DNA from: Heterodontus francisci
Taxonomy: Eukaryota
NCBI RefSeq assembly: GCF_036365525.1
Contig: NC_090393.1
Location: 54,576,488-54,640,487 of the forward strand
Length of the DNA: 64,000 nucleotides
Reading direction: 5' to 3'
A program made the position numbers and the translations under genes. Positions 1-64,000 of this stretch are shown here, piece after piece (the first letter of the stretch is position 1; the number at the start of each line of letters is the position of its first letter). The notes under the pieces were generated by a model, which saw only the letters and a program-made list of their open reading frames with translations, was not told the origin of the DNA and searched no databases.

Positions 1-313
1 ATGACCTTCTGTGCTGGAATCATTCTATGAGTCTATAGGCAGAATTTTACCTGCCCTGTGGTGATGGAAATGGAGACAGGGGACCTAGTAAAATGGCCTG
101 GGACAGCGGCAGGCCTGCTGCTGAGCAATTTTATGCAGTGCAACAGGTCAATGGCTGACAGATTGGCAGCAGGCAGGTAATTAAGCCTGTTAAACAGGCA
201 ATTGTCTGATTCAATTTTGTGAAAGGTGCACGAGTTTCCTGGAGACTCAGTGTCTCAGCTTCATGGAGATGTCCAAGCACCAATGTCTATGAAGACTGCG
301 TCTCAGCAGGCAG

Positions 314-1272
314 GTGATGGTGGAGCTGTATGGTAGGCTGGAGCAGGTGTTGATGCCATTGGGAAGTGATGGACAACCAATGCCCGTAGCATCAAAATGT
401 AGCGTTGGCACTCAATTTTGTTTTTGCCTATGGTTCATTCCAGGATTATCCACAGATCTATGTGGCATTTTTCAGTCAGTAGCCCATCACTGCATGAAGG
501 AAGCCACAGATGCCATGTACTGTCAGGCTGGCCAATATATCAAGTTCACAAACGATCAGGCCAGTCAGGTTGACAAGGCAGTCAGCTTCGGGGCATGGCT
601 GGATTTCCTTAGGAGCAGGTGGTCATGACTCTACACATGTGGCCATCAAGGCTCCTTCAGAGTAGCCTTTGTGAACAGGAAGGGGTTCCACTCCCTGAAT
701 GTTCAATTCATCTGCAACCACCATAAATGGATCATGCAGGTGTGCGCAAGGTTTCCAGGAAACTGTCATGAATCCTACATCCTTAGACAATCCCAGTGCC
801 TCAGCTGTTCAGACCACCCTAACATCTTCATGGTCAGATCCTGTGGGATGAGGGGGTACACACTCAGACACGGCTTCTGACCATTGTACACAACACCCAC
901 ACACAGACAGAAGACACATATGACCACTGCCGTATGACTACAAGGGCCACCATCAAGCAGACTATTGGCCTTCTGAAGATGAGGTTTAGGTGCCTTGATA
1001 GCTCTAGGGGAGCCATGCAATATGTGTCCTCAAGTATATCCTGCATCATTGTTATCTGCTGCATATTTCACAACCTGTTGCTCCAGAAGGGAGTAGTGCT
1101 GGAGCCAGAGGAAGACACTGAACAAGCCGCTACCTCAGAGGAGGAAGATAAGCATGAAGTACCTCAACAGCTGACAGTCAATGGAAATGGTGCCACGCGG
1201 CCCAGACCATTGGGCAGTGACATGCATGGCAGGGAGACTTGTGTCTCTCTGATCAGCAGACACTTCACATGA
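314..1272 (+). pseudogene. Harbinger (HARBI1-like) DDE transposase remnant, frameshifted
   Basis: ORF fragments DLCGIFQSVAHHCMKEATDA, NRKGFHSLNVQFIC...ARFPGNCHESYIL and TRATIKQTIGLLKMRFRCLD match Harbinger transposase motifs in order, across several frames. Confidence 0.85.
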
Positions 1273-2156
1273 GGTCAAGTGCAAGGGGACACTGAAATAG
1301 AAGTTCTCTCCCAGAGGCAGGCTTGCTGACCTTTTATAAGAGGATGCTACCCATCTCTCTGTACCAGTCATCACTATGTGACAAGGCCTTCTGTCAACAC
1401 AGGCATGCATGAGGTGCTCACCTTCACACACCATCCGTATATTTGATTCCTCATCTTTCCATTGCCAACTGGTACTCAAAAATGAATACATGGGTCATTA
1501 TCCATTGCATCACAAAACCTTTAACTCTAATAGCATATTAAAGGTTTCTGCATTGAACAAATAATTATCAACCATTGAAACACCAAGTGTCAGTCCATGC
1601 ATTTATGTGCTCACTCATGGTACTTCTACGGGATGTTCTCCCTGCACCTGAAGTTGATGTGGGCCAGCCTGCTGCCTTTCTTGCTCCAGTGCATGAGATG
1701 GCCATGACTTGTGTCCTCTGGGTGCCTGAGCCCTACTGGAACCCAGAACATTCAGGGCCACCTGTATCCGTGCAGGGGCCGCCTCAATTATCAGATGAGC
1801 ATGCAGCATTGATATCTCTGTCCAAGGGGCCGACGGTCAGCCTTCAGTAATCGAAGCCCCCAATGCCTTCAGCCTGTCCCTCCTTAACCCTTTCAGGCCC
1901 CACATGCACTACTGTGGTTGCCTGCAGTGTGTCACATCCTGGCAATGGGGAGATGCGTGGCTGGCCCATCTTGAACACCCATCACTCCATACATCTCATG
2001 GATGAGGCCATACTATGGAGGTTTGAGTGCACCCCTTGCTTTCACACAGTGCTATGATCTATAGGTTTATTTCTTGAGAGTCACTACTTTGTCAATGGAG
2101 GACACCATGCATGCACATGCTAGAGAAATGGCACCACTCATTAATTGGATGGGCTC

Positions 2157-3453
2157 CTCCCATGCTTTGATGCTCCCTGGCATTACAGTGTGCTTCTCCT
2201 GCAAGCACAGACGTACACAGTATCCATTCCTGTCTCGTGGCCCAACTCTGCTGGTCACTCTGAGTCACTGTAAATGTGCAGTACCATGTCACTGGGATGG
2301 CATTATGACACAGCCATTCAGCCATCTAAATGCAGCATTCACCCATCACTGACCATGTCATTCGGTTGCATGTGAATTGGGTGCCTCAATGTGAATGTTG
2401 GTGCTTGGTGTTGCCTCATGCATGGGTCTACCACCTGGTCTTAGATTTCGTAGGCACTTTTTAATTCATGCTGGGCTTCTATGCATGGGAGTGCACTACC
2501 TCTGGAAACTTTGACAGATGTTTACACATTTCACACTGCTGTTGAAGGATTTACCACCTTGCTGATGACACTCGAGGCTTGCCATCTGAATGGATCTGAG
2601 CATGGCTGGGCCTCGCCTCATTGCTCTGAGAGCAAGTGGCGCTGCTGTCACTGCCTCTGTTACCTCCTCCTGTGCATCTGTGCAGTGCCTACCAGATTGT
2701 GTGACCTGTTCTACATGCGCAACAAAGCCCACTGGCATAAGTGTATCTGCACTGGTGGAGAGTGTGCTGGAATGAACTGACGCTGTGTGCGAGATGTAAT
2801 AGATCGTCTGAACTTTCCAGTGTACAATGAGCCCTTGTCTTTTCCTCATCTGCTGCTGTACCTGCTGTAGAGACGTGATTTAAGTGAAACAGCTGCTCCT
2901 TCAATCAACCTCTGGTGCCTCCCCTTGATCAGGAGCTTCCATGAGTGTTAAAGGCCCACGCAGGTACCACAGCTCACACATGATTGAGGAAATGATGGAT
3001 GCAACCGTCACTTTACTTACTCTCCATTGCTTCCATACCCATGCTCTATGACAGGCTGCCCTGCCACAACCCTTCTGACGTCCATGGCCTCCTCTTCCAT
3101 CGGCGCCACCATGGTGATGGATGACACTCCACCTCCCATGCATTGATGCTCCCTGGCATTATAGTGTGCTTCTCCTGCAAGCACAGACATACACAGTATC
3201 CATTCCTGTCTCATGGCCCAACTCTGCTTGTCACTCTGTCACTGTAAATGTGCCATACCATGACACTGGGATGGTATTATGACACAGCCATTCAGCCATC
3301 TAAATGCAGCATTCACCCATCACTGACCATGTCATTTGGTTGCGTGTGAATTGGGTGCTTCAATTTGAATGTTGGTGCCTGGTGTTGCCTCATGCATGAG
3401 CCTACCACCTGGCCTTAGATTTCATGGGCACCTTTTAATTCATGCTGGGCTTC
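2157..3453. repeat. ~320-bp direct duplication (2157-2479 and 3133-3453) inside the Harbinger relic
   Basis: Both copies run CTCCCATGC..TGATGCTCCCTGGCATTA..GTGTGCTTCTCCTGCAAGCACAGAC to TTAATTCATGCTGGGCTTC, offset ~976 bp. Confidence 0.9.
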
Positions 3454-3924
3454 CAGTTTGCCATTCCTAATGCCAGTCACCTTTCCAGACCTCACCAAGT
3501 CATTAAATATCTTCCAGCACTGAATCCATACTCTTGCAAGCACCCCTAAACTAATGACTAGCTCTTCCATATCCAGCCATGTTTTCTCTGTTGGCTTGCT
3601 GCATGCAGTAGAACCCCTAGGGAGGGATTACTGAACCTTGGAGGGACTCTTCCTCATGATACAGCCATTCCTCTGCAGTCTCTGTTGATCTAAACCCCTT
3701 CCTTTGCAGCCTTTGTGTCTGTGGCCTGTCTGAATATGCCTTTAAAAATGGTGCCTAACAGCGAGCTGCCCGCACTATAACCTAATTGGCTGGCTTCCTG
3801 TGCCTGTTGGCCCTTAATTGGCTTTTCACGGTAAAATCGTTGAGGAAGTCCCGCCCATTCATGCCACCAACCTAAATATCCCTCCAATGTCGGATCATCT
3901 ACTCCATCTGCATAATTCAGCCCA

Positions 3925-4365
3925 TGTAGTGCTTTTCACAACCACAGGACGTACCAAAGCACTTTACAGCCAATGAAGTACTTATGAAATGTAGTTACTG
4001 TTGCAATGTAGGAAATATAACAGCCAATTTGCTCACAACAAACTCCCACAAACAACAATGTGATAATGAGCTGATAATCTATTTTTATGATGTTGATTGA
4101 TAAATAAGGCCAGGACAATGGGAATAACTGCCCTGCTCTTCTTCAATATAGTGGCATGGGATTTTCACATCCATCTGAGAGGGAAGATTAGGCCTCAGTT
4201 TAACGTTTCATCCGGAAGAGGACACTTCTCACAGTGCAGCACTCTCTTGGTACTGCACTGATGTATAAGCCTAGCTTGTTGTGCTCAAGTCCTGGCGTCC
4301 GGGAACTTGAATCCATTACCTTCTGACTCTGGCCACTGTGCTACCAACTGAGCCATGGTTGACAC
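3925..4365 (-). mobile_element. tRNA-derived SINE, Deu-domain-like
   Basis: The minus strand begins with TGGCTCAGTTGGTAGCA (A-box-like), then a degenerate B box and a GACTTGAGCAC...CAGTGCAGTAC...GAGTGCTGCACTG body. The family assignment is from recall. Confidence 0.65.
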
Positions 4366-5020
4366 ATAAGAGTAGAAAGAGTCGATAGAGAGAAAGAGAC
4401 TGTTTCCACTGGCAGGATGTTGGGTAGAACAGCTAACACGGATTTAGGTTAATTGGCTAAAGAACGAAAGGAGGGGAGAATAAGTGGTTTATTTTACGCA
4501 TCGAGTTGTTATGCTCTGGAATGAACTATCTGAAAGGGTGGTGGAAGTAGATACATTAATAGCTATTCAAAGGGGGATCATATATACATTTGAAGAGTAA
4601 GCAGATACAAAATAGGCCGAATGACCTCGTTCTTTGCTGTATGGTTTTATGATTCTATGAAATGATAAACATTAATGTAGAAAGGAAATTGCATAACATT
4701 GGAAAAAAAAGATCTCTTCTAGGTACGTTATTAAATTTACATTACAATATATATAGTGCGTTTCTATTTCCTTTAATGAATTGTTATCTATTCCTTTCTC
4801 CATAGGAGAAATAAGACAGTGTTCTCAAGCTTTTTTATTTCCTACTGTTGGCCCCTGGCATTATACAATTGACACTAATGGGCTTTCGTTGCATTAAGTT
4901 TCTCATGCGTTTGTAAATTGACACTGAAACGGTAATATATTTGATGAAAGTAAAGCAATCATTCCCATTTTTTACTTTCAAGGAAGAATCAATGTCCTTT
5001 CATTTGTTTGTACTTTTCAG

Positions 5021-7724
5021 ATCTGCAGAGCCCCTTGGTTTCCATCCTTCCATCTTTATCTGATGAAATCAGGGAAAAGAGCACCGCGACCGTGGTGCGT
5101 TGGTCAGCGTTTTTAACCCGGGAGCTGTGGAGATTGAGTGGACTGTAGATGACAGTGTGAGAAGGAATGGGGTCAACACGAGCAGAATTTCTTATGCACA
5201 GCTGTTAGAAAAAATTCTAAATTCACTTGTAAAAGCCCTTCAAAACACTCCCACAGGGGATGCTGAGACCAAGTGGGCCCACATCAGAGACGCCATCTAT
5301 GAGTCAACTTTGACCACCTATGGCAAATGTGTGAAGAGAAATGCAGGCTGGTTTCAATCTCATTTTGAAGAGCTGGAACCTTTCATAGCCGCGAAGCGCA
5401 TTGCACTGTTGAACTACAAGAAAGCCCCCAGCGAGTTAACATCCGTAGCACTTAAAACAGCCAGAAGCGCTGCACAAACAACAGCCAGGCACTGCGCAAA
5501 TGACTACTGGAAACACCTATGCAGTCATATTCAGCTGGCCTCAGACACCGGAAATATCAGAGGAATGTATGATGGCATTAAGAGAGCTTTTGGGCCAACC
5601 ATCAAGAAGATCGCCCCCCTCAAATCTAAATCAGGGGACACAATCACTGACCAACGCAAGCAAATGGACCACTGGGTTGGGCAAACATTCTCCAGGGAGA
5701 ATGTTGTCACTGAGACCGCCACCAATGCAGCCCAGCCTCTACCAGTCATGGATGAGCTGGATGTACAGCCAACAAAATCGGAACTCAGTGATGCCATTGA
5801 TTCTCTAGCCAGCGGAAAAGCCCCTGGGAAGAACGGCATTACCCCTGAAATAATCAAGAGTGCCAAGCCTGCTATACACTCAGCACTCCATGAACTGCTT
5901 TGCCTGTGCTGGGACGAGGGAGCAGTACCTCTAGACATGTGCGATGCCAATATCATCACCCTCTATAAAAACAAAGGTGACTGCGGTGACTGCAACAACT
6001 ACCGTGGAATCTCCCTGCTCAGCATAGTGGAGAAAGTCTTTGTTCGAGTCGCTTTATACAGGCTCCAGAAGCTGGCCGAGCGCGTCTACCCTGAGGCACA
6101 GTGTGGCTTTCGTGCAGAGAGATCGACCATTGACATGCTGTTCTCCATTCGTCAGATACAGGAGAAATGCCGCGAACAACAGATGCCCCTCTACGTTGCT
6201 TTCATTGATCTTACCAAAGCCTTTGACCTCGTCAGCAGACGTGGTCTCTTCAGACTACTCGAAAAGATCGGATGTCCACCAAAGCTACTAAGTATCATCA
6301 CCTCATTCCATGACAATACGAAAGGCACAATTCAGCATAACGGCACCTCATCAGACCCCTTTCCTATCCTGAGTGGCGTGAAACAGGGCTGTGTTCTCGC
6401 ACCCACACTGTTTGGGATTTTCTTCTCCCTGCTGCTCTCACATGCGTTCAAGTCTTCAGAAGAAGGAATTTTCCTCCACACAAGATCAGGGGGCAGGTTG
6501 TTCAACCTTGCCCGTCTAAGAGCGAAGACCAAAGTACGGAATGTCCTCATCAGGGAACTCCTCTTTGCTGATGATGCTGCTTTAACATCTCACACTGAAG
6601 AGTGTCTGCAGAGTCTCATCGACAGGTTTGCGGCTGCCTGCAACAAATTTGGCCTAACCATCAGCCTCAAGAAAACGAACATCATGGGACAGGATGTCAG
6701 AAATGCTCCATCCATCAATATTGGCGACCACGCTCTGGAAGTGGTTCAAGAGTTCACCTACCTAGGCTCAGCTATCACCAGTAACCTGTCTCTCAATGCA
6801 GAAATCAACAAGCGCCTGGGAAAGGCTTCCACTGCTATGTCCAGACTGGCCAAGAGACTGTAGGAAAATGGCGCACTGACACGGAACACAAAAGTCCGAG
6901 TGTATCAAGCCTGTGTCCTCAGTACCTTGCTCTATGGCAGCGAGGCCTGGACAACGTATGTCAGCCAAGAGCGACGTCTCAATTCATTCCATCTTCGCTG
7001 CCTCCGGAGAATCCTTGGCATCAGGTGGCAGGACCGTATCTCCAACACAAAAGTCCTCAAGGCGGCCAACATCCCCAGCTTATACACACTACTGAGTCAG
7101 CGGCGCTTGAGATGGCTTGGCCATGTGAGCCGCATGGAAGATGGCAGGATCCCCAAAGACACATTGTACAGTGAGCTCGCCACTGGCATCAGACCCACCG
7201 GCCGTCCATGTCTCCACTTTAAAGACATCTGCAAATGCGACATGAAGTCATGTGACATTGATTACAAGTCGTGGGAGTCAGTCGCCAGCGATCGCCAGAG
7301 CTGGCGGGCAGCCATAAAGGCGGGGCTAAAGTGTGGCGCGTCGAAGAGACTTAGCAGTTGGCAGGAAAAAAGACAGAAGCGCAAAGGGAGAGCCAACTGT
7401 GTAACAGCCCCGGCAACCAATTTTATCTGCAGCACCTGTGGAAGAGTCTGTCACTCTAATATTGGCCTTTATAGCCACTCCAGGCGCTTACCCATAGTCT
7501 CTCGAGACAAGGAGGCCAAAGATGGAGATGACAGTGTGAGAGGGAATGGTGTTGAGACCAGTCGCATCCAGCAGGAGACGTACAACACGTTCAGTGTGAG
7601 CAGTTATCTGACTGCCAGCCTCGGAGTGGAACTGAGACGAGCTTTACACCTGTGTAGTTAAACACGAGACTCTGGCGAACCCTCTTCAAACAAGTATACC
7701 CGATTCCGGAATATTATGTACTGA
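5021..7724 (+). pseudogene. Immunoglobulin light-chain constant-region pseudo-exon (lambda/type II), interrupted by an RTE LINE
   Basis: Acceptor TTTTCAG at 5014-5020, and colinear with the C exon at 61259-61581. Lesions: 1-nt deletion at the first Cys codon (~5098-5100, so the spliced frame stops at TAG 5146-5148), LINE insertion, 2-nt deletion at ~7613, TCA>TGA at ~7633. AATAAA at 7917-7922. Confidence 0.93.
5171..7525 (+). mobile_element. 5'-truncated RTE-clade LINE (RT domain plus C-terminal zinc-finger-like motif)
   Basis: Motifs NYRGISLL, QCGFR, FIDLTKAFDLV, GVKQGCVLAPTLF, LFADD, RRLRWLGHVSRMEDGRIPK and CSTCGRVCHS. 24-bp TSD AGATGACAGTGTGAGA(A/G)GGAATGG at 5147-5170 and 7526-7549 (1 mismatch). 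One in-frame TAG at 6861-6863. Confidence 0.93.
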
Positions 7725-8690
7725 TTTGTTATAACTTTAACAAATTTTCTTTTAAAAATAAATTCCATAATCAGATATTACTTGTTTGATTTTACAAAAA
7801 CAATTTAAATTGTAACGAAAGACGTGCAGTTTGTCCACCGGAATCTGTTGGCTGTATCGTGCCGTTCACAATGAAAAGTTCAAATCTTCAGTTCAATGTT
7901 ACAAATAGCGCGGTGGAATAAATGACTCGACCGTTGACTCAGGTGCAATTATTCTTCTCTGCCCAATATCCCTCTACCAATTCATAGCAACTTTCTAAGA
8001 TTGGTTAACTAGCTATATTCTGCATATTGTATGTAAAGTCAATGGAAACAGTCAGAATAGTATGATTACAGACACGATGGATGACTGGAGTTTAAAATTT
8101 CGTGTAAGAAATCTAACAGTATAAACAGTAGATTAAAAACAGAAGTGTTTGAATTTTGTCCACGTGGGGAAGGAGCTGACCTATGTGACCGTGCTCTTAT
8201 GACAATTCAAAGCAAGTGTTGTAAGCTCTTCTAAATCATCTAGTTACATAAATTCAGGGTGAACTCTATGACCGCCTTCCTGTTGGATTTTCCCGACCTA
8301 GCGCGGTAATTTCTGGCATTGCACCATTTTTAAAAGATACGATGACTTTAATCATTGGTCAATACTCGTTATGTTGAAGCAAATGCTACCAGCCTAAATT
8401 CAAACTGTCATAGCTGCAAATTTATGGAAGCACTCGACTTAGACCAGCTCAGATAACAGTCGCGCTTCACATTAATCACAAAATATTCCTTTAGTACATA
8501 ATGCTGTTTGTTCGGACTGATTTGGGAACACATAAATACATTGCTAAAATAGGAACACTAGTTGTTAAGGTCATTAAGACTGCAAACAGAGAACTGGCGT
8601 TCATTTCCAGAGGAATGGAACACAAAACATTTTTAAAAAATGTATATAGATCGTAGGTTATACCTTACTTGGCGGACTGCGGGTAGGAGG

Positions 8691-8789
8691 TGGCGTAGTG
8701 GTATGGGTAGGCGGTGGCATTGTGGTATTATGACTAGACTAATAACCCGGTGACCCAGGATATTTCTCTGGGGACATGGGTTCGAATCC
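8691..8789 (+). promoter_or_regulatory. RNA polymerase III type-2 internal promoter (A box duplicated, B box)
   Basis: TGGCGTAGTGG and TGGCATTGTGG lie in a 24-nt tandem duplication (8681-8704 and 8705-8728). A consensus B box GGTTCGAATCC is at 8779-8789. Confidence 0.7.
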
Positions 8790-9822
8790 CACCACAGCAG
8801 AAGGTGGAATTTGAATTTGCTGAATAAATCTGGAATTAAAAAGCTAGTCTAATGATGGCCATGAAACCATTGTCGATTGTTGTAAAAAAACCCATCTGGT
8901 TCACTAATGCCCGTCAGGGAAGGAAATCTGCTGTCCTCACCTGGTCTGGCCTACATGTGACTCCAGACCCACAGCAATGTGGTTAACTCTTACATGCCCT
9001 TTGTAATAGCCCAGCAAGGCACTCAGTTGTACCTAACCGCTACGAAGTCAATAAAAAGGAATGAAACTGGATGAACCACCCGGCAACGGAAATGACAATG
9101 GCAAAGCCAGCCCCGTCGATCCTGCAAAGTCCTCCATACGAATATCTGGGGGCTTGTGCCAAAGTTGGCAGAGCTGTCCCACAGACTAGTCAAGCAACAG
9201 CCTGACATCGTCATACTCACAGAATCATACCTTACAGACAATGTCCCAGACAGTACCATCCGGGTATGTCCTGCCCCACCGGCAGGACAGACCCAGCAGA
9301 GGTGGTGGCACAGTGGTATACAGTAGGGAGGGAGTTGCCCTGGGAGTCCACAACAGCGACTCCGGACCCCATGAAGTCTCATGGCATCAGGTCAAGCATG
9401 GGCAAGGTAACGTCCTACTGATTACCACCTACCACCCTCCCTCAGCTGATGAGTCAGTACTCATATATTTGGGCCGTTTAAAATAACTTGCCTTTCATTG
9501 CAGCAGCTTATTTGGGAGCAGAGAGTGCGAGCGAGTGATCAGCTGGGAAGGTCAGTTTCAAAGTAAACTTAATTTCCTTTTGTTTTCGGCGGTGACCAGG
9601 GGGCTGCTGGGTAAGTAAAACCCTATATATTTGGGCCGTTTCTGAACCTGAGACTCTACACGGGTAGTGTCTCCCACCCGCCCTCCTCCTCTAACCAAAA
9701 GAAAAGGACTCGGTGGTGTGTAGATAAGGTAAGGCTTTTTCTATTTCTCTTTTTTTTATCGTGTGATTGGTAAAAACTTTTAGTTCCTTTTTCATTTAAC
9801 TAAGTTAAGCTTAAGATTAAAA

Positions 9823-10770
9823 ATGGTAGGAGACCTCAGACCCGTGTCATGCTCCTCTTGCTCAATGTGGGAGCTCAGGGACACGGCTGATGTCCCTGAC
9901 TCCTTCATGTGCAGGAAGTGTGTCCAGCTGCAGCTCTTGTTAGACCGCATGACGGCTCTGGAGCTGCGGATGGACTCACTTTGGAGCATGCGCGATGCTG
10001 AGGAGGTCGTGGATAGCACGTTTAGCGAATTGGTCACACCGCAGATTAGGATTGCTGAGGGAGAAAGGGAATGGGTGACCAAAAAGCAGAGAAAGAGCAG
10101 GAAGGCAGCGCAGGAGTCCCTTGCAGTCATCTCCCTCCAAAACAAGTATACCATTTTGGATACTGTTGAGGGAGATGGCTCACCAGGGGAAGGCAGCAGT
10201 AGCCAGGTTCATGGCACCGTGGCTGGCTCTGCTGTTCGGAAGGGCGGGAAAAAGAGTGGAAGGGCTATAGTCATCGGGGATTCGATTGTAAGGGGAGTAG
10301 ATAGGCGGTTCTGTGGTCGAAAACGAGACTCCCGAATGGTATGTTGCCTCCCAGGTGCACGGGTCAGGGATGTCTCAGATTGGCTGCAGAACATTCTGAA
10401 GGGGGAGGGTGAACAGCCAGTTGTCATTGTGCACATAGGCACCAATGATATAGGTAAAAAACGGGATGAGGTCCTACAAGCATAATTTAGGGAGTTAGGA
10501 GCCAAGTTAAAAAGTAGGACCTCAGAGGTAGTAATCTCAGGATTGCTACCAGTGCCACGTGATAGTCAGAGTCGAAATGAAAGAATAGTCAGGATGAATG
10601 CGTGGCTTGAGAGATGGTGCAGGAAGGAGGGGTTCAGATTTTTGGGACATTGGGACCAGTTCTGGGGGAGGTGGGACTATTACAAATTGGATGGTCTACA
10701 CCTGGGTCGGACTGGAACCAATGCCCTTGGGGGTGCTTTTGCTAACGCTGTTGGGGAGGGTTTAAACTAA
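9823..10770 (+). pseudogene. CR1 ORF1 (Cys-rich finger/leucine zipper plus SGNH esterase), one premature stop
   Basis: CSSC..CRKC, IVIGDSIVRG, CLPGARV, VHIGTND and DGLHL. An in-frame TAA at 10483-10485 separates two same-frame ORFs. Confidence 0.9.
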
Positions 10771-13726
10771 TGTGGCAGGGGGATGGGAACCAAATGAGGA
10801 GGTCAGTGGACAGCAAGGAGGTAGTAACAAAAGCCTGTAAGGAACTAGATAATGAAGTCAGCGTGACTAAGGGGAAGAGTAGGCAGGGAGCAGATGATGA
10901 ACGCAAAGGGAGTGGTGGTCTGAGGTGCATTTGTTTTAATGCAAGAAGTGTAGTAGGTAAGGCAGATGAACTTAGGGCTTGGATTAGTACCTGGGAGTAT
11001 GATGTTATTGCTATTACTGAGACTTGGTTGAGGGAAGGGCATGATTGGCAACTGAATATCCCAGGATATCGATGCTTCAGGCGGGATAGAGAGGGAGGTA
11101 AAAGGGGTGGAGGAGTTGCATTACTGGTCAAAGAGGATATCACAGCTGTGCTGAAGGAGGGCACTATGGAGGACTCAAGCAGTGAGGCAATATGGGCAGA
11201 ACTCAGAAATAGGAAGGGTGCGGTAACAATGTTGGGGCTGTACTACAGGCCTCCCAACAGTGAGCGTGAGATAGAGGTACAAATATGTAAACAGATTATG
11301 GAAAGATGTAGGAGCAACAGGGTGGTGGTGATAGGAGATTTTAATTTTCCCAACATTGACTGGGATTCACTTAGTGTTAGAGGTCTCGATGGAGCAGAAT
11401 TTGTAAGGAGCATCCAGGAGGGTTTTCTAGAGCAGTATGTAAATAGTCCAACTCGGGAAGGGGCCATACTGGACCTGGTGTTGGGGAATGAGCCCGGCCA
11501 GGTGGTTGAAGTTTCAGTAGGGGACTACTTTGGGAATAGTGATCACAATTCCGTAAGCTTTAAAATACTCATGGACAAAGACGAGAGTGGTCCTAAAGGA
11601 AGAGTGCTAAATTGGGGGAAGGCCAACTATACCAAAATTCGGCAGGAGCTGGGGAATGTAGATTGGGAGCAGCTGTTTGAAGGGAAATCCACATGTGATA
11701 TGTGGGAGGCTTTTAAAGAGAGGTTGATTAGCGTGCAGGAGAGACATGTTCCTGTAAAAATGAGGGATAGAAATGGCAAGATTAGGGAACCATGGATGAC
11801 AGGTGAAATTGTGAGACTAGCTAAGAGGAAAAAGGAAGCATACATAAGGTCTAGGTGGCTGAAGAAAGACGAAGCTTTGAAAGAATATCGGGAATGTAGG
11901 ACCAATCTGAAACGAGGAATTAAGAGGGCTAAAAGGGGTCATGAAATATCTTTAGCAAACAGGGTTAAGGAAAATCCCAAAGCCTTTTATTCATATATAA
12001 GGAGCAAGAGGGTAACTGGAGAAAGGATTGGCCCACTCAAGGACAAAGGAGGAAAGTTATACGTGGAGTCAGAGAAAATGGGTGAGATTCTAAACGAGTA
12101 CTTTGCATCGGTATTCACCGAGGAGAGGGACATGAAGGATGTTGAGGTTAGGAACAGATGTTTGATTACTCTCGGTCAAGTCGGCATAAGGAGGGAGGAA
12201 GTGTTGGGTATTCTAAAAGGCATTAAGGTGGACAAGTCCCCAGGTCCGGATGGGATCTATCCCAGGTTACTGAGGGAAGCGAGAGAGGAAATAGCTGGGG
12301 CCTTAACAGATATCTTTGCAGCATCCTTAAACACGGGTGAGGTCCCGGAGGACTGGAGAATTGCTAATGTTGTCCCCTTGTTTAAGAAGGGTAGCAGGGA
12401 TAATCCAGGTAATTATAGACCGGTGAGCCTGACGTCAGTGGTAGGGAAGCTGCTGGAGAGGTTACTGAGGGATAGGATCTATTCCCATTTGGAAGAAAAT
12501 GGGCTTATCAGTGATAGGCAACATGGTTTTGTGCAGGGAAGGTCATGTCTTACCAACTTAATAGAATTCTTTGAGGAAGTGACAAAATTGATTGATGAGG
12601 GAAGGGCTGTAGATGTCATATACATGGACTTCAGTAAGGCGTTTGATAAGGTTCCCCATGGTAGGCTGATGGAGAAAGTGAAGGCGCATGGTGTCCAAGG
12701 TGTACTAGCTAGATGGAGAAAGAGCTGGCTGGGCAACAGGAGACAGAGAGTAGCAGCGGAAGGGAGTTTCTCAAAATGGAGACGTGTGACCAGTGGTGTT
12801 CCACAGGGATCTGTGCTGGGACCACTGTTGTTTGTGATATACATAAATGATTTGGAGGAAAGAATAGGTGGTCTGATTAGCAAGTTTGCAGACGACACTA
12901 AGATTGGTGGAGTAGCAGATAGTGAAGGGGACTATCAGAGAATACAGCAGAATATAGATAGATGGAGAGTTGGGCAGAGAAATGGCAGATGGAGTTCAAT
13001 CAGGGCAAATGCGAGGTGATGCATTTTGGAAGATCCAATTCAAGAGTGAACTATACAGTAAATGGAAAAGTCCTGGGGAAAATTGATGTGCAGAGAGATT
13101 TGGGTGTTCAGGTCCATTGTTCCCTGAAGGTGGCAATGCAAGTCAATAGAGTGGTCAAGAAGGCATACGGCATGCTTTCCTGCATCGGACGGGGTATTGA
13201 GTACAAGAGTTGGCAGGTCATGTTACAGTTGTATAGGACTTTGGTTCGGCCACATTTGGAATACTGCGTGCAGTTCTGGTCGCCACATTACCAAAAGGAT
13301 GTAGATGCTTTGGAGAGGGTGCAGAGGAGGTTCACCAGGATGTTGCCTGGTATGGAGGGCGCTAGCTATGAAGAGAGGTTGAGTAGATTAGGATTATTTT
13401 CATTAGAAAGACGGAGGTTGAGGGGGGACCTGATTGAGGTGTACAAAATCATGAGAGGTATAGACAGGGTGGATCGCAAGAAGCTTTTTCCCAGAGTGGG
13501 GGATTCAATTACTGGGGGCCACGAGTTCAAAGTGAAAGGGGAAAAGTTTAGGGGGGATATGCATGGAAAGTTCTTTATGCAGAGGGTGGTGGGTGCCTGG
13601 AACGCGTTGCCTGCGGAGGTGGTAGACGGGGGCACGATAGCGTCTTTTAAGATGTATCTAGACAGATACATGAATGGGCAGGAAGTAAAGAGATACAGAC
13701 CCTTAGAAAATAGGCGTCATGGTTAG
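10770..13726 (+). pseudogene. CR1 ORF2 (AP endonuclease plus reverse transcriptase), one frameshift near 12960
   Basis: ORFs 10770-13019 and 12962-13726 contain ITETWL, GDFN, SDH, QHGF, DFSKAFD, GVPQGSVLGP, FADD and [13 protein letters not shown]. Confidence 0.93.
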
Positions 13727-16700
13727 ATAGAGGATCTGGATCGGTGCAGGCCTGGAGGGCCGAAGGGCCTGTTCCTGTGCTGTAAATTTCTTTGTTCTTT
13801 GTTCTTTGTTCTTTGTTCTACTCCTCCATGTTGAACACCACTTGGAGGAAGCACTGAGGGTGGCAAGTGCACAAAATGTACTCTGGGTGGCGGTCTTCAA
13901 TGTCCATCACCAAGAGTGGCTCGGTAGCACCACTACTGGCCGAGTCCTAAAGGACATAGCTGCTAGACTTGGTCTGCGGCAGGTGGTGGGGGAACCAACA
14001 CGAGGGAAAAACATACTTGACCTCGTCCTCACCAATCTGCCTGCCGCAGATGCTTCTGTCCATGACAGTATTGGTAGGAGTGACCACCGCACAGTCATTG
14101 TGGAGACGAAGTCCCACCTTCACATTGAGGATACCGTCCATCGTGTTGTGTGGCACTATCACCGTGCTAAATGGAATAGATTTCGAACAAATCTAGCAAT
14201 GCAAAACTGGGCATCCATGAGGCGCTATGGGCCATCAGCAGAAGCAGAATTGTACTCAACCACAATCTGTAACCTCATGGCCCGGCATATCCCCCACTCT
14301 ACCGTTACCATCAAGCCAGGAGACCAATCCTGGTTCAATGAAGAGTGCAGGAGGGCATACCTCAAAATGAGGTGTCAACTTGGTGAAGCTACAACCCAGG
14401 ACTACTTGCACGCCAAACTTCATAAGCAGCATGCAATAGACAGAGCTAAGCCATCCCATAACCAACAGATCAGATCTAAGTTCTGCAGTCCTGCCACATC
14501 CAGCCATGAATGGTGGTGGACAATTGAACAACTAACTGGAGGAGGTGGCTCCACAAATATCCCCATCCTCAATGATGGGGGAGCCCAGCATATCAGTGTG
14601 AAAGATAAGGCTGAAGCATTTGCAACAATCTTCAGCCAGAAGTGCTGAGTTGATGATCCTTCTCGGCCTCCTCCTGAAGTCCCCAGCATCACAGATGCCA
14701 GACTTCAGTCAATTCGATTCACTCCACGTGATATCAAGAAAAGACTGAAGGCACTGGATACTGCAAAAGCTATGGGCCCTGACAATATTCCGGCAATAGT
14801 ACTGAAGACCTGTGCTCCAGAACTTGCCGCGCCCCTAGCCAAGCTGTTCCAGTACAGCTACAACACTGGCATCTACCCTGCAATGTGGAAAATTGCCCAG
14901 GTATGTCCTGTGCACAAAAAGCAGGACAAGTCCAACCCGGCCAATTACCGCCCCATCAGCCTACTCTCAATCATCAGTAAAGTGATGGAAGTTGTCATCA
15001 ACAGTGTCATCAAGTGGCACTTGCTTTGCAATAACCTGCTCAGTGACGCTCAGTTTGGGTTCCGCCAGGGCCACTCAGCTCCTGACCTCATTACAGCCTT
15101 GGTTCAAACATGGAGAAAAGAGCTGAACTCAAGAGGTGAGGTGAGAGTGACTGCCCTTGACATCAAGGCAGCATTTGAGCGAGTATGGCATCAAGGAGCC
15201 CTAGCAAAACTGAGGTCAATGGGAATCAGGGGAAAACACTCCGCTGGCTGGAGTCATACCTAGCACAAAGGAAGATGGCTGTGGTTGTTGACATCACTGC
15301 AGGAGTTCCTCAGGGTAATGTCGTGGGCCCAACCATCTTCAGCTGCTTCATCAATGACCTTCCCTCAATCATAAGGTCAGAAGTGGGGATGTTCACTGAT
15401 GATGGCACAATGTTCAGCACCATTCGTGACTCCTCAGATACTGAAGCTGTCCATGTAGAAATGCAGCAAAACTTGGACAATATCCAGGCTTGGGCTGATA
15501 AGTGGCAAGTAACATTTGTGCCACACAAGTGCCAGGCAATGACCATCTCCAACAAGAGAGAATCTAACCATCTCCCCTTGACATTCAATTGCATTACCAT
15601 CGCTGAATCCCCCACTATCAACATCCTAGGGGATACCATTGACCAGAAACTGAACTGGAGTAGCCATATAAATATCATGGATAAAAAGCAGGTCAGAGGC
15701 CAGGAATCCTGCGGCGAGTAACTACCTCCTGACTCCCCAAAGTCTGTCCACCATCTACAAGGCATAAGTCAGGAGTGTGATGGAATATTCTCCACTTGTC
15801 AGGATGGGTGCAGCTCCAACAACACTCAAGAAGCTTGACACCATCCAGGACAAAGCAGCCCGCTTGATTGGCACCCCATCTACAAACATTCACTCCCTTC
15901 ACCACCGACGCAGAGTGGCAGTAGTGTGTACCATCTACAAGATGCACTGCAGCAATGCACCAAGGCTCCTTAGACAGCACCTTCCAAACCCTCGACCTCT
16001 ACCAACTAGAAGGACAAGGGCAGCAAATACATGGGAACACCACCACCTGCAAGTTCCCCTCCATGTCACACACCATCCTGACTTGGAACTATATGGCCGT
16101 TCCTTCGCTGTCACTGGGTCAAAATCCTGGAACTCCCTTCCTAACATCACTGTGGGTATACCTACCCCAAATGGACTGCAGTGGTTCAAGAAGGCAGCTC
16201 ACCACCACCTTCTCAAGGGCAATTAGGGATGGGCAATAAATGCTGGCCTGGCCAGTGATGCCTACATCCCATGAATGAATGAAAAAGTTCTGGTCCCCAT
16301 GCTACAAAATGGGAATGGAAACACTGGAAGAAGTGTAGAAAGGATTCAAAATGCGGTTACTAGAATTTGGAGGTTGCAACTATCATAAAAATGAAATGAC
16401 TGGATTCCTTTCTTTGGAGAGATGAAGAATTGACATAATGGAGGTCTTCAGATTTATAAAGTGGTTCGCAAGGATGGACATGGAGAAATTGCTTCCACTT
16501 GTGTGTGAACCCAGAACAAATATGATAGCCACGAACAGATCAATTAAAGAACTTATATGAAAATATTAATTGGTAATTGTTTGGGAGATAGGAGACAGAG
16601 AATAGTGATTACGGGGCTGTTTGATTGGCCAGATTGACATGCCGTGCACCCTGGGGATTTGCATTGGGGCCTCACCTTTTCACCATTGGTATTAATGACT

Positions 16701-17947
16701 TGGATAAACGAACTGAGAATTGTTTAACCAAGTTTGCAGATTACATTAAATTTGGAGGCATAATAAATTGCATAGATTTAACGAGAAAGTTAGGTGGCTC
16801 GACTAAGTGAATGGGAAAGCTATGGCAGATGTAGTTCAGTACGTGGAAGTGTGACGTCTTCTGCTTTGGATCAGTGAAGACACTTTAATGATACAAGACC
16901 AGGAGCTCTGGTGAGGCAGTGATGCATCGATGCATACCAATCACTGAAAGATAGCGCACAGGTACAAAAAGTAATCAAAAGGCTAATGTAATGTTGGATC
17001 GTTATCACAAAGAGAATTAATTCAAAAGTGAGGAAGTACAACGCCTCAGTCAGATCCGGAGTGAGTTTATTTTGGGGTACCGAACGTCAGGAAAGATTTC
17101 TTGGCTTTGGAAAGCGTACAGAGAATACCAGGAATGATACCAGGGCTGAAAGGGTTAAATTATATTTAAAGAAACATGGTGCATTAAAATGGCTTGGAAT
17201 CCCTTGCGTTTAGAAGTTTGAGGTATGATCTGATGCAGGTCGTGAAAATGAGTAAGGAATTTGATATAGTAGACATATTTTGTTGCGAACAAGAGTGCAT
17301 AATCCTAAAATTAGAGTTAGGCCAAAAGGATTGAAATCAGGAAACACTTTTTCACAAAAGGGAAGTGGAAATGTGAAAACTCGCTTCATCAAAAGGACGT
17401 GGATGCTGTGTCATTTTTTGTCAAGTAAGGGTATCAAGTGATGTGGTACAAAGACGCGTAAATTGCATTAAGGTGCAGATTGGCCATGATCGAACTGAAT
17501 GGCGGAAGCGACGAAAGTTGCAGTGGCCTAATACCGTTCCTATATTAGAAGGAATTTCTTTGCACAGTCAGTGGTGAAAATGTAGCATTAGCTGCTGCAA
17601 CATAGACCACTTGGGCAGAAAGTCCCGTTTCTTGCTGTACCTTCCATGCAGTGATCAAATATTTAAATGCCATGATAACAGCACATTGCTTGCATTGTCA
17701 AGAACTGCTATTAATCTGACTTCGCATGTGCTGAGTTTCAGACTATTTCAGACTATGTTCAATCGCAATTCCAGGTGGTACGCTGTTATTCCCTCCCCAT
17801 ATAAAATAACCCGGTAATGCCTGCATTAGATTTCATTTTCGTTCGTTGAGCCGCATTCCTCATGCAGTAGGACAATCTGACTGAAGGAGATGCCCCCTCT
17901 CTGACCTGCAGACACTGGAGAGCAGATTTAACGAAATTGCAAAAAGC

Positions 17948-18134
17948 GGGCTGAATTTTACGAGTGCGCCGCAGTTCCTGAGCCCCCGCGATATTACACA
18001 CCGAGGTCCCCTTGCCGCGGGTAATATACGGCGGCCCTTCCCGACGTCGCAGGTCATGGCGGGCCTCTCCCTGCAGCATTTTACCGCCCCCATGCCACGA
18101 CCTGCGGCTTCGAGGGGCCGGTAAAATTCAATCC
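17948..18134. mobile_element. Harbinger-type MITE (~187 bp)
   Basis: TIRs GGGCTGAATTTTAC and GTAAAATTCAATCC flank a GC-rich interior. Confidence 0.75.
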
Positions 18135-18231
18135 TTTTCTTTTAAATATTGGGCAGATAATGACACGCACTGTTTCCTGCAGTGCTGTTGAGGGTGCTCA
18201 TTAACACTGAACCCAAATTAACAGAGACACA

Positions 18232-18914
18232 GGGCTGAATTTTACTCTGCCCCAGTGGGTCGGATGGTGGCGTGGGGGTGGCATAAAATTGAGCGGGAGA
18301 CTCCAGGAGGCCTATCCGCCATGCTTCCACATCGATCAAGTTTACGGCGTCTGGTGGGGGGGAAACGGCCTGCCCGCCTGAGGGCAAGCAAGGCCCTTAA
18401 GTGGCCACATAATGGCCCGCCTCCACGGGTATTTTACTCATGGCAAGCGGGCATGCTGGGGATGTGAAAGGCCGCCCAGCAATAGCTGCTGGTCTTTCTG
18501 CACCCCGGAGAGGGGGCGGGGAGCATGGCAGTCAGGCACAGGGTGCCCGATTGAGGGCCGCCCCCGCATCCCAACCCACCGTCGGGACCCAAGACGCCCC
18601 CTCCCCCCAAATGACCACTCCAGCCTCACCAGCGAAGGACTGATCCTCCTGGTGAGGCAAGCCCAACTTCCCTTCCCTTCAGGCTCCATGGGTCGGCTGG
18701 GCTGCAGTCCCAGCAGTAGCCACCGCTCATGGTGGCGCTGCTGAGACTAAGATCTGCCGCTGATTGGCGGCAGCTCACTGAGGAGGGACCTCCTTCCTCA
18801 AGTGGCTGGAAGTCCCACCTCAGAACAATTAAAGCCTCCAGACTGTAAAATGCCAGATGGATCTCCGGGCTAGGCAGAAGCGGGTTCCCATCTGCCTAAG
18901 GTAAAATCCAGCCA
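18232..18914. mobile_element. Harbinger-type non-autonomous element (~680 bp)
   Basis: TIRs GGGCTGAATTTTAC and GTAAAATCCAGCC. Confidence 0.78.
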
Positions 18915-19929
18915 CAGAAAACCACCCAGTGTCATCTCTCGCTCGGCATAGCACACAATAATGTGAATAGGCTAAATGTATAATAAATGTATGTTTAGGC
19001 TGACAAGGATAAAGAATAATAACCAGATCCAGATAAGTATGGACCAAACTACAGCACGATCTTGACATTCATCCGCAAAAATGTTTGTGGAAAAATATCC
19101 ATTGGTGCGCTTTATCGATTGATTTTCTCAGGTTTTTGCATATTTGAAGAGTAAAATATAGAACATACCAAGTCATGACATAGGTTACACGCTGAAGCTT
19201 AATGTACAGTTTAATTGTGGGATTTGATAAATTCGATAAGATTGGATCACTAAACCAGTAAGATTAAACTAGCAGTAGCGAACCTCGCCTATCTGTCTTG
19301 AAGATGACCAATAATTGTTATGTGAGAATGATTAGCATTTACTTTAAGTTCTAGGATTGTTTAGTTTGCAATTCGTGGCCTATAATTTAAATTCGTATTA
19401 GCACCGTTTGGTCCACTGTCAATTTGTTGGCACCGAAAATTAAGAATTAATATGGTCACGATTTGTGGTCCATTGTAAATGCTTTTATGAAGGTTTTCGC
19501 ATTCCGTGTATTTGGAATGAAATCGTAAATATTCGAAAAGAACGTCCCCTATGCTTATAATTCAACCACAAAAGCCAAGGGAATCGTCGGAATCATTTAA
19601 TTTATCGCGTTATACAGTAACCAGAGTGATTTCTATCTACGTGTGTCCCTGCCGTTACATGGTGTGACAAACATTGAATTCAATTATCAACAAAACGACC
19701 GCTTTCTGATATTTGCAGAAAATTGCTGTAACCCCGTACTGAGTCCGAAAGCGAAAAATTTCAGCATAGAATTTGAATTCTTCATTTCCCTAAACAATGG
19801 TCGTGATACATACATGGCTATACTTCAGTCTTTCAAAGACGTCAGACTTGCAATCCACTTCAACCATGAATTCCCTTGTGCTCATTGCTAGTGTATTGTG
19901 TTATTCTGTTGCTAGGCAATGATGTGGCT

Positions 19930-20450
19930 AGAGGTAGGGTAGTAGTAGTCTCGGTGGTCTTAGACGGGCCAAATGAGGCCCAGGAGCTGGAAAAGATACA
20001 GGAGGAAGTCCCTGGAATATTGCCTGACTGTGTAGTATCCAGGTCCGTGGCTAAGCAAACTCGACCAGAGTGAGCTGAGCCAGTAATTCAGCCAGATGAC
20101 CCCAAGGTCTGACTGGCTGAAACTTTTTTTTGGAGATTTAGAGATGAGAAGGAGGTGTACAGTGGTCCCCCCTGATTGAAGGCCAGCAGGCAGACCCTGA
20201 TTTAAAAAGAATAATGCAAAGCGCCTGTTCTGAGGCAGAGGCAGAGAAAGTGCCCAAATGCTACTACTTTAAAAATAGAGTAGTAATGAGGAAATGGAGT
20301 CCTGTACAGTGATCTGCAAAGGAGGAGTGGACAGTGGTCCACCAAATCTTTGTTCCCCCTAGGTATTGCAGGGAGATCTTGAGGATTTCCCATGAAATCC
20401 CAATGGTGTGTGTGCACATGAGTATCTGAAAGACCCAGGCACAGATAGGC
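19930..20450 (+). mobile_element. Gypsy LTR-retrotransposon pol fragment (integrase zinc-binding region)
   Basis: Manual translation gives VPGILPDCVV...MRKWSP...EWTVVHQIFVPPRYCREILRISHEIPM..HMSI*KT, resembling the Gypsy Q.VVP..R..IL..AH....GH.G..KT motif. Confidence 0.7.
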
Positions 20451-20479
20451 CGACACATTTACTGGCTTCAAATCCACAA

Positions 20480-20900
20480 GGATTAAATTCTTTAAGACCT
20501 GCCATACCTGTGAAATCCAGTGATGGTTCTGAATCTGATGGCCCTCTTTGCCTGACTATCATGGATGGTCTGGCAGTGCACATATTCGTTGGCCCTCTTG
20601 AATAGGGCATTGGTCACCTCCTTAATGCAGTAATGGGCAGTTGCCTGGGAGACTCCATACATGTCCCCAGTCGATCCCTGGAAAGATCCAGATCTTAGAC
20701 GTTTAATGGCACTGTGATATTCAGGGTCACTGACATAGGGTGACTCCCAAATCCCAGAGGCTGCAAATCGTCCTGCAGCAGGTCATATAAATCTCTGAAG
20801 GCCTCCCTGGAGGGCCATAGACTTCACTGACAATGGTGCATGGACATTTGGAGGTAGCTGATTCGAGTCTGGTACACTCTCTGATTTATGACCAGTTGCT
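20480..20900 (-). mobile_element. Second Harbinger transposase remnant (N-terminal part)
   Basis: The minus strand encodes RVYQTRISYLQMS...GSFQGSTGDM.GVSQ...CIKEVTNALFKR, homologous to the 314-628 region. Confidence 0.7.
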
Positions 20901-23034
20901 GTTGCTCTCATCGTGGAGCTTCAAGGACAGGGGCTGCAGCCTTTTGGCCCTCCCTCCACTGGAGGCACCAAATTATACTACAAGGGTCCAAAAAATACAG
21001 GGTGTATGAGACCCATGCTTGGTTACCTGTCAGCCTGTAGCTCGCTGTCGATGCAGAGACAACCCTGCCTTGGCAAATGAGCTTTTGACAATTTTCTCGA
21101 CAGAGTCCATGATGGCGCTCAGAGCTCAAACTTGCTGATAGCTGACCCTCCCTTCCAGCAGTAAAAGTGACCAAATGTAACATATGGCTGTTTGGTAACC
21201 CAATACAGTCCCCAAAACCCACACTAAACGCTCACAGAGACCCCCAAGACCCCAAACCACCTTGCAGAGTTCCCAAAACCCCAAACCACCTTGCGGAGGA
21301 CACAGCAATGCAGTCCAACAATGGCCTCTGAGAACCCCCCCTTCCCCTCTGCAGCAATGCTCACGGCTGCCTCCCCATTGCAGCACTGAAGCCTCTCACC
21401 TCAGTGCCGCAAGGTCAGAACGGTTGTGAACCCAAAGTGCTGCCTGCCGTCCACTAAATGAACAGCCTATTATTAAATCGAGAGTAATTAGATTTAAATG
21501 CATGTAAAAAAGCTGCCCAGCAATTTAAAATAACTTCCTGTCGTGTCAGGGCAGCAATGCTACCATGGTGCTCTCCCGCCGCTGACACAATCCAGAACTG
21601 ACGTCACGATACTGGATTACTGGACAGACTGCTCTGATGCAGTTCTCCGACACCCCCCCCCCCCCCCCCCCCATGCCACTATTCCCACCTTTAGTGGTCA
21701 CATTAAATTCTGCATGGTTTGCAGATTTATAGGCGTGTCCTGTGTCATGCTCATGAGAAGTGTAGCAATGAAAATACAGAAACAAAGTGAAAAGTTGTAA
21801 AACCTAGAACAATTTTAAAAGATTGGGACATTGGCTGTCAACAAAATGGAGGACAAGTCATGACTCTTACCACCTCCTGTAAGGTAATCTACATCCATCG
21901 TTTACTAGGACTGAAAGCCAATCAACTGCATGGAAATAAGACAGATTATCACACATGGAGGTGAGCTATACTCAAACAAAGTAAGACAAAGGCCTTTCCC
22001 AGACTTTTCATCTCCAACTAACTTGAATGCTGTCATTATGAGAGAGAAGAGCATATTTGTGCTCATTGGAGTCACTGCTACCCCATTCAGGTGGCGCCTC
22101 AGCAATCCTAGTCATCTGTTGGAGAACAGCTTGCTAGACTGCTGTGACATGCTGCAAGCCTCTTTGAGCACCGGTATCTGAAGCCATGATGGCAGTGGTC
22201 TGAGCTTGCATGGGAGCACCCATGGTTTCTGCTTGTGCTGCAATGGAAGCTGAGACATCAGCCATCAGACACTGCAAGTGTGCTAATGGTGTTGGCCACC
22301 ACTTTCATGCTGGAAAGGTTGGGTTCCCAGCTCTGCACAAAGCCCTGTACCAAGTTGGTGCCAGACTCCTCCAAGCTCCTTGACATTAAATACAGGCTTT
22401 CCAGCAGGTTTGAAATGCACCAAGCATTTCATAGTGAATACTCATCAGCCTTCTTCTGTAACTCGCCCTATCGAAGTGCTCATCTGCACCAACTGCAGCA
22501 GTAGTCATATGTGACTTTGCCCTCCAAAGAGCTAGCACTGCCACCCTTGTCTCCTGTCATTTAAAGAAAGATTGCGGACACATTGGGTGACTGTGGTTTT
22601 ACATTTTGGGAAGGAAATCTTACAATTTTTTTTTAAAGATAGACCTGTCTGAATTGCGTCAGTGTGGGTGAGGAGCTGAACCATGTGTCCATGTGTATAT
22701 GACACCAATTCCAAGTAGGTTCTTCTATATCATTTGATTACACAAATTCAGGAACAACTTTGTGACCGCCTCCCTGCTGGATACTGTGATACAATTCCAG
22801 GCAATGCGTGACTTTTTTCCGAACTATCCATTTGTTAAATCATTGGCCACTAATAGTTGTATTGAAGCAGGTGCTATAAGCAGCAACTCAAACAGTCATA
22901 ACTACAAATGCACAGAAGACTTTAACTGAAACCAGCTCAGATAAAAGTCAGGTTTTTAAAATTCTCCTTCATACTAATCATAAACTTGGTATCCATTTAG
23001 TGCATAGTTTTAATTGTTCAGACTGATTTGCATA

Positions 23035-25958
23035 GGAAACTGGACGGACCACCTGGCATTGATCTAGGCATCGGAAATGACAATGGCAAACCCAGTCCTG
23101 TCGACCCTGCAAAGTCCACATTACTAACATCTGGGAGCTTGTGCCAAAGTGGGAGAGCTGTCCCACAGACTAGTCAAGCAACAGCCTGACATAGTCATAC
23201 TCACGGAATCATACCTTACAGACAATGTCCCAGACACCAGCATCACAATCCCCAGGTATGTCCTGTCCCACCGGCAGGACAAACCCAGCAGAGGTGGTGG
23301 CACAGTGGTATACAGTTGGGATGGAGTTGCCCTGGGAGTCCTCAACATCGACTCTGGACCCCATGAAGTCTCATGGCAACAGGTCAAACATGGGCAAGGA
23401 AACCTCCTGCTGATTACCACCTACCACCCTCCTTCAGCTGATGAATCAGTACTCCTCCATGTTGAACACCACTTGGAGGAAGCACAGAGGGTGGCAAAGG
23501 TGCTGAATGTACTCTAGGTGTACTCTAGACCTCAATGTCTAACACCAAGACGGCTCGGTAGCACCACGACTGACCAAGCTGGCCGAGTCCTAAAGGACAC
23601 AGCTGTGAGACTGGGTCTGCGGCAGGTGATGAGGGAACAACAAGAGGGAAAAACATGACCTCGTCCTCACCAATCTGCTTGCCGCAGATGCATCTGTCCA
23701 TGACAGTATTGGTAGGAGTGACCACCACACTGTCCTTGTGGAGATGAAGTCCCATCTTCACATTGAGGATACCCTCCATTGTGTTGTGTGGCACTACCAC
23801 CTTGCTGAATGGGATAGATTTCGAACAGATCTAGCAATGCAAAACTGGACGGCTATGACGCGCTGTGGGCCATCAGTAGCAGCAGAATTGTACTCAACCA
23901 CAATCTGTAACCTCATGGCCCGGCATATCCCCCACTCTACCATTACCGTCAAGCCAGGAGACCAACCCTGGTTCAATGAAGAGAGTAGGAGGGCATGCCA
24001 GGAGCAGCACCAGACAGACCTCAAAATGAGGTGTCAACCTGGTGAAACTACAACCCAGGACTACTTGTGTGCCAAACTGTGTAAGCAGCATGCGATAGAC
24101 AGAGCTAGGCAATCCCATAACCAACGGATCAGATCTAAGTTCTGCAATCCTGCCACATCCAGTCGTGAATGGTGGTGGACAATTAAACAACTAACTGGAG
24201 GAGGTGGCTCCACAAATATCCCCATCCTCAATGATGGGGGAGCCCAGCACATCAATGCAAAGGATAAGGCTGAAGCATTTGCAACAATCTTCAGCCAGAA
24301 GTGCCGAGTTGATGATCCATCTTGGCCCCCTCCTGACGTCCCCAGCATCACAGATGCCAGACTTCAGCCAATTCAGTTCACTCCACGTGATATCAAGAAA
24401 CGAATGAAGGCACTGGATACTGCAAAGGCTATGGGCCCTGACAATGTTCCGGCAATAATACTGATGACCTGTGCTCCAGAACTTGCCACACCCCTAGCCA
24501 AGCTGTTCCAGTACAGCTGCAACACTGGTATGCACCCGGCGATATGGAAAATTGCTCAGGTATGTCCTGTACACACAAAGCAGGACAAGTCAAGCCTGGC
24601 CAATTACCGCCCCATCAGTCTACACTCAATCATCAGTAAAGTGATGGAAGGTGTCATCAACAGTGCTATCAAGCAGCACTTGCTTAGCAATAACCTGCTC
24701 AGTGACGCTCAGTTTGGGTTCCGCCAGGGCTACTCAGCTCCTGACCGCATTACGGCCTTGGTTCAAACATGGACAAAAGAGCTGAACTCAAGAGGTGAGG
24801 TGAGAATGACTGCCCTTGACATCAAAGCAGCATTTGACCAATTATGGCATCAAGGAGCCCTAGCAAAACTGAAGTCAATGGGAATCAGTGGGGAAACTCT
24901 TCGCTGGTTGGAGTCATATCAAGTGCAAAGGAAGATGGTTGTGGTTGTTGGAGGTCAATCATCGCAGCTCCAGGACATCACTGCAGGAGATCCTCAGGGT
25001 AGTGTCCTAGGCCCAACCATCTTCAGCTGCTTCATCAATGACCTTCCTTCAATTATAATGGGGATGTTCGCTGATGATTGCACAATGTTCAGCATCATTT
25101 GCGACTCTTCAGTTACTAAAGCAGTCCGTGTCGAAATTCAGCACGACCTGGACAATATTCAGGCTTGAGATGATAAGTGGCAAGTAACATTCATGCCACA
25201 CAAGTGCCAGGCAATGACTATCTCCAACAAGAGAGAATCTAACCATCTCCCCTTGACATTCAATTGCATTGCCATCGCTGAATCCCCCACTATCAACATC
25301 CTGGGGATTACCATTGACCAGAAACTGAACTGCAGTAGCCATATAAATACTGTGACTATAAGAGCATGTCAAAGGCTAGGACTCCTGCGGTGAGTAACTC
25401 ACCTCCTGACTCCCCAAAGCCAGTCCACCATCTACAAGGCACAAGTCAGGAGTATGATGGAATACTCTCCACTTGCCTCGATGGGTGCAGCTCCAACAAC
25501 AGCCAACACCATCCAGGACAAAGCAGCCTGCTTGATTGGCACCCCATCCACAAACATTCACTCCGTCCACCACTGACGCACAGTGGCAGCAGTGTGTACC
25601 ATCTACATGATGCACTGCAGCAATGCACCAAGGCTCCTTAGACAGCACCTTCCAAACCCGCGACCTCTACCAACTAGAAGGGCAAGGGCAGCAAATGCAT
25701 GGGAACACCACCACCTGCAAGTTCCCCTCCAAGTCACACACCATCCTGACTTGGAACTATATCACCATTCCTTCACTGTCGCTGGGTCAAAATCCTGGAA
25801 CTCCCTTCCTAACAGCACTGTGGGTATACCTACCTCACATGGACTGCAGTGGTTCAAGAAGGCAGCTCACCACCACCTTCTCAAGGGCAATTAGGGATGA
25901 GCAATAAATTCTGGCCTGGCCAACGATGCCCACATCCCATAAATGAATAAAAAAAACA
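23035..25958 (+). mobile_element. CR1-clade LINE family B copy, lacking the tRNA-like head
   Basis: ORFs 23149-23517 and 23738-25168 are highly similar to the 8681-16286 copy. It has the same 3' tail plus an A-run. Confidence 0.92.
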
Positions 25959-27555
25959 TAGCTACATAAAGTGCTAAAAGAAGCAACACATTTAATTAAG
26001 ATCGTAAATACTTCATTCAAAACACTGGGATTCATTTCTCGGAGAATAGGGAGCTAAAATTAAATTATGCCGAACCTACCTATGTTTGACCACACTCGGA
26101 ATACTGTGCACATTAATATGTATGGTTTGGCAATTATGTAAAGTAAAAGATAAAGAGAAGGTTTAAAAAGGTTTTTCTCTGATTGGTGGGCTGTGGAAAA
26201 TTGCATTTTCCTGGGATCTGTATTGGAATCTCAGCTTTTTACATGTAAGGAAATGAGTTGCATGTAGGCATATAGTGTTCGACATCAAAGTTTCCTGATA
26301 CCGTTAAGTTAAGAGATGTGGTAACTTGTGTTGTAAGGAGCAGGAAACTACATAGGTAGATCAAGTAAATTGAGAAACCATTGGCAAACGGAATTCAATG
26401 CCAGGATGTGTGATCTGAGAAAGACAAATCAGAATATTTCCTTAATACTGAAAGATTAGGAGCTATGGAGGAAGCAAAGGGATTTAGGTGATCATGTGCA
26501 CAAATCATTAATAGTTAGTGCATAAGTACAATAAGTAACCCAAAAGGTAAATGGGATGTTAACCTTTTTCCTAAGGGCAATGGAATTTAAAAGTGAGGAA
26601 GTAATGCTTCAGTTATACACAGTCATTGGCAGATTCTATCTGGAGTATTACATCCCGAAGCTCAGTAAATATATGTTGGCCTTGAAAGGGATACAAGGCG
26701 GATTCGTCGGATTGTTCTAGGCCTTTAAAGCATTCAGTTATAAGGTAAGGTTGCATAAATGTGGCTTGTATTCCCTGAAATTTAGAAGATTGACGGGTAA
26801 TATAATCTAATTATTTAAATGATTCAAAGATTCAATAGGATAAATATAGAGAAACTACTTCTCTCATAGGGAATCCAAAACTAAAGGATATAACCTTAAG
26901 ATTACAGCCGGTTAATTTAGGAGTGATGTCAGGAAGCATTTTTGACAAAAAGTTGAGTGATAATATGGACCTTATTCTATCAAAAGGCTGTGGATGCTGA
27001 GTCCATTGAAACTTTTATGACAGAGATGGATAGGTTTTTTTAGGTAAGGATACCATGGGATATGGAACAAAAGTAGGCAAATGGAGTTGAGGTACAGAAC
27101 ACCTTAGATCTAATGAATGCTGGAACAGACTGAACTGGCTAAATGATCTACTCTGTTGAGATGCTTCTATTGTCATGGAGCCATAGAGTTATTATGGCAT
27201 AGAAGGTGGCTATTCCGTATATCGAGTCAATGCTGGCTCTTTGTAGAGCAATCCAGTCGGTCCCATTCCCCTGCTCTATCCTCTTAGCCCTGCAAGTTTA
27301 TTTCCCTCATGTGCCCATCCAATTTCCTTTTGAAATGATTGATTGTTCCTGCTTCAAACTCACTTGCAGGCAGCAGGTTCCCAGTCATTGCCACTCGCTA
27401 GGTAAAAAAGTTCATCTTCACATCCCTGAATGTCTCACAACAAAAACTTAAATTGTGTCCCTTGTCCTTGTGCCATCAGCTAATGGGAACAACTTTTCTT
27501 TTTTTAAACCTATCTGAACCTGTACGCCTCTATCAGATTGTCCCTCAACCGTCCT

Positions 27556-29419
27556 TTTTTTAAAATTCATTCATGGGATGTAGGCGTTGCTAGCCAGGCC
27601 AGCATTTATTGCCCATCCCTAATTGCCCTTGAGAAGGTGGTGGTGAGCTGCCTTCTTCAACCGCTGCAGTCCATGTGAAATAGGTACACCCACAGTGCTG
27701 TTAGGAAGGGAGTTCCATGATTTTGACCCAGCGACAGTGAAGGAACGGCGATATAGTTCCAAGTCAGGATGGTGTGTGACTTGGAGGGGAACTTGCAGGT
27801 GGTGGTGTTCCATGTATTTGCTGCCCTTGTCCTTCTAGTTGGTAGAGGTCGCAGGTTTGGAAGGTGCTGTCTAAGACGCCTTGGTGCATTGCTGCAGTGC
27901 ATCTTGTAGATGGTACACACTGCTGCCACTGTGCGTCAGTGGTGGAGGGAGTGAATGTTTGTTGATGGGGTGCCAATCAAGCAGGCTGCTTTGTCCTGGA
28001 TGGTGTCAAGCTTCTTGAGTGTTGTTGGAGCTGCACCCATCCAGGCAAGTGGAGAGTATTCCATCACACTCCTGACTTGTGCCTTGTAGATGGTGGACAG
28101 GATTTGGTGAGCCAAGAGGTGAGTTACTCGCCTCAGGATTCCTAGCCTTTGACCTGCTCTTGTAGCCACGGTATTTATATGGCTACTCCAGTTCAGTTTC
28201 TGGTCAATGGTAGCCCCTAGGATGTTGATAGTGGGGGATTCAGCGATGGTAATGCGGTTGAATGTCAAGGGGAGATGGTTAGATTCTGTCTTGTTGGAGA
28301 TGGTCATTGCCTGGCACTTGTGTGGCGCGAATGTTACTTGCCACTTTTCATGCCAAGCCTGGATATTGTCCATGTCTTGCTGCATTTTGACACGGACTGC
28401 TTCAGTATCTGAGGAGTCACGAATGCTGCTGAACATTGTGCAATCATCAGCGAACGTCCCCACTTCTGACCTTATGATTGAAGGAAGGTCATTGATGAAG
28501 CAGCTGAAGATGGTTGGGCCTAGGACACTACCCTGAGGAACTCCTGCAGTGATGTCCTGGAGCTCAGATGATTGACCTCCAACAACCACAACCATCTTCC
28601 TTTGTGTGAGGTATGACTCCAGCCAGCAGAGAGTTTTCCCACTGATTCCCATTGACCTCAGTTTTGCTAGGGCTCCTTGATGCCATACTCGGTCAAATGC
28701 TGCCTTGATGTCAAGGGCAGTCACTCTCACCTCACCTCTGGAGTTCAGCTCTTTTGTCCATGTTTGAATCAAGGCTGTAATGAGGTCAGGAGCTGAGTGG
28801 CCCTGGCGGAACCCAAACTGAGTGTCACTGAGCAGGTTATTGCTAAGCAAGTGCCGCTTGATGGCACTGTTGATGACACCTTCCATCACTTTACTGATGA
28901 TTGAGAGTAGGCTGATGGGGCGGTAGTTGGCCAGGTTCGACTTGTCCTGCTTTTTGTGTATAGGACATACCTAGGCAATTTTCCACAGTGCAGGGTAGAT
29001 GCCAGTGTTGTAGCTGTACTGGAACAGCTTGGCTAGGGGCGTGGCAAGTTCTGGAGCACAGGTCTTCAGTACTATTGCCGAAATATTGTCAGAGCCCATA
29101 GCATTTGCAGTATCTAGTGCTTTCAGTCATTTCTTGATATCATGCGGAGTGAATCGAATTGGCTGAAGTCTGGCATCTGTGCTGCTGGGGACGTCAGGAG
29201 GATGCCGAGATGGATCATCAACTCGGCACTTCTGGCTGAAGATTGTTGCAAATGCTTCAGCCTTATCTTTCGCACTGATGTGCTGGGCTCCCCCATCATT
29301 GAGGATGGGGATATTTGTGGAGCCACCTCCTCCAGTTAGTTGTTTAATTGTCCACCAACCTTCATGGCTGGATGTGGCAGGACTGCGGATCTTAGATCTG
29401 CTCCGTTGGTTATGGGATC
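27556..29419 (-). mobile_element. CR1-clade LINE family B copy, 5'-truncated, inserted in an older minus-strand CR1
   Basis: RT ORF 27936-28889 (GVPQGSVLGP, FADD). The tail is at ~27556-27630. Confidence 0.92.
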
Positions 29420-29814
29420 GCTCCAAGGAGAACAACCCCAGCTCCTCTAACCTCACCTTGCAGTGAAAATCCTTCATCTCTGGAACCATTCTGGTAAATC
29501 TCCTCTACACCCTATTGAGGATCTTCACATTCTTCCTAAGGTGTGGTGCCAGAACTGAGTGCAGTACGCTAGTTGTGGTCTAACCAGAGCTTTATAAAGG
29601 TTCCGCATAACTTTGTTTGCTTTTTCACTCAATACTTCTGTGAAGCCCAAGATCACAGGTGCTTTGCTAACTACTCTCTCAGTATATCCTGACACCTTCA
29701 ATGATCTGTGCACATGAACCCCCAGGTTCCTCTGTCCCTGCACATTCAGAACTGTGCCATTAAATATATATTGCCTCTCCCTATCCCTTCTGCCAAAGTG
29801 AAATTCTACAGACA

Positions 29815-31890
29815 CAGTGTGGGCATATGTCCACAAACATAAAGGGTGGTCGGGCCAAATCTAGAGCCCCCTGGTTATCTAGAGGCTTACAGGGGATGTT
29901 GAAACAGAAAAAGAAAGCTTATGATGATCACAAAAAAACGTAATACTTTAGAAAGCCTAGAGGAGTATAGAAAGTGCAGGGCTGAAGTACAAAAGGAAAT
30001 TAGAAAAGCAAAGAGAGGATATGAAAATATATTGGCAGGTAAAATCAAGGAAAACCCAAAGACGTTTTATCAGTAAATTAAGAACAAGAGGATAATTAAG
30101 GAAAGGGTAGGGCCTATCAGAGATGTACAAGGGAACTTACATGTGGATGCAGATGATGTGGGCAGGGTTCTTAATGGTTTTTTTGCCTCTGCCTTCACAA
30201 AGGAGAGGGATGATACAGACATTGTAGTAAAAGATGAGGAGTGTAAAATATTAGACACGATTAATTTAATGAGAGAAGTACTAGATGGTCTGACATCCTT
30301 GAAAGTGGATAAATCACCAGGGCTGGATCAATTGCATCCCAGGTTGTTAAAGAAAGCCATGGAGGAAATAGCAGATGTGCTGAGGATCATCTTGAAATCC
30401 TCACTAGATATGAGTGATGTACCAGAGGATTGGAGGTCTGCGAACGTTATACCATTATTTAAAAAGGCTGTGAGGGATAGGCCAAATAATTATTGGCTAC
30501 TCAGTCTGACCTCGGTGGTGGGTAAAGTATTAGAATCAATTCTGAGGGACAGGATAAACTGCCACTTAGAAAGGCATGGACCGTTAAGGGATAGTCAGCA
30601 TGGGTTTGTTAAGGGAAGGCCATGTCTTACTAACGTAATTGAATTCTTTGAGGAAGTAACAAGGAGGATTGATGAGGGTAGTGCAGTGGATGTGGTCCAC
30701 ATGGATTTTAGTAAGGCATTTGACAAGGTCCCACATGGCAGACTGGTCAGTAAAATGAAAGCCCATGGGATACAGGGGAATGTGGCAGGTTGGATCCAAA
30801 ATTGGCTTAGTGACAGGAAGCAAAGGGTAGTAGTCGACAAATGTTTTTGTGAATGGAAAGCTATTTCCAGTGGCATTCCACAAGGCTCAGTATTGGGTCC
30901 CTTGCTGTTTCTGGTATATATTAATGATTTGGACTTAAATGTGGGAGGCATGATTGGGAAATTTGCTGATGACACAAAAATTGGTCATGCAGTTGATAGT
31001 GAAGAGGATAGCTGTAGACTCCAGAATGATATCAATGGTTTGGTCGAGTGGGTGGAAAAGTGGCAAATGGAATTCAATCTGAAGAAGTGTGATGTAATGC
31101 ACTTGGAGAGGGCAAATAAAGCGAGGGAATACACAATAAACGGGAGGATATTGAGAGGGGTAGAAGAAGTGAGAGACCTTGGAGTGCATGTCCACAGGTC
31201 CCTAAAGGTGGCAGAACAGGTAGACAGAGTGGTGAAGAAGGCAGATGGAATATTTTCCTTTATTGGCTGAAGTATAGAATACAAAAGCAGGGATGTAATG
31301 CTGGGACTGTATAAACGCTGGTTCGGCCACAGTTGGAATATTGCGTACAGTTCTGGTCACCATATTACAGGAAGGATATAGTTACTCTAGAGAGAGTGCA
31401 GAGGAGATTTACAAGAATGTTGCCAGGGCTTGAAAGTTGCAGCTGTGAGAAAAGATTGGCTAGGCTAGGGTTGTTTTCCTTCGAATAGAGGAGGCTGAGG
31501 GGTGACTTAATTGAGGTGTACAAAATTATGAGGGGCCTAGATAGAGTAGACAGGAACGATCTGTTTCCCCTTGCAGAGAGGTCAATTACCAGTGGCACAG
31601 ATTTCAGTTAATTGGTAGAAGGATTAGAGGGGACATGAGGAAAAACTTTTTCACCCAGAGGGTGGTGGGTGTCTGGAATTCATTGCCAGGAATGGTGGTG
31701 GAGGCAGAAACCCTCAATTCTTTTAAAATGTACCTGGACATGCACCTGACGTGCTGTAACCTGAAAAGCTATGGACCAAGTGCTGGAAGGTGGAATTAGA
31801 TTGGGCAGCTAGTTTTTCAGCCAACACGGACATGACAGGCTAAATGGCCTCCTTCTCAGATCAAATTTTTCTATGGTTCTATGGTTCTAA
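29815..31890 (+). mobile_element. CR1 LINE (family A-related), 5'-truncated
   Basis: RT ORF 30143-31270 and a (TTCTATGG)n tail at ~31870-31890. Confidence 0.88.
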
Positions 31891-32599
31891 AATGCATCAT
31901 CTGACATTGCTTTGTATTAAATTTCATCTACTGCTTGACTGCCTATTCTGCTAGCCTATCTAGGTCCTGTTGTAGTCAATTGGTATCATCCTCACTCTTT
32001 GCCACATCTCCAAGTTTGGTATCATTGGCAAATTTTGAAATTTTACTCTGTATTCCAAGATCCAAGTAATTTATACATATAAAAAAAAAGTGTTGTCATA
32101 GCACTGATCCTTGGGGACACCTTCCTCCTGTCTGAAAAACAACCATCTACCACAACTCACTGTTTCCTGTCCTTAGACCCCTTCTTGAACATTTGCCACC
32201 TCTGGCACCTCCTTCATACCTAAGGAATATTGGGAGGTTATGACAAGCCCTTCCGCTATCTCCACTCCCACTTCCATTAGCAATGTGGAATGCAAACTAT
32301 CTGGGCCTGGTGACGCATGCACTCTAAGCATATCCAGCCTTTCCAGTACATCCTGCCTATCAATTTTCACCCCATCCATTACCTCTACCATCACTGCTTC
32401 TACCAATATTTTGTCACCATCATCTTCCTTAGTGAACACTGATACAAAGTATTCAATAAGCGTTGTAGCCTTGCCCTGCACCTCTAACATATATCACCTT
32501 TTTTGTCCCTAATAGGCCTCAATCTGCCTCTTACTACCCGTTATTTACATGCCGGTAGAAGATTTTTGGGAGCCCTTTTATGTTAACTGTCACTCTCGC

Positions 32600-33837
32600 C
32601 TCAACACTGGAACTTAGCTCTCTTGTCCACGTTTGGACCAAGCCTGTAATTAGGTCTGGAGCTGAGTGAGCATCAGTAAGCAGGTTATTGGTAAGTACAT
32701 ACTACTTGATAGCATTGTCGACAACACCTTCCATCACTTTGCTGATGATTGAGAATACACTGATGGGTCAGTAATTGACCAGGTTGATTAGCCCTGCTTT
32801 TGCTTGACAGGACATACCCGGGCAATTGGTAGTTGTCAGTGTTGTATCTGTCACTGGGACAGCTTGCTGTATTTCTTGACATCATATGGAATGAACCTAA
32901 TTGGCTGAAGCCTGACATTTTTTTTATTAATTTCATAGGATGTGGGCTTTACAGGCAAGACCAGCATTTATTGCCCATCCCTAAATGCCCTTGAGAAGGT
33001 GGCAGTGAGCTGCCTTTTTGGACCGCTGCAGTCCATCTGGTGTGGGTACACCCACAGTGCTGTTAGGGAGGGAGTTCCAGAATTTTGATCCAGTGACAGT
33101 GAAGGAACAGTGATATAGTTCCAAGACAGGATGGTTTGTGGCTTGGAGGGGATCTTGGAGATAGAGGTGTTCCTATGCGTCTGCTGTCCTTTTCCTAGGT
33201 GGAAGTGGTCGTGGGTTTGGAAAGTGCTGTTGAAGGAGATGTGGTGAGTTGCTGCAGTGCATCTTGTATATGGGGCACACTGCTGTCACTGTGTACCAGT
33301 GGTAGATGGGGTGTTGATCAAGCAGGCTGCTTTGTCCTGGAGGGCATTTCTGAGTGTTGTTGGAGCAGTACTCATCCAGTCAAATGGAGAGTATTCCATC
33401 AGATTCCTTACTTGTGCCTTGTTGATGGTGGCCAGGCATGGGGAATCAGGAGGTGGGTTACTCGCTGTATTTCCATTGAATGTCAAGGGGAGGTGATTAG
33501 ATTCTTTCTTGTTGGAGAATGTCATTGTCTGGCGCTTGTGTGGCGTCAATGTTTCTTGCCACTTAACAGCTCAAGCCTGAATGTTGTACAGGTCTAACTG
33601 CATATGGATATGGACAGCTTTAGTATCTATGATGGTTGCGACCTCAGGAGGAGGCTGAGAAGGGCTGGCACTTCAGGCTGAAGATTGTTGTAAATGCTTC
33701 ACCCTTGTGTTTTGCACTCACATGCTGCGTTTCTCCCGCATTGAGGATTAGAATAGAAATGAAGCATCCTCCTCCCATTACTTGTTCACTTATTTACCAC
33801 CATTCACAACTATATTGGGCAGGACTGCAGAGTTTGA
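32600..33837 (-). mobile_element. Degenerate, rearranged family-B-like CR1 fragments
   Basis: Reverse-complement tail at ~32930-33000 and decayed RT pieces (KAQVRNLMEYSP, QDKAACLI). Confidence 0.7.
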
Positions 33838-35446
33838 TTCACTCGATTCACTCCGCGTGATATCAAGAAACGACTGAAGGCACTGGATACTGCAAATGCT
33901 ATGGGCTCTGACAATATTTCGGCAATAGTACTGAAGACCTGTGCTCCAGAACTTGCCGCGCCCCTAGCCAAGCTGTTCCAGTACAGCTACAACACTGGCA
34001 TCTACCCTGCAATGTGGAAAATTGCCCAGGTATGTCCTGTACACAAAAAGCAGGACAAGTCCAACCCGGCCAATTACCGCCCCATCAGCCTACTCTCAAT
34101 CATCAGTAAAGTGATGGAAGGTGTCATCAACAGTGTCATCAAGTGGCACTTGCTTTGCAATAACCTGCTCAGTGATGCTCAGTTTGGGTTCCGCCAGGGC
34201 CACTCAGCTCCCGACCGCATTACAGCCTTGGTTCAAACATGGACAAAAGAGCTGAACTCAACAGGTGAAGTGAGAGTGACTGTCCTTGATATCAAGGCAG
34301 CATTTGACCGAGTATGGCATCAAGGAGCCCTAGCAAAACTGAGATCAATGGGAATCAGTGGGAAAACTCTCTGCTGGTTGGAGTCATACCTCACACAAAG
34401 GAAGATGGTTGTGGTTGTTGGAGGTCAATCATCTGAGCTCCAGGACATCACTGCAGGAGTTCCTCAGGGTAGTGTCCTAGGCCCAACCATCTTCAGCTGC
34501 TTCATCAATCAATATGATTCCTTCAATCATAAGGTCAGAAGTGGGGATGTTCGCTGATGATTGCACAATATTTAGCACCATTTGTGACTCCTCAGATACT
34601 GAAGCAGTCCTTGTAGAAATGCAGCAAGACCTGGACAATATCCAGGCTTGGGCTGATAAGTGGCAAGTAACATTCGTGCCACACAAGTGCCAGGCAATGA
34701 CCATCTCCAACAAAAGAGAATCTAACCATCTCCCCTTGATATTCAATGGCAATACCATCGCTGAATCCCCCACTATCAACATCCTAGGGGCTACCATTGA
34801 CAAACTGAACTGGAGTAGCCATATAAATACCGTGGCTACAAGAGCAGGTCAGAGGCTAGGAATCCTGCGGCGAGTAACTCAACTCCTGACTCCCCAAAGC
34901 CTGTCCAACAACTACAAGGCACAAGTCAGGAGTGTGATGGAATACTCTCCACTTGCCTGGATGGGTGCAGCTCCAACAACACTCAAGAAGCTCAACACCA
35001 TCCAGGACAAAGCAGCCTGCTTGATTGGCACCCCATCTACAAACATTCACTCCCTCCACCGCTGATGCAGAGTGGCAGTGGTGTGTACCATCTACATGAT
35101 GCACTGCAGCAATGCACCAAGGCTCCTTAGACAGCACCTTCCAAACCCACGACCTCTACCAACTAGAAGGGCAAGGGCAGCAAATACATGGAACACCACC
35201 ACCTGCAAGTTCCCCTCCAAGTCACACACCATCCTGACTTGGAACTATATCACCATTCCTTCACTGTCGCTGGGTCAAAATCCTAGAACTCCCATCCTAA
35301 CAGCACTGTGGGTATACCTAGCCCAAATGGACTGCAGCGGTTCAAGAAGGCAGCTCACCAGCACCTTCTCAAGGGAAATTATGGATGGGCAATAAATGCT
35401 GCCCTGGTCAGCGATGCCCACATCCCTGAATGAATAATAAAAAAAA
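33838..35446 (+). mobile_element. CR1-clade LINE family B copy, 5'-truncated
   Basis: ORFs 33901-34557 and 34514-35065, with a 3' tail ending TGAATGAATAATAAAAAAAA. Confidence 0.92.
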
Positions 35447-35880
35447 CAAAGTAATTCATGACAACGCTACTTCATCGGACACGTCATCAGGATGTGCCGC
35501 GGTGCGCACATGCGCAGACGGTCTCATGCCCCTTGCGCATGCGCTGCGGTCCGGCTGACCAGGACCGCTTTGCGCATGCACAGATGACATGGTACGCGCA
35601 TGCGCGCACAGTCTCCTCATCTCTGCGCATGCGCTGCGGTCCGACCTGCCAGGACCGTTGTGCGCATGTGTAGATGACGTCATTGCGTTATTTCGTCTTC
35701 CTCGCTGACGCGCCAATTTGGCCTCTGCGCATGCGTCAAAGCTTCGGCGCCACTTTTTGAAAGTGGAAGGAGGGGAGGTTTCTCGCATTTTATCTGAATT
35801 ATTTATTCGTTTTGGAGACTTGCTTCATTTTTAATTGACACAGGAGATTGTTCGAAGGTAAGTTGCTCTGCCTTTGTATG

Positions 35881-36820
35881 TTGCTCTGAAAACATTTCCA
35901 TTGTCTGGGCCACCGCATGTTCTCCAGTCCCTGTTGTGAGTTGCTCTGAAAACATTTCCATTGGCTGGGCCACTGCATGTGCTCCAGTCCCTGTTGTAAA
36001 TTGCTCTGAAAACATTTCCATTGTCTGGGCCACCGCATGTTCTCCAGTCCCTGTTGTAAATTGCTCTGAAAACATTTCCATTGTCTGGGCCACCGCATGC
36101 TCTCCAGTCCCTGTTGTGAGTTGCTCTGAAAACATTTCCATTGTCTGGGCCACCGCATGCTCTCCAGTCCCTGCTGTAAGTTGCTCTGAAAACATTTCCA
36201 TTGGCTGGGCCACTGCATGTGCTCCAGTCCCTGTTGTAAATTGCTCTGAAAACATTTCCATTGTCTGGGCCACCGCATGCTCTCCAGTCCCTGTTGTGAG
36301 TTGCTCTGAAAACATTTCCATTGTCTGGGCCACCGCATGTTCTCCAGTCCCTGTTGTGAGTTGCTCTGAAAACATTTCCATTGGCTGGGCCACTGCATGT
36401 GCTCCAGTCCCTGTTGTAAATTGCTCTGAAAACATTTCCATTGTCTGGGCCACCGCATGTTCTCCAGTCCCTGTTGTAAATTGCTCTGAAAACATTTCCA
36501 TTGTCTGGGCCACCGCATGCTCTCCAGTCCCTGTTGTGAGTTGCTCTGAAAACATTTCCATTGTCTGGGCCACCGCATGCTCTCCAGTCCCTGCTGTAAG
36601 TTGCTCTGAAAACATTTCCATTGGCTGGGCCACTGCATGTGCTCCAGTCCCTGTTGTAAATTGCTCTGAAAACATTTCCATTGTCTGGGCCACCGCATGC
36701 TCTCCAGTCCCTGTTGTGAGTTGCTCTGAAAACATTTCCATTGTCTGGGCCACCGCATGTTCTCCAGTCCCTGCTGTAAGTTGCTCTGAAAACATTTCCA
36801 TTGTCTGGGCCACCGCATGT
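35881..36820. repeat. 60-bp minisatellite, 15 full units plus 40 nt, with a 7-unit higher-order repeat
   Basis: Unit TTGCTCTGAAAACATTTCCATTGKCTGGGCCACYGCATGYKCTCCAGTCCCTGYTGTRAR. 35881-36300 is identical to 36301-36720. Confidence 0.98.
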
Positions 36821-36822
36821 AG

Positions 36823-37735
36823 CAGGATGAAGGCACAGTGACTGTGATTTCTGGCGCCAAACAGTACACACTGCAGATACATGATGGCCAGGCTACCTGC
36901 AGCTGCATCTTCTCCATTCAGACTTTGTTGCCCTGCAAACATGCTGTTGTTGTGCAGAGGCATCTGGGTCTGCCTTTGGACAGGCTCGCCCCAATTGTCG
37001 TTGGCGGGCATCTCAGACACCAACGACGACAGGCATGGCTGCTGCCATTGTGATTCAGCCACAATGAAAAATACCGCTTGCTTTCAGATCAATTGTACCA
37101 GCTACAACAGGCCGTTCTGCAGAGTGGAACGGCAGCGTTCATGAGGAGATTGGACTGGCTGCGGCAACAGACTCTCCGCTGGCAGCAAGGACTGGCTGAT
37201 GAGATGGAGCCATTTACTATGCCCAACAATTGCCCGGAAGCACCTTCGGATGGAGGTGGCCGCGCGCTGGACATCAGTCACGTGTCACAAACCCTGGATC
37301 CTGAGCGTCTCACCCCCTGGCCTAATGATCTGATGGACCATACATATGCCTGCCTGTTCAAATCTCCACTTCCCCTACCTGCGGTACCCTCTCCTTGCTG
37401 CTCAGTTACAGTCACCTGCTCCTACACCCATCAGGGCAGTGCACATGGACACACAGTTACCTGCTCCTACACCCATCAGGGCAGTGCTCATGGACACACA
37501 GCCACCTGTTTCCCCATCCGACGTTGAAACAACCATGCAGAGCCTTGTGAGACTCCGCAATTGCCAGTTGCTGCCTGTCAAGCAGAGAGGGCGTCCAAAG
37601 GGGTCAAGCACTTGGGGAACATTCAGCAAGAAGAGACTGAGCACTAAAAGAAACAAGCATGCCGTGTCCAGTGGTAGCAGAAATGTGAATGCTCTTGCTG
37701 TGAACACAACTGGTGATAGTAGTAGGCAGGATTAA
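36823..37735 (+). pseudogene. C-terminal half of a SWIM zinc-finger (MULE/ZSWIM1-3-like) transposase
   Basis: ATCSCIFSIQTLLPCKH fits SWIM CxCx(n)CxH. In the same frame past a TGA comes HNEKYRLLSDQLYQLQQAVLQSGTAAFMRRLDWLRQQTLRW, and later LPVKQRGRPKG plus a basic tract. No DDE core is seen. Confidence 0.72.
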
Positions 37736-37930
37736 ATGGGAATGGATGGAAAGACGCACGAGTAACATAACCACTGGCAGGGAACTGCTGGGCTAAATGG
37801 CCAGCTTTATGTTCATAGCCCAAAAGAAATGTGCTTCTTTTCCAGCACCCTCACATCATTCATGTTTTCCCTGAGAGCAGCATTGAACCATCACGAGATA
37901 GGGGCAGTAACATCATCCTGCCTCCTACAG

Positions 37931-38380
37931 CTGAGGTGGGTACTAAGTGATTCATTGGTGGTGTTATCAGTACATGCCTTTACCGCAGAACACAAAGCAT
38001 GCTCAACAGTAATTTCATTGGAGGGAGGGAAGCTCTGACACTGATGTTCTTTCCTTATTTTCTTTCATGTAAAACGTGCCCTTGAGAAAACAATCCTTGA
38101 CACTTAAGGACGGCATTCAAGCAAAGGAGGCAGTGCGGGAGAGGACGCAAGGATGTGCTGATTCCTGCATCTGAGGTGGGTAATAAGTGCTTCATTGGCG
38201 ACGTTATCAATTGGTGCCTTCACTGCAGAACTTAAAAAGGTGTGCGCAACAGTAATTTCAGTGGATGGAGGGAGGCAAGCTCTGACTCTGATTTGCTTTA
38301 TTTCTTTTCATGTAAAACATGCCGTCGAGAAAACAATCCTCGAGACTTACGGTCAGCATTCAAGCAACGAAGGCAACTAG
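37931..38380. repeat. Diverged ~240-bp tandem duplication inside the MULE-like element
   Basis: CTGAGGTGGGTA.TAAGTG.TTCATTGG occurs at 37931 and 38171, and the copies are colinear through AAAACAATCCT.GA.ACTTA.GG. Confidence 0.85.
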
Positions 38381-38789
38381 ATCATGCTGCGAAGCTCATC
38401 ACGATGTGGAAAGGAACATTGCATTTATGGATGAATTGGGAATGCACATTGGGATGCACTTGGGGAACATTCACCAAGAATAGACTGAGCTCAGACTCTT
38501 GTGACTTTGCCTTCTTCACATGGACAATACAGTAGTGGAATAGAGAGCCAAGCGTTTATTCACCACAAGGCTCTCCAGGAACAATCTCTTTAGCTGTGCA
38601 TAGCAGAGACTCGGCCTGTCTGTCTCACGGGAATGCTGGACACAACACTCATGTATCCATGCATAGCAGTTCCTCGGATACTTAATGAACTTAATAAAAC
38701 TTTTCAATAATTAAACCCAGAATTGTTGAGGTTTTGTTTTGCATGCTATTTCCCCGACTTTGCAACTGCACTTCAGATATTCAACTATG

Positions 38790-39555
38790 GTGGGGGGGTA
38801 GAAGGAGGGGTGGGTGAAGAGGGGGAGGGGTGGGGAGAGCGGGGAGGGGTGGGGAGAGCGGGGAGGGGTGGGGAGAGGGAGCATGCAAAATGCAGGACCA
38901 AACAGTTGCAATGCCTGAAGTACTGAGGAGAAGTAGAGAAAGCAACTGGGTAGGGGAGAAAGCAACTGGATTGGGCATCCGCAGCTGGAGGGAACGGCTG
39001 AATGGAGAGGGCCGGAAGCGAGAGGCCGTAGAGAGCCGCGGGGAGCGAGCGTGCGAAGACCTTGGTGTCACCGGGTCCAGGGACTGGCCAGTAAGTCTTT
39101 TGCTGTTGTGTTTATGGCGCATGCACAGAAAAAGGCGCTCCTCTTCCGTTCCACTGCTCCCCCCCCCACTCTCTCCCCCAGCTCTCTCCCTCCCCCCTTC
39201 CTTACCCCTCCCTCTCCCTCTTTCTCTCCCCCTCCCCCTCTTTCTCTCCCCCTCCCCCTCTATCTCCCCCTCTCTCTTTCTCCCCCTCCCCCTTCCTTAC
39301 CCCTCCCTCTCCCCCTTTCTCACCCCCCTCCCTCTTTCTCCCCCCCTCCCTCTTTCTCCTCCCTCTCCCTCTTTCTCCTCCCTCTCCCTTCCCCCTCCTC
39401 GCCCCCCGTGCTGCTGTCCCCGGCCCCCGCGCTGCTGTCCCCGCCCCCCGTGCTGCTCTCCCCGGCCCCCGCGCTGATCTCCCCGGCCCCCACGCTGATC
39501 TCCCTGGCCCCCGTGCTGATCTCCCCGGCCCCCGCGCTGGTCTCCCCGGCCCGCT
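38790..39555. repeat. G-rich tract (38790-38880), C/T-rich tract (39155-39400) and ~21-bp CCCCGYGCTGMTSTCCCCGG repeats (39403-39555)
   Basis: Directly visible low-complexity and short tandem sequence. Confidence 0.9.
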
Positions 39556-40489
39556 CCACTCTCTCACTCCGCCCATTGTATTCTGCCACGTGTTTGTCAG
39601 GTTTCATCTCTGTGATTCTTTGAGCAGCGCCATCTTTAGTCCTGGCAGCTGCTACAGTCGCAATCTGTGACGTTTTCGTGGCACATGCTGTATTTGCGCA
39701 TGTGCCAAAACTGCGCCACCTACCGATCGCGTTGTCAACAATTGCGGTCTAAAAAAAAATCTGATCTATTGATTGTGGGGTCGTTTTGTTCTGTCTACAG
39801 CATACTGCTTCCATTGTTTAGCATGCATTTCGTCCTGTGTTTTAGCTTCACAAGTCTTACACCTCACTTTTAGGCACACCTAGTGTTGCTCATGGTATGC
39901 TATTCTACATTCCTAATTGAACCAGTGTTAGTTCCCTAGCCTGATGGTGTTACAAGAGTGAGGTCATGAGGGTACAGATTGTGGTTGAATATAATTCTGC
40001 TGCTGTTGATGTCTCATGGTGCCTCAAGGATACCCAGTTTTGAGCTTCTAAATCTGTTCTGAATCCATCCCATTTTGCATGGTAGTACTGATACACAACA
40101 CGATGGAGGATGTCATCACTGTGAAGAGTTTTTGTCTTTACAAGTGTGGTGGTCACTCCTATCAATGCTGTCATAGACAGATGCATCTGCAACAGAGAGG
40201 TTGGCGAGGACGAAGTAAGGTAGGTTTTCCGCCATGGTGGCTCTCTCCCTTCCTGTTGCAGGCCCATTCTCAAAGCAGATGGGTTTTTGCCACAATCTGC
40301 TAGTTTTGTGTTCATTATTACTGAGACTAACTCTTAAAAAAAAAAATCGAGATTTATTTAATTAACTGAATTAAAATTCTCCAGCTGCCTTTTATGATGA
40401 AAGGACACAGACCTGAAACGTTAACTCTGTTTCTCGCTCCACAGATGCTACATGACCTGCTGCATAATTGCAGCACTTCTGGTCTTATT

Positions 40490-41434
40490 TATTATGACCG
40501 ACCACTCCAGTCAAAGCCCCCAATCAAAATATACGATTCTGATTGTGGTGTGAGAAATGCACTGTTAATTCAACCCCGTCCCTCCTCAGATTGCCTAACA
40601 TATAATTTTAAACTTTCCAAATTAAAGAAAGAGCCAGACAAATTGTACCATCTATTAACCCCAAATGTGGCTAACCAATCCAGGTGTCTTTAAATCAACA
40701 AATTAACTGTTTAATTAGAAAAACTAAATTGTTAAATACTATGACGATTTAAGCAACATTTAAAACAGTGAAAATTAGAATCCTTGCAAATTTACACTTC
40801 CTGATGTATAATCCTCTGATTAAAATCCATTCACAATCTTCCAGGGTCCGATGAGGAAAGGAAAACAGTCCAACACCCAAAGTTTTAAACTCCTCTTTCT
40901 TCCAGCAATGACCACAGTAGATCACAACTCGCAAGCACTTTCAATAGAATCAATCTGGCTTTAGAATGTTTGAGTGATAAAAGATTGTCACAGTCTAACT
41001 TCCCCTCTGTCAGTTTCAATTATCAGAGATCTCTGTTTTGGCTTGACATTTTTAGAATTTTGAGAGAGAATGATAAATAAGTAAACAGACTAAATTCTCT
41101 TCCCTCAGTTTTTAGGTCTGAGAGCTCTCCTTTCAGGTGCTATTATGCAGCTGTCTGTCTGTGTCATCAGTTAGAACAGGCTGTTTGCCCTATAAGCCGT
41201 TTCAAAATTAAATTGTGACAAATGTATCTCTTGATACTCAGTCCGAGTGGCTGTATCCAAGGCAATGAGAATGCACCCTTTCAATCACAGTCTCTGAATG
41301 GCTGTATGCAAGGCAATGAGAATGCATTTTTTTGCTCAGTCTTTAGAGCTTGCTGCCTCAAAGTAGTACGGCTCATTTTCCAGCCTTAAAGGCACTCCAC
41401 ATTCTTCCCAGAAAAAATCTACAGGATCATAACA
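40490..41434. mobile_element. Possible solo LTR
   Basis: Ends TATTATGACC and GATCATAACA form a near TG...CA inverted pair around a non-coding interior. There is no clean TSD. Confidence 0.35.
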
Positions 41435-41939
41435 ATTATTAAAGTAACCATGATGCCTTCACATCTGCCATGGTCCTGACTGCCATGGGCTGCTGCCTTG
41501 CATGACAGATGCTACATCTGTCATCTTAATTCTTGAAATGTAGGATACAAATATTGGTCGCATGCGTGCTGAAGTTATGTGAGAGTCAATTGACTGAGTG
41601 AAGCACTGTTCCGTTCTAGCCTAGTTGTCCTTCAATATGATGCTGAAGTGCATAGTTTTCGCTGTCTTTGTTAAAAGCTGCACTCTAATTTCTATGCACT
41701 CCAGCATCCTACATACAACTTGCACTGGATTCACACTAAACAATGACTCTAATGGGTATGACACAGGGATGATTTAGCAGTCTTCAGCCTAAGCAGCTCC
41801 AAACAAGTCATATGCTGTTGCTTTGAAACTGCCCATCAGATGTATAAATATCAGTGAACTTTAGGAAAAGTTTGAATTCAAGATTACGATCTATCAGGTG
41901 AGGTGTAAACTCATACTTGGCCAATAGATGATCTACATG

Positions 41940-44745
41940 TGAGTATTAATGACCATAATTCCATAAGTTTTATGGTACTTATGGATAAGGATAAGAGTAG
42001 TCCTCGGGTTAAGGTGCTAAATTGGGGGAAGGCTAATTATAACAATATTAGGCAGGAACTGAAGAATTTAGATTGGGGGCGGCTATTTGAAAGTAAATCA
42101 ACATCTGACATGTGGGAGTCTTTCAAACATCAGTTGATTAGAATCCAGGACCAGCATGTTCCTGTGAGGAAGAAGGATAAGTTTGGCAAGTTTTGGGAAA
42201 GTTGGATAATGCGGGATATTGTGAGCCTTGTCAAGAAGAAAAAGGAAGCATTTGTAAGGGTTGGAAGGCTAGGAACAGATGAATCCCTTGAGGAATATAA
42301 AGACAGTAGGAAGGAACTTAAACAAGGAGTCAGGAGGGCTAAAAGGGGTTATGAGAGGTCATTGGCAAACAGGATTAAGGAAAATCCTAAGGCTTTTTAT
42401 ACATCTCTAAAGAAGAAGAGGGTAACCAGGGAAAGGGTTGGCCCACTCAAGGACAGAGAAGGGAATCTATGTGTGGAGCCAGAGGAAATGGGCGAGGTGC
42501 TAAATGAGTACTTTGCATCAGTATTCACCAAGGAGAAGGACTTGGTGGATGATGAGCCGAGGGAAGGGAGTGTAGATAGTCTCAGTCATCTCATTATCAA
42601 AAAGGAGGAGGTGTTGGGTGTCTTGCAAAGCATTAAGGTAGATAAGTCCCCAGGGCCTGATGGGATCTACCCTAGAAGACTGAGGGAGGCAAGGGAAGAA
42701 ATTGCTGGGGCCTTGACAGAAATCTTTGCATCCTCATTGGCTACAGGTGAGGTCCCAGAGGACTGGAGAATAGCCAATGTTGTTCCTTTGTTTAAGAAGG
42801 GTGGCAAGGATAATCTAGGAAATTATAGGCCGGTGAGCCTTACGTCAGTGGTAGGGAAATTATTAGAGAGGATTCTTCGCTACAGGATTTACTCCCATTT
42901 GGAAACAAATGGACTTATTAGCAAGAGGCAGGATGGTTTTGTGAAGGGGAGGTCGTGTCTCACTAATTTGATTGGGTTTTTTGAGGGAACGGTGTGGGTT
43001 TCCTGCAGAAATCCCACCGCATATCTCACTTCCCTGAGGACTGAGAAATTGTGAAATCTGCGGACAGACCCCCGGCTGTCATTGATGTTGTAGTTGGCTA
43101 TGGTTATCTTCATGTCAAAAGTACTTAGAAACCCATCACCAACACCTCACTGTGAGGAGGGAGCAGAAGCGCACCTCGCCTTCCACTCCCCCAGCAACCC
43201 ATTGAGGAACGCTTTAAACTGGTGCGTCTCAACCAGTTTCATGCCCCGTTCCTTTCCCCACCTTCTTGATGGTGGCACAGATGGACTGGACGATCAGTGC
43301 CAAATCGACCATCGGCCAAGGGCTGGCTGAACTTTATTGCGGCAACCCCTGCATGCCATGAGGAAGTCCCAGAGTTTTGCAGTGGGGATGAGAGGAGACT
43401 TGGTGGTAGGCACGAGGGAGTCCACTGCCTCACTGGTGATGGATTGAAGGTCATCCTCTGTGCCCCACACAGAGTCTGCATCCTCCTCCGGGTCATCACC
43501 GCCAGTAACCGAAGATGATTGATGAAGGAAGGGCAGTGGATGTTATCTATATGGACTTCAGTAAAGCCTTTGACAAGGTCCCTCATGGCAGACTGGTGCA
43601 AAAGGTGAAGTCACATGGGATCAGAGGAGAGCTGGCAAGATGGATGCAGAACTGGCTCGGTCATAGAAGACAGAGGGTAGCAGTGGAAGGGTGCTTTTCT
43701 GAATGGAGGGATGTGACTAGTGGTGTTCCACAGGGATCAGTGCTGGGACCTTTGCTGTTTGTAGTATATATAAATGATTTGGAGGAAAATGTAGCTGGTC
43801 TGATTAGTAAGTTTGCGGACGACATGAAGGTTGGTGGAGTTGTGGACAGTGATGAGGATTGTCAGAGGATACAGCAGGATATAGATCGGTTGGAGACTTG
43901 GGCGGAGAAATGGCAGATGGAGTTTGATCCGGACAAATGTGAGGTAATGCATTTTGGAAGGTCTAATGCAGATGGCAAGTATACAGTAAATGGCAGAACC
44001 CTTAGGAGTATTGACAGGCAGAGAGATCTGGGCGTACAGGTCCACAGGTCACTGAAAGTGGCAACGCAGGTGGATAAGGTAGTCAAGAAGGCATACGGCA
44101 TGCTTGCCTTCATCGGTCAGGGCATAGAGTATAAAAATTGGCAAGTCATGTTGCAGCTGTACAGAACTTTAGTTAGGCCACACTTAGAATATTGTGTGCA
44201 ATTCTGGTCACCACACTACCAGAAGGATGTGGAGGCTTTGGAGAGGGTACAGAAGAGGTTTACTAGGATGTTGCCTGGTCTGGAGGGCATTAGCTATGAA
44301 GAGAGGTTGGATAATCTCGGATTGTTTTCACTGGAATGACGGAGGTGGAGGGGCGACATGATAGAGGTTTACAAAGTTATAAGGGCATGGACAGAGTGGA
44401 TAGTCAGAAGCTTTTTCCCAGGGTGGAAGAGTCAGTTACTAGGGGACATGGGTTTAAGGTGAGAGGGGCAAAGTTTGGAGGGGATGCGCGAGGCAAGTTC
44501 TTTACACAGAGGGTGATGAGTGCCTGGAACTTGTTGCCGGGGAAGGTGGTGGAAGCAGGTACCATAGAGACATTTAAGAGGCATCTTGACAAATACATGA
44601 ATAGGATGGGAATAGAGGGATATGATCCCCGGAAGTGCAGAAGGTTTTAGTTTAGGCAGGCATCAAAATCGGCGCAGGCTTGGAGGGCCGAATGGCCTGT
44701 TCCTGTGTTGTATTGTTCTTTGTTTGTTCTTTGTTTGTTCTTTGT
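41940..44745 (+). mobile_element. CR1 LINE (family A-related), 5'-truncated, interrupted at 42987-43503
   Basis: ORFs 41939-43054 and 43515-44339 join as LTNLIGFFE|..KMIDEGRAVDVIYMDFSKAFD. (TTCTTTGTTTG)n tail. Confidence 0.92.
42987..43503 (-). mobile_element. Internal fragment of an L1/Tx1-clade LINE (ORF1 end/ORF2 endonuclease start)
   Basis: Minus-strand MKITIANYNINDSRG...FSVLRE..YAVGFLQETH resembles the L1/Tx1 APE N-terminus (S.N.NG...LQETH). Confidence 0.75.
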
Positions 44746-46059
44746 TATTAGTTGCTTCTACTATTCCGCGTGTTATCATTTATGAATAAAAATCTGTCAG
44801 ATAAACAACTGCTTGTAAACCTCTCACCAGGAATTTCCTTGAGCTCCTCCCACTCCACAGAGGTAATTCCAGTGGATGTTCAGAAGTATTTTCTCATGTA
44901 AACTGTGGGATGAAATTAGTCTTGGATAGGGAATAGCGACCGGTTAGCTTTTTTGTTTGCAACTTGCTGAACCTGGCTGCCGATTCACTGGCCTGTTTTA
45001 CTCTATCATTAATGAAAAAATTCATCTGCTAGGTAAATTATGAAGGAATGAGTGGCAAATTGGCTGAGGCGGATTGGGAAAATACATTATAAGGTATGAC
45101 AGTCCATAGGCAATGGATGGTCTTTGAAGAATTATTACATAGTTTACAGCACTGATGCATTCCTTCAAGGCACAAAAACCCAAACATTCAGTCAACCATG
45201 GTTAACAAGGGAAGTTAAGGATTGTATAAGATTAAAAGAAAATGTCTATAAAGTTGCCAGAAATAGTAGTAAACCTGAAGATTGGGAGGATTTTAGAATA
45301 CAGCAAAAGAGGACCAAGAAACTGATAAAGAAAGGGAGAATAGAATATGAATGTAAACTAGCAAACAACATAAAAACCGAGTGTAAAAGCTTCTATAGGT
45401 ACAGAAAAAGGAAACGTTTGGCCAATACAAATGTGGGTCCATTACCGGCAGAGTCAGGAGAATTTATAATGGAGAATAGAGAAATGGCAGAGAAGCTAAA
45501 TGATTACTTTGTGTCTGTCTTCACTGAAGAAGATACAAGAAATCTCCAAGAATTAGAGATCCAAGGGACTAGTGAGAATGAGGAAATGAAGGAAATTAGT
45601 ATTAGTAAGAAAGTTATTTTGGAGAAATTAATGGCGCTGAAGGTTGATAAGTCCCTGGAACCTGATATTCTACATCCCAAATTGTTAAAAGAGGCAGCTA
45701 TGGAAATAATGGATGCATTGGTGAGTTTTTTGAGGATGTTACTGACAGAATTGATAAAAGGGAAGTCAATGGATATGGTATACATAGATTTTCAGAAGGC
45801 TTTTGATAAAGTCCCTGCAGGATTAGCAATAGTAAAGCACATGGGATATGTGGTAATATACTGGCATGGATTAAATATTGGTTAACAGGCAGAAAACAGA
45901 GAAGGAATAAATGGGTCATTCTCACCTTGGCAGGCTGTGACTAGTAGGGTGCCACAACGATCAGCACTTGGGCCCCAGTTTTTCACAATATATATCAATG
46001 ATTTGGATACGGAGACCAAATGTAATATTTTTAAGTTCACGGATGACACAAAACTAGGT

Positions 46060-46372
46060 TTTTAAAATTCATTTTGGGATGTGGGTGTCACTGGCTAGGC
46101 CAGCATTTATTGCTCATCCCTAGTTGCCCTTGAACTGAGTTGCTTAATAGGCCATTTCAGAAGGCATTTTTTATTTAGAGTCAACCACATAGCTGTCGCC
46201 CAGGTGGGTTTTTACAACAATCAACAATGGTTTCACACTCATCATTAGACTAGCTTTTAATTCCAAACTTATTAATTGAATTCAAATTTCACCATCCACT
46301 GTGAGCACATTGAGCATTAGCCTGGGCTCTAGATTACTAGTCTAGTGACATTACCACTACACCACCTCTCCC
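46060..46372 (-). mobile_element. SINE sharing both head/body and 3' tail with LINE family B
   Basis: The minus strand reads GGGAGAGGTGGTGTAGTGGTAATGTCACTAGACTAGTAATC...AAAAGCTAGTCTAATGATG...ACTCAGTT|CAAGGGCAACTAGGGATGAGCAATAAATGCTGGCC. Flanks are CTAGGT and CTATGT. Confidence 0.85.
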
Positions 46373-46438
46373 CTATGTGGGAATATGTGTTGTGAGTAAG
46401 ATGCGAAGAGGCTTCAAGGGGATTTGGACAGACTTAGT

Positions 46439-47188
46439 GGGCTGAATTTTACTGACAGCCCGATGTTGGGTGTCATGGTGGTGGGGGGAGGGGGCCCCAG
46501 AAAATCCTTCCGGGAGAGGCCCGCCATGGGCTTTGATGCCAGGAAGGCCCCGACCTATTTTACTGGTGGTGGCAAGGCCTCGGGACAGCTTCCCCAGCAT
46601 TGGGCAAAGCAAGCATCATTAACATATTTAAATAAATTATAATTGCAGAATATGACTTATCTTGCAGTGACATCTGCCCCATGCCGATATCCTGGCTGGT
46701 GGCCAAAAGTTTGGTGCCATTGGATCTCCATTCAGAGATCTGAGGCAGAGCACTGGGGAGAGGGGTGGAGTGAAATTTTCAGGGCCGGAGGTGGGGTGGG
46801 GGAAGCAGCAAAAATGAACACAATTGGCTGAGGGGATAGTGGGAAGGGGTTAAATGTCATAGTTCAGAAATTTCGGGGGGAAAAAGTTGGGATTAATAAA
46901 TTACATTGTTCGGGGAGGACATGAAAATAATGAAGTGATTATTCATTGGGGGCAGGGATGTTTGCAGAGGGGATTGGAAGTGTGACTGCATTTTAAAACA
47001 TTTAAATACAATGGAAGGGCCTGAAGCCCTGTAAAAATAGCGCTGGCACCTGTACGGTGGTGCCAGACCCCATTGCTGGGGACCGAGCGCCCGCCCCCTC
47101 TATGTCATCGGGGGAGGCGTTCTGCTCCTTTCATGTTATTGAGCCGCCGTGTAAAATATCGCAGCGGCGAACTGTAAAAATTCAGCCC
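46439..47188. mobile_element. Harbinger-type non-autonomous element (750 bp) with 3-bp TSD
   Basis: TIRs GGGCTGAATTTT and AAAATTCAGCCC. TSD AGT at 46436-46438 and 47189-47191. It interrupts a CR1 RT sequence. Confidence 0.88.
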
Positions 47189-48414
47189 AGTGGGTGGCAA
47201 AAAGCATGGTAGAGGGAACATAATGTGGGAAAATGTGAGCTTATCCACTTTGGTAGGAGGAATAGATGTGCAGAGTATTTCTTAAATGGTAAGAGATTAG
47301 AAAGTGTAGATGTACAAAGGGACCTGGGTGTCCTCGTCATTAAGTCATTGAAAGTTAACATGCAGGTGCAACAAGCAATTAGGAAGGCTAATGATATGTT
47401 ATCCTTCATCACAGGAGGATCTGAGTACTGGAGTATTGAAGTCTTGCTTCAATTGTATAGAACCTTGGTTAGACTGCACCTGGAGTACTATGTGCAATTT
47501 TGGTCCCCTTACCTTAGGAAGGATATTATTGCCACAGAGCGAGTGCAACAAAAGTTCACCAGACTTGTTCCAGGGATGGCAGGACTGTCCTATGAAGAGA
47601 GATTGGGGAAATTGGGGCCCATATTCTCTAGATTTCGAAGAATGAGTGGTTATATTATTGAAGCCTACAAAATACTTAAAGGGATAGACAGGTAGATGCA
47701 AGTAAGATGTTTCCCCTGGTTGGGGAGTCTAGAACCAGGGGACATAATTCCAAAATAAGGGGGAAGCCACTTAGAAATGAGATGAGGAGATGTTTCTTTA
47801 CTCAGAGGGTTGTGAACCTTTGGAATTCTCTACCACAGGGGCTCAGTCATTGAGTATGTTTAAAGCAGAGGTTGACAGATTTGTAAATACCAATGACATA
47901 AAGGGATATGGGGATGGTGTGGGAAAAAGGCATTGAAGTGGATGATTAGCCATGATCATATTGAATGGTGGAGCAGGTTCAATGGGCTGGATGGCCTACT
48001 CCTGCTCCTATGTTTCCTATGTTTCCAAGAAAGTACTGCACTAGTTACTGTGCAGTGGTAGAAGCCCAGAGGATGTTCCTAATGTACCTCTCTGGTGACC
48101 TTAGTATTACATCAGAACTATTACATTAGCTGCTGTTTCCTGTCCTTTATTGAATAAACATATGTGAGAAACTATCAGATTATCATTTATCTGGCAGATG
48201 TTTAGTCATAAATGATAACACTCTGAATAATAGAAGCAATTAACACTCATATATAGATTATCTATTGGTCAAGTATGAGTTTACACCTTACCTGACTGAT
48301 TGTAACCTTGAATATAAATTTGTCCTAAGGTTCACTGATATTTGTACATCTGATGGGCAATTTCAAAGCAACAGCATGTGACTTGTTTTGAACCAGTTAG
48401 TTCTAAGGCTGCTA

Positions 48415-49640
48415 GAAGAAGTATCATGTACTGTGGATAAAGAGGAACCCATGGATGTACTGTACTTAGATTTCCAGAAGGCATTTGATAGGGTCCCACA
48501 TCAAAGGTTATTGCAGAAAATCAAAGCTCGTGGTGTAGGGGGTAACATATTGGCATGGATAGATGCCTGGCTGGCTAACAGGAAACAGAGAGTAGGCATA
48601 AATGGGCCATTTTCTGGTTGGCAAGATGTAACAAATGGTTTGCCACAGGGATCAGTGCTGGTGCCTCAACTTTTAACAATTTATATAAATGAATTGGATG
48701 AAGGGACCAAAGGTATGGCTGCTAAATTTGCTGATGACACAAAGATAGGTAGGAAAGTAAGTTGTTAAGAGGACATAAGGAGGCTACAAAACATTATAGA
48801 TAGGTTAAGTGAGTGGGCAAAGATCTGGCAAATGGAGTATAATGTGGGAAAATGTGAACTTGTCCATTTTGGCAGGAAGAACAAAAAGAAACATATTATT
48901 TCAATGGAGAGATTGCAGAGCTCTGAGATGCAGAGGGATCTGGGTGTCCTGGTGCATGAATGACAAAGGTTTGTATGCAGGTAGAGTATGTAATTAGGAA
49001 AGCTAGTAGAATGTTATCATTTATTGCCAGGGTGATTGAATACAAAAGTAGGGAGGTTATGCTTCAGTTATAGAGGGCATTGGTGTGAACACATCTGGAG
49101 TACTGTGTACAGTATTGGTCTTCTTATTTAAGGAAGAATGTAAATGTGTTGGAAGCAGTTCAGAGGAAGTTTGCTAGACTAATACCTGGAATGAGCGTGT
49201 TGTCTTATGAGGAAAGGTTGGATAGGTTAGGCTTGTATCCGCTGGAGTTTGGAAGAGTAAGGGGTGACTTGATGGAAACATATAAGATTCTGAAAAGTCT
49301 TGAAAAGGTGGATGTGGAAAGGATGTTTCCTCTTGTGGGAGAGTCTAGAACTATGGGTCACTATTTAAAAATAAGGGGTCGCCCATTGACGTCAGAAATG
49401 AGGAAAAGTATTTTCTCTCAGTGAGTCTTTGAAATTGTCTTCCTCAAAAGGCGGTGGAAGCAGAGTCTTTGAATATTTTTAAGGCAGAGGTAGATAGATT
49501 CTTGACAAGCAAGGGGGTGAAAGGTTATTGGGGGTAGGCGGGTATGTGGAGTTGAGGTTACAATCAGATCAGCCACGAACTTGTTGAATGCCGGAGCAGA
49601 TTCGAGGGGCCGAGTGGCCTGCTCCTCCTCCTAATTCGTT
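48415..49640 (+). mobile_element. CR1 LINE 3' fragment
   Basis: YLDFQKAFDRVPH, PQGSVL, KFADD and downstream CR1 motifs. Confidence 0.88.
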
Positions 49641-50308
49641 TGCTCAGATATCATCCCTGTGTCATATGTTACAGCACCAGCAGGTGGCAATGTTGCACCA
49701 CATATACTTGGTAAACAGGAATGTGACAGACATCTTATCAAACTTTTATCTGTAAAAATAAGAACATTTTGAGGTTAAATATATCAGATTTTTATCAAGA
49801 TATGAACAAAGGCATTTGTCTCCAGATTAGCCACAATTATTTACTGCAAGCCTTTGTTACTTCCGAAATTGTCTTTAACTAAGATTTCCCGTTGCTTAGG
49901 TGAGGCCTGCAAAATCCTAACAACATAATCTAAATTTATGGCTCTCAAACACGGCTTCCGGACCCTGGGTCCGCAGTGACCTTCCATGCTGTCCGCGTTG
50001 CGGGGACAGCCTTAGAGGTGGACAGCCGCCCAGGGCACAGTACTCAAGGGTAAACAAGTGAGCGGCGATCGCAGCCGTGCTCTGCTCCCTCGTGCTCCTC
50101 TAGTGTTTTCTCCGTGATCTGCTTCACCCGTGATGCGATTCTCACCATGCTTCAGGTCTCTCTGGGCTCCTGCTAAGAATAGACAGACTATGCGGTGAGA
50201 AGCAGGCACTCCCATTTCTACCGGTCTGCTTAAAATCATTATTAAAACAATCTTTACATGCAACACTTTCATATTTTGAGCTTCATACAGTATTATAATT
50301 TACATGGT

Positions 50309-51200
50309 AGGCAAGTAACATTCGCACCGCACAACTGCCAGGCAATGACCATCTCCAACAAGAGAGAATCCAACTATAATAATAAAGCAAAATACTGCGG
50401 ATGCTGGAAATCTGAAATAAAAACAAGAAATGCTGGAACCACTCAGCAGGTCTGGCAGCATCTGTGAAAAGAGAAGCAGAGTTAACGTTTCGGGTCAGTG
50501 ACCCTTCATCGGAACTAACCAAGAGAATCTAACCATCTTCCTTTGACATTCAATGGCATTACGATCGCTGAATCCCCCACTATCAACCTCCTGTGGGTTA
50601 CCATTGACCAGAAATTGAACTGGAGTAGCCACATAAATACCGTGGCTACAAGAACAAGTCAGAGGCTAGAGATCCTGCAGTGAGTACTCACCTCCTGACT
50701 CCCCAAAGCCTGTCCACCATCTACAAGGTACAAGTCAGGAGTGTGATGGAATACTTTCCACTTGCCTGGATGGGTGCAGCTCCAACAACACTGCAGAAGC
50801 TCAACACCATCCAGGACAAAGCAGCCCACTTGATTGGCACACCATCCACAAACATTTACTCCCTCCACCATCGACGCACAGTGGCAGCAGTGTGTACCAT
50901 CTACAAGATGCACTGCAGCAACGCACCAAGGCTACTCAGGCACAACCTTCCAAACCCACGACCTCTAACAGCTAGAAGGACAAGAGCAGCAGATGTGTGC
51001 GAACACCACCACCTGCAAGTACCCCTCCAAGCCACACAACTTCCTGGAAATCCCTTCTTAACAGCACTGTGGACGTACCTACCCTACATGGACTTCAGCG
51101 GTTCAAGAAGGCAGTTCACCATCACCTTCTGAAGGGCAATTTGGGATGGGCAATAAATGCTGGCCTGGCCAGCAGCACTCATATTCGATGAAGTGAATAA
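50309..51200 (+). mobile_element. LINE family B 3' fragment, interrupted by a ~145-bp Penelope-derived insertion (50375-50521)
   Basis: Family B RT end and tail. The insertion is flanked by AGAGAATCYAAC at 50363-50374 and 50522-50533. Confidence 0.85.
50480..50516 (-). ncRNA. Minimal hammerhead-ribozyme-like motif (Penelope-associated), with one core variant
   Basis: Minus strand AGTT-CCGATGA-A-GGGTC-ACT-GACCC-GAAA-CGTT-AACT gives stem I AGTT/AACT, stem II GGGTC/GACCC, and GAAA. The core reads CCGAUGA instead of CUGAUGA. Confidence 0.65.
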
Positions 51201-51354
51201 ATGGTGGGGGTTGTGGTCGTGATTACTAATCCATTGAAAAGGAGTCCTTCAGTGAAAAAGGTTTGAGAACCACTGGACTCGAGAAATTGGGGCTGCTCTC
51301 CTTAGAGTAGAGCACGTTAAGGAGAGATTTGATAGAGATGTTCGTGAAGGTACA

Positions 51355-54080
51355 CAAAGCAAAATACTGAGGATGCTACAAATCTGAAAGAAAAACAGAA
51401 AATGCTGATATTAATCAGCAGGTCTGGCAGCATCTGGAGAGAGAAACAGAGTTAACATTTCACATTAATGACCTTTCACTAGAACTGGGAAACGTTGGAA
51501 ATGTCAATGATTTTAAGTAGGTCAAATGCAGGTGGGCATAAAAGAACAAAATGGAAGGTTTGTGATAGGGTGGAAGATGGGAGAGATTGAATGTCAAAGG
51601 AGTTGGTGAGGTAGAGCAAATGGGAGTAGTAATGGGACAAGTAAAGAAATAAAAGATGTGTCCAGAGGAGGTGAGAATGGCAGCATAATGAGCAGCTACA
51701 ATCCAAAAGCAAAAACAAAAGAGAAAGAAGAGTGAAAAACTAGATTACAGAAGAAACATGCAAAGAAAAGGAGTCCAAATGGGGGGGGGGGGGGCGGGTG
51801 GGGTTGGGGGGGTGGGGGGGGGGGTGCAGAGATTACAGTCAGGAATTGTTGAAATCTGTATTGAGTCCAGAAGGCTGTAGAGTGACTAATTGAAAGATGA
51901 GGTGTTGTTCCTCAAATTCGCATTGAGCTTCATTGGAACACTGCAGTGGACAAAGATGTCAACATGACAGCAAGGTGCTGAATTAAAGTGACAGAACACT
52001 AGAAGATTGGGGTCATGCTTGGGGACAGACTGGTGGTGCTCTGTAAAGTGTTCACCCAATCTGCATTTGGTCTCCCCAATGTAGAGCAGATCGCATTGTG
52101 AGCAGCGTAAACAGTTGCTAGGTTGAAAAGAAAGTATACATAAATTGCTGTTTCACCTGGAAGGAGTGTTTGGGGCCTTGGACAGTGAGGAGAGAGGAGA
52201 TAACAGGGCAAGTTTTACATCTCCTGTGATTTCATGAAAAGATGCCGTGGGAAGGGGATGGGATTGTTGGGGTGATAGAGGAGTGGACCAGGGTGCTGCA
52301 GAATGAATAGTCCCTCTAGGATGCGGAAAGGGGAGAAGATGTGTTTGGTTGTGGCATCACGCTGGAGGTGGCAGAAATTGTGGAGGATGATCCATTGAAT
52401 AAGGAGGCTGGAAGGGTGGAAGGTGAGGACATGGGGAAAAATATTATGGTTCTGGGAAGGTGGGGAAGTGGTGAGAGCAGAAGTTTGGGATATGGGTCGG
52501 ATATGGTTGAAGGCCCTGTCAACTATAGTGGGGGGAGAATCCTTAGCTGAGGAAGAAGGAAGACATATTAGAAGCACTGGTGCAGAAGGTTGCATTACCA
52601 GAGTGGATGCAATAGAGACACAGAAACTGGGAGAATGGAATGGTGTACATAATGGCAGCAGGGTGTGAGGAAGTTAGTTGAGGAAGCTGTGGGAGTCAGT
52701 GAGCTTAGAATAAATATTTGCTGATAGCCTATCACTATAAATGGAAACAGAAAGGTAGAGGAAGGGAAGGGGAGTTTGAGATGGACAATGCGAAGGTGAG
52801 AGATGGGCAGAAATTGGAAGCAAAGTTGGTGAACCTTTCCAGTTCAGATCAGGAGCAGGGAATGACATTGATATAATCATCAATGTAGCAGAAAAAGAGT
52901 TGAGGGAGGGGATCCAGGTAGGACTGGAACAAGGAATGCTCTACATATTCCATAAAAAGGCAGGCATAGCTAGGACCAATGTGGGTACTCATAGCATCAC
53001 CTTTTATTTGAAGGAAGTGAGATGAGTTAAAGAAGAAGTTGTTCAATGTGAGAACAAGTTCAAACGGGAAAAGGAGGGTGAAGGTTATTGGAGCTCCATT
53101 TAAAGAAGAAGTGGAGATGCCTCAGACCCTCCTGGTGGGGGATGGAGGTGCAGAGAGATTGGACATTCCTGGTGAAGAGAAGATGGTTAGGGCCAGGAAA
53201 TTGGAAACGGCTAAAGGGTAGTGGGCATCAGAAGAATCACAGATGTAGGTGGGGAGAAACTGGCAAGAGAAGAAAAAATAGAGTCAAGATAGGAAGAAAT
53301 CAATTCAGTGGGGCAGGAACAGGTTGAATTAATAAGTCTCTTCTGGTAATCCAGTTTGTGGATCTTGGGAAGCAGATGGGTGTGTGCAGTTTGGGGTTGG
53401 GGAACTATGAGGTTGGAATAAGTGAGGGATGATCTCCAGTCCTGGGAATACTGGTTTGGTGTTCGGTGGTGTGGTCATGGTGCAGGGGGAGGTAGGAGGA
53501 AGTGTCAGAGAGTTGGTGTTCAGCATCTGCTAGGTAGAGGTCAGTTTGTCAGACAACAACAGCACCATTCTTGTCAGCAGCTTTGATAATGATGTTAGGG
53601 TTGGACCTGAGAGAACAGAATGCAGTCAGTTCAGAGGGAGATAAGTTGCAGAGTGTGGGAGCAGAGAAATTGAGATGACTGATGTCCCGCTGTCTCCATG
53701 AACAGATGGGGGGGGGGGGGGGGGGGGCGGACCAGAGGAAGGGGCCCAGATGGAGGGAGAATACTGGAGATGGGTAAAAGGGTCCACTGTATAAAGGGAG
53801 CATTCCTGGCCAAAGAAGTAGGCACAGAGGCAAAGACAATGGAAAAAGAGCTCAACAACGTGCCGAGCTCGAAAATCTTTGAGGTAGGCTATAAGAGAAT
53901 AAAGCTGAACCCTTTACTAAGAACTGATTGTTCAGGGTCAGAGAGGGGAATGTTGGAGGATATTGTGAATATACGGCAAGAGGTGAGATTAGAAGATGGG
54001 ATGGGGTCAGAAGGAAGTGAAGGGGAAGAAAGATCTGGAAGGACATTAGTACCCATGAGTTGTTGGAGCCTTAACACCTG
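51355..54080 (-). mobile_element. Degenerate Penelope-like retroelement (RT plus GIY-YIG endonuclease)
   Basis: Minus-strand fragments IKAADKNGAVVV, QIKGDAMSTHIGPSYACLFMEYVE and YIDD, plus a YIGET..RLGE.F.EH GIY-YIG-like motif near 52035-52085. The terminal repeat at ~51355-51490 is homologous to 50375-50517. Confidence 0.88.
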
Positions 54081-55024
54081 GAAGGAAGATAAAAAGTTCT
54101 TGAAGGAGTTTGATAGAGTGGATAAGCAGCAAGTCTTTCCAGTGGCAGAAGGTTCGGCAACCAGAGGTCACAGATTTAAGGTAATTTGGGAAAAGAAAAG
54201 AAGGGCAGAGAGGGAAATAAATGCGCAACGAGTTGTTTTGATCTGGAATACACCAGCTGAAAGATTGGTGGAAGAAGATTTAATAATAAATTTCGAAAGA
54301 AAATCTGATAACTTCCTGAAGGTGGGAAATATAGAGAGTTCTGGAGAAAGGCGAGGGCAGTGGGTCTAATTTGATAGCTGCTTCACAGAGCCGACATAGG
54401 CACCATGGGTCGATTGGCCTCCTTCTGTGTTGTATCCTTCCCTGATTCTATGCACTTATGAGACACTATCTGCAACCACGATGGCCTGTGCTCTCTGTAC
54501 TGATTGATTCGTTACATCTTGCTTTCGTCTGCACCTTTCAGCTGGATAATGAAAATGGTACTTCTTTCAATTGTTCATAGACCCGTGCAGACCAGCCGTA
54601 TGGTTAATTATTAGTTATCAACATTGAAAGTGTTTGTCTGAATTTTTGATGCTATTCTTAAACGAGGAAATAATGGAATTTCGCACAATGGTTCCGACAG
54701 TAATATTTCACAGATGATTTCACCTGCCGTTTTTCATATCCATCACAATTCTAATTAACAACTGTTATATTTGACTCATTTAGCCTTCATTCTTCAATCC
54801 ATGGACATGACATTCAAAACCTCCCCTTTCCTCTGACCTTAAATATCTCGCTCAGACTCATTAATAAAACTTCTTGCGAAAAGTTCCATTTCCTCGTCCA
54901 TACTTTTCTGACAAAGCTTAACTCAGCAAGGCTTCCCAAGACTGCCCACAGGGCACTATTGGCACCTCCCTCCAGGGCAGGATAGAAATAAACCCTTTCT
55001 ATGTATTTGTCCATTCATTTTCAC

Positions 55025-55052
55025 TATCTATCTATCTATCTATCTATCTATC
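55025..55052. repeat. (TATC)n microsatellite
   Basis: About 7 TATC units. Confidence 0.95.
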
Positions 55053-55377
55053 CCTGATTTCAACAAGGAGAGTGCTCAATCTCCTTAATTCTTCGTTGTG
55101 CATAAATCAAATCTCAACTCATACTTTGCTCATCGAATGTGCGCTTCCCGAGGACCCCATAGCTATTAAAGCATTTACTATGCTCAGGCTTTCCTCTATT
55201 ATAACCTTTACCCTTCTAACACCCAAACATAATCGTTGTTTCATGTCTCGCTGCGCCGTTTGTTTTGCCGTTTTCAATCATTCTCGTCATTGACGTTTTG
55301 TTTCTCTTTTTCTAAAATGGCTGACATGCGCGTAATTCAAATATCAGTCAACACAGGACATGGGATCCCGTGACCTG

Positions 55378-55447
55378 ATTTACATGAATGGAAATTTGCA
55401 TGTAAATTTAATATTCAACGACGTTGCGAAGGTTGAAGCTTTTTAAG
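55378..55447 (+). promoter_or_regulatory. Ig light-chain V promoter: octamer ATTTGCAT plus variant octamers and a TATA-like element
   Basis: ATTTGCAT at 55394-55401, ~125 bp upstream of the ATG. ATTTACAT at 55378-55385, ATGTAAAT at 55400-55407, and TTTTTAAG at ~55440. Confidence 0.85.
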
Positions 55448-55524
55448 GAGAGTTTTAGAAAGAGCACAGAACTACATTCGTGTCAGGAACTATCCTCCAT
55501 CAGACCCTCACTAGAACCTTCACC

Positions 55525-55573
55525 ATGACTGAATGGGTTCAAGTTCTTGCCGCACTGATGCTCTGTCTCCACA
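55525..55573 (+). CDS. IGL: Ig light chain exon 1 (signal peptide MTEWVQVLAALMLCLH)
   Basis: Kozak CACCATGA, hydrophobic leader, and a phase-1 donor GTAAGT at 55574. Confidence 0.93.
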
Positions 55574-55717
55574 GTAAGTACCGGCGTTAACCTTCATTAT
55601 CGCTGCTGTTTGCATTGCTCGGAATTTTTTTTTTGTGCTTGTGTTTAACAGACCTGAATTAGCAACAATATTCACAATTGCAGAGTTTGACTGATCAATA
55701 ACTTGTTATTTCACCAG

Positions 55718-56065
55718 GTACAAACGCGGATCCTGTCCTGACTCAGCCAGGATCCATCTCCACCTCCCTGGGGAGCACCGTCAAGATCACCTGTACCATG
55801 TCCGGAGGCAGCATCGGCAGCTACTACACGAGCTGGTACTGGCAGAAACCCGGCAGTGCCCCGGTGTTTGTTTGGTACGAGAGCTCCGTTGGAGGTTCTG
55901 GGATTCCAGATCGATTTACCGGGTCTGTGGAGTCATCGAGTAACAAGATGCATTTAACCATCACCAATGTGCAATCCGAGGACGCCGCCGATTATTACTG
56001 TGCTGCCTGGCGTAGCAGTACAAATCCATTTATTTTCGGGAGAGGAACCAAGTTGAACATGGACA
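55718..56065 (+). CDS. IGL: Ig light chain exon 2: germline-joined VJ, cartilaginous-fish lambda (type II)
   Basis: Acceptor TTTCACCAG. Translation (S)TNA-DPVLTQPGSISTSLGSTVKITCTMSGGSIGSYYTSWYWQKPG...EDAADYYCAAWRSSTNPFIFGRGTKLNMD. V and J (FGxGT) are contiguous with no RSS. Phase-1 donor GTAAGT at 56066. Confidence 0.96.
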
Positions 56066-56860
56066 GTAAGTAAATTATTTGCACTGTCATTTAACATTTG
56101 CAGCGTTAACATCGAAATACCAAAAAAATCACTTTAAAATCATGAGTTGATAGATTGAATGAGAGCAAATCAAGACTATTTCTCTTAAAATATATTTACG
56201 CAGAGCTTGTGAATCAGTGGCATTTAAGAGATAGGCACAAATGCGCCCGATTTTACGCAGGGTTTTCAGGCTGTAAGAGAGGACAGGGGCAATTTTTTAA
56301 GATGACACCAGTGCTGCAAGGTTTTAGTTACAAGAGAACGAGAGTGAAGCTCGGTCGACTGGAAGCTTACGGAATGATCTGCTAGAAATGAGCATAGTTC
56401 TGAGCCATATTGTTACAGCAAAATGAAAACAGATCACTGATCGGTCAGTCGGTAACCTGAGGACATCAATTGAATGTCATTGGTAGAAGGGCGAAGGGAC
56501 TGGATAGGATATTTTCTTTACCCAGTGGAGTGTTAGGACTGCAGTGTCCTACCTCTAAGAATGGGGCGAGCAGAATCAGAGAATCGTTGAAAAAATGGAT
56601 AAATCTTTGACAAAGGAAAAACAAATGGATGGGAAATGGACTAAGTGGGCGCCTTTCAAAGGGTGCGAATGGCCTGTTTCTGTGCTCGATGAGTATATGA
56701 ATCTCACAGGGTCTTTCAGACCGGAATACCGCGGCCCTTATAGGCTCAAAAGGCAAAAACACATATACAAAACTTTCATTCTACTTAGAATAGTACCGGA
56801 ATTTAATCACCATTCTTGGATTGAGACTGCGGAAGGATAGTGTGGCGACTTGCTGTAAGT

Positions 56861-58550
56861 CAAAGAACAAAGAACAAAGAAAATAACAGCACAGGAACAG
56901 GCCCTTCGGCCCCCCAAGCCTACGCCGCTCCAAATCCTCTATCTAAACCTGTCGCCTATTTTCTAAGGGTCTGTATCTCTTTACTTCCTGCCCATTCATG
57001 TATCTGTCTAGATACATCTTAAAAGATGCTATCATGCCCGTGTCTACCTCCTCCGCTGGCAATGCGTTCCATGCACCCACCACCCTCTGCGTAAAGAACC
57101 TTCCACGCATATCCCCCCTGAACTTTTCCCCTTTCACTTTGAACTCGTGTCCCCTTGTAATTGAATCCCACATTCTGGGAAAAAGCTTCTTGCTATCCAC
57201 CCTGTCTATACCTCTCATGATTTTGTACACCTCAATCAGGTCCCCCCTCAACCTCCGTCTTTCTAATGAAAATAATCCTAATCTACTCAACCTCTCTTCA
57301 TAGCTAGCGCCCTCCATACCAGGCAACATCCTGGTGAACCTCCTCTGCACCCTCTCCAAAGCATCCACATCCTTTTGGTAATGTGGCGACCAGAACTGCA
57401 CGCAGTATTCCAAATGTGGCCGAACCAAAGTCTTATACAACTGTAACATGACCTGCCAACTCTTGTACTCAATACCCCGTCCGATGAAGGAAAGCATGCC
57501 GTATGCCTTCTTGACCACTGTATTGACCTGCGTTGCCACCTTCAGGGAACAATGGACCTGAACACCCAAATCTCTCTGTACATCAATTTTCCCCAGGACT
57601 TTTCCATTTACTGTATAGTTCACTCTTGAATTGGATCTTCCAAAATGCATCACCTCGCATTTGCCCGGATTGAACTCCATCTGCCATTTCTCTGCCCAAC
57701 TCTCCAGTCTATCTATATTCTGCTGTATTCTCTGACAGTCCCCTTCACGATCTGCTACTCCACCAATCTTAGTGTCGTCTGCAAACTTGCTAATCAGACC
57801 ACCTATACTTTCCTCCAAATCATTTATGTATATCACAAACAACAGTGGTCCCAGCACAGATCCCTGTGGAACACCACTGGTCACACGTCTCCATTTTGAG
57901 AAACTCCCTTCCACTGCTACTCTCTGTCTCCTGTTGCCCAGCCAGTTCTTTATCCATCTAGCTAGTACACCTTGGACCCCATGCGCCTTCACTTTCTCCA
58001 TCAGCCTACCATGGGGAACCTTATCAAACACCTTACTGAAGTCCATGTATATGACATCTACAGCCCTTCCCTCATCAATCAACTTTGTCACTTCCTCAAA
58101 GAATTCTATTAAGTTGGTAAGACATGACCTTCCCTGCACAAAACCATGTTGCCTATCACTGATAAGCCCATTTTCTTCCAGATGGGAATAGATACTATCC
58201 CTCAGTATCTTTTCCAGCAGCTTCCCTACCACTGACGTCAGGCTCACCGGTCTATAATTACCTGGATTATCCCTGCTACCCTTCTTAAACAAGGGGACAA
58301 CATTAGCAATTCTCCAGTCCTCCGGGACCTCACCCGTGTTTAAGAATGTTGCAAAGATATCTGTTAAGGCCCCAACTATTTCCTCTCTCGCTTCCCACAG
58401 TAACCTGGGATAGATCCCATCCGGACCTGGGGACTTGTCCACCTTAATGCCTTTTAGAATACCCAACACTTCCTCCCTCCTTATGCCGACTTGACCTAGA
58501 GTAATCAAACATCTGTCCCTAACCTCAACATCCGTCATGTCCCTCTCCTC
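56861..58550 (-). mobile_element. Young 5'-truncated CR1 (family A) in the J-C intron, antisense
   Basis: Uninterrupted RT ORF (56943-58559), nearly identical to 12120-13726. (CAAAGAA)n tail at ~56861-56880. Confidence 0.95.
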
Positions 58551-59864
58551 CACTCTCACTCGTCTCCAAACTCAATGAAAACCGCTCAGTACATGATTCT
58601 CAGTCCGACATTTCGCATTAATCCCCGCTGACTGTAGTAATCACACTGATGAGCTAAATTCAGCTGGTCCACACTGATCGATTTTCTGCATTCCGCAATA
58701 ACAAACATCAATAACTGACATGATGCCTATTTTCTTAACAAGTCAGGGGCTCATTGTCTTCCCGCCCAATCAATTGTGTTGCAATGTCTCGGAATCGGTA
58801 TCAGATTCTTCCTGCTGCTCTTGCGCTTTGCTGTAGGTTCTGTGGTTAGCGTGAGAGGAGTAATATGGAAAATGCACATACTCTATCGCTATTTTGATTT
58901 GGTTATTCGGCGGCATCACAGCGAAATGGGCTAAAATGAGATATAAAACAGAACATGCCACAGAATAGTTTCAATTATTCCTCTTCGAAAAGATCGCTGC
59001 TCCAAACGGTTATTGTTCGCTGCTTGCTCGCCCCAGTCCGAAAGGACCATAGGCATCTCTGCCCATTAGAGAGACACTTAATGATACATAGTTGAGGATC
59101 ACCAAACCCGAAGCATGCGGTAAGCCGAGGAGACAGACTTACATAAACTAACAGCCACTGAAGCGATTGAAACCGCGCTGTTGGCATCTTCTAGCATCCA
59201 GCCGGCTCAGCTAATCAACGCCCAGTTCCAGCAACATTCTCGTATTTAGACAATAATATAAATATTAATTGAGTAAAAACTGCTCAATCATCCCACTTGA
59301 TTTCAATTATTTCAGTATCTGAATTTTCAGCTAAACTCCGGGAGATGCAAGGAGATTATACCAACTCTGACAACAGGGGTTGGAGGCACTTGTCAGACTA
59401 ATCGCAGTTTTAGTCTCCAAATTAATAACGCCAGGAAAGTAAGGCGAAGTTGTTGGTTCCAAGGCTAAACTCTTAGAATGGCAATATATTATTAAACCGT
59501 CACCGGCACATCTGGTACTGTTGAGACACGCCGACGGAGCTGACATCACTCAATGTTAGAAGATGCTCAGCCTCTCAGTTTAAACATTTAAAAGAAGTAG
59601 TGTTTCAACCATTTCTTCATTTCTTTACATTACACAAATCATTTTACCAAGGGTTTGTCATTGGCAGCGGGTGCTTGTAATATAAGATGCGAAGGGTCAT
59701 TTAAAAGAGACATGAGATTGTGACAGTTCGGCTTTAATCTTCTTACACTTGGTAATATTTCATTGCTTCCATTATGAGAATATTTTTATTTAAGAATAAG
59801 AAAAAAAAACAACTTGCTTTGTTAGAGCGCCTTGCACGACCTCAGCACATCTGAGAGCGCTTCA

Positions 59865-60380
59865 TATTTAAAGAAGGATGTAAATGCGTTGGAGGCAGTT
59901 CAGAGAAGATTTACGAGACTAATATCTGGAATGGGCAGCTGTCTTATGAGGAAAGATTGGACAGGCTAGGCTTGTATCCGCTGGAATTTAGAAGAGTAAG
60001 AGGCGACTGGATTGAAACATCGAAGATCCTTAGGGGTCTTGACAGGGTGGATGTGGAAAGGATGTTTCCCCTAGTGGGAGAATCTGGAACTAGGGATCAC
60101 TGTTTAAAAATAAGGGGTCGCACATTTAAGACAGAGATGAGGGGAATTTTTTCTCTCTCAGAGGATGTGAATCTTTGGAATTCTCTTCCTCAAAAAACGT
60201 GGAATCAGAGTCTTTTGAATATTTTTAAGGCAGAGGTAGATAGATTCTTGATAAGCAAGGGGGTGGAAGGTTATCGGGGGTAGGTGGAAATGTGGAGTAA
60301 TCAGTTATTGAATGGTGGAGCAGGCTCGAAGGGCCAAGTAGCCTACTCCTGCTCCTAATTCGTATGTTGTATGTATGTAT
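59865..60380 (+). mobile_element. CR1 3' fragment in the J-C intron
   Basis: RLGLYPLEFRRVRGD..ET.KILRGLDRVD, similar to 49130-49640. Confidence 0.85.
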
Positions 60381-61258
60381 GGACAATTTCGTGTTTTTTT
60401 AAAGGACAGTCGGCATTTGTAATGTAAGAATCGAGGCAGTCTATTGAAGTCCCACAAACTTGACAAGCCTGGTAATCTGTTTTAACGATGTCAGTTGAGG
60501 GATGAATATAAACCAGGCCCATGTTGGCTTTATTACTTGCATATTGAGGTTATATCATTAGACAATATAGATATAATTGTTTACAATAACAGTTGTTATT
60601 TAGAGGAAACTTTCTGTATAGTGAAAACATATTAATTGTGACACTGACCCCAAAGAAGTCCCCAAACAGCGTAATTAGAATGTGATAGAACAGTCTTCTG
60701 AGGTTTTAGGCAATAGAGTCATCGTCGGACGAACGGGAAACCTTGTGGAAGCGACGAAGGAGCAAAACGACAGAAATCCAAATTATTAGCCCAAGATTCA
60801 CCACTTCCGTCAAAAGAAGTGCAAATTCGAAATTATTTAATAGTTTGTTAACAGTGATTTTTTTCAAATTCCATTGTTTGGCCTTAAATATTACAGAGTC
60901 TTTGCTGTCAGCATTGACTTCAATATAAATCCCTAATTCTGATTTATTGCTTATTACGCTTCTTTTAAATCTTTATATTATTTTCTGAGCTCATTATTTT
61001 GGTTAGATTCAATTTCCTCTTAAGAATTTGTATGTGTTCCTTGCCATGAAGGAAAAATAGGAATCTTTTCTCAGGTTATACATTTCCCGGGACTGTTGGC
61101 CCCAGCTGTTGGACTCTAACGGGATTCCGTTCTGTTAAACTCCTTATAGCTATTTAACGTGACGCGTAATTTTAAAAGTTTTGAAAAATTTACAACATTG
61201 ATTCCGACTTTTCTGTGGATGAAGAATGGATCTGCTTGAATTTATTTCTGATTTTCAG

Positions 61259-61581
61259 ATCCACGGGTCCCTTCGGTTTCGGTCCTTCCGCCTTCATCGG
61301 ATCAAATCGCAGCAAAGAACACGGCGACCCTGGTGTGTTTGGTGAGCGGTTTTAACCCGGGAGCTGTGGAGATTGAGTGGACTGTAGATGACAGTGTGAG
61401 AGGGAATGGTGTTGAGACCAGTCGGATCCAGCAGGAGACGGACAGCACGTTCAGTGTGAGCAGTTATCTGACTCTGCCAGCCTCAGAGTGGAACTCACAC
61501 GAGCTTTACTCCTGTGTGGTTAAACACGAGACACAGGCAAATCCGCTAAAAACAAGTATCTCGAGGTCCAGTTGTATCTGA
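61259..61581 (+). CDS. IGL: Ig light chain exon 3: constant domain
   Basis: Acceptor ATTTTCAG, phase 1. Translation (N)PRVPSVSVLPPSSDQIAAKNTATLVCLVSGFNPGAVEIEWTVD...YSCVVKHETQANPLKTSISRSSCI*. Both intradomain Cys, the Trp and the penultimate interchain Cys are present. The three exons total 720 nt = 239 aa plus stop. Confidence 0.96.
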
Positions 61582-61787
61582 TTCAAAATCCTATGTTTGT
61601 TATTCCAGCAGCAAAGTTTCTTTACAAATATATTCCGCAAACGGCCATAACATGCTTGTTATTAAGTGGAACATTTCAAATCAGAACATTGTGCAGTTTA
61701 TCCGGTGGATTCCGCTGTCTGTATTTTACAGTGTGTTCACCCTGAACTGATCAAAGTTTCAGTGTAACCTTACAAACATCGCTGTTC

Positions 61788-61793
61788 AATAAA
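61788..61793 (+). terminator. Polyadenylation signal of the IgL gene
   Basis: AATAAA ~210 bp after the stop, followed by a GT-rich tract. The position is conserved behind the pseudo-C (7917-7922). Confidence 0.8.
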
Positions 61794-63049
61794 ACGACAA
61801 TTCCGCTATCTCGTGTGTTGTTATTGTTCTGTGCCGTTGGGTCTGAAACAATTGTTAGCAACTTCCTACATGTGATTAGTTTTATTTTTGCGACATTCTG
61901 CACATTTTATGAAAGTCTTTGACAGCAGTCGGAATAACGAAGACGTGGAAGTAATCTGGCAACATATTTTTAAAGATAGACCTGGCTGAATTTTATCCGT
62001 GTAGGGATGGAGCTGAACCATTTGTCAGTGTTTATGACAAGAATTCAAAGCACTTGGTGCAAGTGTTTCTAAATCATCTGGTTACACAAATTCAGGGCAA
62101 ACCCTGGGACCGCCTCTCTTTTGGAGACCCCGCACCTAACGCGGTGCAATTTCTGACACTGCATTCTTTTTTCAAAATTATCCGATGACATTAATTGGTC
62201 AATAATGGTTAGATTGAATCAGGCTCTTTTAGAAGCAAGTCAAACAGTCATAACTAGAGATTCCTTGAGGCTTTTGACCGAAACCAGCTCATATAACAGT
62301 TGCGCTTTTTAAATTCAGCCTCACACAAATCACCAACTCGGTGCAGTATCCGTTTGGTCTTCTTTGTTCAGACTGATGTAGGTCTACGGTACATAAATCG
62401 TTAAAAGTAGCATTATTAGTTGTTAAGGCCATAGCGAGTGAAAACAAAGTGCCAGCTAATTTCTATTGGAATAGAATACAACAGCAGGGGGGTTTATGTT
62501 AGATTTATACAGAACTGTGCTCAGCATTGGACTCCATACTACAAATGATACTGAAGGACTTGAGAAAGTGCCGAACGTATCTGCAATGTTGTTACTCGAA
62601 TTGGGATGATGCAACTATCAGGTAAATTAGCATGTTGGGCAATTTTCCCTTATTATGAGAGGACTGAGTATAATTTAAAGAGGGCTTTAAAATTATGAAG
62701 TGCGACAGGATTGACGTGCAGAAACTGTTTCCACGGTGCGTTAGACCAGAACAGAGAGGCGTAAATATCAGATCTGCACGTACCGATTAAATCAATAGTT
62801 TACTTGAAGATACGGATTGGTGCTTGATTGGGAGGTAGGAGAGGGAGAATAAGCTTTCGTGTTTCATTCTCTGATTGGTTGGACGTGACAAACGGAATTC
62901 CGAAGGGATTAGTTCTTCCAGCACAGCTTTTCGCCATATATATTAATGAAGTCATACAGAGTCATACAAGTCATAAACAAGTTGCAAATCACACCAAATT
63001 CGGAGGTCGAGTAACTTTTGCCTCTCCTCAATGGAAAAAAAACCCTCTC

Positions 63050-64000
63050 AGAAATATTGAAGAACCAAGGGACTAGCAAAAATGAGGAACTGAAAGAAAT
63101 TAGTATTCGTAAAAAAGTAGTACCAGGGAATGATTAGGACTGAAAGTTGATAAATCCCCTGGAACTGATGTTTAACATGCCACACTGTTGAAAGTGTTGG
63201 CTGGAGAGACAGTGGATGCGTTGGTGATCATCTTCCAAAATTCTATAGATTCTGCAATTGTTCCTGCAGATTGAATGGTAGCAAATGTAACCCTACTAAT
63301 TAAGAAAGGAAGGAGAGAGCAAATGGGAACCACAGACCTGTTTTCCTGACAGTAGTAGGGAAAATGCTAGAATCTAATATAAAGAATGTTATAACCGGAC
63401 AGTTACAAAATAATAGTAGGATTGGGCAGGGTCAATAGGGATCTGTGAAAGAGAAATCATTTGACAAACAGTTTTTGAGGATGTTACCAGCAGAATAGAT
63501 AAGGCGAAGCCATGGATGTGGTGTGTTTGAATTTTCAGAAGACTTTTGATAAGGTCCCATTCAGGTTAGTCAGCAAAATTAGAACACATGGGATTGGGGG
63601 TAATAGACTGACATGGATTGAGAATTGGTTAATAGACAGAAAACAGAGAGTAGGAAAAAATGGTCATTCTCAGGTTAGTAGGCTTTGGATCACTGCTTGT
63701 GTGCCGGCTAATCACAATCTAAATCAATGAATTGCCGCCAAGTCTGCTGACGACACAAAATCAGGTGGGAATGTGATTTGTGAGGAGGATGCAAAGAGTC
63801 TTCAAGGGGATGCAAACAGGTTAAGTGAGTGGGCAAGAATATGATTGATGGAATATAATGTGGAAAAATATGAGGTTATCCACTTTGTTAGGAAAAAACA
63901 GAAATGCAGAGTATTTCTTAAATGGTGAGAGATTGCGAAGTGTTGATGTCCAAAGGGACCTGGGTGACTTTGTTCATAAGTCATTGAATGCTAACATGCA
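63050..64000 (+). mobile_element. Degenerate CR1 RT fragment running off the window end
   Basis: KVDKSPG, NFQKTFDKVP, WIENWL and ADDTK motifs with stops. Confidence 0.8.

Follow-up and report, generated by a model that had tools for sequence, protein, structure and literature searches.

A tRNA-like head on a Zenon LINE of elasmobranchs: a candidate RNA polymerase III-transcribed retrotransposon and its SINE

LINEs are usually coding elements transcribed by RNA polymerase II (Pol II), and SINEs are non-coding elements that RNA polymerase III (Pol III) transcribes. The bipartite SINEs Bov-tA, CoeSINE4 and SINE2_Gav, derived from RTE and Vingi elements, combine sequence from the 5' end of a LINE with sequence from its 3' end (Kojima 2018, PMC5786205), as does the SINE described here. 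Their tRNA head was added after the deletion and only RTE and Vingi contribute to them, whereas in the shark case the head already sits on an autonomous LINE of the CR1 group. Persaeus SIDE, from a lepidopteran Zenon, is likewise a short internal-deletion derivative that joins 5' and 3' parts, with multiple origins inferred. The account of Persaeus in PMC6740152 states that it has no tRNA homology or Pol III promoter, whereas the shark parent LINE itself carries a Pol III-type promoter, so that its deletion derivative is formally a SINE.

SINEs of the T+ type (B2, Dip, Ves, Ere) also resemble the shark elements, in having AATAAA, a T-run and an A tail in that order at the 3' end, and their T-runs are shortened among copies; the portion of PMC11240701 that describes them presents them as short, non-coding and reported only from placental mammals, whereas T4 or more is found in only about a third of the shark Zenon copies. 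SacSINE1 (a DeuSINE) and HE1 (a V-SINE) are tRNA-headed shark SINEs with LINE tails, as here. SacSINE1 carries a Deu domain and an L2-type tail according to the relevant part of PMC5499810 and is set apart here by description only; HE1 partners HER1 (table in PMC3747384) and was compared by description, not by sequence. We rejected identity with DeuSINE/SacSINE1, as three short Deu motifs matched at most 6 of 9-12 and the body looked unlike the alignment in the supplement of PMC7245038 when compared by eye.

Zenon is defined by a single APE-RT ORF, the lack of ORF1 and a poly(A) tail, as set out in part of Stuart et al. 2026 (PMC13343379). The elasmobranch Zenon consensuses in the supplement of that study (CarCar, RhiTyp, ScyCan, SquAca and HypSab; main consensus 3.24-3.31 kb per species) belong to the same family as our element. 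The words tRNA and promoter occur nowhere in its main text and SINE occurs once, in the reference list; the head, the T-run depletion, the start-codon problem and the derived SINE are left undescribed there. Among the papers listed by searches of the literature outside subscription journals and Repbase, none deals with a Pol III-driven autonomous LINE or with the tRNA-like head found here.

The headed copy and the SINE in the window

The window, a stretch of 64,000 nucleotides of Heterodontus francisci (contig NC_090393.1, 54,576,488 to 54,640,487), contains at 8705-16286 a decayed copy of a 3.3-kb single-ORF CR1-Zenon LINE that is interrupted by a nested CR1 and occupies 8705-9462 and 13819-16286 on the family ruler. 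The preliminary description had put its start at 8681. Comparison of fetched copies showed that the family begins at the equivalent of 8705, and that 8681-8704 (+), 24 nt long, stems from a local tandem duplication of the head start, lies outside the family structure and has an intact A box TGGCGTAGTGG at 8691. The tRNA-like head (8705-8795, +) has an A box at 8715 that is mutated here, a B box GGTTCGAATCC at 8779 and a long extra arm. It is followed by the body common to the LINE and the SINE (8796-9028, +), which ends CACTCAGTT at 9028; this end had been placed correctly, but the size of about 300 bp given for the body did not hold, since head and body together make up about 320 nt. Within the body (8796-9028, +), the family carries an in-frame AUG-GCC-UAG-CAA, where the window copy reads ATA-GCC-CAG. 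A linker and an Arg-rich N-terminal extension follow in the ORF frame without an in-frame AUG (9029-9137, +), and the 5' part of the APE endonuclease coding region (9138-9462, +) opens with TNIW at 9138; it is frameshifted here, and PF03372 was matched on a sister copy. Thus all features that had been named in a LINE with an A box/B box head running via GTA and a linker into the APE frame are present.

The nested element (9463-13818, +) is a canonical CR1 LINE of 4.36 kb, near full length, with TACTC duplicated, a weakly esterase-like ORF1 (E 2.6e-4), an APE-RT ORF2 and a microsatellite tail. A fragment 96.5% identical to it lies at 56861-58550 (-). The 3' tail of the Zenon LINE is found at 16214, as had been noted, and the LINE is split by this CR1. 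Its remaining APE-RT ORF (13819-16226, +) is decayed and ends in the stop TAG at 16224-16226, overlapping the 3' tail common to the LINE and the SINE (16214-16286, +), which consists of AATAAA, a predicted stem-loop, ATGAAT repeats and an A tail. This is the only headed copy in the window, as had been noted: the three larger other copies are all 5'-truncated, the second Zenon copy (23036-25960, +) at family position 356 and without a head, and those at 27555-29422 (-) and 33843-35445 (+) as judged by matches to the family ruler. Elsewhere in the window, 35874-36820 is a tandem array of 60-bp period with long open frames on several strands.

The SINE at 46059-46373 (-) is an old-type copy in which head and body lead straight into the final ~75 nt of the LINE, with the junction between 46133 and 46132. 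As first described, it follows the LINE head and body from 46373 to ACTCAGTT (46133) and then continues to 46059 with the LINE tail from CAAGGG (16214). Its B box is missing, as had also been seen, and about 70 nt of the body are deleted too. The coincidence of the divergence point with the SINE body/tail boundary is true, but it is so by definition and hence is no evidence.

The family across the genome and across species

A 23-nt pattern over the head-ORF junction gave 4,581 exact matches in the 6.0-Gb genome and its reversed control gave 0, showing that the junction is not unique to this locus. The SINE junction gave 4,376 matches (reversed control 0), an older junction type 3,351 (control 1) and the LINE 3' end 45,280 (control 0). 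We fetched the best 40 junction matches and set aside the window's own; all 39 run from body into ORF, 33 reaching the head start and 6 being cut inside the head, and full copies among them measure 3.25-3.30 kb. On contig 1 we followed the first 20 exact matches to the junction: 19 lead on into the ORF and 15 extend back to the head start, with three of them resembling duplicates of a single locus. Identical breakpoints in three copies at contig 1 7.08-7.12 Mb and in another pair mark probable segmental duplicates, so that copy counts are slightly inflated.

We found no alternative 5' UTR among 30 copies selected by a leader pattern. In 24 of them the sequence reaches back into the head or the body, and the remaining 6 are 5'-truncated with unrelated flanks, as judged by eye. 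Target-site duplications enclosing head and tail, which had been expected, were not found as long repeats and are mostly 0-4 nt. In 4 of the 24 full copies (the other 20 are uninformative) the two flanks meet again, within 0-2 nt, in a repeat that predates the insertion, which shows that the element was inserted from head to tail as one unit. Older-type junctions continue into the ORF in 19 of 30 sampled. The older subfamily (24 of 40 fetched loci usable) is 94.4% identical to the young majority, at 96.8% in the body core, 85% in the head and 94.8% in the ORF, where the differences comprise 90 synonymous and 53 non-synonymous codons.

The majority sequence, built from 24 full copies out of 59 loci, has a single 975-codon frame. 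PF03372/PF14529 and PF00078 matches on family copies place APE and RT in one ORF; there is no ORF1, the longest uORF being 46 codons in the young majority and 74 in the old, and a poly(A) tail is present. We place the element in Zenon as its probable clade, since its initial 400 nt are nearly identical, by eye, to the published Zenon rows. The closest database proteins are LINE proteins, mostly unnamed, at 33-44% identity, and one shark gene model carries a fragment 88% identical to the element's protein. The same head, body and junction open the Zenon consensuses of white shark, whale shark, catshark, dogfish (three consensus rows) and stingray, each row of the PMC13343379 supplement being compared by eye over 400 nt; in the 400 nt displayed of the hagfish and coelacanth rows the head was not visible by eye. 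Taken together, these data leave us highly confident that this structure exists, that it extends through the family and that it is ancient within elasmobranchs.

The head has its A box TGGCGTAGTGG at family position 11 and its B box GGTTCGAATCC at position 75. Both box patterns still match in 24 of 54 decayed heads and both are retained in the older subfamily, and the 5' ends of fetched full copies fall sharply 10 nt ahead of the A box. The Rfam tRNA model scored the head of a sister copy at 19.1 bits (E 0.35), below its cut-off, and ARAGORN called no tRNA on the head. A genome search for the parent tRNA gave only Thr and Lys genes, without a clear match to the head; many of the top tRNA matches are tRNA-Thr(TGT) copies that are nearly identical to one another and lie on different contigs, and they probably form a tRNA family carried by a repeat. 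Among metagenome relatives of the LINE, a pattern search found no A+B box pair in 60 ORF loci. ARAGORN found no tRNA heads in 40 such loci, a negative that is uninformative because ARAGORN also misses the shark head. At some time before sharks and rays split, the LINE must have acquired its head from a tRNA or from a tRNA-SINE.

T-runs, the 3' end and the transcript

The majority of the 24 copies contains no T4 run on its sense strand, that is, no internal terminator, versus 13 A4, 13 C4 and 8 G4 runs, and single copies average 0.4 T4 versus 14.5 A4 runs. We compared the ORF with permutations of synonymous codons in which amino acids and codon usage were held fixed. TTT runs numbered 4 against 12.9 expected, and no shuffle out of 5,000 went that low. 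Four-T-in-five motifs numbered 1 where 8.9 were expected (P=0.001), and A runs were normal. The depletion of T4+ terminators, for which the preliminary description had proposed a scan, thus holds for TTT and for four T in five, but T4 runs alone (0 vs 2.1 expected) are not significant at P=0.08. The older subfamily ORF is similar in TTT (4 vs 12.7 expected), and the old majority has 0 T4 runs when ungapped and 1 on the young ruler (P=0.29); since the two majorities are related, the second adds no independent test. TTT depletion was absent from five other LINE ORFs of the window. The 60 metagenome LINE ORFs of at least 400 codons (from 80 loci, mostly distant relatives) had T4 runs in 58 cases and a lowest TTT ratio of 0.55, versus 0.31 here. 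One metagenome contig bears at 1311-4685 a GC-rich LINE ORF of 1,125 codons without T4, and with none upstream either; its TTT depletion is mild (6 vs 11, P=0.025), and by pattern it has no A/B boxes.

At the 3' end, AATAAA lies ~45 nt ahead of the tail. A T-run of T4 or longer comes before the A run in 20 of 57 LINE ends, where run lengths show a gap at T3, and in 8 of 41 SINE ends; thus about a third of LINE copies end in AATAAA, T4+ and poly(A), and most are without a terminal T-run. LINE copies ending in T4+ are not older than the others (94.9% vs 93.7% identity, P=0.024), and a tree of 3' ends by T-run class gave no resolution. The T-runs of T+ SINEs can lengthen with age, according to part of PMC11240701, and the terminal T-runs could be partly mutational here. 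Across fetched genome loci, A runs of at least 6 have T4+ before them in 68 of 1,090 cases and after them in only 3 of 1,090, so that TTTTAAAA is common genome-wide.

The tRNA-type promoter and the avoidance of T-runs point to a LINE that is likely read by Pol III. Judging from these sequence features, we consider it moderately probable that an autonomous Zenon LINE is transcribed by Pol III from its tRNA-like head. TFIIIC would bind the A and B boxes, and Pol III would start ~10 nt upstream of the A box and cross 3.3 kb, a passage made possible by the purging of terminators, stopping at a T-run at or past the 3' end. AAUAAA-dependent tailing of the RNA would follow, as in T+ SINEs. Pol III transcripts need no ORF1p, as stated in a section of PMC2666806, which fits an element without ORF1, though all Zenon lack it. 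Assembled contigs from four sequencing runs contain the junction region and SINE joints, carry no information on start, strand or polymerase, and were given no weight as support.

The strongest alternative is that the LINE RNA is made by Pol II or by host read-through, that the head is a relic or a structural part, serving as a Pol III promoter only in SINEs, and that T-runs were lost under another pressure, e.g. the avoidance of splicing or of U-rich decay signals. PMC10886601 treats LINEs as Pol II transcripts and ascribes poor processivity to Pol III, an uncapped RNA poses a translation problem, and the T4 depletion alone is not significant. Furthermore, TT dinucleotides are also depleted, to 0.71 of expectation, so that another anti-U pressure is possible. 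However, both boxes persist across subfamilies and species with a sharp start 10 nt before the A box, and the depletion is T-specific, sense-strand-specific and missing from the window's other LINEs. The 5' 350 nt, with two AATAAA and ten AUGs, would also make a poor Pol II leader. We regard the Pol II alternative as rather unlikely.

Translation is the least certain step of the proposed Pol III route. No AUG directly opens the ORF, and the first in-frame Met is residue 285, past the APE domain. The AUG at family position 299 reads Met-Ala-stop and then an open frame, and by the Kozak rule its context is strong. UAG-CAA would provide a leaky stop context. The distance from this body AUG to the ORF is in frame in 112 of 121 copies, with two length classes 3 nt apart, whereas a control non-coding spacing splits 23/16/12 across the frames. 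The first base of the stop is G, C or A in 31 of the 121 LINE copies, compared with at most 3 at six neighbouring T positions, and among the first 100 genome matches, counted by eye, 21 carry a sense codon at the stop position. This base is also variable in SINEs (8 of 54) and sits in a predicted hairpin loop. Judged by eye, a one-base shift puts the supplement's whale shark and dogfish consensuses out of frame with the body AUG, and that of dogfish has a second stop. An RNA without a normal cap would most likely be translated from the body AUG through the leaky UAG-CAA, but because two of the five published consensuses are out of frame and the variable base lies in a predicted loop, we propose this step only tentatively, as something short of an even prospect. 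An out-of-frame AUG at family position 354 was rejected as the start, as it is missing from the old subfamily. Folding of the body as an IRES-like structure gave z -0.23 alone and -3.2 with the head.

Origin of the SINE and implications

The SINE is non-coding and ~395 nt long. Its tail corresponds to LINE 3219-end in all 30 main-junction SINEs sampled and its head ends at 319 in 27 of the 30, so that it equals LINE 1-319 plus 3219-end. Other short forms have breakpoint pairs at about 321/3216, 319/3222, 320/3199, 333/3152, 357/3138, 353/3185, 338/3182, 340/3181, 331/3194 and 330/3230, and several of them retain LINE linker and coding sequence. Two loci carry older short forms whose tail is variant (AAGAAGAAGGCCC or similar), which hints at a Zenon-derived SINE subfamily of still greater age. 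We built a tree of 71 heads (45 short forms and 26 of 54 LINE heads; bootstrap not converged), in which 15 young SINE heads cluster with 25 LINE heads (97/91), separate from old SINEs, and well-supported branches force at least 4 changes of SINE/LINE label. On average the SINE heads are the older ones, with a median identity of 87.6% versus 95.4% in the sampled LINEs. Old AATCC-type heads lead into the ORF in 0 of 30 cases, and 24 end in the tail.

Deletion forms that connect the two ends of the LINE number at least ten. The SINE belongs to them and is therefore most likely derived from the headed LINE, an origin that we hold with good confidence. The preliminary description had offered two options, internal deletion from a headed LINE or capture of a SINE head by the LINE; the first explains the SINE best, and the two are not exclusive in deep time. 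The main breakpoint is common to old and young SINEs, which requires repeated identical deletion or exchange of heads, and repeated deletion with some head exchange fits the SINE data best. A two-step microhomology route to the main junction found no support, its intermediate having only 2 exact genome matches; nor did long-range pairing of body end and tail, at -73 vs -67 +/- 6 kcal/mol for shuffled sequences. Under repeated deletion, the reverse transcriptase would jump from the tail to the body end, yielding ready-made SINEs again and again, since promoter and tail would both be retained.

The opposite order, in which an established tRNA-SINE with a Zenon tail came first, passed its head and body to the LINE and gave rise, with occasional head exchange and not by deletion, to the SINEs of today, would explain the single main breakpoint of old and young SINEs. 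The oldest sampled heads are indeed SINEs (down to 69% identity), lying outside in a tree drawn with midpoint rooting, and module exchange is well described in PMC5786205 and PMC5499810, in the parts that treat it. However, the headed LINE is found in sharks and a ray and in old subfamilies of the source genome, LINE linker or coding sequence is retained, with varied breakpoints, in many short forms, and young SINE heads nest among LINE heads with the forced label changes. Zenon is also known to give deletion derivatives repeatedly, as the text on Persaeus in PMC6740152 has it. Taken together, these data make a SINE-first origin improbable. Finally, the reading that a truncated SINE and a LINE came to lie side by side by chance at the window locus, which the one headed copy in the window would allow, is refuted by the 4,581 exact junctions against a control of 0 and by the recurrence of the junction in five other species, and its probability is close to nil.

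Returning to derivation from a Pol III-read headed LINE, the full account would be that of a self-sufficient SINE: a coding retrotransposon made by Pol III, terminator-free since before the split of sharks and rays, translated uncapped through a leaky stop, and giving rise to SINEs by deletion. We would give this combination even chances. If it is true, an abundant shark repeat whose promoter is a Pol III one and whose sense strand has been purged breaks the division between LINEs and SINEs, a long Pol III RNA can be translated, and there is a one-step route to the birth of a SINE. The origin of conserved SINE bodies has been called unknown (Kojima 2018, PMC5786205); if the account holds, the conserved SINE body would be a functional LINE leader, which would give SINE bodies a testable function.

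What the first reader, a model, noticed from the sequence alone, without database searches (positions are those of the whole stretch)
35447..39749. A 4.3-kb Mutator-like element with short imperfect TIRs and a 9-bp TSD, whose catalytic core is missing and whose position is occupied by a minisatellite
Seen: a CpG-rich block bounded by in-register imperfect inverted ends (15/21, core TGACAACGC/GCGTTGTCA) and flanked by TAAAAAAAA on both sides, sitting in the A-tail of a LINE. Inside are a SWIM finger, a helical KY...RL..L...W segment and an RGRPK motif. Established: a 9-bp TSD, AT-rich targets, SWIM and a C-terminal RGRP motif typify MULE transposases, and the vertebrate ZSWIM1/3 genes resemble this family. 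Inference: this is a non-autonomous derivative of a possibly uncatalogued chondrichthyan MULE family, younger than the LINE it sits in. An A-run is a weak TSD, so the boundary call rests mainly on the register match.
Basis: partly seen in the sequence, partly recalled or inferred. Interest (0 to 1): 0.72.

Follow-up and report, generated by a model that had tools for sequence, protein, structure and literature searches.

The report
Shark Mutator transposon with intact parent
This is a shortened copy of a Mutator-type jumping gene that lacks its cutting enzyme; hundreds of copies in this shark genome share the same deletion and were likely moved by full-length relatives whose enzyme gene still looks intact, in a transposon group whose presence in vertebrates had been doubted.

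Summary
The element is real. Its ends recur at the same register across a 6.0-Gb shark genome (1,931 left-end and 1,393 right-end motif matches), with exact 9-bp AT-rich target duplications in 35 of 48 complete copies. It is a non-autonomous Mutator (MULE) derivative; 290 sites share its exact deletion junction. Full-length 5.5-7.2-kb parents exist: 12 of 23 mapped copies predict an unbroken 811-1,052-aa transposase with DDE, CxxH and W motifs (Pfam MULE, ZSWIM1-3 RNaseH-like; closest solved fold IS256-family ISCth4). Correction: the 60-bp minisatellite did not replace the core. It is an intron repeat already in the parent, and a 2,150-bp deletion starts inside it. A 2019 survey asked whether MULEs are absent from vertebrates; this family says no, though Repbase/Dfam could not be checked and current activity is not shown. 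Side finding: one old copy lacking two catalytic residues keeps an intact, spliced, transcribed reading frame and groups with white- and basking-shark proteins, a likely domesticated gene. This scan noted a Mutator element in another probable shark genome before.

The parts
33838..35437 (+). Host LINE, 3' part (reverse-transcriptase remnant and 3' tail); the element sits in its A-rich tail
   Evidence: PF00078 hits E 9.7e-27 and 1.7e-6; three paralogues in the window 91-94% identical over 1.6 kb; same tail ...CCCACATCCC.TGAATGAAT-A(n) in five other window copies
35438..35446 (.). Left target-site duplication TAAAAAAAA
   Evidence: family-wide 9-bp rule
35447..35467 (+). Left terminus (21 bp; 15/21 match to the right end)
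   Evidence: 1,931 exact matches of the degenerate left-end motif in G000, control 0
35468..35760 (+). CpG-island-like left subterminal region: ten GCGCATG/CATGCGC motifs (NRF1-like, motif recalled), one TGACGTCA, a 90-bp duplication; likely promoter and/or transposase-binding sites
   Evidence: 10 core motifs in 35509-35733 against 5 in the other 59.7 kb of the window; CpG o/e 1.27; D6; function inferred
35761..35857 (+). Likely non-coding first exon (5' limit unknown) ending at splice donor AAG|GTAAGT, GT at 35858
   Evidence: donor found at the same place in 22 of 23 mapped parents, G at +1 intact in most; aligns with the donor that RNA contigs use in the old copy L181
35874..36820 (+). 60-bp minisatellite, 15.8 copies; an intron repeat of the parent, expanded here
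   Evidence: 0-12 units in parents, 1-22 in junction-bearing siblings
36815..36825 (+). Deletion junction (36820/36821): 2,150 bp of the parent removed (rest of intron, exons 1-2, N-terminal zinc finger, whole DDE core)
   Evidence: exact 24-mer at 290 sites, control 0; same 2,150-base skip in a run contig
36821..37735 (+). Transposase 3' remnant: SWIM finger (36880-36954), helical segment, 45-bp coding repeat (37408-37508), RGRPK (37586-37600), stop; broken by a 1-bp loss near 36989, a 23-bp loss at 37054 and a frame change at the 45-bp repeat
   Evidence: pairwise alignment with L161
37736..38698 (+). Likely 3' untranslated region with a 243-bp duplication (37923-38375) and the element's only AATAAA (38693)
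   Evidence: shared with parents; role inferred
38780..39728 (+). Right subterminal region: G-rich 19-mer, C/T-rich tract, 21-bp repeat, two GCGCATG motifs, one YY1-like CGCCATCTT (motif recalled)
39729..39749 (-). Right terminus (21 bp)
   Evidence: 1,393 exact matches of the degenerate right-end motif, control 0 (some are internal copies)
39750..39758 (.). Right target-site duplication TAAAAAAAA

Best explanation
This is a non-autonomous, internally deleted copy of a Mutator-like (MULE) DNA transposon family of a shark, which was likely moved by cut-and-paste in trans by the transposase of full-length copies in the same genome. Shown: fixed termini, 9-bp AT-rich target duplications, one shared 2,150-bp deletion amplified to at least 290 sites, and 5.5-7.2-kb parents with a four-exon gene whose product has a ZSWIM3-type N-terminal zinc finger, an RNase H-like D-D-E core with CxxH and W, a SWIM finger, a 15-residue repeat and RGRPK. 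Inferred: a parent lost its core through a repair event that began in the intronic 60-bp repeat (5-bp CATGT likeness near both breakpoints); both ends survived, so parent transposase could still bind them, excise the element (by analogy with Muta1, through hairpins on the flanking DNA) and insert it with a 9-bp staggered cut in A/T-rich DNA such as LINE tails. The two ends differ yet each is nearly invariant across copies, so recognition likely rests on the 9-11-bp core plus end-specific subterminal sites. The SWIM/RGRPK remnant is a passenger decaying neutrally.
For: Termini and TSD: and 7 exact plus 1 one-mismatch TSD among the 8 complete elements of a 17-locus sample taken from the left-end motif list, not by likeness to the window. 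TSD 88% A/T against 58% in flanks. Shared junction: 16 of 20 siblings incl. the window, 290 exact sites. Parents: 131 scored matches of the DDE core, 516 candidates; 28 of 40 fetched loci had both ends; 12 of 23 exon-mapped copies give an unbroken protein with D, D, CxxH, E motifs and RGRPK (two of the 12 share flanks). Pfam on L161 exon 3: PF21056 E 4.9e-28, PF10551 MULE E 4.8e-17. D151, D215, C236/H239, W299, E326 are at least 90% conserved in a 14-sequence alignment. AlphaFold model pLDDT 76; the five best PDB matches are ISCth4 (E 2.5e-9), then Hermes. Intron 2 (378 nt, GT..AG) is skipped in contigs of 2 of 4 probable RNA runs; all three homologous introns are skipped in 4 of 4 runs at the old copy (one sample). 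Window copy 0.73% from its subfamily majority and 0.71% majority-to-L161. Private changes are near neutral in both groups (synonymous 19 of 62, 19 of 57 and 31 of 89 non-CpG; 26-28% expected), as expected of transposon copies rather than a host gene family.
Against: No transposition, excision or binding was observed. No empty allele of this locus was tested. The inverted repeat is far shorter and poorer than the typical MULE TIR (>100 bp, PMC5499845 passage). 4 of 48 complete elements lack a TSD within one mismatch and 4 of 20 siblings did not show the junction motif. Parents were picked as best protein hits, so 12 of 23 overstates intactness in the family. The microhomology is imperfect (five parent bases next to it are also missing). 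RNA status of the runs is a guess by the tool, though GT..AG joints support it; intron 0 and intron 1 joints were not seen for the young family.
Confidence: 0.95

Rival explanations
1. The minisatellite inserted into, or grew in place of, the catalytic core.
For: In this copy the repeat abuts the SWIM exon remnant directly.
Against: The same repeat lies at the same place, upstream of the ATG exon, in full-length parents; siblings with 1 to 22 units share one junction.
Confidence: 0.01
2. The copies are duplicates or retrocopies of a host ZSWIM3-like gene, as the database names suggest.
For: [quoted passage not shown]
Against: Introns are retained, ends are fixed, each locus has its own 9-bp TSD, private mutations are near neutral, and there are more than a thousand end motifs.
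Confidence: 0.02
3. It is a transposon of another SWIM- or long-TSD superfamily (Zisupton/KDZ, hAT, P).
For: Short TIRs; Hermes (hAT) is the second fold match. Zisupton carries SWIM and occurs in fish (recalled).
Against: TSD is 9 bp, not 8 (0 of 48 exact at 8); Pfam gives MULE and no KDZ, hAT or P model at E 0.1 or 0.01; ISCth4 outranks Hermes by four orders.
Confidence: 0.02

Closest known systems
Animal MULE/MuDR transposons with SWIM finger (Dupeyron et al. 2019, PMC6446971; abstract and passages incl. Table 1 read)
   Same: DDE transposase, zinc finger plus SWIM, 9-bp TSD (8-11 bp range), variable TIR (14-500 bp), minisatellites noted in Rehavkus and aphid Phantom
   Different: Vertebrate host, where that survey found no credible MULE transposase; ends only 15/21 alike; two separate variable repeats (intron and coding). 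Clade placement not tested: their alignment (supplement) was not read.
Muta1 of Aedes aegypti (Liu and Wessler 2017, PMC5499845; abstract and passages read)
   Same: DDE, (C/D)xxH 15-45 aa after the second D (here 21), W before E, 8-9-bp TSD, natural non-autonomous derivatives with asymmetric ends
   Different: Muta1 has a 145-bp, 97% symmetric TIR with 12-bp subterminal repeats and a 504-aa enzyme; this family has about 21-bp degenerate ends and an 811-1,052-aa predicted enzyme. Muta1 activity is shown, this is not.
Vertebrate host genes ZSWIM1, ZSWIM3, ZSWIM9/DUF5575 (Pfam PF21056, PF21599, PF21600, PF17738, PF20783)
   Same: Same domain string: ZSWIM3_N, RNaseH-like, helical, SWIM
   Different: Those are fixed host genes; this is a multi-copy element with ends and TSDs. 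No mammalian ZSWIM sequence came back from the searches, so their place in the tree was not tested; nearest non-shark named relatives are invertebrate (molluscs, ticks, crab, acorn worm, lancelet; about 27-41% identity).
Ricksha (human) and zebrafish MuDR-1/2/3_DR Repbase entries (PMC5753468, PMC6446971, PMC9004415; passages read)
   Same: Earlier vertebrate repeats filed as MuDR; 437 MULE-MuDR protein fossils counted in human
   Different: Old or fragmented, and their identity was doubted in 2019; the shark family has whole reading frames with all catalytic motifs.
IS256-family ISCth4 transposase (PDB 6xg8, 6xgx, 6xgw)
   Same: Best structural match of the predicted core (E 2.5e-9)
   Different: Bacterial copy-out/paste-in enzyme, 11-14% identity, TM-score only 0.3-0.4; no SWIM

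Membership tests
MULE/Mutator superfamily | 8-11-bp target-site duplication | tested here: met
   9 bp exact in 35 of 48, within one mismatch 44 of 48; 7 of 8 exact in a second sample
MULE/Mutator superfamily | DDE transposase matching the MULE domain (in the autonomous partner) | tested here: met
   PF10551 E 4.8e-17 above cut-off; D151, D215, E326 conserved; fold nearest ISCth4
MULE/Mutator superfamily | (C/D)xxH 15-45 aa after second D, and W upstream of E | tested here: met
   C236-H239 is 21 aa after D215; W299 before E326; definition from PMC5499845 passage
MULE/Mutator superfamily | Zinc-finger DNA-binding domain(s) | tested here: met
   SWIM above cut-off in the window; ZSWIM3_N E 6.1e-10 in P0001 and 6.4e-4 (below cut-off) in the near-identical P0003
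MULE/Mutator superfamily | Terminal inverted repeats (typically long; 13-1,193 bp reported; non-TIR families exist) | tested here: inconclusive
   Only 15/21 in register, nothing beyond 23 bp: atypical, but inside the reported range
MULE/Mutator superfamily | Placement inside MULE in a tree with curated references | not tested
   Tree used only database hits; reference alignment not read
MULE/Mutator superfamily | Cut-and-paste activity with flanking hairpins | not testable with these tools
   Inferred from Muta1
Non-autonomous deletion derivative | Shares both ends with an autonomous element, lacks the catalytic core, amplified as a unit | tested here: met
Zisupton/KDZ or hAT | 8-bp TSD and the matching transposase domain (features recalled) | tested here: not met
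   0 of 48 exact 8-bp TSD; no such Pfam hit
An already catalogued Repbase/Dfam family | Sequence match to a catalogued consensus | not testable with these tools
   Neither library is held
Domesticated transposase gene (side locus L181, P0001) | Single copy, intact frame, expressed, catalytic loss, shared across species | tested here: inconclusive
   Nearest paralogue 81%; no frameshift or stop in 855 aa while 9 of 9 siblings have 3-12 frameshifts in under 1.05 kb; spliced in 4 of 4 runs; groups with white-shark P0006, SH-aLRT 94, quick tree. But synonymous share 0.39 is barely above siblings' 0.24-0.38 and synteny was not testable

The most novel reading that the evidence does not exclude
Sharks carry a native, long-resident Mutator lineage of the ZSWIM1/3/9 type that still has intact transposase genes in this genome, the first clear autonomous MULE described in a vertebrate, and that lineage was domesticated again in galeomorph sharks into a spliced, catalytically dead ZSWIM3-like gene driven from the element's own first exon: a replay of how ZSWIM1/3/9 may have arisen, with the mobile ancestor still available for biochemistry.
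Probability: 0.45. Interest if true: 0.75.

Novelty: new member of a known kind. Interest (0 to 1): 0.58.

Why it matters
The copy itself is an ordinary non-autonomous transposon. [quoted passage not shown] Its transposase has the domain string of the little-understood vertebrate genes ZSWIM1/3/9, so it offers a mobile counterpart for testing what these domains bind and cut, and shows that several shark 'ZSWIM3-like' gene annotations are transposon copies. Transposition with ends only 15/21 alike is a natural test of how MULE transposases read asymmetric ends. More than a thousand CpG-rich left ends with a splice donor could also act as scattered promoters (untested).

Tried and rejected
Minisatellite-replaced-core reading: rejected. 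Idea that the deletion junction (TAG/CAG) makes a new splice acceptor for exon 0: no such joint among contigs laid on L170; contigs cannot show absence, left open. Run search listed no holder on record as RNA; four runs guessed as RNA, one sample, were used. Pooled pN/pS 0.29 among parents was set aside because shared subfamily differences count repeatedly and copies were picked by protein score; the private-mutation count replaced it. The SWIM column read False throughout because my pattern had the wrong spacing; SWIM rests on Pfam instead. One search ended in a script error after printing what was needed. (bacterial promoter scan) was uninformative. An empty allele was not tested; no read-laying runs remained and the copies are probably fixed. 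No left terminus or TSD was found at the old locus L181. An independent mini-element bounded by two right ends was looked for in 5 loci and not found. The careful tree did not finish; the quick tree is cited. Dating: at 7e-10 per base per generation (PMC10587355, abstract), 0.3-1% from the majority means millions of generations, so 'currently active' is not claimed. Literature: ten searches found no description of a shark MULE family or of ZSWIM genes as domesticated Mutator transposases; subscription journals, Repbase Reports and Dfam are not covered; one paper sought by id was not held; no supplements were read.
Full report
Observation. The window shows TAAAAAAAA at 35438-35446 and 39750-39758 around a 4,303-bp segment whose ends match at 15 of 21 positions. 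A 60-bp repeat of 15.8 copies spans 35874-36820. The frame at 36823 hits Pfam SWIM above its cut-off (E 7.5e-5) and the upstream frames hit reverse transcriptase. CpG enrichment is confined to the two ends.

Boundaries. The own genome is 6.0 Gb. The left and right ends gave 1,759 and 1,978 candidates, 40 scored each at 95-100% identity; exact degenerate end motifs occur 1,931 and 1,393 times with reversed controls at 0. Of the first 20 sibling loci fetched, 19 had both ends at the window's register, 1.8-5.3 kb long. Across 48 complete elements (window, 19 siblings, 28; two pairs share flanks) a 9-bp duplication is exact in 35 and within one mismatch in 44; 8 and 10 bp give 0 exact, and mismatched flank pairs give 16 of 2,256. 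TSDs are 88% A/T against 58% in flanks. In 17 loci taken from the left-end list, 8 had both ends callable, 7 with exact TSDs and 1 with one mismatch; these show several other internal deletions. The weak A-run TSD is therefore real, and another copy (L169) sits in the same kind of LINE tail.

The parent. The SWIM peptide found loci with long open frames; their core gave 131 scored matches of 516 candidates. Of 40 loci fetched, 28 had both ends, 26 of them core-bearing. Reading L161 gave a gene model: non-coding exon 0, an intron holding the 60-bp repeat, an ATG exon, a second short exon and a long third exon. In 23 copies where all coding splice sites mapped, 12 give an unbroken 811-1,052-aa protein with DGT, DKD, CQFxV, RIESEN and RGRPK; two more keep the four core motifs but shift frame in the tail, two have a changed motif, seven are truncated. 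These copies were chosen as best hits, so this is not the family-wide rate. Exon 3 hits ZSWIM1-3 RNaseH-like (E 4.9e-28), MULE (4.8e-17) and DUF5575. D151, D215, C236/H239, W299, E326 and the SWIM ligands are at least 90% conserved among 14 aligned relatives, matching the MULE signature given in PMC5499845 (passages). The predicted fold (pLDDT 76) is nearest to ISCth4, then Hermes. Contigs of two of four probable RNA runs (one sample) skip the predicted 378-nt intron at GT..AG, and NCBI models P0001 and P0003 use the same junctions.

How this copy arose. Relative to L161 the window lacks 2,150 bp from the last minisatellite unit to just before the SWIM finger. Sixteen of 20 siblings show this junction with 1-22 repeat units, while parents carry 0-12 units; the exact 24-mer occurs 290 times. 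So one deletion was followed by amplification, and the repeat is a variable intron feature, not a replacement. CATGT occurs at the left breakpoint and five bases before the right one, suggesting microhomology-assisted repair (inference). The remnant has since taken a 1-bp and a 23-bp loss. Seventeen junction-type copies lie 0.3-1.7% from their majority (window 0.73%), which is 0.71% from L161; the closest independent parents differ by 0.18%. The host LINE is 91-94% identical to three window paralogues, so the element is younger. Private mutations are near neutral in derivatives and parents alike. With the shark rate of 7e-10 per generation (PMC10587355, abstract) even these small distances mean millions of generations; present-day activity is not shown.

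Mechanism. Shown are the anatomy and footprints above. Inferred, by analogy with Muta1, is cut-and-paste by parent transposase acting in trans, with a 9-bp staggered target cut in A/T-rich DNA; the RGRPK motif, kept in most full-length invertebrate relatives, may serve as an AT-hook (recalled function). The two ends differ from each other but each is almost invariant among copies, which argues for end-specific recognition around the TGACAACGC core. The left end has ten GCGCATG motifs against five in the other 59.7 kb; they may be host promoter sites (NRF1-like, recalled) or transposase sites.

Host and relatives. The top database hits are named 'ZSWIM3(-like)' of Heterodontus francisci (74-96%), and P0001 matches G000 at 100% over 748 aa, so the host is the horn shark. 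Relatives occur in white shark, basking shark and a sawshark and form one clade (support 100 in a quick tree of 22 rows); the next named relatives are invertebrate at about 27-41% (20 of 150 representatives looked up, 9 clusters carried names). This fits long residence in sharks but does not exclude old transfer.

Side finding. P0001 lies at G000:C24 (L181). Its nearest paralogue is 81% identical; its first D and its E motif are altered; it has no frameshift or stop while 9 of 9 siblings carry 3-12 frameshifts each in under 1.05 kb. Contigs of all four runs splice introns of 411, 92 and 1,375 nt at GT..AG with almost no differences from the locus, and its exon-0 donor aligns with the window's donor at 35858. 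It groups with the core-less white-shark protein P0006 (SH-aLRT 94), whose 90% cluster includes basking shark. Against: its synonymous share (0.39) is hardly above its siblings' (0.24-0.38), the runs are one sample, and synteny is untested. I rate domestication at about 0.7.

What is known. Dupeyron et al. 2019 (PMC6446971; abstract and passages) found no credible vertebrate MULE transposase and list this as open question (vi). Human Ricksha is filed as MuDR (PMC5753468 passages) and 437 MULE-MuDR protein fossils are counted in human (PMC9004415, one passage), so vertebrate traces are known. The ZSWIM family paper (PMC10236294 passages) mentions MuDR only as the origin of the SWIM name. A 2026 arthropod survey reports TIRs of 13-1,193 bp and says nothing on vertebrates (PMC13359780 passages). 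Ten searches found no account of a shark family; Repbase and Dfam could not be searched and supplements were not read, so prior cataloguing is quite possible.

Verdict. A real non-autonomous MULE (confidence 0.95), a new member of a known kind. The interest (0.58) comes from its intact vertebrate parents and the likely domesticated copy, not from the window copy itself.

Noticed in passing
L181:5220-9929 (G000:C24, about 10.591-10.596 Mb): Old single copy of the family (P0001, XP_067912888) with intact 855-aa frame, altered D and E motifs, three spliced introns in 4 of 4 probable RNA runs, and look-alikes in white and basking shark: likely domesticated transposase gene.
   Followed up: partly
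L197:3144, L198:2567, L199:2446, L211:4191, L212:3019 (site equals window 38337/38338): Another deletion subfamily carries an inverted copy of about 23 bp of the right terminus inside its 3' region, creating a nested segment with near-perfect inverted ends; no independent movement of that segment seen in 5 loci.
   Followed up: partly
L161:3916-6996 and other parents; window 37408-37508: The transposase tail holds a 45-bp coding repeat (15 residues, PAPTPIRAVHMDTQL) that varies from about 2 to more than 30 units among copies and is stop-free in more than one frame.
   Followed up: partly
G000:C16:86.40-86.47 Mb (L112-L114, L213-L216): Five full-length copies 15-17 kb apart share flanks and the TSD TATCAAGAA: a tandem segmental duplication, 98-99.9% identical, not five insertions.
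   Followed up: yes
L184-L200: At least five other internal-deletion types and an older left-end variant (CAAAGTGATTCC...) exist; the family has several subfamilies from under 1% to about 25% diverged.
   Followed up: partly
window 14714-16280, 24377-25953, 27565-29157, 32586-33628, 50521-51173: Further copies of the same LINE in both orientations, 79-94% identical to the host LINE.
   Followed up: partly
window 39760-40260: The right flank resembles an old dispersed repeat (66-75% to flanks in L020, L042, L047); not identified.
   Followed up: no
P0002, P0003, P0008: Database gene models named ZSWIM3(-like) or uncharacterised in this species are fragments of this transposon.
   Followed up: partly
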